Shown: piece after piece, positions 1-64,000 of the stretch
Position numbering within the stretch: position 1 is the first letter of the stretch
Layout of the letters: every line of letters begins with the position of its first letter
Origin: Candidatus Omnitrophota bacterium
Lineage (GTDB): Bacteria > Omnitrophota > Gorgyraeia > Gygaellales > Profunditerraquicolaceae
Assembly (NCBI GenBank): GCA_041653115.1
Contig: JBAZGA010000001.1
Span: 3-64,002 of the forward strand
Length of the DNA: 64,000 nt
Direction of reading: 5' to 3'
Notes under the pieces: generated by a model
What the model was told of the DNA's origin: nothing
The model's database searches: none
Seen by the model: only the letters and a program-made list of their open reading frames with translations
Program-made: the position numbers and the translations under genes

Positions 1-414
1 GAAGGAAGAGAAGCAAATCCATTTTTGCAGGGCCAGATATTGTGGACCGGTTATAAAATAAAATTCCTGCCTTATAAAAGAAAAAAAAGAGAAATCGGGG
101 AATCCAAGTGGACATTTTCCAAGAAGGTAACTTACTTAATTGACGGAGTAATGGGGTATTCTTATCTCCCCTTGAGAATGATGTCGTTTATCGGGATGAT
201 AGTTGCTTTTGCGGGATTCTTATACGCGATTGTCGTCTTGATCGCCCGTATTATAGGCAATATTCCGGCTAAGGGCTGGGCGCCTCTAATGATCGTTATC
301 CTCGTTCTTTCCGGAATTCAGATGCTGATGCTGGGGATTATCGGCGAATACCTCTGGAGGACCTTAAACCAGGTCAGGCGCCGGCAAAATTATATTATCG
401 AAAAGATTTATTAG
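1..414 (+). CDS. Family 2 glycosyltransferase, C-terminal fragment (polyprenol-phosphate sugar transferase, GtrB/ArnC/Dpm1-like); 5' end lies outside the window
   Basis: The frame is open from position 1, and the ORF-track start at 25 is an internal TTG. The translation ends with two TM helices after a basic stretch ('...GYSYLPLRMMSFIGMIVAFAGFLYAIVVLIARIIG...LMLGIIGEYLWRTLNQVRRRQ'), which is typical of the C-terminus of GT2 polyprenyl-phosphate glycosyltransferases. Confidence 0.55.
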   Translation, partial: EGREANPFLQGQILWTGYKIKFLPYKRKKREIGESKWTFSKKVTYLIDGVMGYSYLPLRMMSFIGMIVAFAGFLYAIVVLIARIIGNIPAKGWAPLMIVILVLSGIQMLMLGIIGEYLWRTLNQVRRRQNYIIEKIY

Positions 415-429
415 TTTCTGACAACTATA

Positions 430-1851
430 GTGTATAAAAGCTTTTTTAATTATATATATCCGTCATTGATCAGGGCGTGTGCCAGTTTATTTATCACCGT
501 TCCGGTTTCCACCTATTACCTTGGGCCGAAAGATTTCGGCATTGTCGGGATTATCACGGTTTTTTCCGCCCTGATTGTTCCGCTTTCTGCAATCGGTACA
601 GGCTGGGTCATCGGAGCCAATTATTATAAACTTAAACAGCAGGAACAGGGCGAATTAATATTCAATACTTTATTGGTAGAGGTGCTTATCAGGTCGCTGT
701 GGATATTTATATTTGCCGGAGCGGGAATATTTTTATTGCCGGTTCTAATAAAATCTTATGAAAAAAGCTTTCTTCTCTATTTTTGGATTTTTTTACTGGC
801 CGAATGGTTAAACGGCGTATGGGAAATAGTTTCTTACACTATCGTCCTGCAGAAAAAGAGCAGAACCTACGCTTTTTTGGAGATAACCCAGATATTATCC
901 GGGGTTATCTTCCTGATTGTTTGCCTGGTTGTTTTGCATTTAAAAACTATTTCACTGGTTCTGGCAAACTTGGGAAATTCTTTAGCCGGGTTTTTATTTT
1001 CGCTGATTTATATCAGAAAGTATATAGTGAGAAAAATTAGAAAAAAATGGATTAATGAAGCGCTGCGTTTGAGCCTGCCGCTGGTGCCGGTTAATCTGAT
1101 GAATATCGTATCTAATTCCATAGACAGGTTTTTTATCGAGCGATGGCTTGGCCTGTCGCAGCTGGGTATCTATACGCATTCCTTAAGCTATAAAAATATG
1201 TTTATGATGTCCACCCGCGCCTTTTCCAAGACTTCTTCGCCCGAGATGCTGGAGGGGATGTCTTGCAACGATAATTCAAAGCTTGACTACACAAGGGCAT
1301 TTCTTAAGAAATGGTTCGGTTTTCTTACCATCGCGGGAACGGCCGTAGCCCTGTTTTCCAAAGAGGCGGTTGCTTTTCTGACGCACGGAAAATTTACCGC
1401 CGCTGCGCCTTTGGTTTCTTTATGGTTTATGATACTTCTGATTTATTCGTTCGGAATACCTTATAATCAATTCCTCTTTATCCATAAGAAAATTAAATTC
1501 GTTCTTGCCTCGGAGGTGATTTTAGGCTTTGTCTCCTGGCTGTTTATCGCCCTGGCGATAAAATTTTTCGGCCTGAAAGGAGCGGTTGTTTCTGTACTTT
1601 TATACTTTTTATTCTTGTACCTGATACGCAAGGGTTACGCGATGCATTTAGGATGTGTTGATTTTGAAGGTATTTATTTTTGGGCTTCTTTAGCTTTAAT
1701 TTATGTATTAATTATTTTGAACATTTCTTCTCTGGCGTTCTATATAAGAATATTAATTTATTTTTTGTTATCAATTACTGTTTTACTGGTTTTTGGTTTA
1801 TTTAATATAAGAAGCTTCGCAAAAAATATTTGGAAATGTTCAAACTGGTAA
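430..1851 (+). CDS. wzx: Polysaccharide / O-unit flippase (Wzx, MOP superfamily)
   Basis: 473 aa multi-TM protein with a GTG start. It carries the 'LSLPLVPVNLMNIVSNSIDRFFIERWLGLSQLGIYTHSLSYKNMF' region characteristic of polysaccharide biosynthesis / Wzx proteins. Confidence 0.6.
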   Translation: MYKSFFNYIYPSLIRACASLFITVPVSTYYLGPKDFGIVGIITVFSALIVPLSAIGTGWVIGANYYKLKQQEQGELIFNTLLVEVLIRSLWIFIFAGAGIFLLPVLIKSYEKSFLLYFWIFLLAEWLNGVWEIVSYTIVLQKKSRTYAFLEITQILSGVIFLIVCLVVLHLKTISLVLANLGNSLAGFLFSLIYIRKYIVRKIRKKWINEALRLSLPLVPVNLMNIVSNSIDRFFIERWLGLSQLGIYTHSLSYKNMFMMSTRAFSKTSSPEMLEGMSCNDNSKLDYTRAFLKKWFGFLTIAGTAVALFSKEAVAFLTHGKFTAAAPLVSLWFMILLIYSFGIPYNQFLFIHKKIKFVLASEVILGFVSWLFIALAIKFFGLKGAVVSVLLYFLFLYLIRKGYAMHLGCVDFEGIYFWASLALIYVLIILNISSLAFYIRILIYFLLSITVLLVFGLFNIRSFAKNIWKCSNW

Positions 1852-2507
1852 GCGATTTTAGAAATATTACAGATAAAAAATTTATGAATTTCTGTTCTAG
1901 CTATATTAAAAAGCGAGACAGAATTGTAGAAATTGGCCCGGGTGATGGCCTATTCGCAGATGAGATTTTAAGAATAATCACTATATCAGCTTATGAATTT
2001 ATTGATATAAAAGATAAAAGAAGTTATAGGAAAGAATTAAATATGCAGATTTGCGATGTTTCTGCTGAAAAAATACCAAAAGAAAACGAATCCGTAGATA
2101 TTATTATTGCTTCACAGGTTTTGGAGCATTTAAAAAATATGGGTCATTTTTTTGATGAATCATGCAGGGTTTTAAAAAACGAAGGTTTATTATTAATCAA
2201 ATTTCCTAACTACTGTAGTTTATTGCAAAAACTAAAGTTCTTTAAAAATGCTGTACCACATAGACTTGGAGGGACTATTAGTAATGGCGGGCATATTAAT
2301 TTTATTTCCTACAAATGGTTATTATTTTTCCTTAGAGAATATTTTCAACCCATTATGATAAAAGGTGATTTATTCGTCGATTTTTTATTTACGCGAAAGT
2401 TTTTTAATTTACTGAAGAAAGATTTATATTTGATAAATAGTAATATAGAAAGCCTTAATTTTTCGTGGAATATAATGATTGCTTTGAGAAAGAATATTAA
2501 AAAATGA
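1830..2507 (+). CDS. Class I SAM-dependent methyltransferase
   Basis: Motif I 'IVEIGPGDGLFADE' and an acidic post-I region 'VDIIIASQVLEHLKN' (Methyltransf_11-like). Confidence 0.55.
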   Translation: MEMFKLVSDFRNITDKKFMNFCSSYIKKRDRIVEIGPGDGLFADEILRIITISAYEFIDIKDKRSYRKELNMQICDVSAEKIPKENESVDIIIASQVLEHLKNMGHFFDESCRVLKNEGLLLIKFPNYCSLLQKLKFFKNAVPHRLGGTISNGGHINFISYKWLLFFLREYFQPIMIKGDLFVDFLFTRKFFNLLKKDLYLINSNIESLNFSWNIMIALRKNIKK

Positions 2508-3301
2508 AGCCTATTATTGTAGCCGAAGCAGCCACTAATCATAACGGAGATATAGTCCTGGCAAAGGAAATGATTTATGCGGCAAAAGAAGCCGGCGCCG
2601 ATTATATCAAGTTCCAGTCCTGGCAGATCAAAAATATGGACCCGAAAAACCCTGCTTATGAAATGATGAAACCGAAGGAATTATCCGATGAGGCGCATCG
2701 TAAATTGATATCGGAATCTGAAAAAGCAGGAATCAAGTTTCTTACGACTTGTTTTGATATCGCAAGGATTGACTTTTTGGCTTCTTTGGGAATGGAGGCA
2801 ATAAAGGTCGCCAGCACAGATGCGGGAAGTATCCGGATGTTAAAAATGCTCAGAGAAAGGTTTAAAGTGATAATTCTTTCCGTAGGCATGGCTTATCCGC
2901 AGGAGGTGGAGGAAGCGGTAGGGATTTTAAAACAGGGTAAATTTTACCTCTTACATTGCGTTGGCCTTTATCCCACCCCCGCGGAGAGGGCTAATTTAGC
3001 CAGGATAGAATGGCTGCGCCGTTTTACCCCAAACGTCGGTTATAGCGATCATACTCTGGGCGTCGAGGCAGCTCAGGTTGCCGTTGCCATGGGCGCAAAA
3101 ATTATTGAGAAACATTTTACCTTAAGAAAAGACCCGAATAATGTTTTTTCACAAATCAGCGTATTACCCGAAGGGCTTAAAGCCATATGCGATTTTGCAA
3201 AAAAATATGAGGCATTGTATGGAGAAAAAGAGGCCAAATTGTCGGAAGAAGAAATAGCAAACCGGAAAAAATTCATCGGAAGATGGGGAGATAATAAGTA
3301 A
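2504..3301 (+). CDS. NeuB-family nonulosonic acid synthase (N-acetylneuraminate synthase-like TIM barrel) lacking the C-terminal SAF domain
   Basis: 'MKPIIVAEAATNHNGDIVLAKEMIYAAKEAGADYIKFQ' is the NeuB/PseI/SpsE N-terminal signature, and 'YSDHTLG...AVAMGAKIIEKHFTL' is conserved. At 265 aa it is shorter than NeuB, and no SAF (antifreeze-like) domain is present before the stop. Confidence 0.7.
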   Translation: MKPIIVAEAATNHNGDIVLAKEMIYAAKEAGADYIKFQSWQIKNMDPKNPAYEMMKPKELSDEAHRKLISESEKAGIKFLTTCFDIARIDFLASLGMEAIKVASTDAGSIRMLKMLRERFKVIILSVGMAYPQEVEEAVGILKQGKFYLLHCVGLYPTPAERANLARIEWLRRFTPNVGYSDHTLGVEAAQVAVAMGAKIIEKHFTLRKDPNNVFSQISVLPEGLKAICDFAKKYEALYGEKEAKLSEEEIANRKKFIGRWGDNK

Positions 3302-4450
3302 ATGAAAAGAAAAATTTGCGTTGTCGTCACAAGCCGGGCAAGTTATGCCAGAGTAAAGTCAGTATTGCGGGAGGTCGCGAATCACCCTGGTTTAGAGCTG
3401 CAGCTGGTTGTTTCTGCTTCTGCTCTTCTGGACAGGTTTGGTAATGCAATTCAGGTGATAGAAAATGACGGTTTTCATCCAGTCGCCCGTGTTTATATCA
3501 TTATTGAAGGAGAAAACCCTACGACGATGGCTAAATCAACCGGTTTGGCAATTGTAGAATTGGCAACAGTATTTGAAAATATTAAGCCGGATATTGTTCT
3601 TACCGTGGCCGACCGCTTCGAGACAATGGCTACCGCCATAGCCGCCTCTTATATGAATATACCTTTAGCCCATATTCAGGGCGGGGAAAAAAGCGGCTCG
3701 ATAGATGAAAGCGTACGTCATGCGGTAACGAAATTGGCGCATTTGCATTTTGCCGCCACAGAAGAAAGCAGAGAAAGAATTATCAGGATGGGCGAAAATC
3801 CCGCTCACGTATTTCTTACCGGTTGTCCCTCGTTGGATATACTATGCGGAACAGATCTTTCGTTAGAATCCGATATACTCAAGAAATACGGCGGCGTTGG
3901 CCCCTTGCTGGATTTTAGTAAACCATACATTGTAATTATGCAGCATCCCGTCACGACAGAGTATCTCTCGGGCAGGGCGCAGGTTAAGGAAACGCTTCAG
4001 GCCGTTTATGAACTGGATTATCAGACAGCCTGGTTATGGCCAAACGTGGATGCGGGCTCCGATGAGGTCTCTAAGGGGATCAGGGCTTTTCGCGAAAATA
4101 AAAATCCTTCCCAGATACATTTTTTTAAAAACTTTCCGCCCGAATCTTATGCCAGACTGATTAATAATGCTTTGTGTCTGGCGGGTAATTCAAGCAGCGG
4201 GATCAGAGAAGCTTCTTTCCTTGGCGTACCGGTAGTGAATATCGGCACCCGCCAGTATGGCAGGGAAAGGGCAGAGAATGTTATCGATGTGGGATATGAT
4301 GCGAATGAGATAAAAAAGGCTATTAGAAAACAGATTGAACATGGGAAATACCCGCAGAGCAATCTTTACGGAGACGGTAAGGCCGGCAAGAGAATCGTAG
4401 CGTTTCTGGCTGATAGTAAAATTAATATCCAGAAAAAATTAGCTTATTAA
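3302..4450 (+). CDS. neuC: UDP-N-acetylglucosamine 2-epimerase, hydrolysing type (NeuC/LegG-like)
   Basis: 'KICVVVTSRASYARVKSVL', 'ADRFETMATAIAASYMNIPLAHIQGGE' and 'FLTGCPSLD' match the NeuC family epimerase_2 fold. Confidence 0.75.
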   Translation: MKRKICVVVTSRASYARVKSVLREVANHPGLELQLVVSASALLDRFGNAIQVIENDGFHPVARVYIIIEGENPTTMAKSTGLAIVELATVFENIKPDIVLTVADRFETMATAIAASYMNIPLAHIQGGEKSGSIDESVRHAVTKLAHLHFAATEESRERIIRMGENPAHVFLTGCPSLDILCGTDLSLESDILKKYGGVGPLLDFSKPYIVIMQHPVTTEYLSGRAQVKETLQAVYELDYQTAWLWPNVDAGSDEVSKGIRAFRENKNPSQIHFFKNFPPESYARLINNALCLAGNSSSGIREASFLGVPVVNIGTRQYGRERAENVIDVGYDANEIKKAIRKQIEHGKYPQSNLYGDGKAGKRIVAFLADSKINIQKKLAY

Positions 4451-4455
4451 ATCTA

Positions 4456-5169
4456 ATGAAAGAGAGAATTTTAGGCATAATTCCTGCGCGCGGCGGCTCA
4501 AAAGGCATTCCGCGCAAGAATATACTCCCTATTTTAGGCAAGCCGCTTATTTGCTATACGATAGAGTCAGCGTTAAAAAGCGGTGTTTTCTTCCGCCTTA
4601 TCTGTTCTACGGACGATAAAGAGATTGCCCGTATCGCAAAAAAGCACGGGGCAGAAGTCCCTTTTTTAAGGCCAAAGAGTTTAGCCAGAGATGATGCTTC
4701 TATGGTTCCTGTTTTGCAGCACGCAGTTAATTTTATAGAAAAACAGGAAGGCAGGAGAGTGGATTTTGTATTCTGCCTGCAACCAACTAATCCTCTGAGG
4801 GCGCCGGAAGACATTATAAGCGGCGTAAGGAAGATAAAAAGGACTGGCGCTGATTCAGTTATTGGCGTGGTAAAGGTAGACAGCGATCATCCGATATTGA
4901 TGAAGAAAATTGTTAATAGCCGTCTTATGCCTTATATATTGGAAGAAAAAGAAGGCACGCGCCGGCAGGACTATAAACCATATGCCTATAAGCGAAGCGG
5001 CTCTGTTTATATCGTCAAAAGAGATATTCTCATGGAAAAGGATTCCCTTTGGGGAGATTATACCAGCCCGCTGATTTTACCAAAGAAACGCAGCATAGGC
5101 ATAGATGACAGGACCGACCTTTTATTAACTGAGCTTATTTTAAAACAAGGCGGGAGGAAGAAGAGTTGA
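4456..5169 (+). CDS. neuA: Acylneuraminate cytidylyltransferase (CMP-nonulosonic acid synthetase, NeuA-like)
   Basis: 'ILGIIPARGGSKGIPRKNI' is the CMP-NeuAc/CMP-Kdo synthetase P-loop, and 'LQPTNPLR' matches the CTP_transf_3 family. Confidence 0.75.
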   Translation: MKERILGIIPARGGSKGIPRKNILPILGKPLICYTIESALKSGVFFRLICSTDDKEIARIAKKHGAEVPFLRPKSLARDDASMVPVLQHAVNFIEKQEGRRVDFVFCLQPTNPLRAPEDIISGVRKIKRTGADSVIGVVKVDSDHPILMKKIVNSRLMPYILEEKEGTRRQDYKPYAYKRSGSVYIVKRDILMEKDSLWGDYTSPLILPKKRSIGIDDRTDLLLTELILKQGGRKKS

Positions 5170-6125
5170 CTCGGATTTTAAATGCCGAACCGCTTGGTTA
5201 TTCAGAAGAAGCAAGGAAAATCATTGTTTCTTTGGGAAAGTTGCATGAAAAGGCATTAAGCCGTAGCGAGCTTATAAGAGTCATAAAAAAATATGATATT
5301 TTAATAACAAGATTCGGTTTTAAGATTGACCGAGACGTTTTGGACGCCGCTACAAGCCTTAAATTTATTGTTACCCCCACTACCGGCCTGGACCATATAG
5401 ATATGGAATACGCGCGGAAAAAGGGTATAGAGGTTATCAGTCTGCAAGGGGAAACCGAATTTTTACGCACTGTGGTTGCGACTGCAGAGCATACCTGGGC
5501 GCTCTTGCTGGCGTTGATCAGGCGGGTCCCCTGGGCATTTCAATCGGTATTAAAAGGTGAATGGAAGAGAGATTCTTTCCGCGGGAATGAGCTGGAGGGA
5601 AAACGATTAGGCATTTTGGGTTTGGGGCGCCTGGGAGAAAAGGTAGCTTTTTATGGCATAGCTTTTGGTATGAAAGTCATGGCTTATGATCCTTACCGTC
5701 AGACCTGGCCGGATGGAATAAGAAGGTGCTTTAACCTGCGCGAGCTGTTATCCCGTTCAGATATTTTTTCCATACATCTTCCGCTGAATAATGAAACGAA
5801 GGGATTGATAGGCAGGAAAGAGTTAAAGACGCTTCCTAAGGGCGCAATAGTTATTAATGCCTCCCGGGGACCGGTATTAGATTCTCTGGCGCTTGCAGGG
5901 CTGTTAAGTTCCGGGCATCTTGGCGGTGCCGCATTGGATGTGCTGGAAGGAGAAGGCAAAGATTTTAAACGACAGCGTCAGAATAGGCTGCTTTTAGCCT
6001 ACGCCAGAAAGAATGAAAACCTGCTGATTACGCCGCATCTGGGGGGAGCGACCAAAGAATCTATGGCTAAGACAGAAATTTTTATAGCAAATAAATTAAA
6101 AAAACACTTGGATTCTTTAAGATGA
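5166..6125 (+). CDS. D-isomer-specific 2-hydroxyacid dehydrogenase (PGDH/glycerate dehydrogenase-like), TTG start
   Basis: NAD-binding 'GILGLGRLGEKVAFYGIAFGMKVMAYDPY' and the catalytic region 'INASRGPVLD...ITPHLGGAT'. Confidence 0.7.
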   Translation: MTRILNAEPLGYSEEARKIIVSLGKLHEKALSRSELIRVIKKYDILITRFGFKIDRDVLDAATSLKFIVTPTTGLDHIDMEYARKKGIEVISLQGETEFLRTVVATAEHTWALLLALIRRVPWAFQSVLKGEWKRDSFRGNELEGKRLGILGLGRLGEKVAFYGIAFGMKVMAYDPYRQTWPDGIRRCFNLRELLSRSDIFSIHLPLNNETKGLIGRKELKTLPKGAIVINASRGPVLDSLALAGLLSSGHLGGAALDVLEGEGKDFKRQRQNRLLLAYARKNENLLITPHLGGATKESMAKTEIFIANKLKKHLDSLR

Positions 6126-7816
6126 AATTTAAAACAGCGGTAAAGAAGAGATTGAATTTAATGATTTTTAGGGACCTTTATTTTTTATACGCCTATCATA
6201 AAAATTTAGTCCAGCAGGTCCAAATATTGAGAGATTACCTAAAATTAAAAAATAATTCCAAATTTTTAAGATATAAAGGTGACTGCAGCTTAAACAGAAA
6301 AGTCTTAGTGGTGAGCTTGACTTCAGATTTTCCTTATCAGATCAAACTGGAGGCGATATTAGCCAAGGCCCTGCAACTTGCCGGGTGCAGCGTTCAGGTT
6401 TTAACTTGGAAGCACTCCTTTTGGTCTAAAAAGTATTTCAGATTATTCGGAATTAATAAATTTATGAATTTCGAAGAATATTTCCATGATAACGGAGCGG
6501 ATAAGCCGGAAGAATCTTTAAGCGGCTTTTTATCAAAAAAAATTAATTTTCGGGAAGTAAAGAACTGGAGGTATAAGGGATGCCGTATAGGACAGCAAGT
6601 CTTAAGTGCGCTGGCTAGGAAGGACTATAGCACCCCGGATTTATCAGACAGTAAAAGTCGCGAGTTGTTTGACCGTTATTTAATGCGGCAGATCAGCGCA
6701 GTTGATGCGGCCGAATGGTTACTTGATAAAGAAAAGCCCGATATTTTGCTTTTTTGCGAAGCCAACGGTTTAATCTACGGAGCTGTATTTGATTTCGCGT
6801 TTAAGAGGGGTTTGAATATCGTGCAATTTGCCCGGGCCTTAAGAGAGGATTCCCTTATATTTAAGAAGTTTAATCCCGAATCATTCGGGTTACATCCTAA
6901 TTCCATATCAAAAAGCACGTTTGAAGAGATAAAAAAAATACCCTGGTCGGAAAAGTATGAGCGTATCCTCTGGGAAGAATTTTCCCTGCGTTATGGAAAA
7001 AAGGAGCACGCCAGCCATAGAGATAAAGGAGGAGAAGTCAATAATGAAGCGGAGCGGATAATAAAACAGTTAGGCCTGGATAAAAATAAAAAAACCGCGG
7101 TTATCTTTCCGCATGTGCTTTGGGATGCCAACCTGTATTACGGCGAGGATATCTTTACGGATTATGAGGAATGGTTTATAGAGACGGTAAAGGCGGCCTG
7201 TAATAATCCAAAAGTAAACTGGATAATTAAGCTTCACCCCGCGAATATATGGAAGAGAAGACGCGAAAAAATAAAAAGCGAACTGAGAGAAGTTACACTC
7301 ATCAAAGAGAAGGTCGGAAATTTGCCTCCTCATGTTTACCTTCTTTACCCCGAAGCAAAGATAAGCACATTTTCTTTATTTAAAATTGCCGATTATGGGA
7401 TTACAGTAAGGGGGACCGTGGGAATGGAGATGCCCTGTTTCGGCGATGTTGTTTTTACTGCGGGAACAGGAAGATATTCCGGCCTGGGTTTTACCAACGA
7501 TTCTGCTTCTAAAGAGGATTATTTAGATAAACTCTCAAGAATCCAGGATTTTTTGCCTTTAACCGAAGAGCAGGTCCTTTTAGCCAAGAAGCACGCTTAT
7601 GCGGTATTTGTTTTACGCCCATGGCGCAAACGCAGTTTTGAAGCAAATTTGGACTATAACCTTAAAGGCATCCATCCATTAGACCATAAATTTAATATTC
7701 TTGTTAATTCATCGAATGAATTATCGGCGGCAGAAGACCTGAATAAATTTTCCAATTGGGTATTGAACTCAAACAGCCCGGATTATTTAGAGCGGATCAA
7801 AGATGAAAATCCTTAA
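6122..7816 (+). CDS. Hypothetical large protein, putative GT-B-like glycosyltransferase (Capsule_synth/KpsS/TagF-like C-terminus)
   Basis: 564 aa with no strong family match by eye. C-terminal 'IADYGITVRGTVGMEMPCFGDVVF' resembles the donor-binding stretch of KpsC/KpsS/TagF-type GT-B enzymes. It shares this motif pattern with the ORFs at 35198 and 44476. Confidence 0.3.
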   Translation: MKFKTAVKKRLNLMIFRDLYFLYAYHKNLVQQVQILRDYLKLKNNSKFLRYKGDCSLNRKVLVVSLTSDFPYQIKLEAILAKALQLAGCSVQVLTWKHSFWSKKYFRLFGINKFMNFEEYFHDNGADKPEESLSGFLSKKINFREVKNWRYKGCRIGQQVLSALARKDYSTPDLSDSKSRELFDRYLMRQISAVDAAEWLLDKEKPDILLFCEANGLIYGAVFDFAFKRGLNIVQFARALREDSLIFKKFNPESFGLHPNSISKSTFEEIKKIPWSEKYERILWEEFSLRYGKKEHASHRDKGGEVNNEAERIIKQLGLDKNKKTAVIFPHVLWDANLYYGEDIFTDYEEWFIETVKAACNNPKVNWIIKLHPANIWKRRREKIKSELREVTLIKEKVGNLPPHVYLLYPEAKISTFSLFKIADYGITVRGTVGMEMPCFGDVVFTAGTGRYSGLGFTNDSASKEDYLDKLSRIQDFLPLTEEQVLLAKKHAYAVFVLRPWRKRSFEANLDYNLKGIHPLDHKFNILVNSSNELSAAEDLNKFSNWVLNSNSPDYLERIKDENP

Positions 7817-8600
7817 TCCAAAAGCATCCTTTGACGGCAGGTACTTATTAAATATCGGGTGTGGCGGCCGTTTTCACATCGAATGGAACAATATTGACTT
7901 CAAACCCGCTCATCCGCATATAATTAAACTAGATATCAAGAAAGGCTTACCCTACGAGACAAAATCCTTTGACGCTGTTTATTCATCACACCTGATGGAG
8001 CATTTAAACGCGGAGGCAGCGAGAAATTTATTATCCGAATCTTCCCGCGTATTGAAACCCAACGGCATATTGAGGTTGGTTATGCCTGACTTGGAATATA
8101 ATGCGAAATTATATCTGGAATCTTTGAACAGAGTAAAGTTAGATAAATCGCCGTTGAATAGAGAACATTACGAATGGGCTGTTTTGAATCTCATAGATCA
8201 GTTTGTGCGCGAAAAAAGCGGCGGCGCAATGAAGAAATTTCTATTACGTCAAGATTTGCAGGATGATGATTTTATTGTATCAACAACCGGCGGCGGAGAA
8301 GTGCAAATAGTTCGTGATACGGGTAAAATTCCCGGTCAACAAAATTCCTTACTCAGGATATGCAGGGGGTTGAAAAATCGCTTTATTTCGAGGAATTTTC
8401 AAAAATCCGGGGAAAAACATAACTGGGCCTACGACAGTTATTCCGCAGGTAAATTATTGCAGGATAGCGGTTTCTCGGATGTGCAAATATTAGATCCTTA
8501 CTCCAGTTCTATACCAAAATTTAATTCTTTTAATCTTGATGTCGATATAAATGGAATAGTCTATAAACCGAATTCTTTATTCGTGGAGTGCAGGAAATGA
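7803..8600 (+). CDS. Class I SAM-dependent methyltransferase
   Basis: 'LLNIGCGGRFHIEWNNIDF' (motif I) and 'VLKPNGILRLVMPD' (motif III). Confidence 0.55.
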   Translation: MKILNPKASFDGRYLLNIGCGGRFHIEWNNIDFKPAHPHIIKLDIKKGLPYETKSFDAVYSSHLMEHLNAEAARNLLSESSRVLKPNGILRLVMPDLEYNAKLYLESLNRVKLDKSPLNREHYEWAVLNLIDQFVREKSGGAMKKFLLRQDLQDDDFIVSTTGGGEVQIVRDTGKIPGQQNSLLRICRGLKNRFISRNFQKSGEKHNWAYDSYSAGKLLQDSGFSDVQILDPYSSSIPKFNSFNLDVDINGIVYKPNSLFVECRK

Positions 8601-9631
8601 AGAAAAGGATGAGAATAAAATACGCCGTTTTTACTGTTTTATTTATTATGATACTTACTGCCCTCTCGCTGGGGTTGATAATTGCGGCGGATATGTACTA
8701 TCATAATAAATTCCTGCAGCACCACGGTCTTAATTATAGAGGATATCGGGGCAGGGTTGTGGGAAGCAAGCGGGGCAATGAAATAAGGATTATTATGCTG
8801 GGCGGGAGCAGCGCCTTTGGTTACGGGGTCCATTATAATGAGGCGCTGCCCTATAGATTGGAAGAGGAGTTACAGAACTATTGCAATTCCAACGGGATAA
8901 ACAAGAAGGTCACGGTTATAAATTTAGGCTATAACAACGAAGGCGCTTACGCGTTTTATTTTAATCTCAAGGATTTTCTTTATCTAAAATACGACTATGT
9001 TATTTTTTATGACGGATATAATGATTTGGGAATAGGCAATGTTACGGTGTACAGGCATTCCAACCCCGTCTTTAGGGCCTTTAAATATATGCCGATCCTT
9101 CCGCTTATAATAGAAGAAAAGAAGATGGTCTTGCAGAGTGGCGGAAGATTGGAGGACATGTATCTGGGTAAAAAGATAGTCTTTACTCCCAGCCCCAAAG
9201 AAAAAATACAGATAAATATTTTGAACAGCGCTTTAAAAGTATACAATACTTTTGATAATTTTGCGAATAGGGTAAGCAGGGTATCCGATAAGGAATTTGA
9301 TATGGGGCAGATAAAAAAAGATAAATGGGCATGGTATAAGTATTATATGAAGAAAGCCATAGATTTTGCCTTAGGGTGCGATAAGAAGGCTGTTGTAATT
9401 ACTCAGCCATACATATCGGATGAGCACAGAGAGCAGCAGGGCTCGTTAAAGAAGACGATATTCAATACCTATAAAGACAATAAAAATTTCCTCTACCTTA
9501 ATTTAGGGGAAGCAATATCCCTGAAGGAAGGATTATTGACTTTCGACGGTATGCATTTAAATGCCGACGGTTGTAAAAAGATGGCTGCGATTATCGCGCA
9601 AAAAATCGAAGGATACGTAATAGGAAAATAA
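8588..9631 (+). CDS. SGNH/GDSL-type hydrolase (putative sugar O-acetyl esterase/acyltransferase), N-terminal TM anchor
   Basis: An N-terminal TM helix, block I 'IIMLGGSSAFGYGV' (GDS-like) and block V 'FDGMHLNADGCKKMAAII' (DxxH). Confidence 0.45.
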   Translation: MQEMKKRMRIKYAVFTVLFIMILTALSLGLIIAADMYYHNKFLQHHGLNYRGYRGRVVGSKRGNEIRIIMLGGSSAFGYGVHYNEALPYRLEEELQNYCNSNGINKKVTVINLGYNNEGAYAFYFNLKDFLYLKYDYVIFYDGYNDLGIGNVTVYRHSNPVFRAFKYMPILPLIIEEKKMVLQSGGRLEDMYLGKKIVFTPSPKEKIQINILNSALKVYNTFDNFANRVSRVSDKEFDMGQIKKDKWAWYKYYMKKAIDFALGCDKKAVVITQPYISDEHREQQGSLKKTIFNTYKDNKNFLYLNLGEAISLKEGLLTFDGMHLNADGCKKMAAIIAQKIEGYVIGK

Positions 9632-9646
9632 AGAAGGCGGGAGTTA

Positions 9647-10969
9647 ATGAGAGAGGGTTCCGACGTCGTATTAATCAGGGCTAAGGGTTATTTTTCTTTT
9701 GAGAAGGCGCCGCCTATCGGGATTACTTGTATAGCGTCATACATCTCAGATAAATACAGCGTAAAAATTTTTGACCGGGAGCGAAACCCAAACGAGGATT
9801 ACGTAGATTTTATAAAGAATAAAATAGTTCCTCTTAACCCCAGGATAATCGGAATAAGCGCGGTAAGCGCCCAGATAAAAGACGCCTTGATGATAGGCAG
9901 ATTAGCAAGCCAGTATTTACCAAAAGCAAAAATAGTTTTCGGGGGGGTGCATTTTTCTTCGGTCCCTGAAGACGGCTTAAAATCCGGCCATGCCGTTATC
10001 GTGGGGGAAGGTGAAGTTGTGTTTAAGGAGTTATGCGGCTTACCCGAAGAAAGGATAAAGGGCGTATTTTACGGCAGACCTTTGGAAAATTTGGACGAGA
10101 TACCTATTCCTGCTGACGAATTCATCCTTGCTTCGCAAGAGCCCAAGGATGGCGAATATTTATTTTTATCTTCCAGGGGATGCCCGTTTAATTGCACTTA
10201 TTGCCTGTCCAGGGACAGCAAGCAGAGACAGATACGTCTTCACTCCATAGACTACGTTGTTTCCTATCTGCAAAAAGTCCGCCAGCTTTATCCCGATATT
10301 AAAAAGGTCTGGTTCGTAGACGATGTTTTTATCGTAAATGAAGAACGGGTAATTGAATTCTGCGATAAGAGCAGCAAGGCCAATTTAAATTTTGAATATT
10401 CATTTTTTGCGCACGCCAATTATGTCAAGAAGATAGCGTTATTTAAAAAGATGGTTCGGCACAATTTTAACTGTGTCTATATAGGTATAGAATCGGGAGA
10501 CAACGGGATTCTTAAGAAAATAAAGAAAAACACCACGGTAGAAGTCATAGAGAAGGCTGTAAGGATTTTAAAAAAATCCGGATTATACTGCGTAGCCACT
10601 TATATGATAGGAAATATTTCGGAAACAAAGAAGACGGTACTCGATACCATAAACTTCTCCAGAAGGCTGGGGATACCGGCAATTTTTAATTTTGCCGAGC
10701 CCTTTCCGGGGACTGAGTTTTTCAATGAGGTCGAAAATGAGCCGCAGGTGGGTAAGCGTATCACTGAGGACTTCCGCTCAATAAATGAGATAACCTTTGT
10801 GCCAAGGGATTTGGACGAGAAAACCATGCTGGAATTAAGAAATGAGGCAGAAAAATACAAGCCTTATAAGTATCTAATGTCTTACTATCTTAAACACCCG
10901 CGCAAGGGTTTAGTAAAGATAAAAAATAGGCTGAATAGGCTCTTAGTTAAAGCGGGGCGACAGAGATGA
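9647..10969 (+). CDS. B12-binding-domain radical SAM protein (class B radical SAM methyltransferase-like)
   Basis: N-terminal cobalamin-binding-like Rossmann region ('VVLIRAKGYFSF...IGITCIASYI'). A radical SAM cluster motif follows: 'SSRGCPFNCTYCLS' (CxxxCxxC). Confidence 0.65.
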   Translation: MREGSDVVLIRAKGYFSFEKAPPIGITCIASYISDKYSVKIFDRERNPNEDYVDFIKNKIVPLNPRIIGISAVSAQIKDALMIGRLASQYLPKAKIVFGGVHFSSVPEDGLKSGHAVIVGEGEVVFKELCGLPEERIKGVFYGRPLENLDEIPIPADEFILASQEPKDGEYLFLSSRGCPFNCTYCLSRDSKQRQIRLHSIDYVVSYLQKVRQLYPDIKKVWFVDDVFIVNEERVIEFCDKSSKANLNFEYSFFAHANYVKKIALFKKMVRHNFNCVYIGIESGDNGILKKIKKNTTVEVIEKAVRILKKSGLYCVATYMIGNISETKKTVLDTINFSRRLGIPAIFNFAEPFPGTEFFNEVENEPQVGKRITEDFRSINEITFVPRDLDEKTMLELRNEAEKYKPYKYLMSYYLKHPRKGLVKIKNRLNRLLVKAGRQR

Positions 10970-11709
10970 AACTTTATTGTTATTACACTAAATCTCACGA
11001 GTCTTTATTAAATACTTTTTTTCTTCCGTCGTTAAAAGATGATTATAAAGTAATTTTAAAAAAGGGCGAGCAAAAATGTTCAAAGGGAAGCTATAAGGAA
11101 GAAGGCTGGCTTGAAACAACAATGGGCAAAGTCGACTTTATTATTGCCGCCATACTCGATAATCGGAACAAGTTATTTCTATTTTCCGATCCGGACATCC
11201 AGTTTTTTAGAGAAACGGAAAAGTATATACTAAAAATTGCAAAAGACCAGGATATCGTCGCTCAACGCAATGACCCGTCGGGAAAGCTGTGCAGCGGATT
11301 TTTTGCCTGTCGGGCAAATGAGAAGACCCTGAATTTATGGCGGGATGTACGTAAATTTATCTGCAACAAGGAAGGCGATGATCAAGACGGACTAAATTAC
11401 TTTTTAAAATTATCGATTTTAACTTCGCCGCACCATTATTTTCGAAAAAGAATGAGTATTATTTTATCTAAGCGCGGCCTTAATTATCACAAAATTAATT
11501 GGCGATATTTACCGTCTTTTTTCTTCGGCGGCGGGATGTTAAGCGGCAGGCGCTGGGAGCCGGGCATGAGGCTCAAGATACCTAAGAATATTGCGATGCA
11601 TCATGCCAATTGGACCTTCGGAATCGAAAATAAAATTACGCAGCTGAACCTTGTTAGAAATATCTGTACCGGAAGAAAATTCGTTATAAACAGTGCAAAT
11701 AATTTATAA
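10966..11709 (+). CDS. Hypothetical protein, possible nucleotide-diphospho-sugar transferase
   Basis: 247 aa with a DxD-like 'FSDPDIQF' and no TM segments. The assignment is weak. Confidence 0.25.
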   Translation: MKLYCYYTKSHESLLNTFFLPSLKDDYKVILKKGEQKCSKGSYKEEGWLETTMGKVDFIIAAILDNRNKLFLFSDPDIQFFRETEKYILKIAKDQDIVAQRNDPSGKLCSGFFACRANEKTLNLWRDVRKFICNKEGDDQDGLNYFLKLSILTSPHHYFRKRMSIILSKRGLNYHKINWRYLPSFFFGGGMLSGRRWEPGMRLKIPKNIAMHHANWTFGIENKITQLNLVRNICTGRKFVINSANNL

Positions 11710-11714
11710 TCGCC

Positions 11715-12572
11715 ATGATTTCAAGTAATAATACTAAGGTCTCGATTATCACGGTTTGCCTTAATTCCGAGAAATACATAGAGAAAACGATTAAAAGCGT
11801 ATTATCCCAGACGTATCCCAATATCGAATATGTGATAATAGACGGCGGTTCTGCGGACCGGACACTGGAAATAGTTGAAAGATATAAGAACCGGCTCGGC
11901 TACTTTGCGAGCGGGCCTGACAAGGGCATTTATGACGCCCAGAATAAAGGAATTAGCCTCTCTGAAGGGCAAATTATTTCTATCCTTAACTCCGATGACT
12001 ATTTTTACTCAAATGATGCAGTCGAAAAGGCCGTTGAATTTTTTGCAAGGAATAAAGCGATAGATTTCGTATACGGCAATATGCTCTGCGTTAATGGCGA
12101 TGGTTCGCAGGCGTGTTTAAAACATTATCCGCGCCGCTTGAAAAAGAGGCATTTTTTAAGAGATACCCTGGGTCATTCCGCGACGTTTTTTCGCAGGGAG
12201 GCTTTCCAGAGGGCGGGTGATTACAATACCAGCTATAGGATTTCCGCTGATTACGAATGGTACCTGCGGGCGCTCTATAAAAAAGGAATGCGCGCTGCAC
12301 ATTGTAAGCGGATATTTTCCGTATTTAATATGGGAGGTCTGTCGGGTAGGGGTGAGTTATTTATTAGCGAGATAGATTCAATTAAAAAAATTTACTTTAC
12401 TCCTTCGGAAAGAGTTATAGGCGCTTGTTTTAACTTTATCCTGTGCGGAGATATTTTCCGCTTTATGGCAAGGTTGCTTATGCGGAACAACAGTTACGCT
12501 TTTTTTCGCGCAAAATACAGAAGGCAGGTCTATTTAAAATATGCAAAATATCTTTCAACGGGAGGCATTTAA
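11715..12572 (+). CDS. Family 2 glycosyltransferase
   Basis: 'VSIITVCLNSEKYIEKTIKSVLSQTYPNIEYVIIDGGSADRT' is the canonical GT2 N-terminus, and 'NSDDYF' is DxD-like. Confidence 0.7.
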   Translation: MISSNNTKVSIITVCLNSEKYIEKTIKSVLSQTYPNIEYVIIDGGSADRTLEIVERYKNRLGYFASGPDKGIYDAQNKGISLSEGQIISILNSDDYFYSNDAVEKAVEFFARNKAIDFVYGNMLCVNGDGSQACLKHYPRRLKKRHFLRDTLGHSATFFRREAFQRAGDYNTSYRISADYEWYLRALYKKGMRAAHCKRIFSVFNMGGLSGRGELFISEIDSIKKIYFTPSERVIGACFNFILCGDIFRFMARLLMRNNSYAFFRAKYRRQVYLKYAKYLSTGGI

Positions 12573-12575
12573 AGA

Positions 12576-14102
12576 GTGCGGTTGCCGGTAGTTTTTTTTA
12601 TTTTATTCTTACTCGTCATTAACGCTGTCGCTCATTTCCTGCCTTTTGAGCGTTCATCCCTTGCCCCGGATGATTATTATTATCTTCGCTGGATGAAAGA
12701 AGTTAACCCAACGCACTTGTCGGATTATTTTAAAATTTCTCCGGACCGGCCGATAGCGCATATGCTTATCAACGGACTTTTTAAAGTCGTTCAAGATAAT
12801 TCGCAATTAAGCCTGATTTATATTTTTCTAGTCAGCTCGTTTAATCTACTATTGGTTTTTTTCATATTCAAGGCGCTATTTAATAACCTTTCTTTGGCTT
12901 TTATCGGTTCTCTTATCTTCTGCCTGATGCCGAATATGCTGGAAGTTTATCATACTTTTACCTATGCTTTTCCCGCTACGCACATCGGCGTTTACCTGGC
13001 CAGTTTTCTTTTTTATCTTTATTTTAATAAGAAAAAGAAAATAATCTATCTTGTTTTCTCGCTAGCGACATATACGGCAGGCCTGCTTGCCTATGAGGTA
13101 GGATTTTTTCTGCCTGTAATCTTTTTGGCTTACAATATTTTATACCTAAAGGAAAGCCCTAAAAAACACCTGCTTTATTTTACGATACCCGCATTCTTTT
13201 ATGCCTTATTGCGGCTGAGCAGCGCCCTTAGTTTTTCCGGCGTCTCTACTGCCGCGATTCCCCGGCAGATAGCCTTTTCGTTGTCGCCTTTCATCGACCT
13301 TTTTCACCAGTATTTGGGCAGGTATATGATGCGGAATATCCTTTACGGAATTTATAAATTTTTTGATATGGATTTAAGTTTACGCTTATTTATTATATTC
13401 ATGGATATTATTATTGTGGCAAGCTTATTTTTTCTCTTGAAGAAGGTTAATTTAGAAAAAGTTAGTAAGCGCCTGCTGATATTTGCTTTTTGGGTATTTT
13501 CCGCGTTTCTTCTGCCTATTGCGTTATACGGCAGCGGGGTAGGCGGGAGGCATTTGGTATTGCCGTCAATAGGTTTTGTTATTTTCCTGATCTGGCTCTT
13601 GGAAAGAACAGGCAGATACTGGCGGCTTACCTTTTTGGCTTTTGTTTCCCTGGCATTGATAATCTGCCAGGGGAATGCCTGGATACAGGTCATCGCCTGC
13701 AGGATAAACGGCGCCATATATGAAACAATGAAAGAAAAAAAGAGTCAGTTGCTTGCCGCGGGAAACATTGTAATTGATACCAAAAGCTTTGCCGATAATA
13801 TTGATTTCACCTGGAAGATAACAGAACATAATGTCCTTAATACTTATTATGGGGCTCAGGCATTTGAAGAGTGGATGTTTGAAAATATGGCTAAGTTAAT
13901 TACCGGCGATAATAATAAAGCGGTATATGCCGCAATTGGCAGCGTGATATCCGAAGACGGCTGGCTTAAATTTGAGATTGCCGGAGAACGGGAATACCGC
14001 CGCATCCTTAAGAAGACAGTCATTCTGCCCGCTCAAGGCTCTGTGATAATTGATTTTAAGACAGTTTATAATAAGGGTTTTAAAAACGGATTAAGGATAT
14101 AG
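12576..14102 (+). CDS. Polytopic membrane protein (putative GT-C-like glycosyltransferase or polymerase), GTG start
   Basis: 508 aa with at least 10 predicted TM helices in the first ~370 aa, followed by a soluble C-terminal domain. This architecture is typical of GT-C / PMT / ArnT-like enzymes. Confidence 0.35.
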   Translation: MRLPVVFFILFLLVINAVAHFLPFERSSLAPDDYYYLRWMKEVNPTHLSDYFKISPDRPIAHMLINGLFKVVQDNSQLSLIYIFLVSSFNLLLVFFIFKALFNNLSLAFIGSLIFCLMPNMLEVYHTFTYAFPATHIGVYLASFLFYLYFNKKKKIIYLVFSLATYTAGLLAYEVGFFLPVIFLAYNILYLKESPKKHLLYFTIPAFFYALLRLSSALSFSGVSTAAIPRQIAFSLSPFIDLFHQYLGRYMMRNILYGIYKFFDMDLSLRLFIIFMDIIIVASLFFLLKKVNLEKVSKRLLIFAFWVFSAFLLPIALYGSGVGGRHLVLPSIGFVIFLIWLLERTGRYWRLTFLAFVSLALIICQGNAWIQVIACRINGAIYETMKEKKSQLLAAGNIVIDTKSFADNIDFTWKITEHNVLNTYYGAQAFEEWMFENMAKLITGDNNKAVYAAIGSVISEDGWLKFEIAGEREYRRILKKTVILPAQGSVIIDFKTVYNKGFKNGLRI

Positions 14103-14111
14103 GGGAGCTCT

Positions 14112-15374
14112 ATGTATAAAGAAATTACAAAATGCAGGATTTGCGGAAATACGGAACTGCTGCCCATCCTTAACCTTGGCAGGCAGGCATTGACCGGAAT
14201 CTTTCCTAAAGATAAAACCCAGGAGATCACCGAAGGGCCGCTGGAGCTGGTCAAATGCAATGACGAGAATAACGCAAATTGCGGACTTGTGCAACTTAAA
14301 CATTCCTATAGCCTGCCCGAATTGTATGGGGATAACTACGGTTATAGGTCCGGGCTTAATAAATCCATGATTAAGCATTTGCATAATAAAGTAAGAGAAA
14401 TAACGAAATTGGTAGAGTTGTCCTCCGGAGACCTGGTTATTGATATCGGCAGCAACGACAGCACGCTCCTGCAGGCCTATCCCGATAATAAAGGCCTTAT
14501 TTTAGCGGGAGTAGACCCCACCGGAATAAAATTCCGGGAATATTATCCCGCGCATATCCACCTTATTTCTGAATTTTTTTCTGCCAAGGTGATAAGGAAT
14601 AAGTTTGGCCGTAAAAAAGCGAAAATAATTACTTCTATCGCCATGTTTTATGATTTAGACTCGCCGGTTGACTTTATGCGGGAAATATACGATATCCTTG
14701 ACGAAAAAGGAGTCTGGGTCTTTGAGCAAAGTTATTTGCCGAGCATGCTTGAGGTAAACGCATATGACACGGTCTGTCATGAACACCTTGAATATTATGC
14801 CTTTAAACAGATAAAGTGGATGGCTGAAAAAGTCGGCTTTGAAATACTCGATGTCAAGATAAACGCGGTTAACGGAGGAAGTTTTTCTGTAGCGGTTGCC
14901 AAAAGAAATTCCGCTTATCGGCCTAACCGCGCTTTTATCGATACCTTGTTAACGGAGGAGAAGAAAAAAGGTTTTAATACCTCGGCGCCTTATAAAGATT
15001 TTTGCCGGAGCGTATTTAAGCACAGGGATGAACTTTCGGCTTTCCTGGAAGAGATGAAAAATAAAGGAAAGATGATATTAGGATACGGCGCTTCGACGAA
15101 GGGCAACGTGATTCTTCAATTTTGTCAAATTAAGGCCGATTCGCTTCCTTTCATAGCCGAGGTAAATAAGGATAAATTCGGCGCTTTTACTCCCGGTACC
15201 TTGATCCCCATAGTATCTGAAGAAGAGGCACGGAAGATGAATCCCGACTATTTTATGGTTTTGCCCTGGCACTTTAAAGAAGGCATAATTAAGAAAGAAA
15301 GAGGCTATTTAGACTCAGGGGGGAAATTATTTTTTCCTCTCCCCGCGTTGGAAGTTTTTGAAGAGGGCGGATAA
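14112..15374 (+). CDS. SAM-dependent C-methyltransferase of the TylCIII/NDP-hexose C3-methyltransferase type
   Basis: N-terminal Zn-ribbon 'CRICGNTEL...C...C', a methyltransferase core 'LVIDIGSNDSTLL' and a conserved C-terminal Methyltransf_14-like domain. Confidence 0.55.
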   Translation: MYKEITKCRICGNTELLPILNLGRQALTGIFPKDKTQEITEGPLELVKCNDENNANCGLVQLKHSYSLPELYGDNYGYRSGLNKSMIKHLHNKVREITKLVELSSGDLVIDIGSNDSTLLQAYPDNKGLILAGVDPTGIKFREYYPAHIHLISEFFSAKVIRNKFGRKKAKIITSIAMFYDLDSPVDFMREIYDILDEKGVWVFEQSYLPSMLEVNAYDTVCHEHLEYYAFKQIKWMAEKVGFEILDVKINAVNGGSFSVAVAKRNSAYRPNRAFIDTLLTEEKKKGFNTSAPYKDFCRSVFKHRDELSAFLEEMKNKGKMILGYGASTKGNVILQFCQIKADSLPFIAEVNKDKFGAFTPGTLIPIVSEEEARKMNPDYFMVLPWHFKEGIIKKERGYLDSGGKLFFPLPALEVFEEGG

Positions 15375-16095
15375 CGTGCCGGATGAAAAAAGTTTAATTT
15401 TTATACCTACTTATAACGAAAAGGAGAATGCCGAGAAGTTATATTTTAAGATAGCTTCTTTAAATATCCCTTTTGATATTCTTTTTATCGATGATAACTC
15501 TCCGGACGGAACGGGAATATCTTTGGATAACCTGGCGAAAAGGTTCAATAATGTCAAAGTCATCCACCGCCCCGGTAAAATGGGTATCGGCAGCGCGCAT
15601 AAGCAAGGAATAAGATACGCCTACCAGAATAGTTACGGGATATTAATCACTATGGATTGCGATTTTACCCATTCTCCGGAATATATTCCCAGGTTCATCG
15701 GCTATTCGCAAGATTACGATGTAGTGCTGGGTTCGCGTTTTCTTTCTTCAGCCAGCCTGGTTGGCTGGAGCAGGTGGAGAAAATTTTTAACACTCGCGGG
15801 GCATACCCTAACCAGGATTTTGCTGGGATTTTCTTATGATGCCTCGGGCGCTTACCGGCTCTATAACCTTAAAAAGATTCCCCGGGAGGCCTTTGATTCC
15901 GTAATTTCGGAAGGATACTCGTTTTTCTTTGAAAGCCTGTATCTACTAAATAAAAGGAAGCTAAATATAAAAGAATTCTCGATTATGCTTCCGGCTCGCA
16001 GCAGCGGCCATTCCAAGATGGACTTGAAAGCGGCGATAAAAGGCGTAAGTTATCTTTTTTGGCTCTGGCTAAAGAATATTTTTAGGGGACGTTGA
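15358..16095 (+). CDS. GT2 polyprenol-phosphate glycosyltransferase (dolichyl-phosphate mannose synthase-like); real start probably GTG at 15376
   Basis: 'LIFIPTYNEKENAEKLYFKI...FIDDNSPDGTG' matches the Dpm1/GtrB family. Confidence 0.7.
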   Translation: MKRADNVPDEKSLIFIPTYNEKENAEKLYFKIASLNIPFDILFIDDNSPDGTGISLDNLAKRFNNVKVIHRPGKMGIGSAHKQGIRYAYQNSYGILITMDCDFTHSPEYIPRFIGYSQDYDVVLGSRFLSSASLVGWSRWRKFLTLAGHTLTRILLGFSYDASGAYRLYNLKKIPREAFDSVISEGYSFFFESLYLLNKRKLNIKEFSIMLPARSSGHSKMDLKAAIKGVSYLFWLWLKNIFRGR

Positions 16096-17327
16096 AGATG
16101 CGCATGTTAAAAAAGACGGTTTTTTTTGCCGTGATTTTGGTAATAGCAAGTATTGCGCTTAAGCTTTGGTTTGTATTTACTTATGGCAGGGGGCAGGAGG
16201 TTTTGAGTTACCTCTCCGATTCCGGTTATGAAATTACCGGGAACCTGCTTAAGGGAGAGGGGTACAATATGACTTACTTATCTTCAAAACCCCTTTATTC
16301 ATTTCGCCCGCCCCTTTACCCGCTTTTTTTGTTCGTTATATTTAGTTTTTTCGGAAAAAATATCCTGCTTTTAAGAGTGATTTATATCGGCATTGTTACT
16401 TTCATCGCTTACTTTACCTATCTAATCGGGAAAAGGGTTTTTAATAATACTGTCGGGGCTATTGCTTCCCTCGCGGTTTTATTTTATCCCCCGCTGATTT
16501 TTTATGTCGTCTGGACAGGCCCGGAGGCGATAAGTACGCTTATTTTGACGGCTACTGTTTTTTTAATAGTTTCAACTTCAGGCTGGAGCAATTTGAAACT
16601 CGTATTTCTCGGTTTAATGTTTAGCCTGTTGATGTACAGCCAGTCAAATCTAGCAGGGCTTGCGCCGATCCTGATTGTATATTCTATCCTGACTCTAAAA
16701 AAAGAAAGATGGAAAAAAGCGGCTATTATTTTGTTTTCTACGGCTTTATTCCTATCGCCTTGGATAGCAAGAAATTTTATAATCCACAAAAAATTAGTTT
16801 TTACCAGCGGCACGGGGTTAGCTTTTGCTTCCGCAAATAATCCTGATGTATTGAGTAAAGGCAGCGGGGATTATTACTACGCCCCTTTTATCACGGAAGC
16901 GCAAAGTCTCTCTGAATTGGAAAGGGACCGTTATCTAATGCGGAAGGGGTTAGAGTTTATAGCCCGGAGCCCTCTTGAATACGCAAAATTATCTATGCTT
17001 AGGTTCTGGCGGATATGGAGGCCTTATTTCCAACTCGTTGACGACGGAAGAAACCTTTTCCGAAAAAGAGACCAGATTATCCTTTTTTGCATAGAAACCC
17101 CGCTTCTATTATTTTTTCTGCTGGGCATTTTATTCGCTCATAAGAAAAAAGAAAAAAAGCTCTGGCTCTTTTATGCCATCTTTGCCTATTTTACCATTGC
17201 CGGAACTTTGATGAGAGCAAAAGTCAGTTATCGTTTTTTGTATTCTCCGTTAATTATTGTTATTGCCTCTTTCGGTCTTATAGAATCATATCGCCGCGTA
17301 AAAGCGCTGAGGAATAAAAATGCATAG
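16092..17327 (+). CDS. GT-C fold membrane glycosyltransferase (ArnT/PMT, GT39/GT83-like)
   Basis: 411 aa with about 11 TM helices. It has the ArnT-like architecture and sits directly downstream of the Dpm1-like GT2. Confidence 0.45.
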   Translation: MKMRMLKKTVFFAVILVIASIALKLWFVFTYGRGQEVLSYLSDSGYEITGNLLKGEGYNMTYLSSKPLYSFRPPLYPLFLFVIFSFFGKNILLLRVIYIGIVTFIAYFTYLIGKRVFNNTVGAIASLAVLFYPPLIFYVVWTGPEAISTLILTATVFLIVSTSGWSNLKLVFLGLMFSLLMYSQSNLAGLAPILIVYSILTLKKERWKKAAIILFSTALFLSPWIARNFIIHKKLVFTSGTGLAFASANNPDVLSKGSGDYYYAPFITEAQSLSELERDRYLMRKGLEFIARSPLEYAKLSMLRFWRIWRPYFQLVDDGRNLFRKRDQIILFCIETPLLLFFLLGILFAHKKKEKKLWLFYAIFAYFTIAGTLMRAKVSYRFLYSPLIIVIASFGLIESYRRVKALRNKNA

Positions 17328-18687
17328 TTTTAGCAAGCCCTACCATAGGCAAATTAGTTTAGCCTTAATCTCTGCGATCGTACTTTTTGGCTGTATTTTC
17401 CCGCAGATATTTATTCCTTTGCTTTTTGTTTTAGCTTTCATATTTGTTGGCGCCTCTTTGGCAAGATTCGGCGATAAAGATAATTGGCGGCCGTTATATA
17501 AGATTTTTTTAAGCGGGCTTTTCTTGCGTTTATTGATTTGCATGGCATTAGCTGTCGTTTCATATAAAATCGCAGGCCACCCGTTCTTTTTGGGAGCGGA
17601 TGATTATGGAAATGGGCTGATGGCGAGTGAGCTTGTCAGGATTTGGAAGGAAACGGGCCAGCTCCCCCTGCCGAAAAGCCTTCCCTGGATGTTAATGGCG
17701 GGCGATATGACCTACGCCTATGCTTTATCGCGTCTTTATTATTTTTTGGGAGAATACCCGCTGATGCCGCTTTTTATTAATTGTTCATTTGGCGCATTGT
17801 CCATTATTTTAATCTACTTGATCGGAAAAGAGATATACAATCACAAAGTCGGCCTCGGGGCAGCGGCTTTTTTTACGCTCTGGCCTTCCGTAGTGTTGTG
17901 GTCAACGCAAAACCTCAAAGAAGCACTGACAATCTTTTTAATCCTTGCTATCTTTTATTGCGTAATAAAGTTGCGGAATGGGGGGCAGATACTGGCCCAC
18001 TGGGCAACGGCATCTTTTGCATTTTTTCTCCTTATGAAAATAAGAACACCCATAGCGTTTTTTATTTTATTTTCTCTATATTTCAGCCTCCCGTTTTTTG
18101 CTAAGCAGGGTAGAAACAGGGCTTTATTTATCCTGTCTTTCTTTACCATTTCCGCCTTTTTTATAATTATAATTTATTACATGATAAACAAATTTACCTT
18201 AGAACTATTTGATCTGACTTTAAACCGTTTCCTGGCGTCACTGCAAGTCATGCGCATAAACAAGATGTACGCCGCGGAGAGCTTTTTCCTTAAGGATATC
18301 GATATTTCAAAACCATTGAATCTGCTGTTAAACTTACCTTCATTTTTGGCGTACATATATTTTGCGCCTTTTCCTTGGCAGGCAATTAAGCCGGCTCGCA
18401 TATTTGCCTCCGTAGAGATGTTGATCTGGGCGTTCTTTTCATTGGCTGCGCTAAAAGGGATACTTTTAAGTATCCGGTATAAATTCAAGGAGTCCGTGAC
18501 TATACTTATATTTTTACTAATTATGACTTTTGTTTTTGTCGGCGAAGGCAATATCGGAACATTATTTAGGCACCGGGCTTTTATTTGGCCTTTTCTGTTT
18601 TTGATGACTTCTACCGGTCTTTGTTATAGATTTTCCGGCATTAAAAATTTAGACACAGGACCGATGAATGATAACAAGAAAAAATGA
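17320..18687 (+). CDS. Polytopic membrane protein (putative GT-C / polymerase-like)
   Basis: 455 aa with at least 10 TM helices and no recognisable soluble domain. Confidence 0.3.
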   Translation: MHSFSKPYHRQISLALISAIVLFGCIFPQIFIPLLFVLAFIFVGASLARFGDKDNWRPLYKIFLSGLFLRLLICMALAVVSYKIAGHPFFLGADDYGNGLMASELVRIWKETGQLPLPKSLPWMLMAGDMTYAYALSRLYYFLGEYPLMPLFINCSFGALSIILIYLIGKEIYNHKVGLGAAAFFTLWPSVVLWSTQNLKEALTIFLILAIFYCVIKLRNGGQILAHWATASFAFFLLMKIRTPIAFFILFSLYFSLPFFAKQGRNRALFILSFFTISAFFIIIIYYMINKFTLELFDLTLNRFLASLQVMRINKMYAAESFFLKDIDISKPLNLLLNLPSFLAYIYFAPFPWQAIKPARIFASVEMLIWAFFSLAALKGILLSIRYKFKESVTILIFLLIMTFVFVGEGNIGTLFRHRAFIWPFLFLMTSTGLCYRFSGIKNLDTGPMNDNKKK

Positions 18688-19913
18688 ACATACTCTATAT
18701 ATCATATAACGGCGCACTTGAGCCGCTGGGACAGTCGCAGGTTATATCTTATTTAACAAGGTTATCGCTAAAAGAAGGCTTGGTTTTTACTTTATTGACC
18801 TTTGAGAGGGAAAATGACCTTAGGGACGATAAATCATTTGAAAAAATAAGCGGTATTCTCGAGGAAAATAAAATCGAATGGCATAGATTAACTTATCACA
18901 AGCAGCCATTTCTGGTTTCTACGGTTTACGATATATTGTTAGGCGTTATTTATTCATTGCGTCTTATTTCCAAGAATAAGATAAGCGTTATCCATGCCCG
19001 CAGTTATGTGCCGGCAGTCATCGCCTGCATTATAAAAAAGGCATTGAATAAAAAAATTAAATTTATTTTTGATATGCGCGGCATGATGATAGACGAGTAT
19101 GCGGAGGGCGGGATATTCAAGAAAAACGGCGTTATATACAGGCTTGGAAAAATAATAGAAAAACGAATACTGCTTTTATCCGACAGGATAGTCGTCCTGA
19201 CCGAAAGGATAAAAAATACAATTGATGATTGCGATTATCTCAAAGGCAAAAAAGACTTAAAGACGGCGGTTATTCCTTGCTGCGTTGATTTAAGGAAATT
19301 TTCTCCCGATTTACCGAAAGGCGAAATCCGCCGTAAACTTGGCTTAACGGGCACTTTTATTTTTGTCTATGCCGGCTCGGTTGGGACGTGGTATTTCCTC
19401 GAAGGGATGCTGGATTTATTTAAAATTGCTAAAAAGATAATACCCACCGCCCATTTTTTATTTATAAACCGGGATAACGCCGCCATTTTAAAAAACGAGA
19501 TTCTCGTAAAGGGCCTGGATGGGAAGGATTTTACTATAATCCGCTCCGGCTATGATGATATGCCTTATTATATTTCTGAATGTGATGCCGGAGTTATTTT
19601 TTATAAACAGCTTTTTTCAAGACAGGCGTGTTGCCCGGTGAAATTCGGCGAATATCTTTCCTGCGGAATTCCTTTGGTTTTAAATTCCGGGATTGGCGAT
19701 ACAGAAGAAATTGTAAGGACGCATAGAATAGGCGGGATAGTGAAGGAATTCTCCGAGGATTATTACGCCGATGCCATAAACGAACTTTTAGAGATTAAGA
19801 AAGAAGGTCCGGGGGTTAAACAGCGTTGCCGCAGCGTAGCGGAAAAATTACTTTCCCTGGAAATAGGAATTAACAAATATGCTGGAATTTATAAAGAATT
19901 GAAGGAAACCTAA
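18684..19913 (+). CDS. Family 4 (GT-B) glycosyltransferase
   Basis: 'MNILYISYNGALEPLGQSQV' N-terminus. The C-terminal half carries 'CDAGVIFY...EFGEYLSCGIPLV' (the E-x7-E region of the GT4 family). Confidence 0.55.
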   Translation: MNILYISYNGALEPLGQSQVISYLTRLSLKEGLVFTLLTFERENDLRDDKSFEKISGILEENKIEWHRLTYHKQPFLVSTVYDILLGVIYSLRLISKNKISVIHARSYVPAVIACIIKKALNKKIKFIFDMRGMMIDEYAEGGIFKKNGVIYRLGKIIEKRILLLSDRIVVLTERIKNTIDDCDYLKGKKDLKTAVIPCCVDLRKFSPDLPKGEIRRKLGLTGTFIFVYAGSVGTWYFLEGMLDLFKIAKKIIPTAHFLFINRDNAAILKNEILVKGLDGKDFTIIRSGYDDMPYYISECDAGVIFYKQLFSRQACCPVKFGEYLSCGIPLVLNSGIGDTEEIVRTHRIGGIVKEFSEDYYADAINELLEIKKEGPGVKQRCRSVAEKLLSLEIGINKYAGIYKELKET

Positions 19914-19914
19914 G

Positions 19915-21012
19915 ATGCGGGTTATTTTTCTGGTACCATACCCCAGCGAGGGGCCAAGTAACAGGTATAGAATAGGGCAGTATCTGCCATACCTAAAACA
20001 GGCGGGGATACGCTACCGCGTTTGCTCTTTTTGGAGCAAGGCGGCGTTCCGCGTATTATATAAAGATGGCTACTATTTAAGAAAAATTTACTTTTTTATT
20101 ATCGGGACTTTATTCAGGCTTATTAATATATTCCAGTCCTTACGCTATGATATAGTATTTATTCACCGCGAGGCCTATCCTCTCGGTGGCGCGTTTTTCG
20201 AAATCATACTGAAGCTGTTTAAAAAACCGGTTATTTTTGATTTTGATGACTCCATATTTTTGCCGTCTACATCCAAATCAAACAGCTTTATGGATAGATT
20301 TAAAAACCCGCACAAGGTCGTTCAGGTCATTAAGTTGAGCAGGCATGTGATAGCCGGGAATAATTACCTTGCGGAGTTTGCCTCGCACTATAATTCTGCG
20401 GTTTCGGTCATACCGACTGCTATTGACACGGAAAGATATAAGAATTTTGTATTTAGGGCTCCAAAACCAAATCTTATAATAGGTTGGATGGGTAGCGTAA
20501 CTACTATTGATTTTATTGACGGGATCAGAGATGTCATCCTGAAACTTTCTAAGAAATACCCGCAGTTAGAATTCAGAATAATTGGAGGCGACTATTCTAT
20601 CCGCGGGCTGTCTAATATTACCAGTAAGCCCTGGCTGCTGGAAACTGAACTCTCAGAGCTTGGGGATTTTGATATTGGTATTATGCCTATGCCGGATAAC
20701 ATCTGGACAAGAGGCAAATGCGGGTTTAAGGCGATCCTGTATATGACCATGGGTATACCCTGTGTTTGTTCTCCGGTAGGGGCCAATAAAGAAATAGTCT
20801 CAGACGGCGTTAATGGTTTTTTAGCCGAAACGGAAAGCGGATGGACCGATAAACTTTCTCTGCTTATTGAAAATCCCCGGCTTCGGCAAAAATTAGGCTC
20901 TGCGGGAAGGAGAACTGTTGAAGAAAAATATTCAGTAGCTGTAAATGCGCCCAAGATTTTAGGGGCTATTCAAAAGCTCTATAGTGAATATTACGGAGAA
21001 AGGGACAATTAA
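19915..21012 (+). CDS. Family 4/1 (GT-B) glycosyltransferase
   Basis: 'GFKAILYMTMGIPCVCSPVGANKEIV' is a GT1/GT4 C-terminal donor-binding motif. Confidence 0.5.
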   Translation: MRVIFLVPYPSEGPSNRYRIGQYLPYLKQAGIRYRVCSFWSKAAFRVLYKDGYYLRKIYFFIIGTLFRLINIFQSLRYDIVFIHREAYPLGGAFFEIILKLFKKPVIFDFDDSIFLPSTSKSNSFMDRFKNPHKVVQVIKLSRHVIAGNNYLAEFASHYNSAVSVIPTAIDTERYKNFVFRAPKPNLIIGWMGSVTTIDFIDGIRDVILKLSKKYPQLEFRIIGGDYSIRGLSNITSKPWLLETELSELGDFDIGIMPMPDNIWTRGKCGFKAILYMTMGIPCVCSPVGANKEIVSDGVNGFLAETESGWTDKLSLLIENPRLRQKLGSAGRRTVEEKYSVAVNAPKILGAIQKLYSEYYGERDN

Positions 21013-21985
21013 AATCGTGGATTATCTAAGAGGCGGAACTGAGAAGGACTTTTACGGCGAAGCAGAAGTAACTTCTGTTAATTGTCCTCTCTGTGAGGCC
21101 GGCCAATACAAATTAATTTTTAAAGAAAGGGGAACGCTGGGGGTAGTTCGCTGTTTAAGCTGTGGTTTGCTTTACGCGAACCCCAGGCTGAAGGACCCGG
21201 AAAAGATTTATTGGGGAGATGCTGACAAGTATTTTGAAGAAGCAAAGTTGATTTTTGAGGGGAGGGCTTGCCATCATCGGGATCCGAATTACAAGCAGGA
21301 CCTGAAATTAATTCGTAAATATAAACCCTCAGGAAACTTTTTGGATATCGGAGCTAATATGGGTTTTTTCTTGAGGAACGCCAAGGGCAGAAGCTGGAAT
21401 CTCTATGGGGTAGAACCCTCTGTTCCTTTATCAGAAATGGCGCGGAAATATTTTGATTTAAATATAAAAACAGCTTATTTGGAGGAGGCCGGTTTCCAGG
21501 GTTCTTTTTTTGACATCGTAAGCATGACGGATGTATTCGAGCATCTGGTTAATCCCAAAGAAATATTAAAAGAAATTCACAGGATTTTGAAACCGGACGG
21601 CATTCTTTTTATTAAAGTGCCAAACGGCCTTTTTAACTTATTTAAGCTGTATTGCGCAAAGGCTAGCGGATGCCTAAGAAATTACGATATATTTGATTCA
21701 TACGAGCACATCGCCCATTATTCGCAGCAAACGCTATCTGCGATGCTTAAGGGATCCGGCTTTAAACCGGTAAAATTCTTTATTGGTAAGCCGATACAGA
21801 TACCTGTTTGGCACAATTATGTCGGACATTACTATCAGTACCCTACGCCCTGGCTGCTTGATTTTAAAAGACAGAGCGCAAGGAGAATATTTTATCTTTT
21901 ATCTTTAATCGAATATCGGCTGAAGTTAAATAAAATAGGGTATTTCGCCCCCAACATTATCGTTATTTCAAAAAAGGCATTTTAA
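20984..21985 (+). CDS. Class I SAM-dependent methyltransferase with N-terminal Zn-ribbon
   Basis: 'CPLCEAGQYKL...CLSCGL' is the Zn-ribbon, and 'FLDIGANMGFF' plus 'ILKPDGILFIKVPN' are the methyltransferase motifs. Confidence 0.55.
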   Translation: MNITEKGTIKIVDYLRGGTEKDFYGEAEVTSVNCPLCEAGQYKLIFKERGTLGVVRCLSCGLLYANPRLKDPEKIYWGDADKYFEEAKLIFEGRACHHRDPNYKQDLKLIRKYKPSGNFLDIGANMGFFLRNAKGRSWNLYGVEPSVPLSEMARKYFDLNIKTAYLEEAGFQGSFFDIVSMTDVFEHLVNPKEILKEIHRILKPDGILFIKVPNGLFNLFKLYCAKASGCLRNYDIFDSYEHIAHYSQQTLSAMLKGSGFKPVKFFIGKPIQIPVWHNYVGHYYQYPTPWLLDFKRQSARRIFYLLSLIEYRLKLNKIGYFAPNIIVISKKAF

Positions 21986-23880
21986 TGTGCGGTATTTGCG
22001 GACTGATTAGTGATAGTGCATACAATATTAATAATAGAGATAGGCTTAATAGAATGTGCGTAGCAATGGCCCATCGGGGCCCTGACGACCAGGGGATTTA
22101 TCTCGGTAAAGATAATCCTTCCGTAGGGCTGGGACACAGGAGGCTGAGCATTATCGATTTGTCCGAAGCAGGACACCAGCCAATGGCAAACGAAGATGGC
22201 GCGGTTTGGATTGTCGCGAATGGGGAGATATACAATTACCTGGATTTAAGAAGCGGATTGATAAACAAGGGGCATCTCTTTAAGTCCGATACCGATACAG
22301 AGGTTATTCTTCATCTTTATGAAGAATACGGCGATGATTGCGTTAAACATTTACGCGGTATGTTTGCTTTGGCGATATGGGACGGGAAGAAAAAGATACT
22401 TTTTTTAGCCAGAGACAGGATAGGAAAGAAGCCGCTGCTTTATTCTTATGTTAACGGCGTATTTTGTTTTGCCTCTGAGTTTGCGGCGCTTCTGGAAAGC
22501 GGCGCGGTAAAAAAAGAAATCAACCATGAAGCAATGGATTATTATCTTACTTTTGGATATATACCCGCTCCTTTAACAGTTTATCGCAACGTATTCAAGT
22601 TATTACCGGCGCATAAACTTATTTTAAAGGATGGGGAAATTTCATTATCGCAGTATTGGCAGTTGGATTATTTCCCCAAAATTAATATTTCCGAAGAAGA
22701 AGCCAGGCAGGAAATTCTGCGGTTGCTGAAAGAGGCGGTTAAGCTAAGGCTACATAGCGATGTTCCTTTGGGCGCCTTTTTAAGCGGCGGCATTGACTCC
22801 AGCACCGTTGTGGCAATTATGAGCCAGCTGTCAAATAGTAAAGTAAAGACTTTTTCTATCGGGTTTGAAGATAGCGATTACAGCGAATTAAAATACGCCA
22901 GGAATATCGCGACCAGGTACAGAACCGAGCATTATGAGTTTATCGTTAAGCCTGATGCGCTGCGAATTTTACCTTTATTAGTGGAGAGATACGGAGAACC
23001 GTACGCTGACTCTTCCTGTATCCCTACGTATTATGTGTCTAAAGAAACAAAACGTTTTGTTACGGTAGCTTTAAACGGCGACGGCGGCGATGAGTCATTT
23101 GCCGGTTATGAGCGTTATTATGCCATGCTAATAGCCAACCTTCTTGGTTATTTACCCGGGCCGGGCAAGGTTTTTCTAAAGAAGTTTTCCGCGTTGTTAC
23201 CTGATTCTATCGAATCTAAAAGCAAGTTAAGAAGATTAAAAAGATTTACCGAGGCGGCATTTTTGCCTGCTTATAGAAGATATGCAAGATGGGTGGGAAT
23301 TTTTAACGATAGTTTAAAAAAAGAAATTTACTCGGAAGGCTTTGCAAAGAATCTTAACTCTTTTGATTCCGCAAATTTAATCAAACCATTTTTTAACCAT
23401 AACGGCCGGCAAGCAGGATTAGACGTTTTTCTAAATACCGATGTGCATACCTATCTGCCTGATGATCTGCTGGTAAAAGTGGACATTCTCAGTATGGCTA
23501 ACGCGTTAGAGTGCCGTTCGCCATTTCTGGATCATAAACTTATGGAATTTGCCGCGCGCCTGCCTGCGCGATACAAGCTTAAAGGAAGCATAAAAAAATA
23601 TATCTTGAAAAAATCCGTAGAAAACGAATTAGTCCCCAGGCAAAATATTTACAGGAAGAAAATGGGCTTTGGCATGCCTATCGGCAGGTGGTTGAGAGGT
23701 GAAAATAAGGATTTTTTAAAAGAAACGCTTCTTGGCGGGTCTTTTTTAAGCAGGGGATATTTTAACCCGAAAGCTATAAAATTCTTAGTAGAAGAGCATA
23801 TCCAGGGCAGAAAGGATTATTCTTTTAATCTTTGGGCGCTGCTTATGCTTGAGCTGTGGCATCAGAGGTTTATGGATTAA
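21985..23880 (+). CDS. Glutamine-hydrolysing asparagine synthase family amidotransferase (AsnB / PseA-like)
   Basis: 'MCGICGLISDS' is the N-terminal nucleophile Cys2, and 'FLSGGIDSSTVVA' is the PP-loop. In Campylobacter the AsnB-like PseA generates the 7-acetamidino derivative of pseudaminic acid. Confidence 0.8.
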   Translation: MCGICGLISDSAYNINNRDRLNRMCVAMAHRGPDDQGIYLGKDNPSVGLGHRRLSIIDLSEAGHQPMANEDGAVWIVANGEIYNYLDLRSGLINKGHLFKSDTDTEVILHLYEEYGDDCVKHLRGMFALAIWDGKKKILFLARDRIGKKPLLYSYVNGVFCFASEFAALLESGAVKKEINHEAMDYYLTFGYIPAPLTVYRNVFKLLPAHKLILKDGEISLSQYWQLDYFPKINISEEEARQEILRLLKEAVKLRLHSDVPLGAFLSGGIDSSTVVAIMSQLSNSKVKTFSIGFEDSDYSELKYARNIATRYRTEHYEFIVKPDALRILPLLVERYGEPYADSSCIPTYYVSKETKRFVTVALNGDGGDESFAGYERYYAMLIANLLGYLPGPGKVFLKKFSALLPDSIESKSKLRRLKRFTEAAFLPAYRRYARWVGIFNDSLKKEIYSEGFAKNLNSFDSANLIKPFFNHNGRQAGLDVFLNTDVHTYLPDDLLVKVDILSMANALECRSPFLDHKLMEFAARLPARYKLKGSIKKYILKKSVENELVPRQNIYRKKMGFGMPIGRWLRGENKDFLKETLLGGSFLSRGYFNPKAIKFLVEEHIQGRKDYSFNLWALLMLELWHQRFMD

Positions 23881-23881
23881 A

Positions 23882-24589
23882 ATGAAAAGGTATTTTATTG
23901 CCTTCTTAATTGCGGGGATTATTTTTTCTAGCGGAATATTAATTTTAAATACGGAAGTCATAACCAGGCAGGGGATTAATTATGAAGTCAGGCAGATTAA
24001 GATACCGCTTTATCTTAAGGTGCTTGATTTTATGGACCGGCATTACAACTATAAAAGTTTGACCAGGAAAATAACAGAAAATTGCAAGACCCAGCAAGAT
24101 AAAGTGATAAAAATATTTTCCTGGACATACGATAACATTAAAAGGCAGCCTGGGAATTTGCCCGTGGTAGACGACCACGTCTGGCATATTATTGTAAGAG
24201 GTTACGGTGTGGACGACCAATTTCAAGATGTCTTTACTACGCTATGTAATTATGCGAAAGTCGACTCCTTTTTTGATTACATATATAACAATAATAAAGA
24301 GAGGAGGAAATGTCTTTCCTTTGTTAAATTAAATGACAGATGGACTATATTTGATGTTTACAACGGGGTTTATTTTAAAAATAGAGAGGGACAAATCGCA
24401 AGTATCGAAGATTTATCAGCGGGAAATTGGCTATTAATCCGTGAGGGAAATAACATTTTTGATGAGAATTACGATACATATTTTAAGAGGCTGAGGTCTT
24501 ATAATTATATTGACAAAAAATTTTCAAGGCCTACTTTACAATCTCCCTTACGCAGGTTTATTTTTTGGTGTAAGGGCCTTTTTCATTGA
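23882..24589 (+). CDS. Hypothetical membrane-anchored protein
   Basis: An N-terminal TM helix and a soluble domain with no confident family match. The ORF-track start at 23849 overlaps asnB, so ATG 23882 is the more likely start. Confidence 0.3.
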   Translation: MKRYFIAFLIAGIIFSSGILILNTEVITRQGINYEVRQIKIPLYLKVLDFMDRHYNYKSLTRKITENCKTQQDKVIKIFSWTYDNIKRQPGNLPVVDDHVWHIIVRGYGVDDQFQDVFTTLCNYAKVDSFFDYIYNNNKERRKCLSFVKLNDRWTIFDVYNGVYFKNREGQIASIEDLSAGNWLLIREGNNIFDENYDTYFKRLRSYNYIDKKFSRPTLQSPLRRFIFWCKGLFH

Positions 24590-24628
24590 TTGCAATGAGA
24601 CAAATACAAAAATCAGGAGGAAAATAAT

Positions 24629-25609
24629 ATGAATTGGAAAGATAAGGTTATTCTGTTAACCGGCGGAACGGGTTCCTTTGGACAGAAATTTACCGAGGTC
24701 ATGCTTAGTAAATATAGACCAAAAGTTATAAGAATTTTCAGCCGCGATGAATTGAAGCAATGGGAAATGGAAAGAAGAATTAATAATGACAAGCGTTTGA
24801 GGTTTTTTATTGGCGATGTCCGGGATAAAGACAGGTTAGAGCGGGCCATGGATGGAGCGGATATCGTGGTTCACGCTGCTGCATTAAAACAGGTCCCATT
24901 ATGCGAATATAACCCTTTTGAGGCCATAAAAACAAATATTCTCGGTGCCCAGAATGTAATTGAAGCGGCAATAGATCATAACATAGAAAAGGTTATTGCC
25001 ATAAGTAGCGATAAGGCGGTCAACCCGGTAAATTTATACGGCGCAACCAAGATGTGCATGGAAAAAATATTTATCGCCGCCAATGCCTATGTTGGGAAAA
25101 AAAGACAGACAAAAATAAGTTGCGCAAGATACGGTAATGTAATGGGTTCGCGGGGAAGCGTTATCCCTTTATTGAAAAAACAGAAATCAACCGGCACAAT
25201 TACTATCACAGATAAGAGAATGACCCGTTTTTGGATTACCTTAGAACAAGGGGTGGAATTTGTGGTTAGGTGCATAGAGATGATGCGGGGAGCTGAAATT
25301 TTTGTCCCTAAGGTTCCCAGCATGAAAGTTATTGACCTAGCCAGAAGTATAGCCCCCAAGTGCAAGATTAAATATATTGGCATCAGACCCGGTGAGAAAA
25401 TTCACGAATGTCTAATTACCGAAGACGAGACCGGGCATGCAAGAGAATACAAGAATTTCTTTGTAATTACTCCTGAATATCTCCGACGCTCTTCGAGGGT
25501 CTACCGGAAAGGCAGCAGGCTTTTGGAAAGCTTCAGGTATGCCAGTGATTCCAATAAGCACTGGCTGACTGAAAAAGAGTTACAAAAGACATTAAGGAAA
25601 TTGAAATGA
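24629..25609 (+). CDS. pseB: UDP-N-acetylglucosamine 4,6-dehydratase (inverting), PseB/FlaA1/CapD-like
   Basis: 'KVILLTGGTGSFGQKFTEVMLSKYRPKVIRIFSRDELKQ' is nearly the canonical PseB N-terminus, and 'YGATKMCMEKIF' is the YxxxK catalytic motif. A good RBS 'AGGAGG' lies upstream. Confidence 0.75.
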   Translation: MNWKDKVILLTGGTGSFGQKFTEVMLSKYRPKVIRIFSRDELKQWEMERRINNDKRLRFFIGDVRDKDRLERAMDGADIVVHAAALKQVPLCEYNPFEAIKTNILGAQNVIEAAIDHNIEKVIAISSDKAVNPVNLYGATKMCMEKIFIAANAYVGKKRQTKISCARYGNVMGSRGSVIPLLKKQKSTGTITITDKRMTRFWITLEQGVEFVVRCIEMMRGAEIFVPKVPSMKVIDLARSIAPKCKIKYIGIRPGEKIHECLITEDETGHAREYKNFFVITPEYLRRSSRVYRKGSRLLESFRYASDSNKHWLTEKELQKTLRKLK

Positions 25610-26760
25610 AATATACGCCGTATAGCAGGCAGACGATTGATAAAAAGGACATTAAAGCTGTACTTGGGGTCTTGAAGTCTGACTGGATTACCCAGGGGCC
25701 AAAAATAAAAGAGTTTGAGGATGCTCTTTGTGAATATGCCGGCGTTAAATATGCGGTTGTAGTCTCCAGCGGAACGGCCGCGCTGCATCTTTCTATGCTA
25801 GCGATGAATCTTAGCAAAGGCGACAGGGCAATAACCTCGCCGATTACTTTTTCAGCCAGCGCTAATTGTGTTTTATATGCCGGAGCGGTACCTCAATTTA
25901 TTGATATTAATGATAAAACCTATCATTTAGATATCGAAAAGTTAAAGACCTTTTTTAAAAAAATATCGCAAAGGAAAAAGGTCAAAGTTGTAATTCCGGT
26001 TCACTTTATGGGAACCGTTATCGATATCGAGGAAATAAAGAAGTATTGTGATAGGTACGGCATAAGAATAGTTGAAGACGCAGCTCACGCGCTGGGAGCA
26101 AGATATAAAAGCAGGGACGAATGGTTTCGGGTAGGAAGCTGTAAACATTCGGATATCGCTATATTCAGTTTTCACCCTATAAAGCATATCACTACCGGAG
26201 AAGGCGGAGCTATCCTTACGAACAACCGGAAGATTTATGAAAGGGCGTTGAGGTTACGGCATCACGGTATAATAAAAAATAAAAAACATAAGTTCTGGTT
26301 CTACGATATTCCTGAAATAGGCTTTAACTACCGAATTACAGACTTTCAGTCTGCTTTAGGAATCTCGCAGCTCAAGAAATTAGACAGAGTGGTGAAAATT
26401 AAAAAATTCCTGGCAGATAATTACAATACGCATTTTTCATCGTTAAAGATGGTAAGATTGCCTTATTCAAGGCCGGCGACGTATCCGGCATATCATTTGT
26501 ATGTAATAAGGGTGGGGAAAAATAAGCGGAATGCCTTATACAATTATTTAAGAAAAAATAATATTTTGACCCAGGTAAATTACGTCCCGGTACATTTATT
26601 ATCATACTATCGGAATAAATTTGGCTACAAAGCAGGGGATTTTCCGGTGGCAGAACGCTATTATGATGAATGTTTAAGCTTGCCTTTATACGCAGGATTA
26701 TCCCGGAATCAACAAATGAGAGTAATCGATAGTGTAAGGGGATTTTTAGAAAATGATTAA
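25606..26760 (+). CDS. pseC: DegT/DnrJ/EryC1 PLP-dependent sugar aminotransferase (PseC-like)
   Basis: 'YAVVVSSGTAALHLSM' and 'FSFHPIKHITTGEGG' (the PLP-binding lysine). It directly follows pseB. Confidence 0.75.
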   Translation: MKYTPYSRQTIDKKDIKAVLGVLKSDWITQGPKIKEFEDALCEYAGVKYAVVVSSGTAALHLSMLAMNLSKGDRAITSPITFSASANCVLYAGAVPQFIDINDKTYHLDIEKLKTFFKKISQRKKVKVVIPVHFMGTVIDIEEIKKYCDRYGIRIVEDAAHALGARYKSRDEWFRVGSCKHSDIAIFSFHPIKHITTGEGGAILTNNRKIYERALRLRHHGIIKNKKHKFWFYDIPEIGFNYRITDFQSALGISQLKKLDRVVKIKKFLADNYNTHFSSLKMVRLPYSRPATYPAYHLYVIRVGKNKRNALYNYLRKNNILTQVNYVPVHLLSYYRNKFGYKAGDFPVAERYYDECLSLPLYAGLSRNQQMRVIDSVRGFLEND

Positions 26761-27637
26761 TAACTTGGTAAAGAAAATGTGCCTGGGGACTGCTCAGTTT
26801 GGCCTGAATTATGGAATTGCCAATAGGGGGGGCAGAGTCTCAAAGGTTGAGGCATTTAAAATTTTAGAATCTGCTTCCCGGCGAGGAATAAATACTCTGG
26901 ATACAGCTTATGCCTACGGACAAAGCGAAAATATCGTCGGGAAATTCAGGATGAGGAACAATAATAATCTCAAGATTATCTCTAAATTGCCCGGCATCAA
27001 TAAGTTCGATAAATTGCGAGTCGAGGATTTATTTTATACTTCCCTTAGCAGGCTAAAAATAAGCAAGATTTACGGGTACCTTATACATGAGTTTGATGAT
27101 TTTTTAAAATATGAAAATATCTGGGGAATTCTCGAAAAGTTAAAAAAGCAGGGATTAATCCAGAAAATCGGCTTTTCTCTGTATCGGCCCGAGGAATTAA
27201 AAACGATAATTAAAAATAAGGTAAACTTCGATATTATTCAATTTCCGTATAGCATCTTTGACAGGAGGTTTGATCGCTATTTGAACGTGTTAAAGGAAAA
27301 AGGCATTGAGGTGCATGCAAGGTCGCTATTTCTCCAGGGTCTAGTTTTTTTACGGCCTGCCGGATTACCAAAAAAATTAATTAAAGCCAAGGTTTTTATA
27401 AAGAAGTTGCATCGGATTGCTGCGCAAGAAGCTATTTCTATCGATGCATTATGCCTAAATTTTGCTTTACTTAATCCCTCTGTCGATAAAGTGATATTTG
27501 GCGTAGATAACCTGGCGCAGTTAGAAACAAATATTAGGGATATAAATATGGTGGCGCGGGTAAAAAATATCTACCATAAATTAAAGAAATTAAGCATTGG
27601 CGATGAGCGAATACTGCTGCCAAATGGATGGAATTAA
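26753..27637 (+). CDS. Aldo/keto reductase
   Basis: 'CLGTAQFGLNYGIANRGG' and 'LDTAYAYGQSENIVG' are AKR family signatures. Confidence 0.6.
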   Translation: MINNLVKKMCLGTAQFGLNYGIANRGGRVSKVEAFKILESASRRGINTLDTAYAYGQSENIVGKFRMRNNNNLKIISKLPGINKFDKLRVEDLFYTSLSRLKISKIYGYLIHEFDDFLKYENIWGILEKLKKQGLIQKIGFSLYRPEELKTIIKNKVNFDIIQFPYSIFDRRFDRYLNVLKEKGIEVHARSLFLQGLVFLRPAGLPKKLIKAKVFIKKLHRIAAQEAISIDALCLNFALLNPSVDKVIFGVDNLAQLETNIRDINMVARVKNIYHKLKKLSIGDERILLPNGWN

Positions 27638-27640
27638 AAA

Positions 27641-29692
27641 ATGAAAATCACTGCTGTAATCCAGGCAAGGGTCGGTTCGAGTAGGCTGCCGGCAAAGGTG
27701 CTGATGGATATCCAGGGAAAACCAATGCTTTGGCATATAGTAAAAAGGGTATCTTCGGCAAAGTTGATTGACGAGGTGGTCATAGCTACATCCAAAAATA
27801 ATAATAATGATCGCATAGTAAAATTTGCCAAAGAGCACGATTTTAAAATATTCAGGGGCTCGGAAAATAATTGTCTGGATAGATATTATAGGGCGGCGAA
27901 AGAACTTAAAGCCGATGTTGTGGTACGAATAACTGCGGATTGCGCTTTAATTTGCCCGGAAGTTATTGATAATGTAATATCCGAATATTTAAAAAATGGC
28001 TATGATTACGTAACAAACACAATTTATTATACCTACCCGGAAGGTTGTGATGTAGAAGTATTTTCTTTCGAAGCATTAAAAAAAGCATGGAGGGAATGCA
28101 GGGATTCTGTAGCAAGAGAACATGTTACCCCTTACTTTAAGAATTCGGGAAGATTCAGGATTAAGAATATAGAGAACAAAATTCATATTAACCCGGAAGA
28201 ATATAAGTGGTCAGTGGACAGAATAGAAGACATGGAATTTGTCAGAAGGGTTTATAAATACCTGTATCACGGTAATGTCTTTTCGTATAAGGAGATTATG
28301 GATTTATTAGAAAAGTATCCCGAGCTTAAGCAGATAAATTCAAAAGCAATAATAAATGAAGGATTTTACAGGGGCTTTTTAAAATTACCAAAAATCAAAG
28401 CCAAAAAATTAAGAATTAATAAATCGCTCCTGCTTAAAAGAAAAGCAGATAAGCTCATCCCAAATTGCAGCCAGACGTTAAGTAAAAGTTATTCACAATT
28501 TGTTTATGGGGCTGCTCCGGTATTCTTAGAGAAAGGGAAAGGAAGCCGCGTTTGGGATATTGATGGGAATGAATATATAGATTACGCAATGGCTTTAGGC
28601 CCGGTTATTCTCGGCCATAATTATCCCGCTATTACTTCCGCAATTAAGAAAATCGCGGTAAAAGGAGTGACCTTTACTTTGCCTCACCGATTAGAGGTGG
28701 AACTTGCCGAACTCCTTTGTAGAACAATACCGTGCGCAGAGATGGTTAGGTTCGGTAAAAACGGCTCTGATGCTACTTCTGGCGCAGTCAGGGTTGCCAG
28801 GGCTTTAACCGGCAGGGATAAAGTTGCCTGTTGCGGGTATCACGGCTGGCAGGATTGGTATATAGGAGTTACTACCAGGAATAAAGGGGTGCCTGGTGAG
28901 GTAAGGAAATTAACCTCGACTTTTGAATATAACAAAATAGAAACTTTGGAAAAAATTTTCGCTGAAAACCCAAAGCAAATTGCTTGCGTGATTATGGAAC
29001 CCGTGGGAGTGGTTGAGCCGGAAGACAATTTTTTACAAAAGGTTAAAGAGCTCACCCATAAAAATGGAGCAATATTAATATTTGACGAAGTTGTTACCGG
29101 GTTCCGCATAAGTTTAGGGGGTGCTCAGGAATATTTTAATGTACGCCCGGATTTAGCCTGTTTCGGGAAAGCCATGAGTAACGGTTTACCTATATCTGCG
29201 GTGGTGGGTAAGAGAGAGATTATGAAGCAGTTTGAAGAAGTATTTTATTCTTTTACCTTCGGCGGCGAGATTGTATCGATAGCCGCGGCTATTGGCACCA
29301 TAAAAGAAATAAAAGAAAAAAACGTGATCAGGCACCTTTGGGAGCAGGGGAGAAAGATAAAAGACGGGTATAATGTTCTGTCAAAAGAATATGGATTGGA
29401 AAGATATACCCAATGCATTGGATTGCCTCCAAGAACTGTTATTATATTCAAAAATAGAACAGGCCAGGACGACCTGCTTTTAAAAAGCTTATTTCAGCAG
29501 GAATGCCTAAAGAGAAAAGTCCTATTTACCGACGATCATAACATTTGTTTTAGCCATACAGATAAAGATATTGATTATACGCTTAGAGTTTATCGAACCG
29601 CCCTGGATATTCTTAGGGATGCGATTTCGAAAAATAAGGTTAGAAAGCTCTTGGAGGGCGAGTCGGTAAGACCCGTATTTAGAAAACCATAA
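27641..29692 (+). CDS. Bifunctional fusion of an N-terminal PseF/SpsF-like CMP-sugar cytidylyltransferase and a C-terminal class III (glutamate-1-semialdehyde aminomutase-like) PLP aminotransferase
   Basis: N-terminus 'MKITAVIQARVGSSRLPAKVLMDIQGKPML' matches the SpsF/PseF cytidylyltransferase family. The C-terminal ~430 aa carry 'GSRVWDIDGNEYIDY', 'FGKNGSDATSGAVRVAR' and 'ILIFDEVVTGFR', matching the class III aminotransferase / GSA-AT family. Confidence 0.65.
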   Translation: MKITAVIQARVGSSRLPAKVLMDIQGKPMLWHIVKRVSSAKLIDEVVIATSKNNNNDRIVKFAKEHDFKIFRGSENNCLDRYYRAAKELKADVVVRITADCALICPEVIDNVISEYLKNGYDYVTNTIYYTYPEGCDVEVFSFEALKKAWRECRDSVAREHVTPYFKNSGRFRIKNIENKIHINPEEYKWSVDRIEDMEFVRRVYKYLYHGNVFSYKEIMDLLEKYPELKQINSKAIINEGFYRGFLKLPKIKAKKLRINKSLLLKRKADKLIPNCSQTLSKSYSQFVYGAAPVFLEKGKGSRVWDIDGNEYIDYAMALGPVILGHNYPAITSAIKKIAVKGVTFTLPHRLEVELAELLCRTIPCAEMVRFGKNGSDATSGAVRVARALTGRDKVACCGYHGWQDWYIGVTTRNKGVPGEVRKLTSTFEYNKIETLEKIFAENPKQIACVIMEPVGVVEPEDNFLQKVKELTHKNGAILIFDEVVTGFRISLGGAQEYFNVRPDLACFGKAMSNGLPISAVVGKREIMKQFEEVFYSFTFGGEIVSIAAAIGTIKEIKEKNVIRHLWEQGRKIKDGYNVLSKEYGLERYTQCIGLPPRTVIIFKNRTGQDDLLLKSLFQQECLKRKVLFTDDHNICFSHTDKDIDYTLRVYRTALDILRDAISKNKVRKLLEGESVRPVFRKP

Positions 29693-29693
29693 T

Positions 29694-30707
29694 ATGAAAG
29701 TCATTCTGATAAGCGAAGGCGGGAAGAATATAGGTTTTGGGCATATAACCAGATGTCTTGCTCTTTATCAGGCGTTTGAAGAGAGGGGAACTGAGCTGGA
29801 ATTTATAGTAAACGGTGATAATAGCATTTTAGACTTGTTAAAAGATAAATATTGTCAGATATTTAATTGGATAAAAGAAAAAAATAAAATGACCAAATTA
29901 GTAAGTAGTTCAGATATGGCTATCATCGATTCCTATTTAGCGGATAAATCACTTTATAATAGTATTTCAAAAATAACTAATGGCAGGCTGGTTATGATAG
30001 ATGACTACAATCGCTTGGAATATCCCAAGGGTATTATAGTTAATCCTTCAATTTACGGAGATAAGATAGTATATCCGCAGAAAAAAGGATTAACTTATCT
30101 ATCGGGAAAAGATTACGTAATATTAAGAAAAGAGTTTTGGAATGTTCCCGGGAAAAAAATTAATAAAAATATAAAAAAAGTAATGATAACCTTTGGCGGG
30201 GCAGATGAGAAGGATATGACCGGAAAGGTTCTGCAATTTTTAAAAGATAATGATTTTGAATTTACTAAAAAAGTCATAGTAGGAAAGGGGTTCAAGAGCG
30301 CGGAATATATACAAAAATTTAAAGATCCAATAACCGACTTAATATATTACCCGAATACGAAAGAAATGAAGGGGTTAATGCTGGAATCCGACTTGGCAAT
30401 TTCTAGCGCGGGCCAGACCCTTAATGAATTTGCCAGAGTAGGCCTTCCTACTATCGCGATAGCTTTGGCAGATAATCAGTTGAATAACGCAAAGGGATGG
30501 CAGGAGGCGGGTTTTGTTCGATACGCTGGATGGTGGCAGGACGCGAAAAGTTTAGAGAAAATAGGGCAATTTATTAATCAGCTTGCTGACCCTAACCAGA
30601 GAGCAAATATTTATCGTGCAGGAAAAAAATTCATAGACGGCAAAGGCTGTACCCGGATAGTCGATTACGTATTCAACAGGTATTATAAGGAGAATCGGCA
30701 GAATTAG
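29694..30707 (+). CDS. pseG: UDP-2,4-diacetamido-2,4,6-trideoxy-beta-L-altropyranose hydrolase (PseG-like, GT28-like fold)
   Basis: 'MKVILISEGGKNIGFGHITRCLAL' contains the GxGHxxR signature of PseG. Confidence 0.65.
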   Translation: MKVILISEGGKNIGFGHITRCLALYQAFEERGTELEFIVNGDNSILDLLKDKYCQIFNWIKEKNKMTKLVSSSDMAIIDSYLADKSLYNSISKITNGRLVMIDDYNRLEYPKGIIVNPSIYGDKIVYPQKKGLTYLSGKDYVILRKEFWNVPGKKINKNIKKVMITFGGADEKDMTGKVLQFLKDNDFEFTKKVIVGKGFKSAEYIQKFKDPITDLIYYPNTKEMKGLMLESDLAISSAGQTLNEFARVGLPTIAIALADNQLNNAKGWQEAGFVRYAGWWQDAKSLEKIGQFINQLADPNQRANIYRAGKKFIDGKGCTRIVDYVFNRYYKENRQN

Positions 30708-30716
30708 AGAATATTT

Positions 30717-31436
30717 ATGAAAGTCATAATCAGTCAACCCAGATACTTGCCGGCCATAAACTATCTTCAACGGTTACATTTCGCTGATTTATTTGTATTC
30801 TTGGATAATGTACAGAGACAAGATCAGGGGGTCGAAAATAGAAATAAAATACTTATGAATGGCAAAGAAACCCTGCTCACTATTCCCATAGCCTCATCTC
30901 GGCTTGAGCTGATAAAAGACTCTTTGCTTGTAAATAAGCGATGGGTAAGAAAACACAAGGAAATCATACGCAATACTTATTGTAAGCACCCTCACTATAA
31001 TTACGAGATAATCAATGGTTATTATGCTGGCGCTGAAGAAATAATGGATAAAACAGGTGCTAATTTTGCGGACGTAGTGATACATTTAGTCCTTAATCTT
31101 TGTACTATATTTGGATTTAAACCTAACGTATTGCGCTCAAGTCATTATTGTTCTGCTGATAATTTAACGGGCCCTTTAAAGCTGCGGAAAATTTGTGAGG
31201 AAGCCGGAGCCTCTACCTATATTTCCGGCACCAATGGCAGGGATTATAAAGTAAAGGACGCGTTTTCGGGTTCCGGTATAGAAGTTGCCTTTCACGATTA
31301 TAAATACCCGGAATATAAACAGTATAATCAAGAGATATTCGTTCCGTGGTTATCTTTTTTTGACCCCCTATTCAACCTAGGAATAGAGGAAGTAAAGAAA
31401 TGGATTTATCAAAAACCAGAGTTCTCTTTGGAGTAG
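30717..31436 (+). CDS. WbqC-like family protein
   Basis: 'MKVIISQPRYLPAINYLQRL' is the typical WbqC-like N-terminus. Confidence 0.5.
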   Translation: MKVIISQPRYLPAINYLQRLHFADLFVFLDNVQRQDQGVENRNKILMNGKETLLTIPIASSRLELIKDSLLVNKRWVRKHKEIIRNTYCKHPHYNYEIINGYYAGAEEIMDKTGANFADVVIHLVLNLCTIFGFKPNVLRSSHYCSADNLTGPLKLRKICEEAGASTYISGTNGRDYKVKDAFSGSGIEVAFHDYKYPEYKQYNQEIFVPWLSFFDPLFNLGIEEVKKWIYQKPEFSLE

Positions 31437-31445
31437 GAGGTAGAA

Positions 31446-32120
31446 ATGACGGTTTTAATAATTGTTGCTCATCCAGACGATGAAATATTGGGTTGTGGGG
31501 GCACCGCGGCATGCCTGGCGAAAAAGGGCCACGAGATTTATACGTTGATATTGGGAGAAGGAATAACTTCAAGATTCAAGAAGAGGTCGGCAAAAAAAGC
31601 AGCGCTTCAGGTTAAGAAAATCAGAGAAATGGCGGTTAGCGCTAATAAGATAATCGGGGTAAAGAAAGTTTTCTTTTCTGGTCTGCCGGATAACAGATTC
31701 GACTCTTGTGATTTGCTTGACATTGTCAGGATAATTGAAAAGAAAAAAGAAGAAGTTCGGCCCGACATTATTTTTACCCATTATGAAAAAGATTTGAATA
31801 TAGACCATCAGATAACCTATAAGGCGGTAATCACCGCCACCAGGCCTACCGAGCACGAGACGGTCAGAGAAATATATGCTTCTGAAGTCCTGTCTTCTAC
31901 TGAATGGAATTTTCCGTTAAGTTTTTCTCCTGATGTCTTTTTTGATATCCAAGGCACGCTTGCTCTGAAACTAAAAGCATTAGGAATATACAAATCGGAA
32001 ATAAGGAGCTTTCCTTATCCGCGCTCCCTGGAGGGAGTGAAATATAATGCTGCGGTTTGGGGAATGAAGACAGGATTAAGATACGCTGAGGCTTTTAAAT
32101 GCGTGCGGGTCATCAAGTGA
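31446..32120 (+). CDS. PIG-L/LmbE family N-acetyl-sugar deacetylase
   Basis: 'LIIVAHPDDEILGCGGTAA' is the AHPDDE metal-binding motif. Confidence 0.65.
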   Translation: MTVLIIVAHPDDEILGCGGTAACLAKKGHEIYTLILGEGITSRFKKRSAKKAALQVKKIREMAVSANKIIGVKKVFFSGLPDNRFDSCDLLDIVRIIEKKKEEVRPDIIFTHYEKDLNIDHQITYKAVITATRPTEHETVREIYASEVLSSTEWNFPLSFSPDVFFDIQGTLALKLKALGIYKSEIRSFPYPRSLEGVKYNAAVWGMKTGLRYAEAFKCVRVIK

Positions 32121-32134
32121 AAGGTTCAAAGCAA

Positions 32135-33199
32135 ATGAATTTGAAAATTGAAAATAGGATATTGGGGAAAGGCCAGCCAGTTTTCATCGTAGCAGAATTA
32201 TCTGCAAACCATCTTCAGAATTTCGATCTCGCCGTAAAAACAATAAAAGCGATGAAAGAATCAGGCGCCGATGCAGTGAAGCTCCAGACCTATACTCCGG
32301 ATACGATAACTATTGATTCTATCAAGGAATATTTCCAAATAAAACACGGATCTCTATGGGATGGTAAGACACTTTATCAGCTTTACAAAGAAGCGTATAT
32401 GCCATGGGAATGGCAGCCAAAACTTAAGAAAATATCACAAGATTTGGGGCTGATTTTTTTCTCTACCCCTTCCGACAAAACTTCGGTAGATTTTTTAGAA
32501 ACGATGAAAGTCCCTGCTTACAAGATTGCCTCATTTGAGATAACCGATATTCCACTGATAGAATATGTCGCATCTAAGGGGAAGCCGGTTATTATCTCGA
32601 CGGGGGTGGCCGCACTTAGCGATATAGAGAATGCTGTTAAGGCATGCAAAAGGATGAACAATGAGGAGATAGCCATCATGAAATGTACCTCCGCTTATCC
32701 TGCCGCAGCGAAAGAAATCAATTTACATACAATTCCTGATTTAGCAAAAAGATTTAATGGAGTCGTGGGATTATCCGATCATACTCTAAGTACGTCCATA
32801 CCCGTTGCCGCTATTGCCCTGGGAGCGAAAATTATTGAAAAACATTTTACCTTAAAGAGAAAAAAAGGAGGACCTGATGCGGTATTTTCTCTGGAGCCTC
32901 CTGAATTTAAAAGCATGGTAAACGCAATACGGGATGCCGAAGAGGCCCTGGGAAGAGTAACATATGAATTGTCAGCGAGCGCAAAGAAGAACAAAATTTT
33001 TGCCCGTTCTTTATTCGTTATTAAAGAAATAAATAAAGGAGATATTTTTACTGAGGATAATATAAAATCGATAAGGCCCGGGAACGGCTTACCTCCTTGT
33101 TATTTGACGGAAATTCTTGGTAAAAAAGCGAAAAAAAACATTAATAAAGGTACGCCGCTTACCCGGGATTTAATAAAAGATACAAAAATAAGGAGTTAA
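32135..33199 (+). CDS. pseI: Pseudaminic acid synthase (PseI; NeuB family with SAF domain)
   Basis: 'PVFIVAELSANHLQNFDLAVKTIKAMKESGADAVKLQT' and 'LSDHTLS...AIALGAKIIEKHFTL', followed by a C-terminal SAF domain ('RSLFVIKEINKGDIFTEDNIKSIRPGNGL'). ATG 32135 is chosen over the ORF-track start because the upstream gene ends at 32120. Confidence 0.75.
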   Translation: MNLKIENRILGKGQPVFIVAELSANHLQNFDLAVKTIKAMKESGADAVKLQTYTPDTITIDSIKEYFQIKHGSLWDGKTLYQLYKEAYMPWEWQPKLKKISQDLGLIFFSTPSDKTSVDFLETMKVPAYKIASFEITDIPLIEYVASKGKPVIISTGVAALSDIENAVKACKRMNNEEIAIMKCTSAYPAAAKEINLHTIPDLAKRFNGVVGLSDHTLSTSIPVAAIALGAKIIEKHFTLKRKKGGPDAVFSLEPPEFKSMVNAIRDAEEALGRVTYELSASAKKNKIFARSLFVIKEINKGDIFTEDNIKSIRPGNGLPPCYLTEILGKKAKKNINKGTPLTRDLIKDTKIRS

Positions 33200-33204
33200 T
33201 TATT

Positions 33205-34254
33205 TTGGGAATTAAAATAAATAAAGACCAGTATTCTTTTAATTCAAAATTTCGCGATATGCGGTTTCATTTTATAAGAGGAAACGGCCATTTCGCTAGA
33301 TATATTTTTGATAGGTTTATATGGTATTGGTACCCCCGCCTCCATATAGTAAAGAAATTTCCTGAGCACGTAGATATAGAACTAACTAATCAATGCAATA
33401 TGAAATGTCCGATGTGTTATTCAACCTTAGAACGTTTTAGAAAACTTCCAAACGGTTTTATGGATTTCAATCTTTTTAAGAAAATCATCGATGAATGCGC
33501 AGAAAACGGAGTTTTTTCGATAAGATTGAGCATACGCGGCGAACCGCTTATCCATCCTCAAATAATTGATTGTATTCGATATGCAAAATATAAAAGAATA
33601 AAAGAAGTTTCTTTTTTGACTAATGCTTTATCCTTAGATGAACATATGTCTGCCGAAATCATAAAAGCAGGTTTAGATTGGATTACGGTCTCTTTTGACG
33701 GAATGGGGGAGATATATAATAAAATTCGTAAACCCGCAGACTATGAGGGGGCGCTGAATAGAATAAGAAGGTTCTCGGAAATGAAAAAGAGCTTAGGGAG
33801 CATAAAGCCGGCTTTAAAGATTCAAACCGTCTGGCAGGCCGTAGAGAATAATCCGTCAGAATTTAATGAGATTTTTAAGAATCTTGCCGACATGATCTCC
33901 TTCAACGTATTTATAAACTATGAAGTTGCCTTTGAACATGATCCCGATTTTATATGCCCTAATCCATGGCAGCGTTTTATCATCTATTGGGACGGGAAAG
34001 TCCCTAAATGCATTAATGACGTATTCGAGCTAGATATAATAGGAGATATTAATAGCTCCACCATAAAAGAAATATGGCAGGGAGCCCTGATGCGGCGGGT
34101 AAGAAAAGATATGTTAAACAAAGATAGGCTTAAATACCCATCTTGCAGGAAATGCAGTTACGGCGCTAAAACTGAAGAGATGAAAGTAGATATCGATGGA
34201 TTAAAAATTTCCACCGAAATGCAAAAGACAGATTTTAATATTAATAAATTATGA
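33205..34254 (+). CDS. Radical SAM protein with C-terminal SPASM-like domain (TTG start)
   Basis: 'ELTNQCNMKCPMCYS' (CxxxCxxC) and a C-terminal Cys-rich region 'CPNPWQRF...PKCIND...PSCRKCSYG'. Confidence 0.6.
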   Translation: MGIKINKDQYSFNSKFRDMRFHFIRGNGHFARYIFDRFIWYWYPRLHIVKKFPEHVDIELTNQCNMKCPMCYSTLERFRKLPNGFMDFNLFKKIIDECAENGVFSIRLSIRGEPLIHPQIIDCIRYAKYKRIKEVSFLTNALSLDEHMSAEIIKAGLDWITVSFDGMGEIYNKIRKPADYEGALNRIRRFSEMKKSLGSIKPALKIQTVWQAVENNPSEFNEIFKNLADMISFNVFINYEVAFEHDPDFICPNPWQRFIIYWDGKVPKCINDVFELDIIGDINSSTIKEIWQGALMRRVRKDMLNKDRLKYPSCRKCSYGAKTEEMKVDIDGLKISTEMQKTDFNINKL

Positions 34255-34255
34255 A

Positions 34256-35197
34256 ATGTTAATCAAGAGGCAGGAAATAAACCAGGCGAATTTGTTGCGC
34301 AATCACCTTAATCTATTTTGGCTGCGGCCGGAAAACGCCCTTTGGGAGACTATCGCCTCGATGATTGTCTCAAAGTATGAAATTAAAGCGCCGTCGTTGG
34401 ATTTAGGATGCGGTAACGGTATTATTAGTTTTATTACTGCGGGCGGAAATTTCTCTATAGATTACGATTGGTATATAAACGTGGATACAGAAGGATTCTG
34501 GGAGAATAAAGATATTTACGATGTATGTAAAACCGCCAGCTTGAATGAATATATTACAGAGCGCCCAAAATATAATTTTACTTTTGGTTTGGATCATAAG
34601 CGCAATCTCCTTAAGCAGGCAAGAGCCCTGAATTTCTACGAATCGCTAATTGAGCATGATGCTAAGTTACGGCTTCCTTTTAAAACCGGATCGATAAGAA
34701 CAGTTTTTTCTAATATTATTTATTGGCTTCCGGATTTAAAGCATTCACTTCGTGAAATTAACAGGATTTTAATGAAAGGCGGATCTGCGCTTCTTTGTGT
34801 TCCAAATTCGAAATTTTTTGAATACTGTTATACATATCAATGGAAGAAAAATAAGTCTGAGTTGTTGCGTCTATTAAACAGGGGCAGGGGTGAATCTATG
34901 CGCTGGACGGTTTCCTATAATGAATTTGCTAGTTTAGTAAAATCCTTAGGTTTTAAAATTAATGACCACTTGTATTACCTGTCTCCTTCGATTTTGAAGA
35001 TTTGGGATATCGGGTTTAGGCCGTTTTCGTCGCCGCTTATAAAAATGGCTAATAGTTTGAATCAGCAAGATAGAAGGAATATAAAAAAAGAGTGGATGGA
35101 AACAGCGAAGAAATTTCTTCCATTATTATTGGAAATGGAAAGAAAGAGTAAAAGAGAAGGTGGGTTTCATTTTTTTTATATTGTAAAAGAAAGATAA
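34256..35197 (+). CDS. Class I SAM-dependent methyltransferase
   Basis: 'LDLGCGNGIISF' (motif I) and 'ILMKGGSALLCVPN'. Confidence 0.5.
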   Translation: MLIKRQEINQANLLRNHLNLFWLRPENALWETIASMIVSKYEIKAPSLDLGCGNGIISFITAGGNFSIDYDWYINVDTEGFWENKDIYDVCKTASLNEYITERPKYNFTFGLDHKRNLLKQARALNFYESLIEHDAKLRLPFKTGSIRTVFSNIIYWLPDLKHSLREINRILMKGGSALLCVPNSKFFEYCYTYQWKKNKSELLRLLNRGRGESMRWTVSYNEFASLVKSLGFKINDHLYYLSPSILKIWDIGFRPFSSPLIKMANSLNQQDRRNIKKEWMETAKKFLPLLLEMERKSKREGGFHFFYIVKER

Positions 35198-37156
35198 ATG
35201 CCAAACAAGATTATTGTTTTTGAGAAAATTTCAGATTTTTTCCGGCCTTTCTTAAGATGTTATTCTTTATTTGGATATAAAGTTTATTATTTGAGAGCAT
35301 CGCAAAAAAGCCTATCTAAAAAATGGGTTATAGATTATGAAAATAAAGGTTATATTTCTCGGATTAATCCCGATTGCCAGTTTTCTTACGATAAAGTTTT
35401 TTACCCGGATATGGCTTTTTCTAATATCGAAAATATATACCGGTCAGTCAGCGCCGAATCCGAAGCGATAAAGAGGGTAGTTTATTTATACCAAGATGCC
35501 CATGTTAATTTAGCCTTAAAAAAGAAGCTGATTTTTGAACTTTCAAGATTTTATTTTTTAAATACCCTATTAAATGAATTAGGTAAACAATTAAGTTTTA
35601 AGAGCTTTTATTTTGTACCCGGGGATGGCAACATTTTTAATCCTATAAACAATGATCCCCTTTCCTCTTATAATCAATTATTAAAATTAGTTAAAAAAAA
35701 TAAGCCATCATCTCTAAAAGAGACTAATTGTAGTTTCCCTTTATGGTATGTTTGCTTTAGTTTTATGAGAAATATATGTGAAATATCGGTATTTTACTTA
35801 AAATTATCCGGCTTTCTGATTTTATTAACCTACAGTTATTTATTTAAAAAAAATACTGCTAAAGCAAAATGCAAAAATTATAAATATTTAATCTCGATTA
35901 TGGCCCCACGAAGACAATTTTCTAACCAAGTTCAGAAGGTCGATTTCTTAGTAGATGAAAAATATATACGCAAGGAAGATACGCTTTTCTTTTATGCAAA
36001 GAAACTAAAAGATGAGTATCTCGAATATTGTGAAAGAAACGGCCTAAATTTAATAGATGGTTTTTTTCAACAATTCGATTTTAACAAAGCCGAAATAAGA
36101 AAAGTGTTTAAGGAAGTTTTTAAAACATTATTGAGCAGGCCGATCATGGTTCATTCTGTAAGAGAAGGTGTTTTAGAATCATTTTTATTTTATATCTGGT
36201 GGCAGACATTCGCCGATAAATACGCAGTTAAAAACTTCATAGGTTATCATGATTTTAGTTCCCAGGCTATTTGTAGAAATATAATCCTCAAAAAGAAGAC
36301 GCGGACAAAAACGTGGTTTTATTTAGATTCAGGGAGTTCTGCCGCTTTTTTTAGAACTAAGCAGGAAGATGAGTTATATAGAAGTTTTCATTTTATGTAT
36401 TTATATTTCGATTACTTTCCCTATTGGTCAGAGCCGCTGGTCAGCTATTTTAAAGACCACGATCTGGCGGTAGACAAATATCTTGCTACCGGTTGCCTGT
36501 GGTCAGAACATGTACGATTAATCAGTGAGAAGGTTATAAGGTCCGATCTTCTAGAAAGATTAGAGAGCTTTGGATTCAAAGACGGTCATAAAATTATCGC
36601 TGTTTTTGATTCCAGCTACGATTATGATGTCATTGATTCGTACGAGCACGGAATCGCTTTTATACAAGACATTTTACGTCTCGCCGACGATGTCCCCGAG
36701 GCGTTCATTATATTCAAAGAGAAAAAAGCGAGAAGTTATGTCCGAAAATATTGCCCAGCTCTTGCGCGGCTATATGAAAGTCTCCAGAATCATGCAAGAT
36801 TTTATTTACCGCCGGACGCCGGCAGCACATCCGAGGCCATTGCTTTTAGCGACTTGACAATTTCTTTTCCTTTTACCTCCACTACCGTTGAGGCCCTTGC
36901 TGCCAGGAAGAAAGCGCTATTTTACGATCCTTCTGGCAGGTTAAAAAGCATCTTCTATGATAACATCCCCGATTTAGTCTGCCATGGCTACGATAATCTT
37001 TTGGCAATGACAAAAAGGCTTTTGTTTGAAGCTAAGACGGGAGAATACGATTTGTACCTCGATAGATTTATCAAGGGTAATATAGACCCTTTTCTGGATG
37101 GTAAGGGGATAACTAGGTTTAGAGAGTTTATAAATTATTATAATAATGTTGTCTAG
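35198..37156 (+). CDS. Hypothetical large protein, putative GT-B-like glycosyltransferase (TagF/KpsS-like C-terminus)
   Basis: 652 aa, very AT-rich. C-terminal 'FSDLTISFPFTSTTVEALAARKKALFYDP' matches the D-[LY]-x-I-[ST]-x-x-[ST]-[ST]-x-x-E-A-L pattern of TagF/Capsule_synth-type enzymes and is shared with the ORFs at 6122 and 44476. Confidence 0.3.
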   Translation: MPNKIIVFEKISDFFRPFLRCYSLFGYKVYYLRASQKSLSKKWVIDYENKGYISRINPDCQFSYDKVFYPDMAFSNIENIYRSVSAESEAIKRVVYLYQDAHVNLALKKKLIFELSRFYFLNTLLNELGKQLSFKSFYFVPGDGNIFNPINNDPLSSYNQLLKLVKKNKPSSLKETNCSFPLWYVCFSFMRNICEISVFYLKLSGFLILLTYSYLFKKNTAKAKCKNYKYLISIMAPRRQFSNQVQKVDFLVDEKYIRKEDTLFFYAKKLKDEYLEYCERNGLNLIDGFFQQFDFNKAEIRKVFKEVFKTLLSRPIMVHSVREGVLESFLFYIWWQTFADKYAVKNFIGYHDFSSQAICRNIILKKKTRTKTWFYLDSGSSAAFFRTKQEDELYRSFHFMYLYFDYFPYWSEPLVSYFKDHDLAVDKYLATGCLWSEHVRLISEKVIRSDLLERLESFGFKDGHKIIAVFDSSYDYDVIDSYEHGIAFIQDILRLADDVPEAFIIFKEKKARSYVRKYCPALARLYESLQNHARFYLPPDAGSTSEAIAFSDLTISFPFTSTTVEALAARKKALFYDPSGRLKSIFYDNIPDLVCHGYDNLLAMTKRLLFEAKTGEYDLYLDRFIKGNIDPFLDGKGITRFREFINYYNNVV

Positions 37157-38957
37157 CGCAGAGGATAATAGCTTGAATTCAAAATCTTCTCAAATCCTAT
37201 ATTTTTTGAAACCCTATAAATTATTATATCTGGGTACTGTGTGTCTCAGTCTTTTGGTGGCGGCGTTAGATGCCTTTAATCTCGCCCTTCTTTTACCGGT
37301 GATGAATTACATTTTCGGAATCTTTTCTTCTCCCATTTCATCTTCCAGCCGTCTTTTGCTTTATATCGATAAAATAATTTCTTTGCTGCCATTTCAACAG
37401 AAAATAATTTCCGCCATATCTCTTTTAATATTTTTTACGATAATCAAATGCGCCTTCAGCATCTTAAACGAGTCTTTAATCAGCTACGCAAGCGCAAAGA
37501 TGCTTTATGATACAAGGAAGAACTTGTTGAATAAATATGCGCAAGCTGACTATCAATATTTTCTTGACCATAAACAAGGGGAAATGAACCATAATTTATT
37601 AGTTGCTTCGGGAAAGTTATCTTTTTTATTCATGAAACTGCCCTTACTGTTAGCAGAAATACTTAAAGTATCGGCTATAATAATAATTTTATTTACCATA
37701 AATTTATATGTCACTTTATTTTTTATCCCGTTAGCCATAATTTTTAATTTCTTTATCGGCTTTTTATCTAGGAATGTGTCGCATATAATAGGTATAAAAA
37801 AGACCCAGGCAAGTAATGAACAGGCGGTAATTTTCCATGAGTTTATCAGCGGCGCCAAACAGATCAAAGTATATCTGGCTAAAGACAGGTGGTTGAAGGG
37901 GTTTGATATTCAGAATAAAGAATTTAGCAAGTTATATATGAAAGACTATATCTGGCTTTCGATCCCGCGTAATATATTCGAATTAGTAACCATCTCGATA
38001 CTCTTTGGCCTGGTTTTGTTTATTGATTTGCAGCACACGGCAAATATAACAAAAGAATTGCCTACATTAGGCGTTTTTGCAATGGCCTTATTGAAACTCT
38101 TCCCTTCATCGGCTAATATCGCCAGAATAAAAATGGAGATCATCGGAACCTTGCCAGAACTCCAGGCAACCTATAAAGTGCTCAATATGCGGTCCGAAAG
38201 CATTAAAGCCGGAAGCGCCGAATTTAGAAACCTGAATAAGGGCATTAGTTTCGAAAATGTTTGCTTTACTTATAAAAATAACATTCTTGTCTTAGATAAT
38301 ATTAATATTCAATTTGAGAAGAATAAGGTCACGGCGATTGTGGGTATTTCTGGCTCAGGAAAGACTACTATCGTGAATTTGCTTTTAGGTCTATATCAGC
38401 CTACGCGGGGTAGGATTCTGATTGATGATATGGTAGCATTAAATGAATATAAAGTAGAAAGCTGGTTAAGCAAAATAGGAATAGTTACCCAGGATTCTTT
38501 TATCTTTCATTCAACAGTAGAAGATAATATCATTTTTGGATCAGCAGGGGCGAAAAGAGAGCAGGTTGAAGAGGCGTCCCGCTTAGCAAATGCTCATGAT
38601 TTTATAATGGGCCTGCCGCAGGGTTATAAGACTATTGTGGGAGAAAGAGGAATGAAGCTGTCTGGGGGGCAGCAGCAGCGGATCGCGATCGCCAGGGCAA
38701 TTTTAAGGAATCCCCAGATTCTTATTTTTGATGAAGCAATGAGTAACCTGGACAGCGCTTCCGAAAGGCTGATTCATGAATCTCTGAAGAATATAATTAA
38801 GAATCGTACAATTATTCTAATAGCGCATAGATTAAGTACGATTATCGATGCCGACAAAATTATTATAATTAAGGATGGAGCTATACACGCAGAGGGTCGG
38901 CATGAACAATTACTTCAGAAAGATGCCTTTTACAGGGATTTATATGCCGGAAGATAA
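37146..38957 (+). CDS. ABC exporter, fused permease and ATPase (MsbA/type I exporter-like)
   Basis: An N-terminal 6-TM domain, Walker A 'GISGSGKTTIVNLL', ABC signature 'LSGGQQQRIAIARAIL' and Walker B 'ILIFDEAMSNLD'. Confidence 0.75.
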   Translation: MLSSAEDNSLNSKSSQILYFLKPYKLLYLGTVCLSLLVAALDAFNLALLLPVMNYIFGIFSSPISSSSRLLLYIDKIISLLPFQQKIISAISLLIFFTIIKCAFSILNESLISYASAKMLYDTRKNLLNKYAQADYQYFLDHKQGEMNHNLLVASGKLSFLFMKLPLLLAEILKVSAIIIILFTINLYVTLFFIPLAIIFNFFIGFLSRNVSHIIGIKKTQASNEQAVIFHEFISGAKQIKVYLAKDRWLKGFDIQNKEFSKLYMKDYIWLSIPRNIFELVTISILFGLVLFIDLQHTANITKELPTLGVFAMALLKLFPSSANIARIKMEIIGTLPELQATYKVLNMRSESIKAGSAEFRNLNKGISFENVCFTYKNNILVLDNINIQFEKNKVTAIVGISGSGKTTIVNLLLGLYQPTRGRILIDDMVALNEYKVESWLSKIGIVTQDSFIFHSTVEDNIIFGSAGAKREQVEEASRLANAHDFIMGLPQGYKTIVGERGMKLSGGQQQRIAIARAILRNPQILIFDEAMSNLDSASERLIHESLKNIIKNRTIILIAHRLSTIIDADKIIIIKDGAIHAEGRHEQLLQKDAFYRDLYAGR

Positions 38958-38960
38958 CTG

Positions 38961-39746
38961 ATGAAGGAACTGTTTATAAAAGATAAAGGAAATGTTATTA
39001 AATTTAAATTTTTGAAATGGGATACTGCGTTTTTTGGGGTCAAGTCTTTCCTGTTAGACTTGAAGGCCACCAGAATTAATAAGATCAGGAAAGGTTTTCC
39101 CCGGGCGGCCCTGAAAGCAATCCCGCCATCTTTTATTACCGCAAAGGTTCCTTTAAGTTATCCGCAGAAGTTTATAAATTTTTTATTCGATATAGGATTT
39201 AGATATATAGATACAGAGTTAATACTTGGGTATGTTGACAACAAGGATTTTCCTGACTATTCTCCAACGGGTGTGTCGATCAAGGGGATAAAATTATATA
39301 AAGCTAAAAAAATCCCTAAAGATGCATTCTTGTTGGGCAGAGAATTCAGTTTCACCAGATTTCATCTAGATCCCAACATACCCAGAAGAAAGGCAGAATT
39401 GTTATGGGAGAATTTCATTAGAAATTTTAAGCTATCCGATATGCAGAGCCTATACTGTGCAGAATTTAAAAATGAGACAATCGGGGCAATTTTTGTTAAG
39501 CGATATCTGCAACAAGATAAGCGGATAAGTAACCTGTTTTTGGTTTCCGTTAAAAACAAGTATAGAAATAAAAACATTGGAAGCAGACTGATACAGCATG
39601 CCTTAAAACAACTTGTAGGGTTTAGTGAAAAGATAATCGTAGAAACCCAAGCCAGAAATTTGGGGGCCGTTAATTTTTATATAAAAAATGGTTTTTTAAG
39701 GCTTTATGAAGCGAGGCTAGTCTTACATAGAGGCATTATAAAATAG
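38961..39746 (+). CDS. GNAT-fold N-acetyltransferase-like protein (possible sugar N-acyltransferase, PseH analog)
   Basis: 'LVSVKNKYRNKNIGSRLIQHALKQL' is a GNAT motif A-like stretch, and 'VNFYIKNGF' is a motif B-like stretch. Confidence 0.4.
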   Translation: MKELFIKDKGNVIKFKFLKWDTAFFGVKSFLLDLKATRINKIRKGFPRAALKAIPPSFITAKVPLSYPQKFINFLFDIGFRYIDTELILGYVDNKDFPDYSPTGVSIKGIKLYKAKKIPKDAFLLGREFSFTRFHLDPNIPRRKAELLWENFIRNFKLSDMQSLYCAEFKNETIGAIFVKRYLQQDKRISNLFLVSVKNKYRNKNIGSRLIQHALKQLVGFSEKIIVETQARNLGAVNFYIKNGFLRLYEARLVLHRGIIK

Positions 39747-39768
39747 TCTATTGAATAAGGAGCCATCA

Positions 39769-40500
39769 ATGAAAAAAGATCGTCTGTTTGCAAGGTTAAA
39801 TAAAAAGAGTAAAGCATTTAATTTTGGGAAAGATACCGCAGAAGTTTTTGATGATATGCTTATACGCAGTGTCCCTTTCTATGAAGAGACGCAGAGGATG
39901 ATGGTTGAGATTGCCAAGAGTTTTGCACAACCCAAGAGCAATATCTATGATTTGGGTTGTTCTACCGGCGCCACCTTGTCCGGCTTAGCCAAGTCAATTC
40001 AGGATGAGACTGTTAGAATTGTCGGCGTTGATAATTCACAAGCGATGCTTTCTAAGGCAAGAATAAATTTAAGAAAGAAAGGTTATCTTAACCGCTGCGC
40101 TTTGCAAAAAGGCGATCTAAATGAAAACATTAAATTTAATAACGCGAGTGTAGTTATAATGAATTTAACTTTACAATTTGTAAGGCCTTTGCACCGGGAC
40201 AGCCTGATAACAGATATATATAGAGGCCTTCGAAAGAATGGATGCCTGATTCTCATAGAGAAAGTATTGGGAGAAAACTTAATTTTTAATCAGGCTTTTA
40301 TAAATTTATATTACGATTTTAAAAGAAGGCATGGTTATTCGGAGCTTGAGATTGCTCAAAAGAGAGAAGCCCTGGAAAATGTGTTGATTCCATATAGGAT
40401 CAGGGAAAATCTGTTACTTTTAAACAGGAATGGTTTTAAAGAGACTGATATATTTTTTAAGTGGTATAATTTTTGCGGCCTGCTGGCATTAAAAATATAA
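39769..40500 (+). CDS. cmoA: CmoA-family carboxy-S-adenosyl-L-methionine (Cx-SAM) synthase homolog
   Basis: Strong collinear similarity to CmoA, judged from memory of the E. coli sequence: 'TAEVFDDMLIRSVPFYEE', 'IYDLGCSTGATLSGL', 'VDNSQAMLSKAR', 'ASVVIMNLTLQFVRP', 'YDFKRRHGYSELEIAQKREALENVL' and 'WYNFCGLLALK'. RBS AAGGAG lies 8 nt upstream of ATG 39769. Confidence 0.7.
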   Translation: MKKDRLFARLNKKSKAFNFGKDTAEVFDDMLIRSVPFYEETQRMMVEIAKSFAQPKSNIYDLGCSTGATLSGLAKSIQDETVRIVGVDNSQAMLSKARINLRKKGYLNRCALQKGDLNENIKFNNASVVIMNLTLQFVRPLHRDSLITDIYRGLRKNGCLILIEKVLGENLIFNQAFINLYYDFKRRHGYSELEIAQKREALENVLIPYRIRENLLLLNRNGFKETDIFFKWYNFCGLLALKI

Positions 40501-40506
40501 GGAGCA

Positions 40507-41550
40507 ATGATGGGATTTTCAGAAAAGGATTTAATTAGACGGATAGAGTCGGATATCAAGTTGCAATGTAATACAAAAGATGAGCTGATTCCAGGTAATT
40601 TAGGTAATTCTTGGGAACCGATATTTTTAAAAGAAACCGGAAATTTGATAAATCACGATTTATCAATTAATCTGAACGTTCTTAAGAATTTCAGAAAATC
40701 ATTTGTTTTACTTGTTGATTTCCCGATAGGCAGGCAATATCTAAATATCAGAAATTTACTGGATGGTCAAAGAAGGGGGCAACAAAAAGTTATTAAGAGA
40801 CACTGGCAAATTATAAAAGAGCATAATTATGATTATTTACTGAAGAGGTATCCCTGTTCTTTAGTCGGGAACCCCTATATTTATAGATATAATGGATATT
40901 CCTTTACCTGGCGATGGATTAAGAATGTTTATTATGCAGGGCTCTTTAAAAAAATTTTAGCAGAAAAAATAAGACAGGATTTTATAATTATGGATATTGG
41001 TTGTGGTTACGGGATATTTTCTTATATATTAAAGAATGAGTTTCAAAAAAGTCACCATGTTCTGGTCGACCTTCCTCAGCAGCTTGTTTTAGCACATTAT
41101 TTCTTAGCTAAACATTTCCCCGATGCGAGAATCGCAACTTACAAAGATATTTTTGAGGTAAATAAAATTGACCGTAATTTTTTGAATAAATACGATTTTA
41201 TTTTAATTCCCTGGCATATGTATACTAAAATAGAGCAAGGGAGTATAGATGTCTTGACTAACTTTGTATCTTTCGCCGAGATGGGGAGAAAGTATTTTGA
41301 CTATTATTTAAAACAAGAGCCATTCTTGAGTGTCAAGTACTTTTTTACCATCAATCGCTTTGTTTCTGCCCCGACATATGATAACGGGCTGACCATACTG
41401 GATTATCAGCTCGCTTCTTTCAGGGCGCTGCATTTTGCCATATTTCCTTTGGTTATGGAGAGATATAGAAGAAGCCGCTTTTTTTTCTATAAATACTTTC
41501 CGCACGAATCTCAACTTTTTGAGTTTATCGGAGAAAGACAGAAAATATGA
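40507..41550 (+). CDS. Class I methyltransferase-fold protein with a long N-terminal extension (candidate CmoB-like carboxymethyl/methyl transferase)
   Basis: 'IIMDIGCGYGIFSYIL' is motif I, about 165 aa from the N-terminus, followed by 'LVDLPQQLVLAHYFLAKHFPD'. The layout (a ~120 to 160 aa N-terminal region, then the Rossmann fold) and some aromatic-rich stretches are reminiscent of CmoB. RBS AAGGAG is present upstream, and the gene sits immediately downstream of the cmoA homolog. Confidence 0.4.
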   Translation: MMGFSEKDLIRRIESDIKLQCNTKDELIPGNLGNSWEPIFLKETGNLINHDLSINLNVLKNFRKSFVLLVDFPIGRQYLNIRNLLDGQRRGQQKVIKRHWQIIKEHNYDYLLKRYPCSLVGNPYIYRYNGYSFTWRWIKNVYYAGLFKKILAEKIRQDFIIMDIGCGYGIFSYILKNEFQKSHHVLVDLPQQLVLAHYFLAKHFPDARIATYKDIFEVNKIDRNFLNKYDFILIPWHMYTKIEQGSIDVLTNFVSFAEMGRKYFDYYLKQEPFLSVKYFFTINRFVSAPTYDNGLTILDYQLASFRALHFAIFPLVMERYRRSRFFFYKYFPHESQLFEFIGERQKI

Positions 41551-42482
41551 TACCCCGGAATAATGAATTGCGTTTTGAGATAGCCACTAAATGTAATTAT
41601 CATTGTCTGATCTGCCCCCGTAATAGCATTACTCGTAAACAAGAAATTATGAGCTTAGGTTTATTTAAGAAATTATTGGATAAAATAACCAGTGAGACCT
41701 CTCAATATGATACTTTAACCTTTCCCGGCATGGGTGAGCCATTATTAGACCCTACCATAGAAGACAAGGTTGCTTACGCAAGAAATAAAAAATTCAAAAT
41801 TTTAATTTTGACAAATGGTTCCTTGCTTTCGATTAACAAATTTAATAATTTGGAAGCTCTGGGCGTAGAATCCATAAGAGTAAGTATATATGGCAACGAT
41901 CCCGTAACATACGCAAAGGTGCATGGCCTTAAAAATGGAAAAGTATTCGAAAAGATTAGGTCAAATTTAACCCAGATAGCAAAAATAAAGAAAAAAACCA
42001 AGCTTTTATTAACCTTTAATGTCGTTAATGGGCTGAATGAAGATTGCCTATCTTCCTGGATAGGATACTGGAAAGATAAGGCAGATTTATTAGAGGTGTG
42101 GCGTCCGCATAATTGGGTTAATGGGCGGTCTTACCGGCAGATACAAAACGAGAGACTAAAGACCTGCGGAAGGCCCTGGAATACTCCTTTACAGATTCAG
42201 GTAGACGGTACTGTGAATATGTGCTGTTTTGACTTTAACGGAGAGCTTACTCTTGGGGATTTAAAAAAGCAAAGCCTTAAGGAGGTATTTTCTTCGCCAC
42301 TTTATAAAAAAATCATAAGGCATCATAAGACGGGTGATTTTAAAAATAGTCATTTAATCTGTGAAATGTGCGATCAGAGGAACTCGGATAAAGCAGGGGT
42401 GATGGTATATAGCTCAAATTCTAACATTGATGAACGAATCAGGCAATATTCAACGACGTACATAAATTTTAAAACCCAATAA
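41547..42482 (+). CDS. Radical SAM protein with SPASM-like C-terminal domain
   Basis: 'EIATKCNYHCLICPRNS' (CxxxCxxC) and a C-terminal 'CGRPWNTP...NMCCFDF' auxiliary-cluster-like region. Confidence 0.6.
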   Translation: MIPRNNELRFEIATKCNYHCLICPRNSITRKQEIMSLGLFKKLLDKITSETSQYDTLTFPGMGEPLLDPTIEDKVAYARNKKFKILILTNGSLLSINKFNNLEALGVESIRVSIYGNDPVTYAKVHGLKNGKVFEKIRSNLTQIAKIKKKTKLLLTFNVVNGLNEDCLSSWIGYWKDKADLLEVWRPHNWVNGRSYRQIQNERLKTCGRPWNTPLQIQVDGTVNMCCFDFNGELTLGDLKKQSLKEVFSSPLYKKIIRHHKTGDFKNSHLICEMCDQRNSDKAGVMVYSSNSNIDERIRQYSTTYINFKTQ

Positions 42483-42504
42483 GTATTTATAAGAATTAAA
42501 TAAA

Positions 42505-43647
42505 ATGAATAGAATAATAAAAAAAGCTTTTCCCGAAAACATAAAAGCGCCTTTACGAAAAATAAGAGGCGTATATCGAGGGACTCTCGCTGCATATAAA
42601 AAATACGCAGTTCCAAAATTCTTAATTCATTTTGTCACAACTAGATGTCAGTTAAATTGCAAGCATTGTTTTTGTCCCTCTGAGTCAGACGCTTCCTCAA
42701 AAGATAAGCTTTCTTTGTCAGAACTAAAAAAGGTAATTTTGTCTTTTAATGCCCCCATTGATACGGTCGTTTTAACCGGGGGAGAGCCGTTTTTGCATAA
42801 AGACTTAGTCGAGATGGCGCTATTGTATAATTCACTGAATAAAGCCAGGATCATCTCAATAAATACGAACGGATATGCCACAGATACGATCGTTAATAGC
42901 GTCAATAAAATACTGAATGATTTAGATAATAATTCATGCCTCTCTCTGCAGGTTTCGCTCGATGGCCCTGAGAGGATTCATAATGATATCCGAGGCAATC
43001 CGTATTCATTCCAAAATGCCGCTGAAACAATAAGACGCCTTAAAAAAATACAGGTAGCGAATGATAAAATGCATATTCATACGTTATGTATAATTAATCA
43101 AAAAAATTGCAATTATCTAAAGGAATTGTCCAGCTATTGTATGGAAAATCTTAATATGCCTATCTATTTTGAGCTGGTGAGGAGAAATATCTGTGATTTT
43201 CATTCAGTAGAGTATAAACCAAGGGATGGATTAACCGGCGATTTATCTTTTGATTTAAAACGAGCCTTTAATGATATCGTACATATTTATAATCAGCAGG
43301 ATAAGCGCTTTAAAAGCAAATCCTGTTCAAGCATGATAGGCAAAATAAGGGATGAATTTACTATTGCCCGGGAAGGCAAGAGGTTATTTGCATGCATGGC
43401 GGGCAACTACGCAGGCGCACTCTTCAGCAACGGAGATGTGAGCCCCTGTGAATTATTGGATTTCCGCCTTAACTTAAGAGACTTTGATTATAATTTCCCA
43501 AAGATCTGGAATTCACCCCGGATGCGAGCCGTTGTTGAGAAAATAAGGCGTTCCTGCTTTTGTACCCTTGGCTGTTTTGTCGGTTTATCGCGTCAAAGGA
43601 TTGACTATCAACTGAAAACACTTTTTGCCAAACCGAAATTTTTATAA
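42505..43647 (+). CDS. Radical SAM protein with SPASM-like C-terminal domain
   Basis: 'VTTRCQLNCKHCFC' (CxxxCxxC), and C-terminal 'CMAGNYAGALFSNGDVSPCE' plus 'CFCTLGCFVG'. Confidence 0.6.
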   Translation: MNRIIKKAFPENIKAPLRKIRGVYRGTLAAYKKYAVPKFLIHFVTTRCQLNCKHCFCPSESDASSKDKLSLSELKKVILSFNAPIDTVVLTGGEPFLHKDLVEMALLYNSLNKARIISINTNGYATDTIVNSVNKILNDLDNNSCLSLQVSLDGPERIHNDIRGNPYSFQNAAETIRRLKKIQVANDKMHIHTLCIINQKNCNYLKELSSYCMENLNMPIYFELVRRNICDFHSVEYKPRDGLTGDLSFDLKRAFNDIVHIYNQQDKRFKSKSCSSMIGKIRDEFTIAREGKRLFACMAGNYAGALFSNGDVSPCELLDFRLNLRDFDYNFPKIWNSPRMRAVVEKIRRSCFCTLGCFVGLSRQRIDYQLKTLFAKPKFL

Positions 43648-43648
43648 A

Positions 43649-44623
43649 ATGGTTATTGCTGATAGAGCTATGGCGGTATCTTACGTAATTCCCGTTTTTA
43701 ACCGCTCCCGTTATATAAAAGAAGTTATAGAAGCAATAAACCGGCAGAGCGGCATTAACCGTTCTGAGGTTATCATAATTGACGATGCCTCATCCGATAA
43801 CCCGGAGAAAGAAATAAATCCATTCAAACAGGATAATATCAAAGTTTTTTTTAATCGCCAAAACATGGGTGCTGCTTATTCAAGAAATTTAGGTTTCAGA
43901 ATGTCAAAACATGAATATATCGCTTTTATCGACAGCGATGTAATCCTCCTGCCCGATACAACGGTTAAAATGCTTGAAATTTGTCAGGAATACGACATCG
44001 CGCATGTTGTGCCATTTTGGCCCAACGGCAAACCGATTGTTTCATTAGAAAACAGCAAAGAGTATCCCAGGATATCGGCCTGTTATATGATGAAAAAAGA
44101 AACCCTGCAATATCTGGACAGAATCGGTCAGTTATACGATGAGAATTACGGTATCTACCTTGAAGATATTGATTTTTTCTTCCGTTGCTCTCTTTTCGGC
44201 CTAAAGGCAAAGTGTATCGAAGAGATGAATGCACTCCATATTGCATTCGATTTCACTAAAGACACAAGCTACAGGCATTACCTTTGCTTAAGAAACAATA
44301 TCTATTCCAATATAAAATACCTGCGTATAAAAATACCTGGTAAGCCGGATTTTAAAAATGTCTTTTCATTTAAATCTATAATTTTAAAAATAATAGCGAT
44401 GCTATTTAACTACGATCTTTATAAAAAGTATTCTGCCCAGATATCCGGAAAAAAAAGACATCTTAATAATATTCAATGGATGCGGGATCCATCCCTGAAG
44501 ATTACAAGCAGGCATCTGCTTCTTTTTTTTCTGATTCCAAGGGCTATTTTATGGAATATTTTGAATATACATTCCCCTCTAAAAAAGGGGAAACAGCTTG
44601 CCAAACTGATATGCCAAAAATAA
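43649..44623 (+). CDS. Family 2 glycosyltransferase
   Basis: 'VSYVIPVFNRSRYIKEVIEAINRQSGINRSEVIIIDDASSDN' and 'IDSDV' (DxD). ATG 43649 immediately follows the upstream stop. Confidence 0.65.
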   Translation: MVIADRAMAVSYVIPVFNRSRYIKEVIEAINRQSGINRSEVIIIDDASSDNPEKEINPFKQDNIKVFFNRQNMGAAYSRNLGFRMSKHEYIAFIDSDVILLPDTTVKMLEICQEYDIAHVVPFWPNGKPIVSLENSKEYPRISACYMMKKETLQYLDRIGQLYDENYGIYLEDIDFFFRCSLFGLKAKCIEEMNALHIAFDFTKDTSYRHYLCLRNNIYSNIKYLRIKIPGKPDFKNVFSFKSIILKIIAMLFNYDLYKKYSAQISGKKRHLNNIQWMRDPSLKITSRHLLLFFLIPRAILWNILNIHSPLKKGKQLAKLICQK

Positions 44624-46443
44624 TAATATCCATAAATAATAAGAAGCTGCGCAACTTTCTAAATGGTAATAGGGATAATTTTACCGTTCTCAAGGCAGAT
44701 AGCAAAGATAGCAATACGCAGCAATTTTTATCTGAACATAACACCATAGATATATATGATATACCTCAGGCCAGCCGGGATGATTTTGTGCAGTCCTATT
44801 TATCTTTAATCGAAGAACTTTCTTTAATGAATAATGATAAATACTGGTGGGCTTATTCTACTTCTTCAAAAAACAGGCACATGTCAAAGCTGTTTGATCA
44901 CCTGTATATATTTGTATTAATCACAAATGTTATTGAAAAGGTTAAAGAGAGAAATATTATTATCCTGAATCCTCCCAACAGTATCATCAAGCCCCTGGCA
45001 AGATACCTCGATCATAAAAAGAGAGAAACCAGAATAATCGGCAGAATCGGTTTTCCCGATTATCACGAGGCTTTATTTGTTAATATTAATTTCTTCGTAA
45101 ATACGGCTATCAGGATTTATTATATTACCTTCCGCATAATCTTATCGAAAATTCTGCTTTTACATAAATATAACAGGCTTATTTCAGAAAATAAAAGATG
45201 GTTTGTTTTTAGGAGCTGGTTTAATAATCAATCATTCCCGAAAGGCGGGGCTTACCATGATTCATTCTTTGGAGAATTATGTCAATACTTAAAAGAGAGG
45301 AACAGGCCCGTTTTATTAATTGTAGGTATGTTCGGGGTTAAGTTTAGAAATGCTATTTTTGCAATAGCAAAAATAAAAGATTATAGCGTGTTTCCTGTGG
45401 AGTTTTTTTTAAAATGGTCTGATTTATTAAAAGCCATGATTGACGCTTTGAAATCTAAAGTGGTATTAAAAAGAAGCATTCATTTTAAGAATAATCTTGA
45501 TATTTCGGACATAATCCAATATCACCTAAATATAGATTTCTCAAATACCTTATTTTTGAATATACTTTATTTCTATATTTCTAAAAACCTGGCAAATAAT
45601 ATTTTAATAGAGCGGATTTTCTTAACCTCGGAGAATAATTGCTGGGAGAAGATGTGTATTCAGGCGATAAGAGATTTTTCCCGTTTGACGAAGATAATCG
45701 GCTTTCCGCATGCCATAGTTTCACCGGCTAAGTTAAGCATGATATTGAGTGAATATGAGAAAGAAAAGATGCCATTGCCCGATACGCTGGTCACGAATGG
45801 AGAGATTACCAAAGATTTACTTATTAATACCGGGAAATACGATACCAGTATGATTAAGGCGGGTTGTGCATTAAAGTATAAAAAAATTTTAGACCTCAAA
45901 TTAAAAACAAGAAAAATAAGCAATGAAAGAACTTTCCTTGCGGCATTTGAAGGCGTTAACGAATCCGCAGAATTGATAAATTTTATTTATGATTGCTTTA
46001 AAGAAAGTTCCGCCCATAAAGTAATTATTAGACCGCATCCAGCTTTGCCTATAATAAAAATAAGGCAGTATTTAAGGTTTCACCCAGACAGGTTGCCGAA
46101 AAATTTTTCAATAAGCATAAGTAAAGAAAGAAGCCTGATAGATGATTTGTCAATCGCGGATTTCTTATTATACAATGGTTCTACTGTTTCTATAGAAGCG
46201 CTGGCCATGGGAATACCCGTTATCTATATTGATTTAAAGAAGGCGGTCTGCAGCGATCCACTATTTAGTTGTAATTATCTAAAAAAAATAGCAAGCACCA
46301 AAACAGAGTTACAGTTTGCTATAGATTTTTTTAATACTATGGACTCAGGCGAATTTACCAAACAACAGCGGTTAGCAAATGATTATACCAGAAGATATTT
46401 TTACCCCGTTAATGAAAAAAATTTACAAGTATTTCTACAATAA
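44611..46443 (+). CDS. Hypothetical large protein, putative GT-B-like glycosyltransferase (TagF/KpsS-like C-terminus); start uncertain (44476, 44551 or 44611)
   Basis: C-terminal 'IADFLLYNGSTVSIEALAMGIPVIYIDL' matches the same donor-binding-like pattern seen in the ORFs at 6122 and 35198. No other recognisable family was found by eye. Confidence 0.3.
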   Translation: MPKIIISINNKKLRNFLNGNRDNFTVLKADSKDSNTQQFLSEHNTIDIYDIPQASRDDFVQSYLSLIEELSLMNNDKYWWAYSTSSKNRHMSKLFDHLYIFVLITNVIEKVKERNIIILNPPNSIIKPLARYLDHKKRETRIIGRIGFPDYHEALFVNINFFVNTAIRIYYITFRIILSKILLLHKYNRLISENKRWFVFRSWFNNQSFPKGGAYHDSFFGELCQYLKERNRPVLLIVGMFGVKFRNAIFAIAKIKDYSVFPVEFFLKWSDLLKAMIDALKSKVVLKRSIHFKNNLDISDIIQYHLNIDFSNTLFLNILYFYISKNLANNILIERIFLTSENNCWEKMCIQAIRDFSRLTKIIGFPHAIVSPAKLSMILSEYEKEKMPLPDTLVTNGEITKDLLINTGKYDTSMIKAGCALKYKKILDLKLKTRKISNERTFLAAFEGVNESAELINFIYDCFKESSAHKVIIRPHPALPIIKIRQYLRFHPDRLPKNFSISISKERSLIDDLSIADFLLYNGSTVSIEALAMGIPVIYIDLKKAVCSDPLFSCNYLKKIASTKTELQFAIDFFNTMDSGEFTKQQRLANDYTRRYFYPVNEKNLQVFLQ

Positions 46444-47275
46444 GGAAAATTCTTTAGAAGAAAATAATACCAAAAAAAAGTATAGTTTCTTATGGTCAAG
46501 ATATCAGAATAAAGAAGCGCCGGAGACATACCATTTTAATCATGTCCAGGAAGTTATACCCGATAAAATTGTTAGAGGCAGGTTAGGCATAGATATAGGC
46601 TGCGGCTGCGGCTGGGATACGCATATCATGGCTAAAGATAATCCTGCAGTTCGTATCGTTGGAATAGATATAAGCGAGGGGATTAGCACGGCCTTTAGAT
46701 TAAATAAAAATTTAGAAAATGTAAATATTCTAAAGGCTTCAGCATTACATATTCCATTAGAAGATAAAATATGCGATTTTGCCTATTCTTTTGGGGTCTT
46801 GCATCATTTGCCGGACTACAAGAAAGGTCTTCTGGAAATAAAGAGGGTCCTGAAAAAATCATCCCCCTGTTTCTTATATTTATATGAGGATCATTCTGAA
46901 CGGCCTATTAAGCATATTCTTCTTAAATTAGTGACATCTTTGCGTAAAATAACTATCAGAATCCCCGCGAGAGTCCTTTATATTTTCTCATTATTGCTTT
47001 CCCCCGCGGTGGTATTATTTATTACATATCCTGCGAAGTTTTTTAAAAAATTCAGGTTTACCTACAAGATATATGAAAATACGCCTTTTAATTTTGGAGA
47101 TTCGTTATTTTCTTTATCCGGGGATCTTTATGACAGGTTTTCCGCTCCGATAGAACATAGGTTCAGCAGGGATGAACTCTATAAATTATTTCAGGAGCTC
47201 AATTTTTATGATATCAATATTACCAAACTAAAAGCGACTGCGGGTTGGGTTGTCTGGGGGTATAATAGTGATTAG
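46412..47275 (+). CDS. Class I SAM-dependent methyltransferase
   Basis: 'GIDIGCGCGWDTHIMAK' (motif I) and 'VLKKSSPCFLYLYE'. Confidence 0.55.
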   Translation: MKKIYKYFYNKENSLEENNTKKKYSFLWSRYQNKEAPETYHFNHVQEVIPDKIVRGRLGIDIGCGCGWDTHIMAKDNPAVRIVGIDISEGISTAFRLNKNLENVNILKASALHIPLEDKICDFAYSFGVLHHLPDYKKGLLEIKRVLKKSSPCFLYLYEDHSERPIKHILLKLVTSLRKITIRIPARVLYIFSLLLSPAVVLFITYPAKFFKKFRFTYKIYENTPFNFGDSLFSLSGDLYDRFSAPIEHRFSRDELYKLFQELNFYDINITKLKATAGWVVWGYNSD

Positions 47276-49142
47276 GAATAAAAATATTATTTGCATATCT
47301 TCGATAGACTGGGGCTTTATCTGGCAGGGGCACCAGGAGATAATGTCTAAGCTTGCCAAAAACGGCAATCGCATCTTGTTTATTGAAAATACGGGGGTGA
47401 GGACTCCGGGAGTAAGGGATATCCCCCGCCTGAAAGAAAGAATAAAGAATTATTTCAGGGGCGCCAAAGGCATAAGAAAAGAAATGGAAAATCTTTATAT
47501 ATTCTCTCCTTTGGCGCTGCCGTTTCCATATTCCCGAACCGCCCGTTTTATAAATCGGCATTTAATCATACCTATTTTGGAGCAATGGATAAAAATAATG
47601 GATTTTAATGAGCTGATTATCTGGACTTTTTTGCCCACGCCCTTAAGCATAGATATAATTGATAACCTCCCTAAAAAATTAGTCGTCTATTATTGTATCG
47701 ATGCTTTTAGCGCAAGCTCTGCTTCAGCTAAAAAGATTAAAAAATCGGAGGCAGTATTATTAAAGAAGGCGGATCTGGTATTTGTTACTTCAAAATCTTT
47801 ATATAATTACTGTTCTAAATATAACGATAAAGTTTATATTTTCCCCTTCGCGGTAAATTTTGAAGATTTTGAAAAAGTCAGGTTAAATGAAGCTGATTCT
47901 GCCAGGGAAGAGCTCTCCGGCATCAGACGCCCTATCATCGGCTATATCGGCGGAATACATAAATGGCTGGATTTTAACTTAATTGCAAAAGCAACCCAGA
48001 GATATCCGGATTATTCATTTGTATTTATCGGGCCTATCCAGGCAGACATATCTTCTTTGCAAGGGATAAAGAATATTTATTTTTTGGGCAAAAAAGAACA
48101 CCATCAAATTCCCCAATTTATAAAGAATTTTGACGCATGCATTATACCGTATCTTCTTACCGATTACACTCAAAACGTTTATCCAACTAAATTAAACGAA
48201 TATCTGGCGATGGGAAAACCCGTGATATCCACCGATCTGCCTGAGGTCGCCGATTTTAATAAAGACAATAATAATGTGGTCTTCTTGGGTAAGACGGATC
48301 AAGATTTTATGGATTATATCGGCAGAGCCGTTAATGATGCCTGCGCTGCCTCGCTGGAAAAACGTATAGCTGCTGCGCAAAAAAATAGCTGGACTATAAG
48401 AGTTAAAGAGATGAATAGTCTTATAAAAAGAGCGGCTGAGCAAAAGCTTAATCTGCCGTTTGACTGGAGAGAGAGTTTTTTAAGGCAGTATAGAATTGTA
48501 CGCAGAAAGTTTTTTAAAATAGCTTTTACTTTTTTAGCCGCGTATTTTTTGGTATTTTATACGCCCTTGGTTTGGTTTCTGGCGGAGCCGCTTAAAATAA
48601 CGCAACAGCCTGAAAAATCGGACTCGATCGTTGTCTTTGCGGGTGGAGTAGGCGAGTCAGGAAAGGCTGGACAGGGTTATGAAGAGAGGGTAAAATATGC
48701 GGTAGAGCTCTATAAAAAAGGTTACGCTAATTATTTAATTTTTTCTTCGGGGTATGTTTATGCTTTTAAAGAACCGTTAGTAATGCAGGCTTTAGCCGTA
48801 TCCTTAGGCGTGCCGGAAGAGGCAATTGTTTTAGAGGATAGGGCAAAAAATACCTATGAAAATGTAAGTTTTTCCAAAGAAATTTTAGAGAAAAATGCCT
48901 GGAATAAAATCCTTGTGGTCAGTTCGCCTTATCATATGCGCCGCGTAGCTTTAGTTTTTAATAAAATCGCCAATAATATAAAAGTAATCTATGTCCCAAT
49001 CCCGAATAGTTTATTCTATTCTCATCCCAAAAAAGATATTTCTGGCAAAGGGATTTGGAAGAAAATAAATATCCGGCAGATTAAAGGTATTTTCCACGAA
49101 TATCTGGGAATCTTGTATTATTGGCGTAAAGGATGGTTATAG
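47250..49142 (+). CDS. Fusion of a GT4-type (GT-B) glycosyltransferase (N-terminal ~400 aa) and a DUF218/YdcF-ElyC-like C-terminal domain
   Basis: GT4 C-terminal motif 'YPTKLNEYLAMGKPVISTDLPEV'. After a TM segment ('IAFTFLAAYFLVFYTPLVWFLA'), the DUF218-like region has 'DSIVVFAGGVGESG...YLIFSSGYVY...EDRAKNTYENV'. Confidence 0.5.
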   Translation: MSGGIIVIRNKNIICISSIDWGFIWQGHQEIMSKLAKNGNRILFIENTGVRTPGVRDIPRLKERIKNYFRGAKGIRKEMENLYIFSPLALPFPYSRTARFINRHLIIPILEQWIKIMDFNELIIWTFLPTPLSIDIIDNLPKKLVVYYCIDAFSASSASAKKIKKSEAVLLKKADLVFVTSKSLYNYCSKYNDKVYIFPFAVNFEDFEKVRLNEADSAREELSGIRRPIIGYIGGIHKWLDFNLIAKATQRYPDYSFVFIGPIQADISSLQGIKNIYFLGKKEHHQIPQFIKNFDACIIPYLLTDYTQNVYPTKLNEYLAMGKPVISTDLPEVADFNKDNNNVVFLGKTDQDFMDYIGRAVNDACAASLEKRIAAAQKNSWTIRVKEMNSLIKRAAEQKLNLPFDWRESFLRQYRIVRRKFFKIAFTFLAAYFLVFYTPLVWFLAEPLKITQQPEKSDSIVVFAGGVGESGKAGQGYEERVKYAVELYKKGYANYLIFSSGYVYAFKEPLVMQALAVSLGVPEEAIVLEDRAKNTYENVSFSKEILEKNAWNKILVVSSPYHMRRVALVFNKIANNIKVIYVPIPNSLFYSHPKKDISGKGIWKKINIRQIKGIFHEYLGILYYWRKGWL

Positions 49143-49151
49143 GAGGCAGTT

Positions 49152-49643
49152 ATGAAGATTATCGATGAAAAAGGGAGGTTATTCGGGAAGATAAATGTGA
49201 TTGATTTTTTAGTAATATTGTTTTTGCTTTGTTTAATGCCGATATTCTATTTTGGATGTAAGGCGGCTTTTAAAAAATCCGCGGTAATTGATGGGGCCGG
49301 GGGTTTCATGGAGTTGGAAATAAATTGCAGGTTTGCGAAGATAGAACCCGTTACTTTAGTATTGATATCGGTTGGCGATAAAGAGTTTGATAAAAAGAAT
49401 AGAGTGATAGGCGAGATAATCTGGATTAGCCAGGCTAAGCCACACCAGTACAAATTCGATATGGGAACCGGGACGATATTGATTAAAGAAGACCCCTTAT
49501 TAAAAGATTTGGACGCGAAGCTTAAGCTAAAGGTGGAGATGCGGGGGAGTAGATTGTATTATAAGGATAAGCAGATTACCGTTGATTCGTCGTTTGATTT
49601 TAAAACTGATAAATATGCCTTAACGGCCGTTCCGGTTATATAG
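49152..49643 (+). CDS. DUF4330-like small membrane-anchored protein
   Basis: 'MKIIDEKGRLFGKINVIDFLVILFLLCLMPIFYFG' is the N-terminal pattern typical of DUF4330 proteins. Confidence 0.45.
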   Translation: MKIIDEKGRLFGKINVIDFLVILFLLCLMPIFYFGCKAAFKKSAVIDGAGGFMELEINCRFAKIEPVTLVLISVGDKEFDKKNRVIGEIIWISQAKPHQYKFDMGTGTILIKEDPLLKDLDAKLKLKVEMRGSRLYYKDKQITVDSSFDFKTDKYALTAVPVI

Positions 49644-49664
49644 AACGAAAACAAAACTGCGCAG

Positions 49665-50159
49665 ATGCGATATTCTTATCTAAGTCAGAAAGCGGCAGAT
49701 ATATACGATAAATATCAGGCTAATGCGGGGATCCGGGTAGTTTGGAAGAGGACAAAAAATATTTTTAGATACAGCTTTTTTGGAAAAGTTACAGAGATAA
49801 AAGATAAGGACAACTTAAGAATTTTAAATAACAGTAAAGTTATCGGGTGGTTATTGGGCGCATACAAGACTTGGAGTCATAGATTGAATAATTTTTGCAG
49901 GTCGAGCATAGCCTGTGCATCAATTGGTGAAACAAAAAAAGATTTATATTTCTTGCCGATAAAGACAATTGGTGTTATTCTGGTTACCGCCTTATTGATA
50001 AATACCCTATATTCTTTGTTGTCGATAGGAAAAATAGGTCTGGTAAACTGGATGGCGAGAGGATTATTTTTATTTATAGGAATAGGCGCCTTCTCTTGCG
50101 ATGCCAGCTACGAAGACATAAAAAGGACAAGCATACTATTTAAAGGAAAAAAGCGATGA
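49665..50159 (+). CDS. Hypothetical small membrane protein
   Basis: 164 aa with two predicted TM helices in the C-terminal half and no family match. Confidence 0.3.
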   Translation: MRYSYLSQKAADIYDKYQANAGIRVVWKRTKNIFRYSFFGKVTEIKDKDNLRILNNSKVIGWLLGAYKTWSHRLNNFCRSSIACASIGETKKDLYFLPIKTIGVILVTALLINTLYSLLSIGKIGLVNWMARGLFLFIGIGAFSCDASYEDIKRTSILFKGKKR

Positions 50160-51136
50160 GGGCATTAGTGACGGGAGGGGCCGGATTTATCGGCTCGCAT
50201 CTGGCGGAAGGATTAATAAACAACGGTTACGGCGTCGTCGTTTTGGATAATCTTTCTACGGGCAGGCTGGAAAACGTCGCCCATTTGAAAAATGCCCCTG
50301 ACTTTGAGCTGGTTGTTGATACCGTATTAAACGATAATTTATTAGATAAATTGGTAGAAAAATGCGACGTTATTTTTCATTTGGCTGCGGCAGTCGGTGT
50401 TGAGTTAATAGTGAAGAAGCCGCTGGAATCGTTAAGTACCAATATTAAAGGCAGCGAAATAGTCTTAGAGATGGCGCACAGGTATCATAAAAAGGTTTTA
50501 ATAACCTCGACCTCCGAGATTTACGGAAAAAACGTAAATGGTCCGCTAAAAGAGAGCGATGACAGAATATTGGGTTCGCCTCTAAAAACCCGCTGGAGTT
50601 ATTCTACTGCCAAGGCAGTGGATGAAATGCTTGCTTATGTATATTGGAAGGAAAAAGATGTTCCCGCGATAATTGTGCGTCTTTTTAATACTGTTGGTCC
50701 AAGGCAGAGCGGTACTTACGGTATGGTTATGCCTCGTTTTATTGAGCAGTCCTTGAAGAATGAGCCGCTTTTCGTGTATGGCACAGGTAAACAATCCAGG
50801 TGCTTCTTGCATGTTAAGGATGCGGTTAGCGCCTTGATTAGACTGATAAAGAAACCAGAGGCAATAGGCGAGGTCTTTAACATCGGCAGCCAGGAGGAAA
50901 TTACTATTGAGCAGCTGGCAAAAGAAATAATAAGATTAAACAACAGTAATTCTAAGATGGAATATATCTCTTACGATAAGGCATATGAAGAAGGGTTTGA
51001 GGATATGCAGCGCAGGGTTCCAGACATTTCCAAGATAAACAAACTGATCGGGTTTAAGCCAACCTATACCTTGCCCGAAATTATTAAAGACATAGTAGGA
51101 TACTTAAAGAAGAGCAGAAATCTAGAGCCCGCCTAA
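50156..51136 (+). CDS. NAD-dependent nucleotide-sugar epimerase/dehydratase (extended SDR; UDP-glucuronate decarboxylase/UDP-sugar 4-epimerase-like)
   Basis: 'MRALVTGGAGFIGSHLAEGL' is the GxxGxxG motif, 'YSTAKAVDEMLAYVY' is the YxxxK motif, and 'LFNTVGPRQ' is conserved. Confidence 0.75.
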   Translation: MRALVTGGAGFIGSHLAEGLINNGYGVVVLDNLSTGRLENVAHLKNAPDFELVVDTVLNDNLLDKLVEKCDVIFHLAAAVGVELIVKKPLESLSTNIKGSEIVLEMAHRYHKKVLITSTSEIYGKNVNGPLKESDDRILGSPLKTRWSYSTAKAVDEMLAYVYWKEKDVPAIIVRLFNTVGPRQSGTYGMVMPRFIEQSLKNEPLFVYGTGKQSRCFLHVKDAVSALIRLIKKPEAIGEVFNIGSQEEITIEQLAKEIIRLNNSNSKMEYISYDKAYEEGFEDMQRRVPDISKINKLIGFKPTYTLPEIIKDIVGYLKKSRNLEPA

Positions 51137-51154
51137 ACCTTAAGATAAATAAGA

Positions 51155-52348
51155 ATGAAAAAAATAAAAGTGTTGAGAATCATCGCCCGGCTCAATATCG
51201 GCGGCCCAGCCATCCATACTATTTTACTTACAGAAGGTCTGGATGGGAGACGGTTTGAATCTTTGCTCGTTTATGGGAGATTATCCCAGGGCGAGGGCGA
51301 TATATCTTATTATGCCCGGGAGAAAAATATCGCGACCCATTTTGTCCCGGAGCTAAAACGAGAATTGAATTTTTTTAGCGACATTATTGCTTTTTATAAG
51401 ATTTATAAAATTATTATAACAGAACAGCCCGATATAGTTCACACGCATACTGCCAAAGCAGGTGGCGTGGGAAGGACGGCAGCCATACTCTATAATTTTA
51501 TTCACAGAAATAAAAAAATAAAATTAGTCCATACTTTTCACGGTCATATATTTGACGGCTATTTCAGTAAAATCAAAAGCAGATTTTTTATTTTTATTGA
51601 GCGGTTTCTTGCATTATTTACCTGTCAGATCATTACCGTTAGTGAATCTATAAAAAATGAACTTATTTCATTGGGCATAAGTAAAGAGAGAAAGATTAAA
51701 GTTATTCCCCTCGGGTTAGAATTAGATAAATTTTTAAGTTTACCGGAGAGGAGAGACATTGATTTAAATATCGGCATAATCGGCAGGCTCGTGCCGGTTA
51801 AGAATCATCGTTTATTTTTAGAGGCGGCGGCTATGGTTATCAGCGATAATCAGGCGATACGGATAAAATTTAAGGTTATCGGTGACGGAGAATTAAGGGG
51901 GATGCTGGAAGAGTATTCCCGTAAACTTAAGATAAATAATTATCTAGATTTCCTGGGATGGCAGAAAGATTTAGTTAAAGCTTATTCGGGCTTGGATATA
52001 GTCGCTTTGACTTCGATAAACGAAGGAACGCCAGTCTCTTTAATCGAAGCCATGGCCTCTGGTAAAGCTGTCGTGGCAACAGATGTAGGGGGGATAAAGG
52101 ATTTATTGGGGGACGAGACCAATACCAAAATAAAGCCAAACGGGAGTTTTAAGATTTTAGAAAGAGGAATAATGGTGATGCCGGGAGATTCTCTCGGTTT
52201 TGCCCAGGCCCTGAATTTAACGATACAAGATGGCAACTTAAGAAGGGAGATGGGGTTACGAGCCAGAAATTTTGCAAAAACAGAGTTTACTAAAGATAGA
52301 TTAATAAAAGATGTAGAGAGTTTATATCTTGCTATATTATCATATTGA
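51155..52348 (+). CDS. Family 4 (GT-B) glycosyltransferase
   Basis: 'IKVLRIIARLNIGGPAIHT' N-terminus and a C-terminal 'NEGTPVSLIEAMASGKAVVATDVGG' E-x7-E region. Confidence 0.65.
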   Translation: MKKIKVLRIIARLNIGGPAIHTILLTEGLDGRRFESLLVYGRLSQGEGDISYYAREKNIATHFVPELKRELNFFSDIIAFYKIYKIIITEQPDIVHTHTAKAGGVGRTAAILYNFIHRNKKIKLVHTFHGHIFDGYFSKIKSRFFIFIERFLALFTCQIITVSESIKNELISLGISKERKIKVIPLGLELDKFLSLPERRDIDLNIGIIGRLVPVKNHRLFLEAAAMVISDNQAIRIKFKVIGDGELRGMLEEYSRKLKINNYLDFLGWQKDLVKAYSGLDIVALTSINEGTPVSLIEAMASGKAVVATDVGGIKDLLGDETNTKIKPNGSFKILERGIMVMPGDSLGFAQALNLTIQDGNLRREMGLRARNFAKTEFTKDRLIKDVESLYLAILSY

Positions 52349-52377
52349 TTTACGCGCTATAGCTAATATGCTATAAT
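52349..52377 (+). promoter_or_regulatory. Sigma-70-like promoter (TTTACG, 17 nt spacer, TATAAT) in the only sizeable intergenic gap of the cluster; predicts a leaderless or near-leaderless transcript for the gene at 52387
   Basis: -35 TTTACG at 52349-52354, a 17-nt spacer, and -10 TATAAT at 52372-52377. The ATG at 52387 lies about 2 to 3 nt downstream of the expected transcription start site. Confidence 0.45.
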
Positions 52378-52386
52378 ATTACACCT

Positions 52387-54189
52387 ATGCCATATGTTCA
52401 TTTTTTTCTCATCCCTTTTGCCTTAAGCTTAATTTTTACGCCCCTCACCCGCTTAATCGCCGTTAAAAACGGCTTGGTCGCTTACCCGCGCGCCGACCGC
52501 TGGCACAAGAGGCCGACCGCAATTCTTGGTGGAGTAAGCATATACCTGGCTGTGGTTATTCCCGCCTTATCTTTAGGGATTATAGATAAAAGCGCAATCG
52601 GTCCGCTTTTAGGAGCGACATTCTTATTCATCATTGGCCTGGCAGATGACAGGCTTCATTTTCCTCCTTACGCTAAATTATTCGCACAGATTGTTGCCGG
52701 TTGTATGGCAATTTTTTCCGGTATTCTTTTAGGCCTGCCTATAGATCCTATTTTTACCATTCCTTTAACTTTACTCTGGATTGTCGGCGTAACAAACTCA
52801 TTCAATCTTTTGGATAATATTGACGGCTTAGCAGCCGGGATTTCCGCCATATCCGCGTTTATGTTATTTTTTTCATCGCTCGTTTCTTCTCATAACCCGC
52901 TGGGGATCTTCAGCCTTATCTTAGCGGGAGCTGCTCTGGGTTTTTTACCGTATAATTTCAATCCGGCAAAAATCTTTATGGGAGATTCCGGCAGTATGTT
53001 CTTAGGTTATTCTCTGGCTGTGATTTCCATAGGCGGAACGCCGCACCACATATCCAATTTTTTAATCACTCTGATCATGCCCGTGCTTATCTTAAGCGTC
53101 CCCATTTTTGATACAATATTTGTAATGGCGGTAAGGATGCTGCGCGGCAGGAACGTTTTTGAGGGCGGTAAAGACCATACCTCTCACCATTTGGTCATTT
53201 TAGGGTTATCGCAGAGAAAAACCGTTCTTTTGTTGTATGCCATCAGTATCACATTTGGGTCAATCGCCATTCTTTATTCGAGATTAAATGTTTTTCTTAT
53301 TCTAATAATTACCTTCCTGGCTGCTATTATACTTTTATTTTTCGGGCTTTTCTTGTCGGAAGGGAGTTCCGATAAGAAGAAAAGTTATAAAAAACGCCAT
53401 GATCTAGAAAATAATAAAACTATTTTGAACACCTTATTCCTGCATAAGCGCAGAATAATAGAGGTCCTGTTGGATTTTATGCTTATTTGCATTGCTTATT
53501 ACTCGGCGTATTTTTTACGTTTCGAAGGCACATTGTTGTCCGGTAACGCATATTTGATAAAAGAATCCCTGGCCTGGATAATCCTGATTAAGATGGCGGT
53601 CTTCTTCGCCTTCGGCCTTTATCGGGGCGTCTGGAGATATGTAAGCATATCTGATCTTTTGACCATCTTTAAAGTTGTCAGTCTGAGTTCTATTACTTCG
53701 ATACTATTCCTTACCTTCCTCTTCAGATTCCGGGAATATTCCCGGGCAGTATTTTTTATAGACTGGATTCTTTTATTATTCTTAATTTCCGGTACGAGAA
53801 TTTTATTCAGGGTATTGGGAGAGTTCTTGAGCCGTGCCCGGGAAAAAGGAAGCAATGTGCTTATCTTTGGGGCGGGAGATACGGGCGAAATGGTGATACG
53901 GGAAATCAAGCGGAATAAGTCCTTGAATTACAATCCGATTGGATTTATTGACGATGATCCGTCTAAGGTAGGCAACAAAATACAAGGGGTCGCTGTTCTT
54001 GGCTCCCGCAGTAAAATCAGGGAATTAGCCAGGGCTTATAATATCAAAGAAGTCTTGATTACTATACCTTCATTGGACATAGAAGACTTTGCCGAGATAG
54101 CGATAATTTGCAAAGACTGCGGGCTTAATTACAGGAAGATAAGAGGCATCTTAGATAAAGAAGAGGTGGCAGATTTTGGAAAGAACTAA
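52387..54189 (+). CDS. Polyprenyl-phosphate N-acetylhexosamine-1-phosphate transferase (WecA/MraY family), fused to a C-terminal TM + Rossmann-like domain resembling the N-terminus of CapD/PglF/WbpM
   Basis: WecA signatures 'NSFNLLDNIDGLAAG' and 'MGDSGSMFLGY'. The C-terminal region has 4 more TM helices and then 'VLIFGAGDTGEMVIREIKRNKSLNYNPIGFIDDDPSKVGNKIQGVAVLG' (CoA-binding-like domain). Confidence 0.65.
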   Translation: MPYVHFFLIPFALSLIFTPLTRLIAVKNGLVAYPRADRWHKRPTAILGGVSIYLAVVIPALSLGIIDKSAIGPLLGATFLFIIGLADDRLHFPPYAKLFAQIVAGCMAIFSGILLGLPIDPIFTIPLTLLWIVGVTNSFNLLDNIDGLAAGISAISAFMLFFSSLVSSHNPLGIFSLILAGAALGFLPYNFNPAKIFMGDSGSMFLGYSLAVISIGGTPHHISNFLITLIMPVLILSVPIFDTIFVMAVRMLRGRNVFEGGKDHTSHHLVILGLSQRKTVLLLYAISITFGSIAILYSRLNVFLILIITFLAAIILLFFGLFLSEGSSDKKKSYKKRHDLENNKTILNTLFLHKRRIIEVLLDFMLICIAYYSAYFLRFEGTLLSGNAYLIKESLAWIILIKMAVFFAFGLYRGVWRYVSISDLLTIFKVVSLSSITSILFLTFLFRFREYSRAVFFIDWILLLFLISGTRILFRVLGEFLSRAREKGSNVLIFGAGDTGEMVIREIKRNKSLNYNPIGFIDDDPSKVGNKIQGVAVLGSRSKIRELARAYNIKEVLITIPSLDIEDFAEIAIICKDCGLNYRKIRGILDKEEVADFGKN

Positions 54190-55381
54190 GCTCATAAATT
54201 TTTGCGACAAGACGGCACTGTTTTCATTGTACGGGGTGGCTTATTTTCTGCCTATCTCCAAAGCCATAATCGAGATTCTGATTTATCTATCGATTGCCGC
54301 TTTCCTGGTTAAAAAAATCCTTCAGCGTCAATTCCTGCCTAAAACCAAAATTAACCTTGCTGTTTTTTCCTATATAATCATTTGTTTTTTTTCTATTTTT
54401 ATCAGCAGTAACCCCAAAATCAGTACCCGCGCTTTTTTAGGCAAAGTCCTGCAGGATTTAACCTTTTTTTTCGTAGTGATTGATGTCTTAAATAGTCAGC
54501 GCAGGTTAAAGAACGTTTTATATATCATATTCGCTTCTTCTTTCCTCCTCGGGATTGACGGTATATACCAGCATTTTATGCACAAAGAATTCATCCGTAA
54601 TCGGCCTTATGAGCTACCCAGGGTTCACGCTACATTTTCTACGGGTAATGATTTCGGCTGTTATTTAATTACAATCATGCCATTTACCGTGGTCTGTTTT
54701 TTTGATAAATTTAACTTCCGAAAATTATTCCGCTTTTTGTTTTTAGGTTTATTTATATTGCTTTTTACCTGCCTGATGCTTACCGTATCGCGCGGGGCGT
54801 GGTTCGGTTTTATCGCTTCGTTATTATTTGTAAGTATCTGGATTAAAGCCATGGGGCTGTTTTTTCTGGTACTCGGAATATTTATTATCGCCACGCACCA
54901 ATTTTATGCTCCGCTCTTAAAAGACCGTTTAGCTAATTTTTTTGTCTTTTCCGACAACAGCAGCGTTGATAGGAATATGATCTGGGAAATAGCCGGACGG
55001 ATGTTTATGCGCAGGCCGTTAATCGGGTTGGGTCTCGGTACCTTTATGTTTAATTTTAGTAAATTTGCAGCCGGCGGTTATCCCTACAGTATACCGTACG
55101 CGCATAATTGTTACTTGCAGATTGCCGCGGAAATCGGGATATTCGGCCTGGTATCATTTTTGTCCATATTAATATTATTCTTTTCTTACGGCATTGATTT
55201 GATCGTCACGCGGCAGAAAACATTTTTTTGGTATGTATTATTGGCCAGTCTCGCCGCGATATTGGCTTATTCTATTCAGATGACCGTAGATACAAGCCTT
55301 TACAGTTTAGACTTGGGAGCTTTGTTTTGGTTTACGCTCGGCTTAGGCGTTGCGGCAATGAAGGGTATTGAAACGGAATAA
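54176..55381 (+). CDS. O-antigen ligase/polymerase family membrane protein (Wzy_C domain), TTG start
   Basis: About 10 TM helices. The characteristic periplasmic loop motif is 'MFMRRPLIGLGLGTFMFNF...YAHNCYLQIAAEIGIFGL'. Confidence 0.55.
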   Translation: MERTKLINFCDKTALFSLYGVAYFLPISKAIIEILIYLSIAAFLVKKILQRQFLPKTKINLAVFSYIIICFFSIFISSNPKISTRAFLGKVLQDLTFFFVVIDVLNSQRRLKNVLYIIFASSFLLGIDGIYQHFMHKEFIRNRPYELPRVHATFSTGNDFGCYLITIMPFTVVCFFDKFNFRKLFRFLFLGLFILLFTCLMLTVSRGAWFGFIASLLFVSIWIKAMGLFFLVLGIFIIATHQFYAPLLKDRLANFFVFSDNSSVDRNMIWEIAGRMFMRRPLIGLGLGTFMFNFSKFAAGGYPYSIPYAHNCYLQIAAEIGIFGLVSFLSILILFFSYGIDLIVTRQKTFFWYVLLASLAAILAYSIQMTVDTSLYSLDLGALFWFTLGLGVAAMKGIETE

Positions 55382-55383
55382 GG

Positions 55384-57633
55384 ATGAATTATGTTTTTGC
55401 CGTTTTATTAATCGGCCTAAGCGGATTAACGGCGCAGGTTTTACTTCTACGCGAATTACTGGTAAGTTTCTACGGGAATGAGTTAACCCTGGGAGTCATT
55501 CTTGCCAATTGGGTTATCGCAGAGGCGGCAGGCGCATTTCTTATCGGCAAGTTTATCGACAGGGCCAAAAATAAAATCAGCGTATTCATTTCGCTGGAAA
55601 TCCTCTTTTCTTTAGCCCTGCCTTTTTCTATTTCTTTCGCCAGAATATTTAAAAGCTTCTCGGGTATTCCCTTCGCAGAAGGCGTAGGCCTGGCGGCAAT
55701 TTTTTCTTCCTCATTTTTCGTCATCTTACCGGTGAGTTTCTGCCATGGGGCATTGTTCAGCACCGCTTGCAAGGTACATTCTTTAGCAAAAAAAGAATCT
55801 TCGTCTTCCATAGGCAGGGTTTATACTCTTGAGATAATCGGCACGATTATCGGCGGTATAATTTTTACTTATCTTTTTCTCACCCATCTGCATTCTTTCC
55901 AAATCGCCTTTATTATTGTCGCGTGTAATCTTGCCATCTGCCTGCTGTTCTTAAAAGACGTTTCGAGATTATTAAAATACGTTACCTTTTTATTGACAGG
56001 TTTCATTTTATTCTTTATTTTTACCGGCGGCGCAGACCATCTTCAATATTCGACCATAAATGAGCAATGGGAAGGCCAGCAGGTCTTGGATTACCGCAAT
56101 TCCGTTTACGGCAACATTGTTGTCGGTAAAAAAGGCCGGCAATACACTTTTTTTTATAACGGCATTCCGGCAGTCGTTACTCCTTATCCGGACAGGCAAT
56201 TTGTCCAGGAGTTCGGGAATTTTCCTCTTTTATTCCATCCTGCGCCTCAGGAAATAATGATTATAGGCGCAGGAGCAGGAGGGATAATCAATGAGGTTCT
56301 CAAGCACCCGGTGAAAAAGCTCGATTACGCCGAACTCGACCCCCTGCTGATTAGGCTGCTCAAAAAATATCCTTCGCAATTAACCCTGCAGGAATTCGGG
56401 GATAACCGGGTCAATATCATAAATCTGGATGGCAGGTTCTTTCTTAAAAACACTCCCGACCGCTACGATATAATTCTCTTAGGTTTATCTAAACCCCAGG
56501 ATTTGTCTACTAACCGCCTTTTTACTCAGGAGTTCTTTTTATTGGCTAAAGAGAGGATGAAGCAGGGGGGTATCCTTTCGCTGTCCCTGCCGGGTTCCTC
56601 GGCTTATCTTAGCCGGCAGCTAAAAGACCTTAATGCCTCTATATTGAACGCCCTTAAAAATACCTATACTTATGTGCGGGTTATACCCGGAGATTATAAT
56701 ATCTTCCTCGCCTCGGATTCCCGGAATCTGATGGAAATTGACAGCGGTTTAATCGCCCTAAGAACAGGCGAACGCCGCATCAGGGACACTATTCTTATAC
56801 CGTCTTATCTGGATTACCGCTTTAATCCAAAATGGCAGGCAGAGTTTAATCAGGCGCTGCAAGGAGCAACCAAGGCCGTCAATCAGGATTTTCAGCCGAT
56901 TGCCTTATTTGAAATCTTGTCCCTCTGGAATAAGCAGTTTTCCGGCGGGTTTAGTAATGCCTTTAGTGCCCTGAAAAGGTTGAAGCTGATAAATATTTTT
57001 ATTCTAATCGCGTTACTGGCTTTTGCCCTATATTATTATATCGCCCGGCACAAGGAAAGGGCGGTAAAATTAAGCTTAGCTTACAGTATTGCCGGGACAG
57101 GCTTTTTTAGTATGCTGACAAACCTTGTTTTAATCTTTGCTTTCCAGGTATTTTTCGGTTATTTATATTATCAAATAGGCATATTAATCAGTGTTTTTAT
57201 GGCGGGGATTGCCTTAGGAAGCATTATCATCACCCGGGGTTTAAAAAGGATAAACAGGCCGATAAATTTATTTATTAAAATAGAACTGATGATTATCATA
57301 TTTTCAGCTCTCCTGCCGTGGTTAATTGCCGGATTCGGCAGGCAAAACTCCTCCTTACTTTTTATGTTTTTATTCCTTGCCTCGGGCATCCTTACCGGCC
57401 TGGAATTTCCCTTAGCCACCCATATCTATATCCTTAAGAAATTGGATGTCGGCGAGTCTGCGGGGGGACTTTATTTTTTCGACCTTTTTGGCGGCTGGCT
57501 GGCAGGCATATTCACCGGTATCGTATTTTTACCTATCTTAGGGCTATTTAATACCTGCATGCTTGCGGTTTTACTTAAAATAAGCGGCTTTTTCCTGGTT
57601 TCCAGCCTGAAGGGAGAGAGAAAAACCCTTTGA
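55384..57633 (+). CDS. Membrane protein fused to a spermidine synthase-like (aminopropyltransferase-fold) domain
   Basis: N-terminal ~200 aa and C-terminal ~250 aa are polytopic. The central soluble domain has 'QEIMIIGAGAGGIINEVLKHPVKKLDYAELDP' and 'DIILLGLSKPQD', matching the spermine/spermidine synthase fold. Confidence 0.5.
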   Translation: MNYVFAVLLIGLSGLTAQVLLLRELLVSFYGNELTLGVILANWVIAEAAGAFLIGKFIDRAKNKISVFISLEILFSLALPFSISFARIFKSFSGIPFAEGVGLAAIFSSSFFVILPVSFCHGALFSTACKVHSLAKKESSSSIGRVYTLEIIGTIIGGIIFTYLFLTHLHSFQIAFIIVACNLAICLLFLKDVSRLLKYVTFLLTGFILFFIFTGGADHLQYSTINEQWEGQQVLDYRNSVYGNIVVGKKGRQYTFFYNGIPAVVTPYPDRQFVQEFGNFPLLFHPAPQEIMIIGAGAGGIINEVLKHPVKKLDYAELDPLLIRLLKKYPSQLTLQEFGDNRVNIINLDGRFFLKNTPDRYDIILLGLSKPQDLSTNRLFTQEFFLLAKERMKQGGILSLSLPGSSAYLSRQLKDLNASILNALKNTYTYVRVIPGDYNIFLASDSRNLMEIDSGLIALRTGERRIRDTILIPSYLDYRFNPKWQAEFNQALQGATKAVNQDFQPIALFEILSLWNKQFSGGFSNAFSALKRLKLINIFILIALLAFALYYYIARHKERAVKLSLAYSIAGTGFFSMLTNLVLIFAFQVFFGYLYYQIGILISVFMAGIALGSIIITRGLKRINRPINLFIKIELMIIIFSALLPWLIAGFGRQNSSLLFMFLFLASGILTGLEFPLATHIYILKKLDVGESAGGLYFFDLFGGWLAGIFTGIVFLPILGLFNTCMLAVLLKISGFFLVSSLKGERKTL

Positions 57634-57658
57634 CATAGTCGGTAATTTAATATATATT
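57630..57658 (+). promoter_or_regulatory. Sigma-70 consensus-like promoter (TTGACA, 17 nt spacer, TATATT) upstream of pgk
   Basis: -35 TTGACA at 57630-57635 overlaps the upstream stop codon. A 17-nt spacer precedes -10 TATATT at 57653-57658. RBS-like 'AGAGAGGAAG' lies before ATG 57688. Confidence 0.5.
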
Positions 57659-57687
57659 AAGAAGCTAAATAGAGAGGAAGTATTTTT

Positions 57688-58869
57688 ATGCATAAAATGA
57701 CCGTAAGAGACACCGACCTAAAGAACAAAACCGTAATTATGCGCGCGGACTTTAATGTGCCGCAGGACGCCAATCTCAAGATAACCGATGATACGCGGAT
57801 TAAGGCAACCTTACCGACTATAAAATACATCTTAGAGAAGGGCGCGAAAAAGCTTATCCTGATGAGCCATTTAGGCCGGCCTGACGGCAGGGTAGTGGCT
57901 AAATACAGCCTTAAGCCGGTAGCTTTGAAGCTCCAGGAGCTCCTGGGCGAGCCGGTAAGGTTCTTGAATGACTGTGTCGGCGAGAGCGTTAAACAGGAAA
58001 CCGCGGCAGCCAAAGAAAGGGTTGTGCTTTTAGAGAATTTAAGGTTCCATGCCGAAGAAGAGGCGGATGAGGCTAATTTTTCCAAAGAGCTGGCTTCCCT
58101 GGCCGACATCTATGTTAATGACGCTTTTGGGACCGCGCACCGCTCACACGCCTCTACGGCAGGCATCGCCCATAACTTAAAAGCCGTGGCCGGTTTACTT
58201 TTGGAAAAAGAAATTCAATACCTGGGTAATGCCGTTTCCAACCCTCCCAGGCCGTTTATGGTTATCCTGGGGGGCGCCAAGGTCTCGGATAAAATAGGAG
58301 TAATCGAAAACCTGCTTCCTAAATGCGATGCCATTTTAATCGGCGGCGGCATGGCTTATACGTTTTTAAAAGCGCAAGGGCTATCCATCGGAAATTCTAA
58401 ATTGGAAAAAGACAAGCTTGATTTAGCCGGGGATATTTTAGCCAAGGCGAAGAAGTTGAATAAACAAATTTTACTGCCTATAGATAACATAGTCGTGGCA
58501 AATGTTTCTGCGGACGCTCAGAGCGAGATTGTCGGAGAAAGCATCCCGGAAGGAAAAATTGCCGTGGATATCGGGCCCAAGACGGTAGCGCTATTTAAGG
58601 AAAAGTTAAAATCCGCCAAGACGATTGTCTGGAACGGTCCCTTGGGCATATTCGAAATGGATGCTTTCAGCAGGGGCACGGAAGCGATCGCCGAATTTAT
58701 TATTACGCTTTCCGCCACGACAATCATCGGCGGAGGGGATACCGCCGCGGCAGTGGCAAAATTTAAATTAGAAGATAAGATGACCCATATTTCTACCGGC
58801 GGCGGAGCAAGCCTGGAGTTTTTGGAAGGGAAAGCCTTGCCGGGCATAGCCGCACTGACAGATAAATGA
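57688..58869 (+). CDS. pgk: Phosphoglycerate kinase
   Basis: '[10 protein letters not shown]', 'LMSHLGRP', '[18 protein letters not shown]' and '[14 protein letters not shown]' are PGK signatures. Confidence 0.9.
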
Positions 58870-58888
58870 AGGACAAAAGGAGGCAGGA

Positions 58889-59263
58889 ATGCGTCATTTG
58901 TTAACAGGCTGCTTGTTTTTATCCGCCGTACTTTATTTAACCGGATGCGCTTCAGTCGGCTCTATGCCCCACGTAATGGGCACGCAAACCGATTTATCCA
59001 AGAGTAACTATAAAGTGATTAAATCGGGAGCCCAGGGCATAGATACCGGTTTTACTCTGTTAGGTATTTTTCCCATCGTTTCCCCTTCTTACGCCAACGC
59101 TATGGCTGATTTGCACACTAAAGTGGAGATGGAGGGTAAATCTGCCGCCCTGGCAAATGTCACTCAGGATATGTCCAATATTTACCTGATTTTATTTAGT
59201 ATCCCCAAGCTGATTATTACTGCCGATGTGATAGAGTTTATACCGGAAGAAAAAAAGGAATAG
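58889..59263 (+). CDS. Putative lipoprotein, hypothetical
   Basis: Signal peptide plus lipobox 'LYLTGCAS', 124 aa. RBS 'AAGGAGG' lies upstream. Confidence 0.45.
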   Translation: MRHLLTGCLFLSAVLYLTGCASVGSMPHVMGTQTDLSKSNYKVIKSGAQGIDTGFTLLGIFPIVSPSYANAMADLHTKVEMEGKSAALANVTQDMSNIYLILFSIPKLIITADVIEFIPEEKKE

Positions 59264-59277
59264 GGCTGCCAAATAAT

Positions 59278-60051
59278 ATGCGTAAGACGATTATCGCCGG
59301 CAACTGGAAGATGTATAAGACGATTAGCGAAGCGATAGAGCTGGCTAACGGCCTGAAGAGGGAACTGTTTAATCTGGACAATCAGGTAATCGATATTGTG
59401 CTTTGCCCTGCCTTTACCGCTTTAAGCGAGGTAGGGGAAGTAATCCTTAATTCCAATATCCAGCTGGGCGCGCAGGATGTATATTGGCAGGAAGAGGGAG
59501 CGTTTACCGGAGAGGTATCCTGCAACATGCTTACGGACGCCGGCTGTAAATTCGTGATTATCGGCCACTCTGAACGCCGGCAGTATTTTGGCGAAACCAA
59601 CGATACGGTAAACAAGAAAATAAAGGCGGCCTTAAAAAGCGGACTGACGCCGATTCTTTGCGTCGGAGAAAGCTTAAGCGAGAGAGAAAAAGACCTGACC
59701 TTTAAAGTTTTAGATGATCATCTGCAAAACGGCCTGAAAGAAATAGGTGAAGAGGAAATATCAAAAATAGTCGTTGCTTATGAACCGGTCTGGGCAATCG
59801 GCACGGGAAAGACAGCCAGCGCTAAACAGGCTGAAGAAGCGCAAAAGTATATCAGGGATTTATTAACTAAGTTATATACTAAAGAGCTGGCGGATAGCGT
59901 CAGGATACAATACGGCGGCAGTGTCAAGCCGGAAAACATCGCCGAGCTGATCGAGCAACCCGATATTGATGGCGCGCTGGTAGGCGGGGCGAGTTTAAGC
60001 GCGGAATCATTCGTCAGTATTGTAAAGAAGGCGGGAGAGGCCAAAAAATGA
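59278..60051 (+). CDS. tpiA: Triosephosphate isomerase
   Basis: 'IIAGNWKMYKT', 'VIIGHSERR' and 'VAYEPVWAIGTGKTAS' are canonical TIM motifs. Confidence 0.9.
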   Translation: MRKTIIAGNWKMYKTISEAIELANGLKRELFNLDNQVIDIVLCPAFTALSEVGEVILNSNIQLGAQDVYWQEEGAFTGEVSCNMLTDAGCKFVIIGHSERRQYFGETNDTVNKKIKAALKSGLTPILCVGESLSEREKDLTFKVLDDHLQNGLKEIGEEEISKIVVAYEPVWAIGTGKTASAKQAEEAQKYIRDLLTKLYTKELADSVRIQYGGSVKPENIAELIEQPDIDGALVGGASLSAESFVSIVKKAGEAKK

Positions 60052-60371
60052 TGCTTTTCGTTATTATTATACACGTTATAATTTGCGCCCTGTTGATTAC
60101 GATTATCTTGATTCAGGCCGGCCGCGGCGGCGGCTTGGTAGAGAGCTTTTCCGGCGTGGAATCGATGTTCGGGCCAAAGACAAACGCCTTCCTTACGCGC
60201 GCAACCACTATCCTGGCGATTTTATTTTTTATTACCTGCATCAGCCTGGCATTTCTTTCTGCGCGGCAGAGCCGGTCTTTAATGCGCGATGTTAAGGGGG
60301 CGAGCGCGCCTGCGGTTCTTCCTCCTGCTGCAGAACCGCCTGCTGCGCCCGCAGTTCCCCAGACTCCATAA
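60048..60371 (+). CDS. secG: Preprotein translocase subunit SecG
   Basis: 'LITIILIQAGRGGGL...FGPKTNAFLTRATTILAILFFITCISL' is the SecG pattern. A Pro/Ala-rich C-terminal tail follows. The pgk-tpiA-secG order is a common conserved arrangement. Confidence 0.75.
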   Translation: MMLFVIIIHVIICALLITIILIQAGRGGGLVESFSGVESMFGPKTNAFLTRATTILAILFFITCISLAFLSARQSRSLMRDVKGASAPAVLPPAAEPPAAPAVPQTP

Positions 60372-61534
60372 TGCCTTCCCGTAAATTATTCTGGATTTAC
60401 GCCTTAAGCAGCGCGGTTTATTTCACGCAAGGCATCGAGGGTCTTCCTTCCCAAGGTCTATTTTATTACTTTAAAGAGACGCTTAATTTTTCCCCGGAAA
60501 AAATAATGGTAATTTCCAGCATTACCATTCTTGCCTGGCTGATTAAACCGCTAATCGGATATATCATCGATAATTTATTCAATAAAAGAGTTTGGGTTTT
60601 TCTCGCCCTGTCCCTGGATATTGCCTTGGCTTTATTTATCGGTTTGGCAAGCCTGCCGCTTTTCTTTCTGATTGCTGTCTTGCTGATTAATTCCGCGGAT
60701 GCGGCATTCCGCGATGTGGCCGTAGACGGGATTATGTGCGTCGAGGGCAAAAAGACCAAGACTACGGGCAAAATCCAGAGTGTCCAGTGGATCTCGATTT
60801 CCCTCGCCGGCATACTTACCGGGATAGGCGGAGGAGTAATTGCCGAAAAATGGGGATACCGCGCGGCATTCCTCTGTTTAATCCCGATTTATCTATCGGT
60901 GGGAATCCCCGCTTATTTCTATCGCGAAGAGAAGAGCCGGCAAAATAAACCTTCTACCAGCCTGTTCCTGGACTTAAAGAAATTATTCGGCAATAAACAA
61001 TTGCTGATTATAGGATTATTTATTTTTCTCTATAAATACTCGCCTTCTTTTGGCACGCCGCTTTTTTTCCTTCAGCGGGACGTCTTTAAATGGGGTAAGG
61101 TCTGGATCGGCGGCCTGGGGACAATCAGCACGGTTTTCGGGATTATCGGGTCTTTATTATATTACCGCTTCAGCCAGAGGATAAAGCTGAAAAAATGGCT
61201 CTTTTTCTCCGTCTTTTTGGGCGCTGTAACTACTTTAAGTTATCTTTATTACACGCCGGCTACCGCCGTGATTTATGACATACTCTATGGCTTAATGGGG
61301 ATGTTTATCTTTCTGATGGTGATGGACTTTATGGCAAGAAACTCGGTGAACGGGTTAGAGGCAACTTCCTTTGCCCTGCTTTGCAGTATCAGCAATTTAG
61401 CGCTGGTCGCCAGCAACTTATCCGGCGCCTTTCTTTTGCCGCTGGTAGGCTTAAAATGGCTGATCGTGATATCCGCGTTAACCAGCTTCCTCTGCCTGCC
61501 TTTAATTAACAAAATTAATGAGCAGCCGGCTTAG
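60371..61534 (+). CDS. MFS-type transporter (folate-biopterin transporter/BT1-like)
   Basis: About 12 TM helices. The N-terminal 'LSSAVYFTQGIEGLPSQGLFYYFKETLNFSPEKIMVISSITILAWLIKPLIGYIIDN' resembles the BT1 family. Confidence 0.4.
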   Translation: MPSRKLFWIYALSSAVYFTQGIEGLPSQGLFYYFKETLNFSPEKIMVISSITILAWLIKPLIGYIIDNLFNKRVWVFLALSLDIALALFIGLASLPLFFLIAVLLINSADAAFRDVAVDGIMCVEGKKTKTTGKIQSVQWISISLAGILTGIGGGVIAEKWGYRAAFLCLIPIYLSVGIPAYFYREEKSRQNKPSTSLFLDLKKLFGNKQLLIIGLFIFLYKYSPSFGTPLFFLQRDVFKWGKVWIGGLGTISTVFGIIGSLLYYRFSQRIKLKKWLFFSVFLGAVTTLSYLYYTPATAVIYDILYGLMGMFIFLMVMDFMARNSVNGLEATSFALLCSISNLALVASNLSGAFLLPLVGLKWLIVISALTSFLCLPLINKINEQPA

Positions 61535-61568
61535 GCTCCATAACTTAAGGCCTCACTTAAATTACTGC

Positions 61569-61597
61569 TTGAAAGCCGAGACACTTGGTAGTATAAT
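61569..61597 (+). promoter_or_regulatory. Sigma-70-like promoter (TTGAAA, 17 nt spacer, TATAAT) upstream of the MarC-family gene; predicts a leaderless mRNA
   Basis: -35 TTGAAA at 61569-61574, a 17-nt spacer, and -10 TATAAT at 61592-61597. ATG 61606 lies about 8 to 9 nt downstream of the -10 with no Shine-Dalgarno sequence. Confidence 0.45.
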
Positions 61598-61605
61598 TAA
61601 AAACT

Positions 61606-62205
61606 ATGCTAAAACTATTTGAGCCGTATATACTTACTTTTATCCCTATCTTTGTGGCAGTCGATGCTGTGGGAAATATACCCTTGTTTTTTTCCCTGGT
61701 AGAGGGCACCGGCAAAAAACAAAGGCACAAGATTATTATTGACTCGCTTACCACGGCTACCTTAGTGGCGGTTCTCTTCATGTTCATCGGCAAGTGGGTC
61801 TTAAGATTTATCGGGATTACTATCCAGGATTTTCAGATTGCCGGCGGAGCGCTTTTGTTCATTATCTCCGTGCGCCTGCTGCTGCCGGGCACGCAAAAAA
61901 TCCTTTTAGCCAATTGGCACGATAAAGACGTGGGGGTATTTCCCTTAGGCACGCCTTTAATCACCGGTCCGGCGGTATTAACTACCACCTTGATGATGCT
62001 GGATAACTTTGGCTTGGCGCCTACTTTCGTTTCTTTAATCGTGAATATGCTGATTACCTGGATGGTTTTGGCCAAGGCCGACCTGATTATCAAATTGATG
62101 GGAATTAGCGGGACGCGGGCATTTTCCAAAATTATGTATATCCTCCTGGCCGCGATAGGCGTAATGATGGTCAGGCGCGGCATGATCGGAATATTACTCA
62201 AATGA
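61606..62205 (+). CDS. MarC-family (UPF0056) integral membrane protein
   Basis: 'MLKLFEPYILTFIPIFVAVDAVGNIPLFFSL' is the typical MarC N-terminus. Six TM helices. Confidence 0.6.
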   Translation: MLKLFEPYILTFIPIFVAVDAVGNIPLFFSLVEGTGKKQRHKIIIDSLTTATLVAVLFMFIGKWVLRFIGITIQDFQIAGGALLFIISVRLLLPGTQKILLANWHDKDVGVFPLGTPLITGPAVLTTTLMMLDNFGLAPTFVSLIVNMLITWMVLAKADLIIKLMGISGTRAFSKIMYILLAAIGVMMVRRGMIGILLK

Positions 62206-63428
62206 TGAAGCGGGTCTTGACTTTTATTATGGCCGGCGGCAGGGGCGAGCGCTTATTGCCGCTGACTAAAGACCGCACTAAGCCGGCGGTACCCTTTGGA
62301 GGCATCTACCGGATTATCGATTTTACCCTGAGTAACTGCATTAATTCCGGGCTGCGCCGGATTTATGTGTTGACCCAGTATAAATCTGCCTCACTGCAGA
62401 AGCATATCCGTTTAGGCTGGAATATTCTTCCTTCCGAGTTAGGGCAGTTTATCGAATTGCTGCCGGCGCAACAGAGGATCGGAGAAAGCTGGTATTTAGG
62501 CACGGCGGACGCGATTCACCAGAATTTTTATACCGTAGAAATGGACCAGCCGGATGAGGTTTTAATTCTAGCCGGCGACCACATCTATAAGATGAATTAT
62601 TATGCGATGATTGATTTCCATCGTGAAACGGATGCAGACCTGACTGTCGGGGTAGTCGAGGTCGAAAAAAGCCGTGCCGGCCATTTAGGCGTCATAGAAG
62701 TAGATAGCATGGGCAGGGTCAAGGGTTTTGAGGAAAAACCGAAAAATCCGAAACCCCTGCCGCATACGCCGGATAAGGTATACGCTTCTATGGGGATATA
62801 CGTATTTAAGCACGACATCTTAGAGCGGGAGTTAGTCGATGACGCCAAAAAAAATAATTCTACGCATGACTTTGGCCGTGATATTATCCCCCAGATGCTC
62901 AAAAGAGGACTGAAGGTCGCGGTTTATAATTTTATCGACGAAAATAAAAAAGAAGCAAACTATTGGCGGGATATCGGCACTATCGACGCTTATTACGATG
63001 CGAATATGGACCTGGTGCAGGTTGACCCGGTATTTAACCTCTATGACAAAGACTGGCCGATCCGTACTTACCAGGAGCAGTTTCCTTCGGCAAAGACGGT
63101 TTTTGCCGGAGAAGAAATTGCCGGCAGGGTGGGGCTGGTGCTGGACTCTATAGTCTCCGGAGGCTGTATTGTAAGCGGCGGGAGGGTGCAGCGTTCCATC
63201 CTTTCTCCCAACGTCAGGATTAACAGCTATTCTCAGGTATACGATTCTATCCTGATGGAAGGGGTTAACGTCGGCAGGTACGCCAAGATAAAAAGGGCGA
63301 TTATCGACAAAGACGTGAATATCCCTCAAGGGATGGTTATCGGTTACGATTTAGAGGAGGACAAAAAAAGGTTTCATTTGAGCGAATCCGGTATTGTGGT
63401 AGTTGCCAAGGGCACAGAAATCAAGTAA
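62202..63428 (+). CDS. glgC: Glucose-1-phosphate adenylyltransferase
   Basis: 'FIMAGGRGERLLPLTKDRTKPAVPFGGIYRIIDFTLSNCINSGLRRIYVLTQYKS' is the canonical GlgC N-terminus. The C-terminal left-handed beta-helix region is present. Confidence 0.85.
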   Translation: MMKRVLTFIMAGGRGERLLPLTKDRTKPAVPFGGIYRIIDFTLSNCINSGLRRIYVLTQYKSASLQKHIRLGWNILPSELGQFIELLPAQQRIGESWYLGTADAIHQNFYTVEMDQPDEVLILAGDHIYKMNYYAMIDFHRETDADLTVGVVEVEKSRAGHLGVIEVDSMGRVKGFEEKPKNPKPLPHTPDKVYASMGIYVFKHDILERELVDDAKKNNSTHDFGRDIIPQMLKRGLKVAVYNFIDENKKEANYWRDIGTIDAYYDANMDLVQVDPVFNLYDKDWPIRTYQEQFPSAKTVFAGEEIAGRVGLVLDSIVSGGCIVSGGRVQRSILSPNVRINSYSQVYDSILMEGVNVGRYAKIKRAIIDKDVNIPQGMVIGYDLEEDKKRFHLSESGIVVVAKGTEIK

Positions 63429-63429
63429 G

Positions 63430-63891
63430 ATGGAAAGCTTAAAAATCAGAAAAGCAAAAATCCGGGATATCAAACAAATCCAGGGCCTGATTAACCTTTT
63501 TGCCAGCCAGGACCTGATGTTGCCGCGCTCCTTAAACGAATTATACGAAAGTATGCGCGACTTCTGGGTAGCCGAAGAGAATAATAAGGTCATCGGCTGC
63601 GCGGCGCTGCATATTTCCTGGGATGATTTGGCGGAAATAAAATCTCTGGCAGTAGCAAAAAATAAACAAAAAAGGGGCGTCGGCTCCCTGCTGATTAATG
63701 CCTGCCTTAAGGAAGTAGAGGAATTCGGGGCAAAACGGGTGTTTGTCCTTACTTACAAAGCGGATTTTTTTAAAAAATTCGGATTTAAACGCGTCAAAAA
63801 CTCAAGCCTCCCCCATAAAATCTGGGCAGAGTGTATCAATTGTTGTAAATTCCCCGATTGCCAAGAGATCGCCTTGTTAAAAAAATTATGA
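63430..63891 (+). CDS. GNAT-family N-acetyltransferase (short ArgA-like amino-acid N-acetyltransferase)
   Basis: 'IRKAKIRDIKQIQGLIN' and 'IKSLAVAKNKQKRGVGSLLINACLKE' are GNAT motif A. The ATG at 63430 follows the glgC stop. Confidence 0.55.
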   Translation: MESLKIRKAKIRDIKQIQGLINLFASQDLMLPRSLNELYESMRDFWVAEENNKVIGCAALHISWDDLAEIKSLAVAKNKQKRGVGSLLINACLKEVEEFGAKRVFVLTYKADFFKKFGFKRVKNSSLPHKIWAECINCCKFPDCQEIALLKKL

Positions 63892-63895
63892 AATC

Positions 63896-63910
63896 AAGAC
63901 CGGGTCTTTT
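63896..63910 (+). terminator. Weak intrinsic-terminator-like hairpin after the GNAT gene
   Basis: AAGACC-G-GGTCTT forms a 5 to 6 bp stem followed by TTTT. The stem is short and the T-tract is only 4 nt. Confidence 0.25.
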
Positions 63911-63965
63911 AAACTATTTAATTCCAGCACGTTACAAGACCTGATTTTGAATGAAGGAGGAGAGA

Positions 63966-64000
63966 TGGATTATTTACTTACCGATGAGCAGAAGATGGTT
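63966..64000 (+). CDS. 5' end of a gene (possibly acyl-CoA dehydrogenase-like); continues beyond the window
   Basis: A strong SD 'GAAGGAGGAG' lies 6 nt upstream of an ATG, and the translation begins 'MDYLLTDEQKMV', an N-terminal pattern common in acyl-CoA dehydrogenases. Only 12 codons are visible. Confidence 0.2.

What the first reader, a model, noticed from the sequence alone, without database searches (positions are those of the whole stretch)
39751..41550. Cx-SAM synthase (CmoA) homolog and a divergent methyltransferase-fold partner embedded in a pseudaminic acid glycan operon
The 39769-40500 product aligns collinearly with CmoA over essentially its full length. Matching blocks are 'AEVF.DM..RSVP.Y', 'YDLGCS.GA..L', 'DNS.AM', 'NLTLQF', 'DFKR..GYSELEI.QKR..LENV' and 'NF..L.ALK'. 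Established knowledge says CmoA makes carboxy-SAM from SAM and prephenate, and that the only known consumer is CmoB for tRNA cmo5U. Here the gene is translationally coupled inside a 57-kb sugar operon, with its own strong RBS. It is followed 7 nt later by a 347-aa class I methyltransferase-fold protein, with an RBS and motif I 'IIMDIGCGYG' after a ~165-aa N-terminal extension. That partner only loosely resembles CmoB. The flanks are a GNAT, two SPASM radical SAMs and glycosyltransferases. Inference: a Cx-SAM-dependent carboxymethyl transfer onto a nonulosonic acid, sugar or glycan, rather than onto tRNA. That would be an undescribed use of Cx-SAM. The alternative is a bona fide cmoAB tRNA-modification pair that happens to sit inside the glycan operon.
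Basis: partly seen in the sequence, partly recalled or inferred. Interest (0 to 1): 0.85.

Follow-up and report, generated by a model that had tools for sequence, protein, structure and literature searches.

The report
Carboxy-SAM synthase beside sugar methyltransferase
In the surface-sugar gene cluster of an uncultured bacterium, the gene for the enzyme that makes carboxy-SAM sits directly before a sugar-methyltransferase-like gene, and the pairing recurs in many phyla, so bacteria may attach carboxymethyl groups to surface sugars, which has not been described.

Summary
ORF 39769-40500 is a full-length CmoA (carboxy-SAM synthase). It passes the curated CmoA model and keeps Arg199 and the cofactor-binding residues. 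The next gene (40507/40510-41550) is not CmoB. It belongs to the NanM family of putative sugar O-methyltransferases and has a class I methyltransferase fold with a unique N-terminal extension. Both lie in a one-strand glycan locus of about 57 kb in a Candidatus Omnitrophota MAG, with PseB/C/F/G/I, glycosyltransferases, an ABC exporter and an O-antigen-ligase-like gene.

In 23 of 27 informative loci from about ten phyla, a NanM-like gene has a CmoA-like gene within 5 kb, usually within 50 nt, and in either order. No cmoB is nearby. The best reading is a two-enzyme module: CmoA makes Cx-SAM and the NanM-like enzyme carboxymethylates a sugar of the glycan.

Caveats:
- Fourteen of the 23 pairs use a divergent CmoA-like clade that lacks Arg199.
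- Four close relatives of the partner have no cmoA nearby.
- No carboxylate-binding residue could be identified in the partner.
- The acceptor is unknown.

A glycan use was not found in the literature searched. I rate it a new variant of a known kind.

The parts
39757..39762 (+). Shine-Dalgarno AAGGAG, 6 nt before the cmoA ATG
   Evidence: read from the sequence
39769..40500 (+). cmoA: carboxy-SAM (Cx-SAM) synthase, 243 aa, 'class 1' (Arg199 present)
   Evidence: TIGR00740 247.9 bits, cutoff 193.3. PDB 4GEK/1IM8 E about 1e-49 over the full length. Y39, D62, G64, S66, D89, N90, D117, N132, F137, E164 and R199 are conserved. NCBI names the identical protein CmoA.
40499..40504 (+). Shine-Dalgarno AAGGAG overlapping the cmoA stop codon, 5 nt before ATG 40510
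   Evidence: read from the sequence
40510..41550 (+). NanM-family methyltransferase-fold partner (346 aa; 347 aa if started at ATG 40507); proposed Cx-SAM-dependent sugar carboxymethyltransferase
41547..42482 (+). radical SAM/SPASM protein 1, start overlaps the partner stop (ATGA); possibly part of the same modification module
   Evidence: PF04055 + PF13186. A 58%-identical homolog lies 1 kb downstream of the pair in L007, with weaker ones in L003, L011, L012, L015 and L020.
42505..43647 (+). radical SAM/SPASM protein 2 (context)
   Evidence: PF04055, PF13353, PF13186
38961..39746 (+). GNAT N-acetyltransferase (WecD-like), directly upstream of cmoA (context)
   Evidence: PF00583; NF008212 E 1.4e-10
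35198..37156 (+). PFTS-motif polysaccharide biosynthesis protein; homologs lie beside the pair, or between its two genes, in other loci
   Evidence: TIGR04417 156.6 bits, cutoff 100. PFTS homologs in L003, L006, L008, L010, L011, L108 and L113.
37146..38957 (+). MsbA/PglK-like ABC exporter (context; homologs next to the pair in L004, L010, L011, L012)
24629..33199 (+). pseudaminic acid block: PseB, PseC, aldo-keto reductase, PseF-type cytidylyltransferase fused to an aminotransferase, PseG, WbqC-like, LmbE-like deacetylase, PseI
   Evidence: TIGR03589, TIGR03588, TIGR03590 and TIGR03586 all above cutoff. PF02348 and PF08889.
44476..46443 (+). LIC13510-like surface carbohydrate biosynthesis protein (context; the true start is probably near 44611, per the gene call on L001)
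   Evidence: TIGR04326/TIGR04396 weak hits. Homologs downstream of the pair in L007, L008 and L010. L001 gene call.
21985..23880 (+). AsnB-like glutamine amidotransferase; speculative candidate for amidating a carboxymethyl group
   Evidence: PF00733 330 bits. AsnB-like genes abut the pair in L019, L111 and L113 and lie 0.9 kb from it in L017. Phage CmoY is an AsnB homolog acting on a carboxymethyl group.

Best explanation
A two-gene carboxymethylation module is embedded in a pseudaminic-acid-containing surface glycan operon.

Step 1, shown by homology only. The CmoA encoded at 39769-40500 converts SAM plus prephenate into carboxy-SAM (Cx-SAM).

Step 2, inferred from conserved gene pairing. 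The translationally coupled NanM-family methyltransferase-fold protein (40510-41550) uses Cx-SAM instead of SAM as alkyl donor. It transfers a carboxymethyl group, most likely to a sugar hydroxyl, giving an -O-CH2-COO- ether of the same chemical type as cmo5U.

Step 3, inferred from context and weakly supported. The acceptor is a nonulosonic acid (Pse derivative) or a neighbouring sugar, either as a nucleotide sugar or on the lipid-linked glycan. The glycan is then exported and ligated by the ABC transporter and the O-antigen-ligase-like protein of the same locus.

Step 4, speculative. Other enzymes of the locus (an AsnB-like amidotransferase, extra class I methyltransferases) may further amidate or esterify the new carboxyl group, as CmoY and CmoM do in the DNA and tRNA systems.
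For: CmoA identity.
- TIGR00740 scores above its cutoff, and the protein aligns over its full length with solved CmoA structures at E about 1e-49.
- Arg199 is present. It forms the salt bridge to the Cx-SAM carboxylate and is not conserved in ordinary SAM-dependent enzymes (PMC3663124). The SAM-contacting residues listed there and Glu164 are also kept, apart from the conservative A70T and I118L.

The partner is a sugar-type methyltransferase, not CmoB.
- TIGR04371 scores above its cutoff.
- The AF2 model is confident and matches only class I MTase cores, including the sugar O-MT RebM and the O-antigen-terminating methyltransferase WbdD.
- BLASTP against E. coli CmoB matches only motif I.

Functional coupling.
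- In the window there are 6-9 nt between the genes, each gene has its own RBS, and the partner overlaps the next gene by ATGA.
- 23 of 27 informative NanM-like loci have a CmoA-like gene within 5 kb, mostly -22 to +51 nt away and in both gene orders. The sources are Omnitrophota, Nitrospirae, Peribacteria, Myxococcota, Dehalococcoidia, Elusimicrobia, Deltaproteobacteria, Bacteroidetes, Pelagibacteraceae, Prochlorococcus and Hoeflea.

Glycan link. PseI/NeuB-like, PseB, PFTS, ABC-exporter and LIC13510-like genes recur in those loci.

This CmoA lineage works with non-CmoB partners.
- Its 80 closest metagenomic relatives (54-62% identity) have neither cmoB nor NanM-like neighbours.
- 51 of the 64 with room downstream are followed directly by an LmtA/ICMT-like membrane methyltransferase gene. 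Two others are followed by a class I MTase gene.

Precedent. CmoA homolog plus an unrelated MTase-fold enzyme is an established carboxymethylation system: TglE/TglF, MccS/MccB-CTD and phage CmoA/CmoX. According to its abstract, the Herbert 2020 paper shows that methyltransferases can use cxSAM to carboxymethylate their substrates (PMC7496830, abstract).
Against: - There is no biochemical or structural evidence, and no natural O-carboxymethylated nonulosonic acid or glycan is known to me.
- 14 of the 23 conserved pairs use a divergent 'class 2' CmoA-like protein. It scores 139 bits on TIGR00740, below the cutoff. Arg199 is replaced by A/Q/S/T, Asn132 by Tyr/Phe, and Glu203 by Lys. The ancestral pair may therefore not need Cx-SAM.
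- Partners linked to class 1 and to class 2 show no discriminating residue. I could not identify a carboxylate-binding Lys/Arg equivalent to CmoB Lys91 or the CmoX Arg.
- Four loci with close relatives of the window's partner (L002, L004, L108 and the P0012 locus) have no CmoA-like gene in the flanks held, which range from 2.7 to 10 kb.
- More distant family members in Aeromonas and Sideroxyarcus flagellin-glycosylation-like loci have none either, so the fold as such works with plain SAM.
- The window's CmoA is not in a glycan-specific clade. It could also, or only, feed a cmoB located elsewhere in the genome.
Confidence: 0.55

Rival explanations
1. The two proteins are functionally coupled, but not through Cx-SAM. 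In this context the CmoA-like protein would be an ordinary methyltransferase, a SAM-handling subunit, or the maker of a different SAM derivative. It would act with the NanM-like enzyme, for example in two successive methylations or as a heteromeric enzyme.
For: - Most conserved pairs (14 of 23) carry class-2 CmoA-like proteins without Arg199. These score below the CmoA cutoff.
- Partners of the two classes are interleaved in the tree: 100% bootstrap for a clade holding both, 79% for a second. They show no class-specific residue. The partner therefore probably does the same chemistry with either class.
Against: - The window's protein is class 1, with every CmoA cofactor-binding residue tested, including Arg199, and it passes the equivalog model.
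- The interleaving can equally mean that class 2 also makes Cx-SAM. It keeps the whole CmoA-specific C-terminal lid, its best PDB hit is CmoA over the full length (E 1e-22), and in 13 of the 14 it gains a Lys one helical turn from position 199 (E203K).
- In E. coli CmoA the lid makes the cofactor almost inaccessible to solvent (PMC3663124). That argues against direct transfer to a large acceptor.
Confidence: 0.2
2. Ordinary housekeeping cmoA for tRNA cmo5U happens to lie in the glycan operon. The partner is a plain SAM-dependent sugar O-methyltransferase, and cmoB is elsewhere in the genome.
For: - The CmoA is canonical in all residues tested, and NCBI and IMG name it as the tRNA-pathway enzyme.
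- It does not form a glycan-specific clade.
- Some NanM-like genes, including close relatives, work without an adjacent cmoA.
Against: - Adjacency of a normally single-copy gene to the same rare family (62 clusters at E<=1e-30 among 1.84 billion representatives) recurs in 23 of 27 loci, across many phyla and in both gene orders. Chance does not explain that.
- There is tight coupling inside a long glycan operon, and no cmoB in the 64 kb.
- A dual role, feeding both tRNA and glycan, is not excluded and is compatible with the best explanation.
Confidence: 0.1
3. CmoA does supply Cx-SAM to the glycan pathway, but the consumer is another enzyme of the locus, for example the class I methyltransferases at 46379-47275, 34256-35197 or 20984-21985. 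The NanM-like protein would then be a normal O-methyltransferase.
For: - The locus holds at least four further methyltransferase-fold genes.
- The 46379 product gives the only, very weak, CmoB-like signal in the window: PF08003 21.9 bits against a 23.8 cutoff, NF011650 33.8 against 209.
Against: - The gene that travels with cmoA in other genomes is the NanM-like gene. The window's 46379 methyltransferase had no reportable homolog in the 22 genome loci.
- The CmoB similarity of 46379 is confined to the Rossmann motif region.
Confidence: 0.1

Closest known systems
CmoA/CmoB (tRNA cmo5U34 pathway, E. coli)
   Same: The Cx-SAM synthase is of the same family: 37% identity by tblastn to E. coli CmoA, a full-length alignment to the solved structures, and Arg199 and the SAM-binding residues conserved. 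The transferase gene lies immediately downstream in an operon, as cmoA-cmoB does in E. coli. The expected product is an O-carboxymethyl ether.
   Different: The downstream gene is not CmoB. It has no hit to TIGR00452, NF011650 or PF08003 and shares only motif I in BLASTP. The context is a glycan operon rather than tRNA modification. A sugar hydroxyl acceptor is far less acidic than 5-hydroxyuridine, so a catalytic base would be needed.
TglE/TglF (3-thiaglutamate biosynthesis, Pseudomonas syringae)
   Same: A CmoA homolog is recruited into a specialised pathway to supply Cx-SAM to a pathway-specific carboxymethyltransferase (PMC10491745).
   Different: TglF is a CmoB homolog that keeps Lys91 and alkylates a peptide thiol. 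The partner here belongs to another family and is expected to act on a sugar.
MccS/MccB C-terminal domain (microcin C-like compound of Bacillus amyloliquefaciens)
   Same: A CmoA homolog is paired with a methyltransferase-fold enzyme that is unrelated to CmoB yet strictly Cx-SAM specific (PMC10491745). This is the same logic as proposed here.
   Different: The acceptor is a peptidyl-cytidylate, the transferase is a fused domain of MccB, and the context is an antibiotic cluster.
Phage CmoA/CmoX/CmoY (5-carboxymethylcytosine and its glycine amide in DNA)
   Same: CmoA sits next to a member of an ordinary methyltransferase family that has switched to Cx-SAM, and an asparagine-synthetase homolog then amidates the new carboxyl (PMC12783734). 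AsnB-like genes abut the pair in L019, L111 and L113, lie 0.9 kb from it in L017, and occur in the window's locus.
   Different: CmoX is a DNA C5-MTase homolog with a defined Arg that contacts the carboxylate. No such residue could be assigned in the NanM-like partner, and the acceptor is DNA rather than a glycan.
TIGR04371 'methyltran_NanM' putative sugar O-methyltransferases
   Same: The partner scores 120.9 bits against a cutoff of 44 and shares the family's conserved blocks (NFR, GNP, DxGxxYG, DLPxQL, TNFxSxxEM, NR).
   Different: Family members with a C2185-like N-terminal domain in Aeromonas and Sideroxyarcus loci have no CmoA-like neighbour and are presumably plain SAM-dependent methyltransferases. 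The subfamily found here is almost always paired with a CmoA-like gene.

Membership tests
CmoA, carboxy-SAM synthase (NCBIfam TIGR00740) | Score above the curated equivalog cutoff over the whole model | tested here: met
   247.9 bits against 193.3, model positions 1-239 of 239
CmoA, carboxy-SAM synthase (NCBIfam TIGR00740) | Full-length collinear similarity to solved CmoA structures, including the C-terminal lid helices | tested here: met
   4GEK E 1.1e-49 (query 3-242 to chain 18-256); 1IM8 E 1.8e-49
CmoA, carboxy-SAM synthase (NCBIfam TIGR00740) | Arg199, which forms the salt bridge to the Cx-SAM carboxylate (PMC3663124) | tested here: met
   Arg in 'AQKREALENV' aligns with E. coli R199
CmoA, carboxy-SAM synthase (NCBIfam TIGR00740) | SAM-contacting residues Y39, D62, G64, S66, D89, N90, D117, N132, F137 and conserved E164 | tested here: met
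   All identical. A70 is Thr and I118 is Leu, both conservative.
CmoA, carboxy-SAM synthase (NCBIfam TIGR00740) | Catalysis: SAM + prephenate gives Cx-SAM + phenylpyruvate | not testable with these tools
   Needs an enzyme assay. Prephenate-pocket residues were not available from the papers I could read.
Gammaproteobacterial-type CmoA (NCBIfam NF011995 / PRK15451) | Score above the curated cutoff | tested here: not met
   180.2 bits against 285. In an NJ tree it sits in a separate clade from E. coli and H. influenzae CmoA.
CmoB, tRNA U34 carboxymethyltransferase (TIGR00452, NF011650, PF08003) | Family HMM match of the gene next to cmoA | tested here: not met
CmoB, tRNA U34 carboxymethyltransferase (TIGR00452, NF011650, PF08003) | Cx-SAM carboxylate triad Lys91, Tyr200, Arg315 | tested here: inconclusive
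   No alignment beyond motif I, so no equivalent positions can be assigned. Conserved basic residues exist in the partner (R63, R89/R90, R135, R261, R284), but none could be tied to the cofactor.
CmoB, tRNA U34 carboxymethyltransferase (TIGR00452, NF011650, PF08003) | Any cmoB elsewhere in the window | tested here: not met
   tblastn of E. coli CmoB finds only the motif I region of the 46379 methyltransferase (31 bits). NF011650 gives 33.8 against 209.
TIGR04371 methyltran_NanM, putative sugar O-methyltransferase | Score above the curated cutoff | tested here: met
   120.9 bits against 44, residues 47-283 on model positions 43-273 of 273. NCBI gives the same name.
TIGR04371 methyltran_NanM, putative sugar O-methyltransferase | Class I (Rossmann) methyltransferase fold with motif I and an acidic residue after strand 2 | tested here: met
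TIGR04371 methyltran_NanM, putative sugar O-methyltransferase | Methyl transfer from SAM to a sugar hydroxyl | not testable with these tools
   The family name is itself 'putative', and I found no characterised close homolog.
CmoA-coupled carboxymethylation systems (CmoA/CmoB, TglE/TglF, MccS/MccB, CmoA/CmoX) | CmoA homolog encoded next to a methyltransferase-fold gene, with the pairing conserved across genomes | tested here: met
   23 of 27 informative loci, about ten phyla, both gene orders, gaps mostly under 50 nt
CmoA-coupled carboxymethylation systems (CmoA/CmoB, TglE/TglF, MccS/MccB, CmoA/CmoX) | Transferase has a basic residue that selects the Cx-SAM carboxylate | tested here: inconclusive
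   No column separates the partners of class 1 and class 2 CmoA-like genes. By eye, no conserved basic residue sets the paired partners apart from the unpaired family members fetched.
CmoA-coupled carboxymethylation systems (CmoA/CmoB, TglE/TglF, MccS/MccB, CmoA/CmoX) | Carboxymethylated product | not testable with these tools
   Needs MS/NMR of the glycan or an in vitro reaction.

The most novel reading that the evidence does not exclude
Carboxymethylation by Cx-SAM is a general but overlooked modification of bacterial cell envelopes. In this reading, a large non-gammaproteobacterial CmoA lineage exists mainly to feed dedicated, non-CmoB carboxymethyltransferases. These include NanM-like enzymes acting on nonulosonic-acid-type surface glycans, as in this window, and LmtA/ICMT-like membrane enzymes acting on lipid A or another lipid, as in its closest relatives. 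The divergent Arg199-less 'class 2' CmoA-like clade found in SAR11, Prochlorococcus, Bacteroidetes and Hoeflea would be a second type of Cx-SAM (or related SAM-derivative) synthase. The new carboxyl group could then serve as a handle for amidation by the AsnB-like enzymes often encoded alongside.
Probability: 0.35. Interest if true: 0.85.

Novelty: new variant of a known kind. Interest (0 to 1): 0.7.

Why it matters
Cx-SAM is a rare cofactor. The published consumers I found act on tRNA, a peptide thiol, a peptidyl-nucleotide and DNA.

A sugar or glycan acceptor would:
- add a new class of substrate;
- define a new acidic ether substituent on bacterial surface glycans, relevant to charge, antigenicity and phage or immune recognition;
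- give a function to a widely annotated but uncharacterised 'putative sugar O-methyltransferase' family.

The idea is directly testable with two small soluble proteins, and cultured Hoeflea strains carry a related pair. The survey also shows that annotation pipelines label these genes as tRNA-modification enzymes, which is probably misleading for a whole CmoA lineage.

Tried and rejected
1. Partner as a diverged CmoB. Rejected: no HMM hit, BLASTP matches only motif I, and no CmoB appears among the structural neighbours.

2. The 46379 methyltransferase as a hidden CmoB. Rejected: 31-34 bits, confined to the Rossmann motif region.

3. A carboxylate-selecting residue in the partner.
- Contrasting partners linked to class 1 and class 2 CmoA-like genes gave no discriminating column.
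- Inspecting paired members against unpaired distant relatives gave nothing convincing: R261 is frequent but not invariant, and is absent from the paired P0145 group.
- The AF2 model coordinates are not exposed to scripts, so no docking or pocket analysis was possible.

4. A glycan-specific CmoA clade. Not found. NanM-linked class 1 CmoAs are scattered at the base of, or inside, a clade dominated by LmtA-like-linked CmoAs (NJ tree without bootstrap).

5. The first attempt to scan genomes with the 38-sequence partner alignment failed for lack of a conserved block. It was repeated with 14 closer sequences.

6. Kim et al. 2013 (Nature) could not be read under the id I tried, so the prephenate-pocket residues were not checked. 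Byrne et al. 2013 was used instead.

I did not pursue it because the sequence evidence is already strong.

9. A literature hit linking 'CmoA' and lipid A was a false match to the culture medium name 'cMoAb'.


Full report
WHAT IS THERE. The window comes from a Candidatus Omnitrophota MAG contig. Exact look-ups return NCBI proteins MFA5410270.1 'carboxy-S-adenosyl-L-methionine synthase CmoA' and MFA5410271.1 'putative sugar O-methyltransferase' on a 101.6-kb contig. From about 430 to 57633 all sizeable ORFs are on the + strand with short gaps or overlaps.

Contents of the locus:
- a flippase-type protein, a UDP-GlcNAc 2-epimerase, a B12-radical SAM enzyme, a C-methyltransferase and GT4 glycosyltransferases;
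- an AsnB-like amidotransferase at 21985;
- PseB, PseC, PseG and PseI, all above their curated cutoffs;
- a PseF-type cytidylyltransferase domain fused to an aminotransferase, and a WbqC-like protein;
- three radical SAM/SPASM proteins, a PFTS-motif protein, an MsbA/PglK-like ABC exporter, a GNAT, further glycosyltransferases and methyltransferases;
- at the distal end, a WecA/PGT-type initiating transferase, an O-antigen-ligase-like protein and a spermidine-synthase-like membrane protein, followed by the housekeeping genes pgk, tpiA and glgC at higher G+C.

The 34-48 kb stretch shows no excess of promoter-like or terminator-like sites. The description of a long sugar operon containing a pseudaminic acid pathway is therefore correct.

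THE TWO GENES. ORF 39769-40500 has AAGGAG 6 nt upstream of its ATG. It scores 247.9 bits on TIGR00740 (CmoA, cutoff 193.3) over the whole model. It aligns end to end with the solved CmoA structures 4GEK and 1IM8 at E about 1e-49. Byrne et al. (PMC3663124) list the cofactor-contacting residues of E. coli CmoA and single out Arg199 as the salt-bridge partner of the Cx-SAM carboxylate, noting that it is not conserved in ordinary SAM enzymes. The window protein keeps Y39, D62, G64, S66, D89, N90, D117, N132, F137, E164 and R199. It does not reach the cutoff of the gammaproteobacterial sub-model NF011995 (180 against 285).

IS THE PAIRING MEANINGFUL? The partner's family is rare. An exhaustive HMMER search of 1.84 billion representatives found 62 clusters at E<=1e-30 and 301 at E<=1e-10.

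A scan of one genome per GTDB species found 22 loci encoding relatives, and contig look-ups added more. tblastn and residue analysis gave the following tally:
- 23 of 27 informative loci have a CmoA-like gene within 5 kb of the NanM-like gene.
- The gap is usually between -22 and +51 nt.
- Both gene orders occur.
- In three loci (L003, L006, L113) a PFTS-motif gene lies between the two.

The sources are Omnitrophota, Nitrospirae, Peribacteria, Myxococcota, Dehalococcoidia, Elusimicrobia, Deltaproteobacteria, Bacteroidetes, Pelagibacteraceae, Prochlorococcus, a marine metagenome lineage and cultured Hoeflea. PseI/NeuB-like, PseB, PFTS, ABC-exporter and LIC13510-like genes recur nearby. The Hoeflea loci instead hold carrier-protein/thioesterase and GT25 genes. 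Conserved adjacency of this extent, surviving gene-order inversion, is the main evidence that the two proteins work together.

TWO CLASSES OF CmoA-LIKE NEIGHBOUR. Nine pairs carry 'class 1' proteins: the window, L003, L006, L008 (frameshifted), L009, L010, L012, L013 and L113. These are 46-61% identical to the window's CmoA, and the eight intact ones examined keep Arg199 (L008 was not aligned). All 17 members scanned, of both classes, have TIGR00740 as their best family. Fourteen pairs carry 'class 2' proteins at about 30% identity. Their best family and best PDB hit are still CmoA over the full length. However, the one class 2 protein whose score was listed (L007) reaches only 139 bits, below the 193.3 cutoff. 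In class 2, Arg199 is A/Q/S/T, Asn132 is Tyr/Phe, and Glu203, one helical turn further on, is Lys in 13 of 14.

In a bootstrapped NJ tree of the partners, class 1-linked and class 2-linked proteins are interleaved. One clade with 100% support contains the window, L003, L006 and L008 (class 1), L007 (class 2) and three with no CmoA-like gene in the DNA held. Another, with 79% support, mixes L010, L012 and L013 (class 1) with L011, L016 and L018 (class 2). No alignment column separates the two partner groups.

The two classes therefore appear interchangeable for the partner. Since class 1 is a canonical Cx-SAM synthase by every sequence criterion, I read this as class 2 probably providing the same or an equivalent cofactor. 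The opposite reading, that the pair's function does not depend on Cx-SAM, cannot be dismissed and is my main rival.

WHERE THIS CmoA COMES FROM. A metagenome scan with the class 1 alignment returned the 80 best of 532 relatives, at 54-62% identity to the window's CmoA. None has a NanM-like, Pse or E. coli-type cmoB gene in the flanks. Instead, 51 of the 64 loci with at least 400 nt downstream carry a gene for a membrane methyltransferase of about 250 aa, related to LmtA and ICMT, directly after cmoA. Two others are followed by a soluble class I methyltransferase gene, and in L046 two radical SAM genes come after it.

In an NJ tree the NanM-linked class 1 CmoAs lie scattered at the base of, and within, this clade. 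E. coli and H. influenzae CmoA sit on a separate long branch, and class 2 forms its own clade (no bootstrap, and no cmoB-linked CmoAs from other phyla were available). So the window's CmoA belongs to a lineage whose members are habitually paired with non-CmoB methyltransferase-fold proteins of several families. This fits a role as a Cx-SAM supplier for envelope-modifying transferases.

EXCEPTIONS. Four loci with close relatives of the window's partner have no CmoA-like gene in the flanks held, which range from 2.7 to 10 kb. These are L002, L004, L108 (fused to a HAD domain) and the P0012 locus. L108 and the P0012 locus sit in a CTP-transferase/SIS/HpcH-aldolase/HAD context that looks like another ulosonic-acid pathway. 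More distant TIGR04371-type proteins with a C2185-like N-terminal domain, in Aeromonas and Sideroxyarcus flagellin-glycosylation-like loci, also lack one. The fold can therefore operate without a dedicated CmoA, presumably with SAM.

COMPARISON WITH WHAT IS KNOWN. TglE/TglF, MccS/MccB-CTD (a transferase unrelated to CmoB yet strictly Cx-SAM specific) and phage CmoA/CmoX/CmoY are published (PMC10491745; PMC12783734). By its abstract, PMC7496830 shows that methyltransferases can use cxSAM for carboxymethylation. The present pair follows the same logic with a new transferase family and, by context, a new acceptor class.

Full-text searches combining CmoA or Cx-SAM terms with polysaccharide, pseudaminic, nonulosonic, legionaminic and flagellin-glycosylation terms found no paper that makes the link. 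AsnB-like amidotransferase genes abut the pair in L019, L111 and L113, lie 0.9 kb from it in L017, and occur elsewhere in the locus in the window, L006, L012 and L014. This recalls CmoY, but AsnB homologs are common in glycan loci, so I treat it as a lead only.

VERDICT. The core of the interpretation, a CmoA-fed non-tRNA carboxymethylation in a glycan pathway, is the best-supported explanation (confidence about 0.55), on comparative-genomic grounds only. The specific acceptor is unknown. It is a new variant of a known kind of system. It is not categorically new, but it is undescribed for glycans and readily testable.

Noticed in passing
L025-L104 (for example L043 6001-6720 cmoA, 6733-7488 next gene; L033, L040, L091, L103): The closest metagenomic relatives of the window's CmoA (54-62% identity) are followed directly by a membrane methyltransferase gene of about 250 aa related to LmtA and ICMT. 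This holds in 51 of the 64 loci with room downstream. The TIGR04571 scores are 77-98 bits, below the cutoff. In L033 an ArnC-like GT2 gene lies upstream. This looks like another CmoA plus non-CmoB transferase pair, possibly carboxymethylating lipid A or another lipid. I found no literature on it.
   Followed up: partly
L007 9283-9990, L011, L014, L016-L022, L105 9044-9754, L106 8778-9488, L107 230-946, L111 9346-10056: A divergent 'class 2' CmoA-like clade (about 236 aa) is always found next to NanM-like genes. Its sources include SAR11, Prochlorococcus, Bacteroidetes and Hoeflea. It lacks Arg199 (A/Q/S/T), has Tyr/Phe for Asn132 and usually Lys for Glu203, and carries the motif K-x-x-S-L-K-G-V-L-E-P-F-S. 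Its cofactor chemistry is unknown.
   Followed up: partly
L046 364-5423: The nearest relative of the window's CmoA in the NJ tree is followed by a 392-aa class I methyltransferase gene, a B12-binding radical SAM gene and a radical SAM gene with an HMPTM-type zinc ribbon. L028 has cmoA followed by a 274-aa Methyltransf_25/11 gene. These may be further Cx-SAM-using pathways.
   Followed up: no
L108 7727-9403 (protein P0026): A NanM-like domain is fused to an N-terminal HAD phosphatase domain. It lies in a locus with a cytidylyltransferase, SIS, an HpcH/HpaI aldolase and dehydrogenases, which resembles an ulosonic-acid pathway. No CmoA-like gene is present on the 12.8-kb contig. The P0012 locus has the same context with a separate HAD gene.
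   Followed up: partly
L111/L112 5181-13256: In a widespread marine lineage (P0145: 18 member sequences, 30 contigs) a 441-aa NanM-family protein is flanked by two AsnB-like amidotransferases. It is separated from a class 2 CmoA-like gene by an FMN-dependent alpha-hydroxy-acid dehydrogenase gene (PF01070).
   Followed up: no
window 21985-23880; L017, L019, L111, L113: AsnB-like glutamine amidotransferase genes sit next to or near the pair in several loci and occur in the window's locus. Phage CmoY, which amidates a carboxymethyl group, is an AsnB homolog. This may or may not be a meaningful parallel.
   Followed up: partly
window 27641-29692: A 683-aa fusion of a PseF/NeuA-type cytidylyltransferase domain (PF02348, residues 5-183) with a class III aminotransferase resembling glutamate-1-semialdehyde aminomutase (residues about 256-682). 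Together with the WbqC-like (30717) and LmbE-like deacetylase (31446) genes, it suggests a non-standard Pse derivative.
   Followed up: no
L008 2603-3338: The cmoA next to the NanM-like gene in a Candidatus Peribacteria MAG is split into two overlapping reading frames. This is either a frameshift or an assembly error.
   Followed up: no
window 43625-44623 and 44476-46443: The mechanical ORFs of the GT2 and the LIC13510-like gene overlap by 148 nt. Gene calls on the identical Logan contig L001 start both later, at about 43649 and 44611, which leaves an overlap of only 13 nt.
   Followed up: no
window 6122-7816, 8588-9631, 12576-14102, 16092-18687, 49665-50159, 58889-59263: Several sizeable ORFs of the glycan locus, and a 124-aa ORF between pgk and tpiA, have no Pfam or NCBIfam match at the thresholds used.
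   Followed up: no

Follow-up and report, generated by a model that had tools for sequence, protein, structure and literature searches.

Two adjacent radical SAM genes in a cell-surface sugar operon of an uncultivated Candidatus Omnitrophota bacterium

Introduction

What two adjacent radical SAM enzymes might be doing within an operon for a cell-surface sugar is the question raised by a 64,000-nucleotide stretch of DNA, referred to here as the window, from an uncultivated Candidatus Omnitrophota bacterium. A first-pass annotation of the window had described the two proteins, together with a third encoded elsewhere in the same operon, as SPASM-domain enzymes of a kind that is rare in carbohydrate pathways, and had pointed to unusual C-C or C-H chemistry on a sugar or a glycoprotein, naming epimerisation, C-methylation, dehydration and cyclisation as candidates. 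The two genes are genuine and lie inside a very long cell-surface sugar operon. The reading favoured here, on balance and with some reserve, is that both products are twitch-type enzymes with one auxiliary cluster that tailor the sugars of a lipid-linked surface glycan and not peptides, with rSAM1 acting on an ulosonic-acid-type sugar and rSAM2 working with the GT2 glycosyltransferase encoded downstream.

The tandem genes and their operon

All of the window genes given with coordinates below lie on the plus strand. The first of the pair, rSAM1 (41547..42482), encodes a BtrN-like twitch radical SAM enzyme of 311 aa, and the second, rSAM2 (42505..43647), a divergent and putatively twitch-like radical SAM enzyme of 380 aa; both open reading frames match the Pfam Radical_SAM and SPASM families. 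The CxxxCxxC motifs that the first-pass annotation had quoted for them, and for a third protein beginning at 33205, are all found, and the neighbours had also been named correctly. On the 5' side, a CmoA-type carboxy-SAM synthase homologue (39751..40500; TIGR00740 equivalog, 247.8 bits against a cut-off of 193.3) precedes a NanM-like putative sugar O-methyltransferase (40507..41550; TIGR04371, 120.9 bits against a cut-off of 44), which lies directly upstream of rSAM1 and overlaps it by 4 nt. This pair of context genes is seen again in the sister contig L005 and in L026. On the 3' side is a GT2 glycosyltransferase (43625..44623; Pfam Glycos_transf_2, 90.2 bits), the putative working partner of rSAM2. 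This GT2 probably starts at the ATG at 43649 and would then have 324 aa, in line with the gene call in the sister contig. It is followed by a TIGR04326-like protein (44476..46443, likely 609 aa from 44614) of what is called here the T family, the conserved partner of rSAM1.

The third enzyme, rSAM3 (33205..34254; Pfam), is another BtrN-like twitch radical SAM protein and belongs to a pseudaminic-acid-type gene set, with a NeuB/PseI-type nonulosonic acid synthase gene (32099..33199; Pfam NeuB, 301.7 bits, plus SAF) immediately 5' of it. A B12-binding radical SAM enzyme is encoded further upstream (9647..10969; Pfam B12-binding, 61.1 bits, and Radical_SAM, 61.5 bits), and no NCBIfam family scores above its cut-off with this protein. 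The operon also encodes a WecA-type initiating transferase and an ABC exporter.

The earlier description of three copies is misleading: on sequence comparison these are three different families, with a sister relationship between those of rSAM1 and rSAM3 and with that of rSAM2 standing apart. A duplication origin for rSAM1 and rSAM2 was rejected, as the BLASTP alignment between them covers only 115 N-terminal residues and hhalign aligns only the radical SAM core. The tandem arrangement is not conserved either, because non-orthologous twitch enzymes occupy the position of the second radical SAM gene at other loci. The rSAM1 and rSAM2 families are uncharacterised yet common, with more than 600 homologues for rSAM1, more than 350 for rSAM3 and 238 representative clusters (E<=1e-30) for rSAM2. 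Rarity in carbohydrate pathways thus applies to the characterised enzymes only: the homologues of all three families whose contexts were examined sit in a glycan cluster or are paired with a GT2, with a single exception (L046).

Radical SAM core and auxiliary-cluster type

Against the Pfam Radical_SAM (PF04055) cut-off of 29.5 bits, rSAM1 scores 44.5, rSAM2 74.6 and rSAM3 60.5 bits. The CxxxCxxC motif is invariant in the family alignments (C16/C20/C23, CNYHCLIC, in rSAM1; C48/C52/C55, CQLNCKHC, in rSAM2; C64/C68/C71, CNMKCPMC, in rSAM3), as is the GGE-type SAM-binding motif, which reads G61-x-G63-E64 in rSAM1 and G92-G93-E94-P95 in rSAM2. Because both motifs are invariant, the best explanation of the sequences is that rSAM1 and rSAM2 are catalytically intact.

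The SPASM label is only partly apt. The C-termini are indeed rich in cysteine and the Pfam SPASM (PF13186) cut-off of 21.5 bits is passed by rSAM1 (47.2 bits), rSAM3 (46.2 bits) and, scarcely, rSAM2 (21.6 bits), which also matches Pfam Fer4_12 with 36.5 bits. However, the conserved cysteines fit a single-cluster twitch domain and not the seven-cysteine SPASM arrangement. Those kept in the C-terminal region are C207, C226, C227, C272 and C275 of rSAM1 (a 32-sequence alignment, A1), C297, C315, C351, C353 and (C357) of rSAM2 (alignment A2) and C251, C269, C314 and C317 of rSAM3 (family alignment). The rSAM2 pattern is C297-X12-G310-X4-C315 followed by C351-X-C353-X3-C357, that is CX17C...CXCX3C. 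A full SPASM domain, with its two auxiliary clusters and the seven-cysteine signature CX9-15GX4C-gap-CX2CX5CX3C-gap-C, was rejected for all three proteins, since they conserve five, five and four C-terminal cysteines respectively and do not contain the CX2CX5CX3C block. Four to five such cysteines are enough for one auxiliary cluster, so that rSAM1 and rSAM3 have a truncated SPASM domain of the twitch type, and rSAM2 putatively so. The BtrN type of twitch domain has two cysteines on either side of a beta-hairpin and a CxxC beyond the next helix. For rSAM1 and rSAM3 the assignment follows from the alignment of four cysteines with those of BtrN, while for rSAM2 a twitch-like domain with one auxiliary cluster is putative and derives from the count of conserved cysteines. 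In the NCBIfam scans no family reaches its cut-off with rSAM1 or with rSAM2. Membership of NF033640, the N-terminal twitch domain radical SAM proteins, was rejected, with scores of 34.4 bits for rSAM1 and 81 bits for rSAM3 against a cut-off of 170.

Resemblance of rSAM1 and rSAM3 to BtrN

The best PDB sequence match of rSAM1 is BtrN (phmmer E 8.6e-10), with both the core and the C-terminal domain aligned, although the identity is only about 20%. Cysteines C207/C226/C272/C275 fall on BtrN cysteines at alignment positions 169/187/232/235, and these four are reportedly the residues that ligate the single auxiliary [4Fe-4S] cluster in the BtrN structure. The AF2 model of rSAM1 (pLDDT 84.4) contains a hairpin, E215-217/E222-224, followed by helices, and its top Foldseek match is BtrN (4m7t), followed by anSME, which is a protein maturase, and then by BlsE and DesII. 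BtrN is also the best PDB sequence match of rSAM3, whose C251/C269/C314/C317 align with the same BtrN cysteines, and hhalign relates rSAM3 to the rSAM1 family at 99.8% over 264 columns. DesII, BlsE, AbmM and SpeY are all found among the structural or sequence matches, with weak E-values (1e-4 to 1e-2).

The rSAM1 and rSAM3 orthologues sit in glycan gene clusters at every locus examined, and the rSAM3 homologues (L049, L050, L051 and L001) are all inside clusters carrying NeuB, CTP_transf_3, WbqC and PIG-L genes. The proposal in the first-pass annotation that these are radical SAM enzymes with auxiliary-cluster domains in a sugar operon is borne out, and nothing connects them to peptides. By sequence and fold, the nearest relatives of known structure for rSAM1 and rSAM3 are BtrN, BlsE and DesII, all of which act on sugars.

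The question of a peptide or protein substrate

Since the SPASM label invites comparison with peptide maturases, the possibility of RiPP maturation with an overlooked precursor peptide has to be considered. Beyond the Pfam annotation, it can call upon weak sub-threshold NCBIfam matches to WgkB, AlbA and MftC. However, the RRE/PqqD domain (PF05402) has no Pfam match in any of the three proteins, whose extensions before the CxxxCxxC motif are short (15, 47 and 63 residues in rSAM1, rSAM2 and rSAM3). The plus strand contains no gap over 40 nt between positions 430 and 57633, and there are no free-standing small open reading frames from 39.7 to 46.5 kb, where all are nested in larger ones. Moreover, no peptide cassette is present in roughly 45 homologous loci, and the precursor gene that would have counted against the first-pass annotation was not found. 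With no RRE/PqqD domain, precursor gene or unnested small reading frame, membership of the RiPP maturases was rejected and this explanation is effectively refuted. Among these loci the sole small neighbouring reading frame is in L048 and encodes a 45-aa protein that is free of cysteine and looks like a ribbon-helix-helix protein.

A related possibility is that rSAM1, rSAM2 or both are anSME-type maturases of a protein, either a neighbouring enzyme such as the T-family member or a glycoprotein that receives the glycan. Besides the place of anSME as second-best structural match to rSAM1, the peptide maturases SkfB, SuiB and CteB head the match list of rSAM2, and the tight pairing of rSAM1 with the T family would suit an enzyme and its protein substrate too. 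Set against this, the annotated genes of the window include neither a sulfatase nor any other known target of such maturases, no RRE is present, and the five conserved C-terminal cysteines fall short of the seven to eight that the two auxiliary clusters of anSME need. The structural matches to peptide maturases reflect the generic core, with TM values of 0.5-0.6; the AF2 model of rSAM2 (pLDDT 83.7) gives generic Foldseek matches throughout, namely SuiB, SkfB, BlsE, CteB and DesII. Assignment to the anSME-type maturases was not upheld, and a protein substrate of this kind is considered very unlikely.

The rSAM1 neighbourhood and a partial link to ulosonic acids

For rSAM1, 38 distinct loci were compared, from Omnitrophota, anammox Planctomycetota, Nitrospirota, Ignavibacteriae, Flavobacteria, Thermoplasmatota and Methanolobus. 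Identity among the orthologues is 54-67% for most and 37-42% for a few outliers, and the family is tightly conserved and has apparently spread horizontally between bacteria and archaea. A T-family gene is found within five genes of rSAM1 at 31 of the 38 loci and immediately downstream at 14; without the sister contig, the latter figure is 13 of 37 (P 5e-7 in a binomial test with the within-locus density as expectation). NanM-like methyltransferase genes lie within three genes at 11/38 loci, seven of them at the position immediately upstream, and a B12 radical SAM gene lies within four genes at 14/37.

The T family consists of "surface carbohydrate biosynthesis" proteins of 470-650 aa with an HP motif, of which the window member is encoded at 44614-46443. 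The invariant residues are E340, H366 and H475-P476, the last within an RxHP motif. The window protein has no Pfam match, and its NCBIfam scores are all below cut-off (TIGR04326, 43.2 bits; TIGR04396, 27.4 bits; BFO_1060_trans, 22.7 bits). BFO_1060_trans is matched by six of 28 T-family members, and all scores for these three models are likewise sub-cut-off. BFO_1060 represents a family of nonulosonic-acid transferases (PMC5420450). In the PDB search, KpsC accounts for four of nine sub-threshold matches, located over the HP region but not significant (E 0.7-2.1). By eye, the C-terminal half reads as GT-B-like, although Pfam and the PDB search do not detect GT-B. The T-family protein is putatively a transferase of (CMP-)ulosonic acids.

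It is possible, though distinctly less probable than an ulosonic acid, that rSAM1 acts on an ordinary nucleotide hexose or 6-deoxyhexose or on a glycan-borne residue, in which case the T family would be a generic glycosyltransferase or a polymer-modifying protein. The weakness of the matches just described is in keeping with this, as are the substrates of BtrN, DesII and BlsE, which are aminocyclitols, TDP-sugars or nucleoside sugars. At 17 of 37 loci rSAM1 has a gene for NeuB, Kds or CTP_transf_3 within 10 kb, which leaves 20 with none inside that distance, but a 10-kb radius undercounts because many loci are incomplete and the clusters exceed 60 kb. Archaea have no LPS, and yet Kdo pathway genes flank the archaeal orthologues: a full KdsB/A/D/C set lies beside rSAM1 in L036 and L022, and KdsB/A/D in the third archaeal locus, L028. 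KdsC and rSAM1 share 4 nt in L036, where the start of the latter overlaps the stop of the former. KdsD also lies within two genes of rSAM1 at four bacterial loci, and the sister family rSAM3 is found inside nonulosonic-acid clusters. These observations favour the ulosonic acid as the sugar on which rSAM1 acts.

Coupling of rSAM2 to GT2 glycosyltransferases

In the family of which rSAM2 is a divergent member, fusion to a GT2 glycosyltransferase, or a position next to one, recurs. The exhaustive phmmer search gave 238 representatives at E<=1e-30, none of them between 87% and 37% identity. The 17 long relatives comprise 14 GT2-rSAM fusions, one rSAM-GT2 fusion and two fusions of LPG_synthase_TM to the radical SAM protein. 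A GT2 gene is adjacent to or overlaps that of rSAM2 or its homologue in the window, L005, L006, L047 and L048, and in the window its start adjoins or overlaps the stop codon of rSAM2; the exceptional homologue in L046 has no GT2 neighbour. Similarity between the window GT2 and the fused GT2 domains is confined to some 90 N-terminal residues, and another GT2 of the window is at least as similar to them. The GT2-coupled radical SAM family is not a curated one but is defined here by fusion, and rSAM2 belongs to it under that definition.

These fusions, in both domain orders and with the two membrane-domain cases, also bring to mind a different role, in which the rSAM2-GT2 unit would glycosylate a lipid or polyprenyl acceptor before a radical ring contraction or rearrangement, by analogy with HpnI/HpnK/HpnJ (hopanoid cyclitol ether) or Cds. 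Isolated two-gene GT2 and radical SAM modules occur at one Omnitrophota locus and at one DPANN (Woesearchaeota) locus, and there is precedent for glycosyl transfer followed by ring contraction by a radical SAM enzyme (PMC13459092). However, HpnJ is a B12-binding radical SAM enzyme of different architecture, and the operon of the window, with its WecA-type initiating transferase and ABC exporter, is one for a glycan. This role is considered improbable, and tailoring of a glycan sugar together with the downstream GT2 is preferred for rSAM2.

Proposed roles

Because the rSAM1 and rSAM2 families travel with glycosyltransferases and not with peptides, oxygen-independent C-H chemistry on surface sugars is most likely for both. 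From the intact genes, their cysteine patterns and likeness to BtrN, the neighbourhood statistics and the fusions, we infer the following substrates and reaction types. Most likely, rSAM1 would act on an ulosonic acid, of either the Kdo or the nonulosonic type, that is CMP-activated or has just been transferred. The 5'-deoxyadenosyl radical would abstract a carbinol C-H of this sugar and the auxiliary cluster would accept the second electron, giving a keto sugar by dehydrogenation, or an epimer were a cysteine to act as hydrogen donor. In HygY, a cysteine hydrogen donor switches between the epimerase and dehydrogenase outcomes, and by analogy the extra invariant C227 of rSAM1 may have such a role. 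With an architecture like that of BtrN, dehydrogenation or epimerisation is more likely than methylation, while the sequence of rSAM1 points to neither a dehydrogenase nor an epimerase in particular. The product would then be O-(carboxy)methylated by the upstream NanM-like enzyme and installed by the T-family transferase. For its part, rSAM2 would modify the sugar on which the product of the next gene downstream, the GT2, works.

Comparison with known systems

The closest known counterpart of rSAM1 is BtrN, the 2-deoxy-scyllo-inosamine dehydrogenase of the butirosin pathway (PDB 4m7t/4m7s). In both, the radical SAM core is compact and leads into a twitch domain of beta-hairpin and helix, in which the four C-terminal cysteines align one-to-one, and the substrate of BtrN is carbohydrate-like. 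In contrast, rSAM1 is about 60 residues longer, with the additional C227 and a conserved C-terminal tail, and is found in surface glycan operons with a T-family transferase, whereas BtrN belongs to aminoglycoside clusters. A BtrN orthologue, that is a DOIA dehydrogenase, was rejected on account of the low identity and of a context that is not a butirosin/neomycin-type cluster. Radical SAM C-H activation on sugars is also the province of SpeY (a dehydrogenase), HygY (an epimerase), DesII, BlsE and AbmM, with which rSAM1 may be compared by analogy, although all characterised cases belong to secondary-metabolite pathways. No member of this class is known to act on Kdo, on nonulosonic acids or on surface polysaccharides, and a literature search on nonulosonic acids and radical SAM enzymes found nothing.

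With the SPASM maturases (anSME, PqqE, MftC and the sactisynthases CteB, SkfB and SuiB), the three enzymes have in common the PF13186 match, the overall fold and the CX9-15GX4C half-motif, which is clearest in rSAM2. The maturases differ in possessing the CX2CX5CX3C block, from which their second auxiliary cluster is built, and rSAM1, rSAM2 and rSAM3 are not accompanied by an RRE domain, a peptide substrate gene or a sulfatase.

For rSAM2, the coupling of glycosyl transfer to a radical SAM sugar rearrangement offers an analogy with HpnI/HpnJ and the calditol synthase Cds, which act on lipid head groups (PMC13459092). HpnJ, however, has a B12-binding domain, which neither rSAM1 nor rSAM2 contains, and the window carries a polysaccharide operon. 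Finally, the T family resembles the Pse/Leg transferases of Tannerella forsythia (BFO_1060 / Tanf_01245) and the KpsC-type Kdo transferases in its HP motif and, as judged by eye, in a GT-B-like C-terminal domain. It differs from them in having a further N-terminal half, about 300 aa long, that contains a WWA..S.KN motif, and the model that describes it best is TIGR04326.

Organisation of the operon

The window contains 58 ORFs of more than 150 amino acids, nearly all of which are encoded on the forward strand. From 430 to 57633, a distance of about 57 kb, all genes lie on this strand, no gap on it exceeds 40 nt and start and stop codons overlap in many places, a layout that looks like a single unusually long glycan operon. 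The G+C content is 0.33–0.38 over 34000–48000, the stretch associated with the radical SAM genes, against 0.46–0.47 at the right end (58000–64000), a contrast that would fit a variable glycan module subject to horizontal exchange.

Three forward-strand genes of this operon encode the radical SAM proteins termed here rSAM1 (41547–42482, 311 aa), rSAM2 (42505–43647, 380 aa) and rSAM3 (33205–34254). The first-pass annotation had placed an adjacent pair with CxxxCxxC motifs and a third copy at these positions, and had listed as neighbours a CmoA-like and a methyltransferase-like gene, a family 2 glycosyltransferase (GT2) and a B12-binding radical SAM gene at 9647. Pfam and NCBIfam searches bear this out, identifying a CmoA equivalog, a NanM-like methyltransferase, the GT2 and the B12 radical SAM protein, and locating rSAM3 just downstream of a synthase with fused NeuB and SAF domains. 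None of the three enzymes matches an NCBIfam model at or above its curated cut-off.

The CmoA-type carboxy-SAM synthase (TIGR00740, above cut-off) directly precedes the NanM-like methyltransferase-fold protein at 39751–41550, and the same pair is found in two other Omnitrophota loci (L005, on a sister contig, 6066–7847; L026, 7268–9050). The pair may carry out carboxymethyl transfer to a sugar instead of to tRNA. A protein of the NDP-hexose C-methyltransferase type, with Methyltransf_13, Methyltransf_23 and Methyltransf_14 domains, is encoded at 14112–15374, and C-methyl branched sugars are therefore likely to arise by a conventional route within this operon. The product of 35198–37156 belongs to the ‘PFTS motif’ family of polysaccharide biosynthesis proteins (TIGR04417; 156.6 bits, cut-off 100). 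No Pfam match at E ≤ 1e-5 was obtained for the products of 6122–7816, 8588–9631, 12576–14102 and 17320–18687, which are 564, 347, 508 and 455 aa long.

Auxiliary clusters and relationship of the three enzymes

The three proteins had been annotated as SPASM enzymes. All of them do pass the Pfam SPASM model, with 47.2 bits for rSAM1 (Radical_SAM 44.5), 46.2 bits for rSAM3 (Radical_SAM 60.5) and, for rSAM2 (Radical_SAM 74.6, Fer4_12 36.5), 21.6 bits, which is barely above the cut-off of 21.5, but the conserved cysteines tell a different story. When each protein was aligned with homologues from public metagenomes, the only invariant cysteines of the rSAM1 family (32 sequences, mean column identity 71%) were C16/C20/C23, C207, C226, C227, C272 and C275, and those conserved in the rSAM3 family (25 sequences) were C64/C68/C71, C251, C269, C314 and C317. 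The rSAM2 alignment (35 sequences, 23–38% identical to the query except for one relative at 87%) has C48/C52/C55, C297, G310, C315, C351 and C353 invariant and C357 nearly so, giving a C-terminal pattern of CX12GX4C…CXCX3C. All three family alignments lack the CX2CX5CX3C block that a full SPASM domain has, and their C-terminal cysteines are enough to hold one auxiliary cluster. This indicates the shortened, twitch arrangement for rSAM1 and rSAM3 and a twitch-like one for rSAM2.

Among proteins in the PDB, the best sequence match to rSAM1 (E 8.6e-10), and also to rSAM3 (E 1.1e-6), is BtrN, the 2-deoxy-scyllo-inosamine dehydrogenase of butirosin biosynthesis. The alignments cover the core and the C-terminal domain, and four C-terminal cysteines pair one-to-one with those of BtrN that we take, from the published structure, to be the ligands of its auxiliary cluster. 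An AlphaFold2 model of rSAM1 (pLDDT 84.4) likewise returned BtrN as the first structural match (TM score normalised to target 0.72), followed by anSME, BlsE and DesII, and the rSAM2 model (pLDDT 83.7) gave generic matches only (SuiB, SkfB, BlsE, CteB, DesII and MoaA). Profile–profile comparison matched rSAM1 to rSAM3 at 99.8% over 264 columns that include the twitch domain, so that by their sequence profiles the two are sister families. The overlap of rSAM1 with rSAM2 is limited to the 172 columns of the radical SAM core, hence the apparent tandem pair consists of two different enzymes and an origin by tandem duplication is rejected.

Twitch and SPASM enzymes could also be serving here as peptide maturases, a reading that would call for a precursor peptide and a means of recognising it. 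The CxxxCxxC motif starts at residue 16 in rSAM1 and at residue 48 in rSAM2, where a low-confidence helix precedes it in the model, and these N-terminal stretches are too short to accommodate an RRE domain; neither protein has a PqqD match in Pfam. A precursor gene overlooked nearby had been raised as a possibility, yet between 39.7 and 46.5 kb there is neither intergenic space nor a free small ORF, every small ORF being nested in a large one. No peptide cassette was found in any homologous locus, and a 45-aa ORF in one of them (L048) is Cys-free and ribbon-helix-helix-like. The peptide-maturase role is consequently rejected, and we consider it very probable that the enzymes are glycan-tailoring twitch enzymes.

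Distribution of rSAM1 and its T-family partner

More than 600 homologues of rSAM1 were found; those among the matches listed are 60–69% identical and 303–327 aa long, except for two closer relatives with 77% and 94% identity. Scanning one genome per species yielded 39 loci, of which 38 are distinct and 37 remain when the sister contig is left out. They come from Omnitrophota, Brocadia, Scalindua and other Planctomycetota, Nitrospirota, Ignavibacteriae, Flavobacteria, Alphaproteobacteria and Pseudomonadales among the bacteria, from archaeal Thermoplasmatota and from the cultured methanogen Methanolobus vulcani. The orthologues in these loci mostly share 54–67% identity, a few outliers falling to 37–42%, and bacterial and archaeal sequences are as similar to each other as are sequences from a single phylum, an indication that a constrained enzyme has spread horizontally.

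To find partners, ORFs were called in all rSAM1 loci and clustered, and profiles were built. The dominant partner, termed the T family, comprises proteins of 470–650 aa from three clusters (4, 17 and 19) united by reciprocal profile matches; the window member lies on the forward strand at 44476–46443, with its start probably at 44614. A T gene is found within five genes of rSAM1 in 31 of the 38 distinct loci and directly downstream in 14 of them. With the sister contig left out, this downstream position is occupied by T in 13 of 37 loci (within-locus T density 6.8%, binomial P 5e-7). Within four genes of rSAM1 the same 37 loci have a B12 radical SAM gene (14 loci), a GT2 cluster member (12), another twitch/SPASM radical SAM gene (10), a NanM-like methyltransferase gene (10, in seven of which it is directly upstream, as in the window) and KdsD (6).

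The T family has no Pfam match. Among 28 members, NCBIfam matches are to TIGR04326 (20), TIGR04396 (8) and the BFO_1060 glycosyltransferase model (6), all below cut-off. BFO_1060 is a homologue of the Tannerella forsythia transferases for Pse/Leg derivatives, which carry D/E-D/E-G and HP motifs (PMC5420450). H475-P476, E340 and H366 are invariant in the T-family alignment. The family profile gave nothing significant against the PDB, the Kdo transferase KpsC (E 0.7–2.1 over the HP region) being a hint at most.

The PFTS-motif gene recurs in seven rSAM1/T-family clusters (L005, L008, L017, L023, L025, L026 and L036). Glycan clusters that are extremely rich in radical SAM genes are present in L010 (8215–20264), L015 and L038, which derive from Brocadia and from a Flavobacteria MAG. 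In stretches of about 10 kb, two or three radical SAM genes of the twitch type and two or three of the B12-binding type are interleaved there with GT2 and methyltransferase genes, L010 having three of each type.

Association with ulosonic acid biosynthesis

In Methanolobus vulcani (L036, 6806–10936, with the rSAM1 orthologue at 10001–10936) the gene order is KdsB, KdsA, KdsD, KdsC, rSAM1 orthologue and GT2, with all four Kds genes above their NCBIfam cut-offs and a 4-nt overlap between the KdsC stop and the rSAM1 start. A Thermoplasmatota locus (L022) has the same complete Kds set adjoining its rSAM1 orthologue, and in a further archaeal locus (L028) KdsB, KdsA and KdsD share one operon with it; a T-family gene is also present in L036 and L028. 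Archaea, as far as we know, lack LPS, and the presence of CMP-Kdo genes in these operons suggests that archaeal surface glycans contain a Kdo-type sugar. Four bacterial loci have a KdsD/KpsF paralogue no more than two genes away from rSAM1.

The window itself holds two nonulosonic acid gene sets in one operon. The first (2504–5169) encodes a short NeuB (265 aa, without SAF), a UDP-GlcNAc 2-epimerase and a cytidylyltransferase, and the second, of Pse type (24629–33199), encodes PseB/PseC-like proteins, an aldo-keto reductase, a PseG-like protein, WbqC, PIG-L and NeuB+SAF. Within the latter set, 27641–29692 encodes a protein of 683 aa in which a CTP_transf_3 cytidylyltransferase (residues 5–172) is fused to a class-III aminotransferase (residues 292–584). 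Members of the rSAM3 family are likewise embedded in NeuB/CTP_transf_3/WbqC/PIG-L clusters, the examples coming from Alcanivorax, from Desulfobacterales and from two other loci. In 17 of 37 loci at least one gene for NeuB, a Kds enzyme or CTP_transf_3 is found within 10 kb of rSAM1. Because about half of the loci have no such gene nearby, an ulosonic acid is our best guess for the rSAM1 substrate at somewhat below even likelihood.

Probable coupling of rSAM2 to glycosyltransferases

A word-indexed search with rSAM2 returned two close relatives only, followed by proteins of at most 38% identity from DPANN archaea and Omnitrophota. An exhaustive HMMER search gave 238 representatives at E ≤ 1e-30, none of them between 87% and 37% identity. 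Among the best 150 matches, 17 are long proteins of 629–735 aa. Pfam resolves these into 14 with an N-terminal GT2 and a C-terminal radical SAM domain, one with the reverse order (together P0363, P0369, P0383, P0412, P0419, P0420, P0434, P0438, P0452, P0453, P0463, P0469, P0471, P0483 and P0493) and two in which the membrane domain LPG_synthase_TM is fused to the rSAM2-type domain (P0433 and P0474). One fused gene adjoins a glycan cluster.

Unfused rSAM2 homologues have an adjoining, often overlapping GT2 gene in the window (43649–44623), in the sister contig L005, in a glycan cluster (L006) and in isolated two-gene units of Omnitrophota (L047) and Woesearchaeota (L048); L046, without an adjacent GT2, is the exception. 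Fusion and adjacency together provide Rosetta-stone evidence that the rSAM2 family works with a GT2, and functional coupling of the two is reasonably probable.

Orthology of the GT2 partners is not supported, as the window GT2 aligned with the fused GT2 domains over only about 90 residues, and the partners of rSAM2 homologues are mutually divergent. Orthology was also rejected for the second radical SAM enzymes of L004, L016, L025, L026 and L027, which are only 24–29% identical to rSAM2 and have another cysteine spacing (CX18C…CX2CXC). At other rSAM1 loci the slot after T is taken by a non-orthologous five-Cys twitch enzyme, which is followed by a GT2. The theme of a twitch radical SAM enzyme beside a GT2 thus recurs; the particular rSAM1/rSAM2 tandem does not.

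Proposed chemistry and comparison with known systems

A model for the chemistry can be drawn from BtrN, SpeY and HygY, structures of which are among the structural matches. By analogy with these enzymes, rSAM1 would cleave SAM and then take a carbinol hydrogen from the sugar. Passage of an electron to the auxiliary cluster would yield a keto sugar, while return of a hydrogen to the opposite face from a cysteine would yield the epimer; the candidate donor is the extra invariant C227, beside the ligand C226. The same sugar would be the substrate of the T transferase and of the NanM-like enzyme, which may draw carboxy-SAM from the neighbouring CmoA homologue, and rSAM2 may edit the sugar handled by its GT2. 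The assignment to dehydrogenation or epimerisation is tentative, and is held with more doubt than the choice of substrate.

Taken together, rSAM1 and rSAM3 could make undescribed Kdo or nonulosonic acid derivatives (keto, epimeric or otherwise rearranged) by radical chemistry that needs no oxygen, a route common to bacteria and archaea by horizontal transfer, with the T family installing the products and rSAM2–GT2 forming a glycosylation-coupled radical sugar-editing module, elsewhere one fused polypeptide, without characterised precedent. That all of these parts hold jointly is unlikely. The three large twitch families occur in surface-glycan operons of bacteria and archaea, most of them anaerobic and most uncultivated, and are common in metagenomes. 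If the roles are true, they would account for how anaerobes can vary their ulosonic acids and other surface sugars with no need of oxygen-dependent enzymes, and would give a function to the ‘surface carbohydrate biosynthesis’ family TIGR04326 and to the NanM-like methyltransferases. Methanolobus vulcani, which is culturable and has the module, offers an experimental entry point.

Neither NCBIfam nor the PDB yielded a characterised homologue, and none was found in the searchable literature, including that on radical SAM enzymes with nonulosonic acids, Kdo, capsules and polysaccharide gene clusters. A paper on the S-layer glycan of Kuenenia reports methylated sugars and does not mention radical SAM genes. 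As a kind of enzyme, the twitch radical SAM protein that acts on a sugar is already known, to our knowledge solely from a handful of antibiotic pathways. What is new is its use in surface-glycan and ulosonic acid operons, its conservation across domains, its dedicated T partner and its fusion to GT2.
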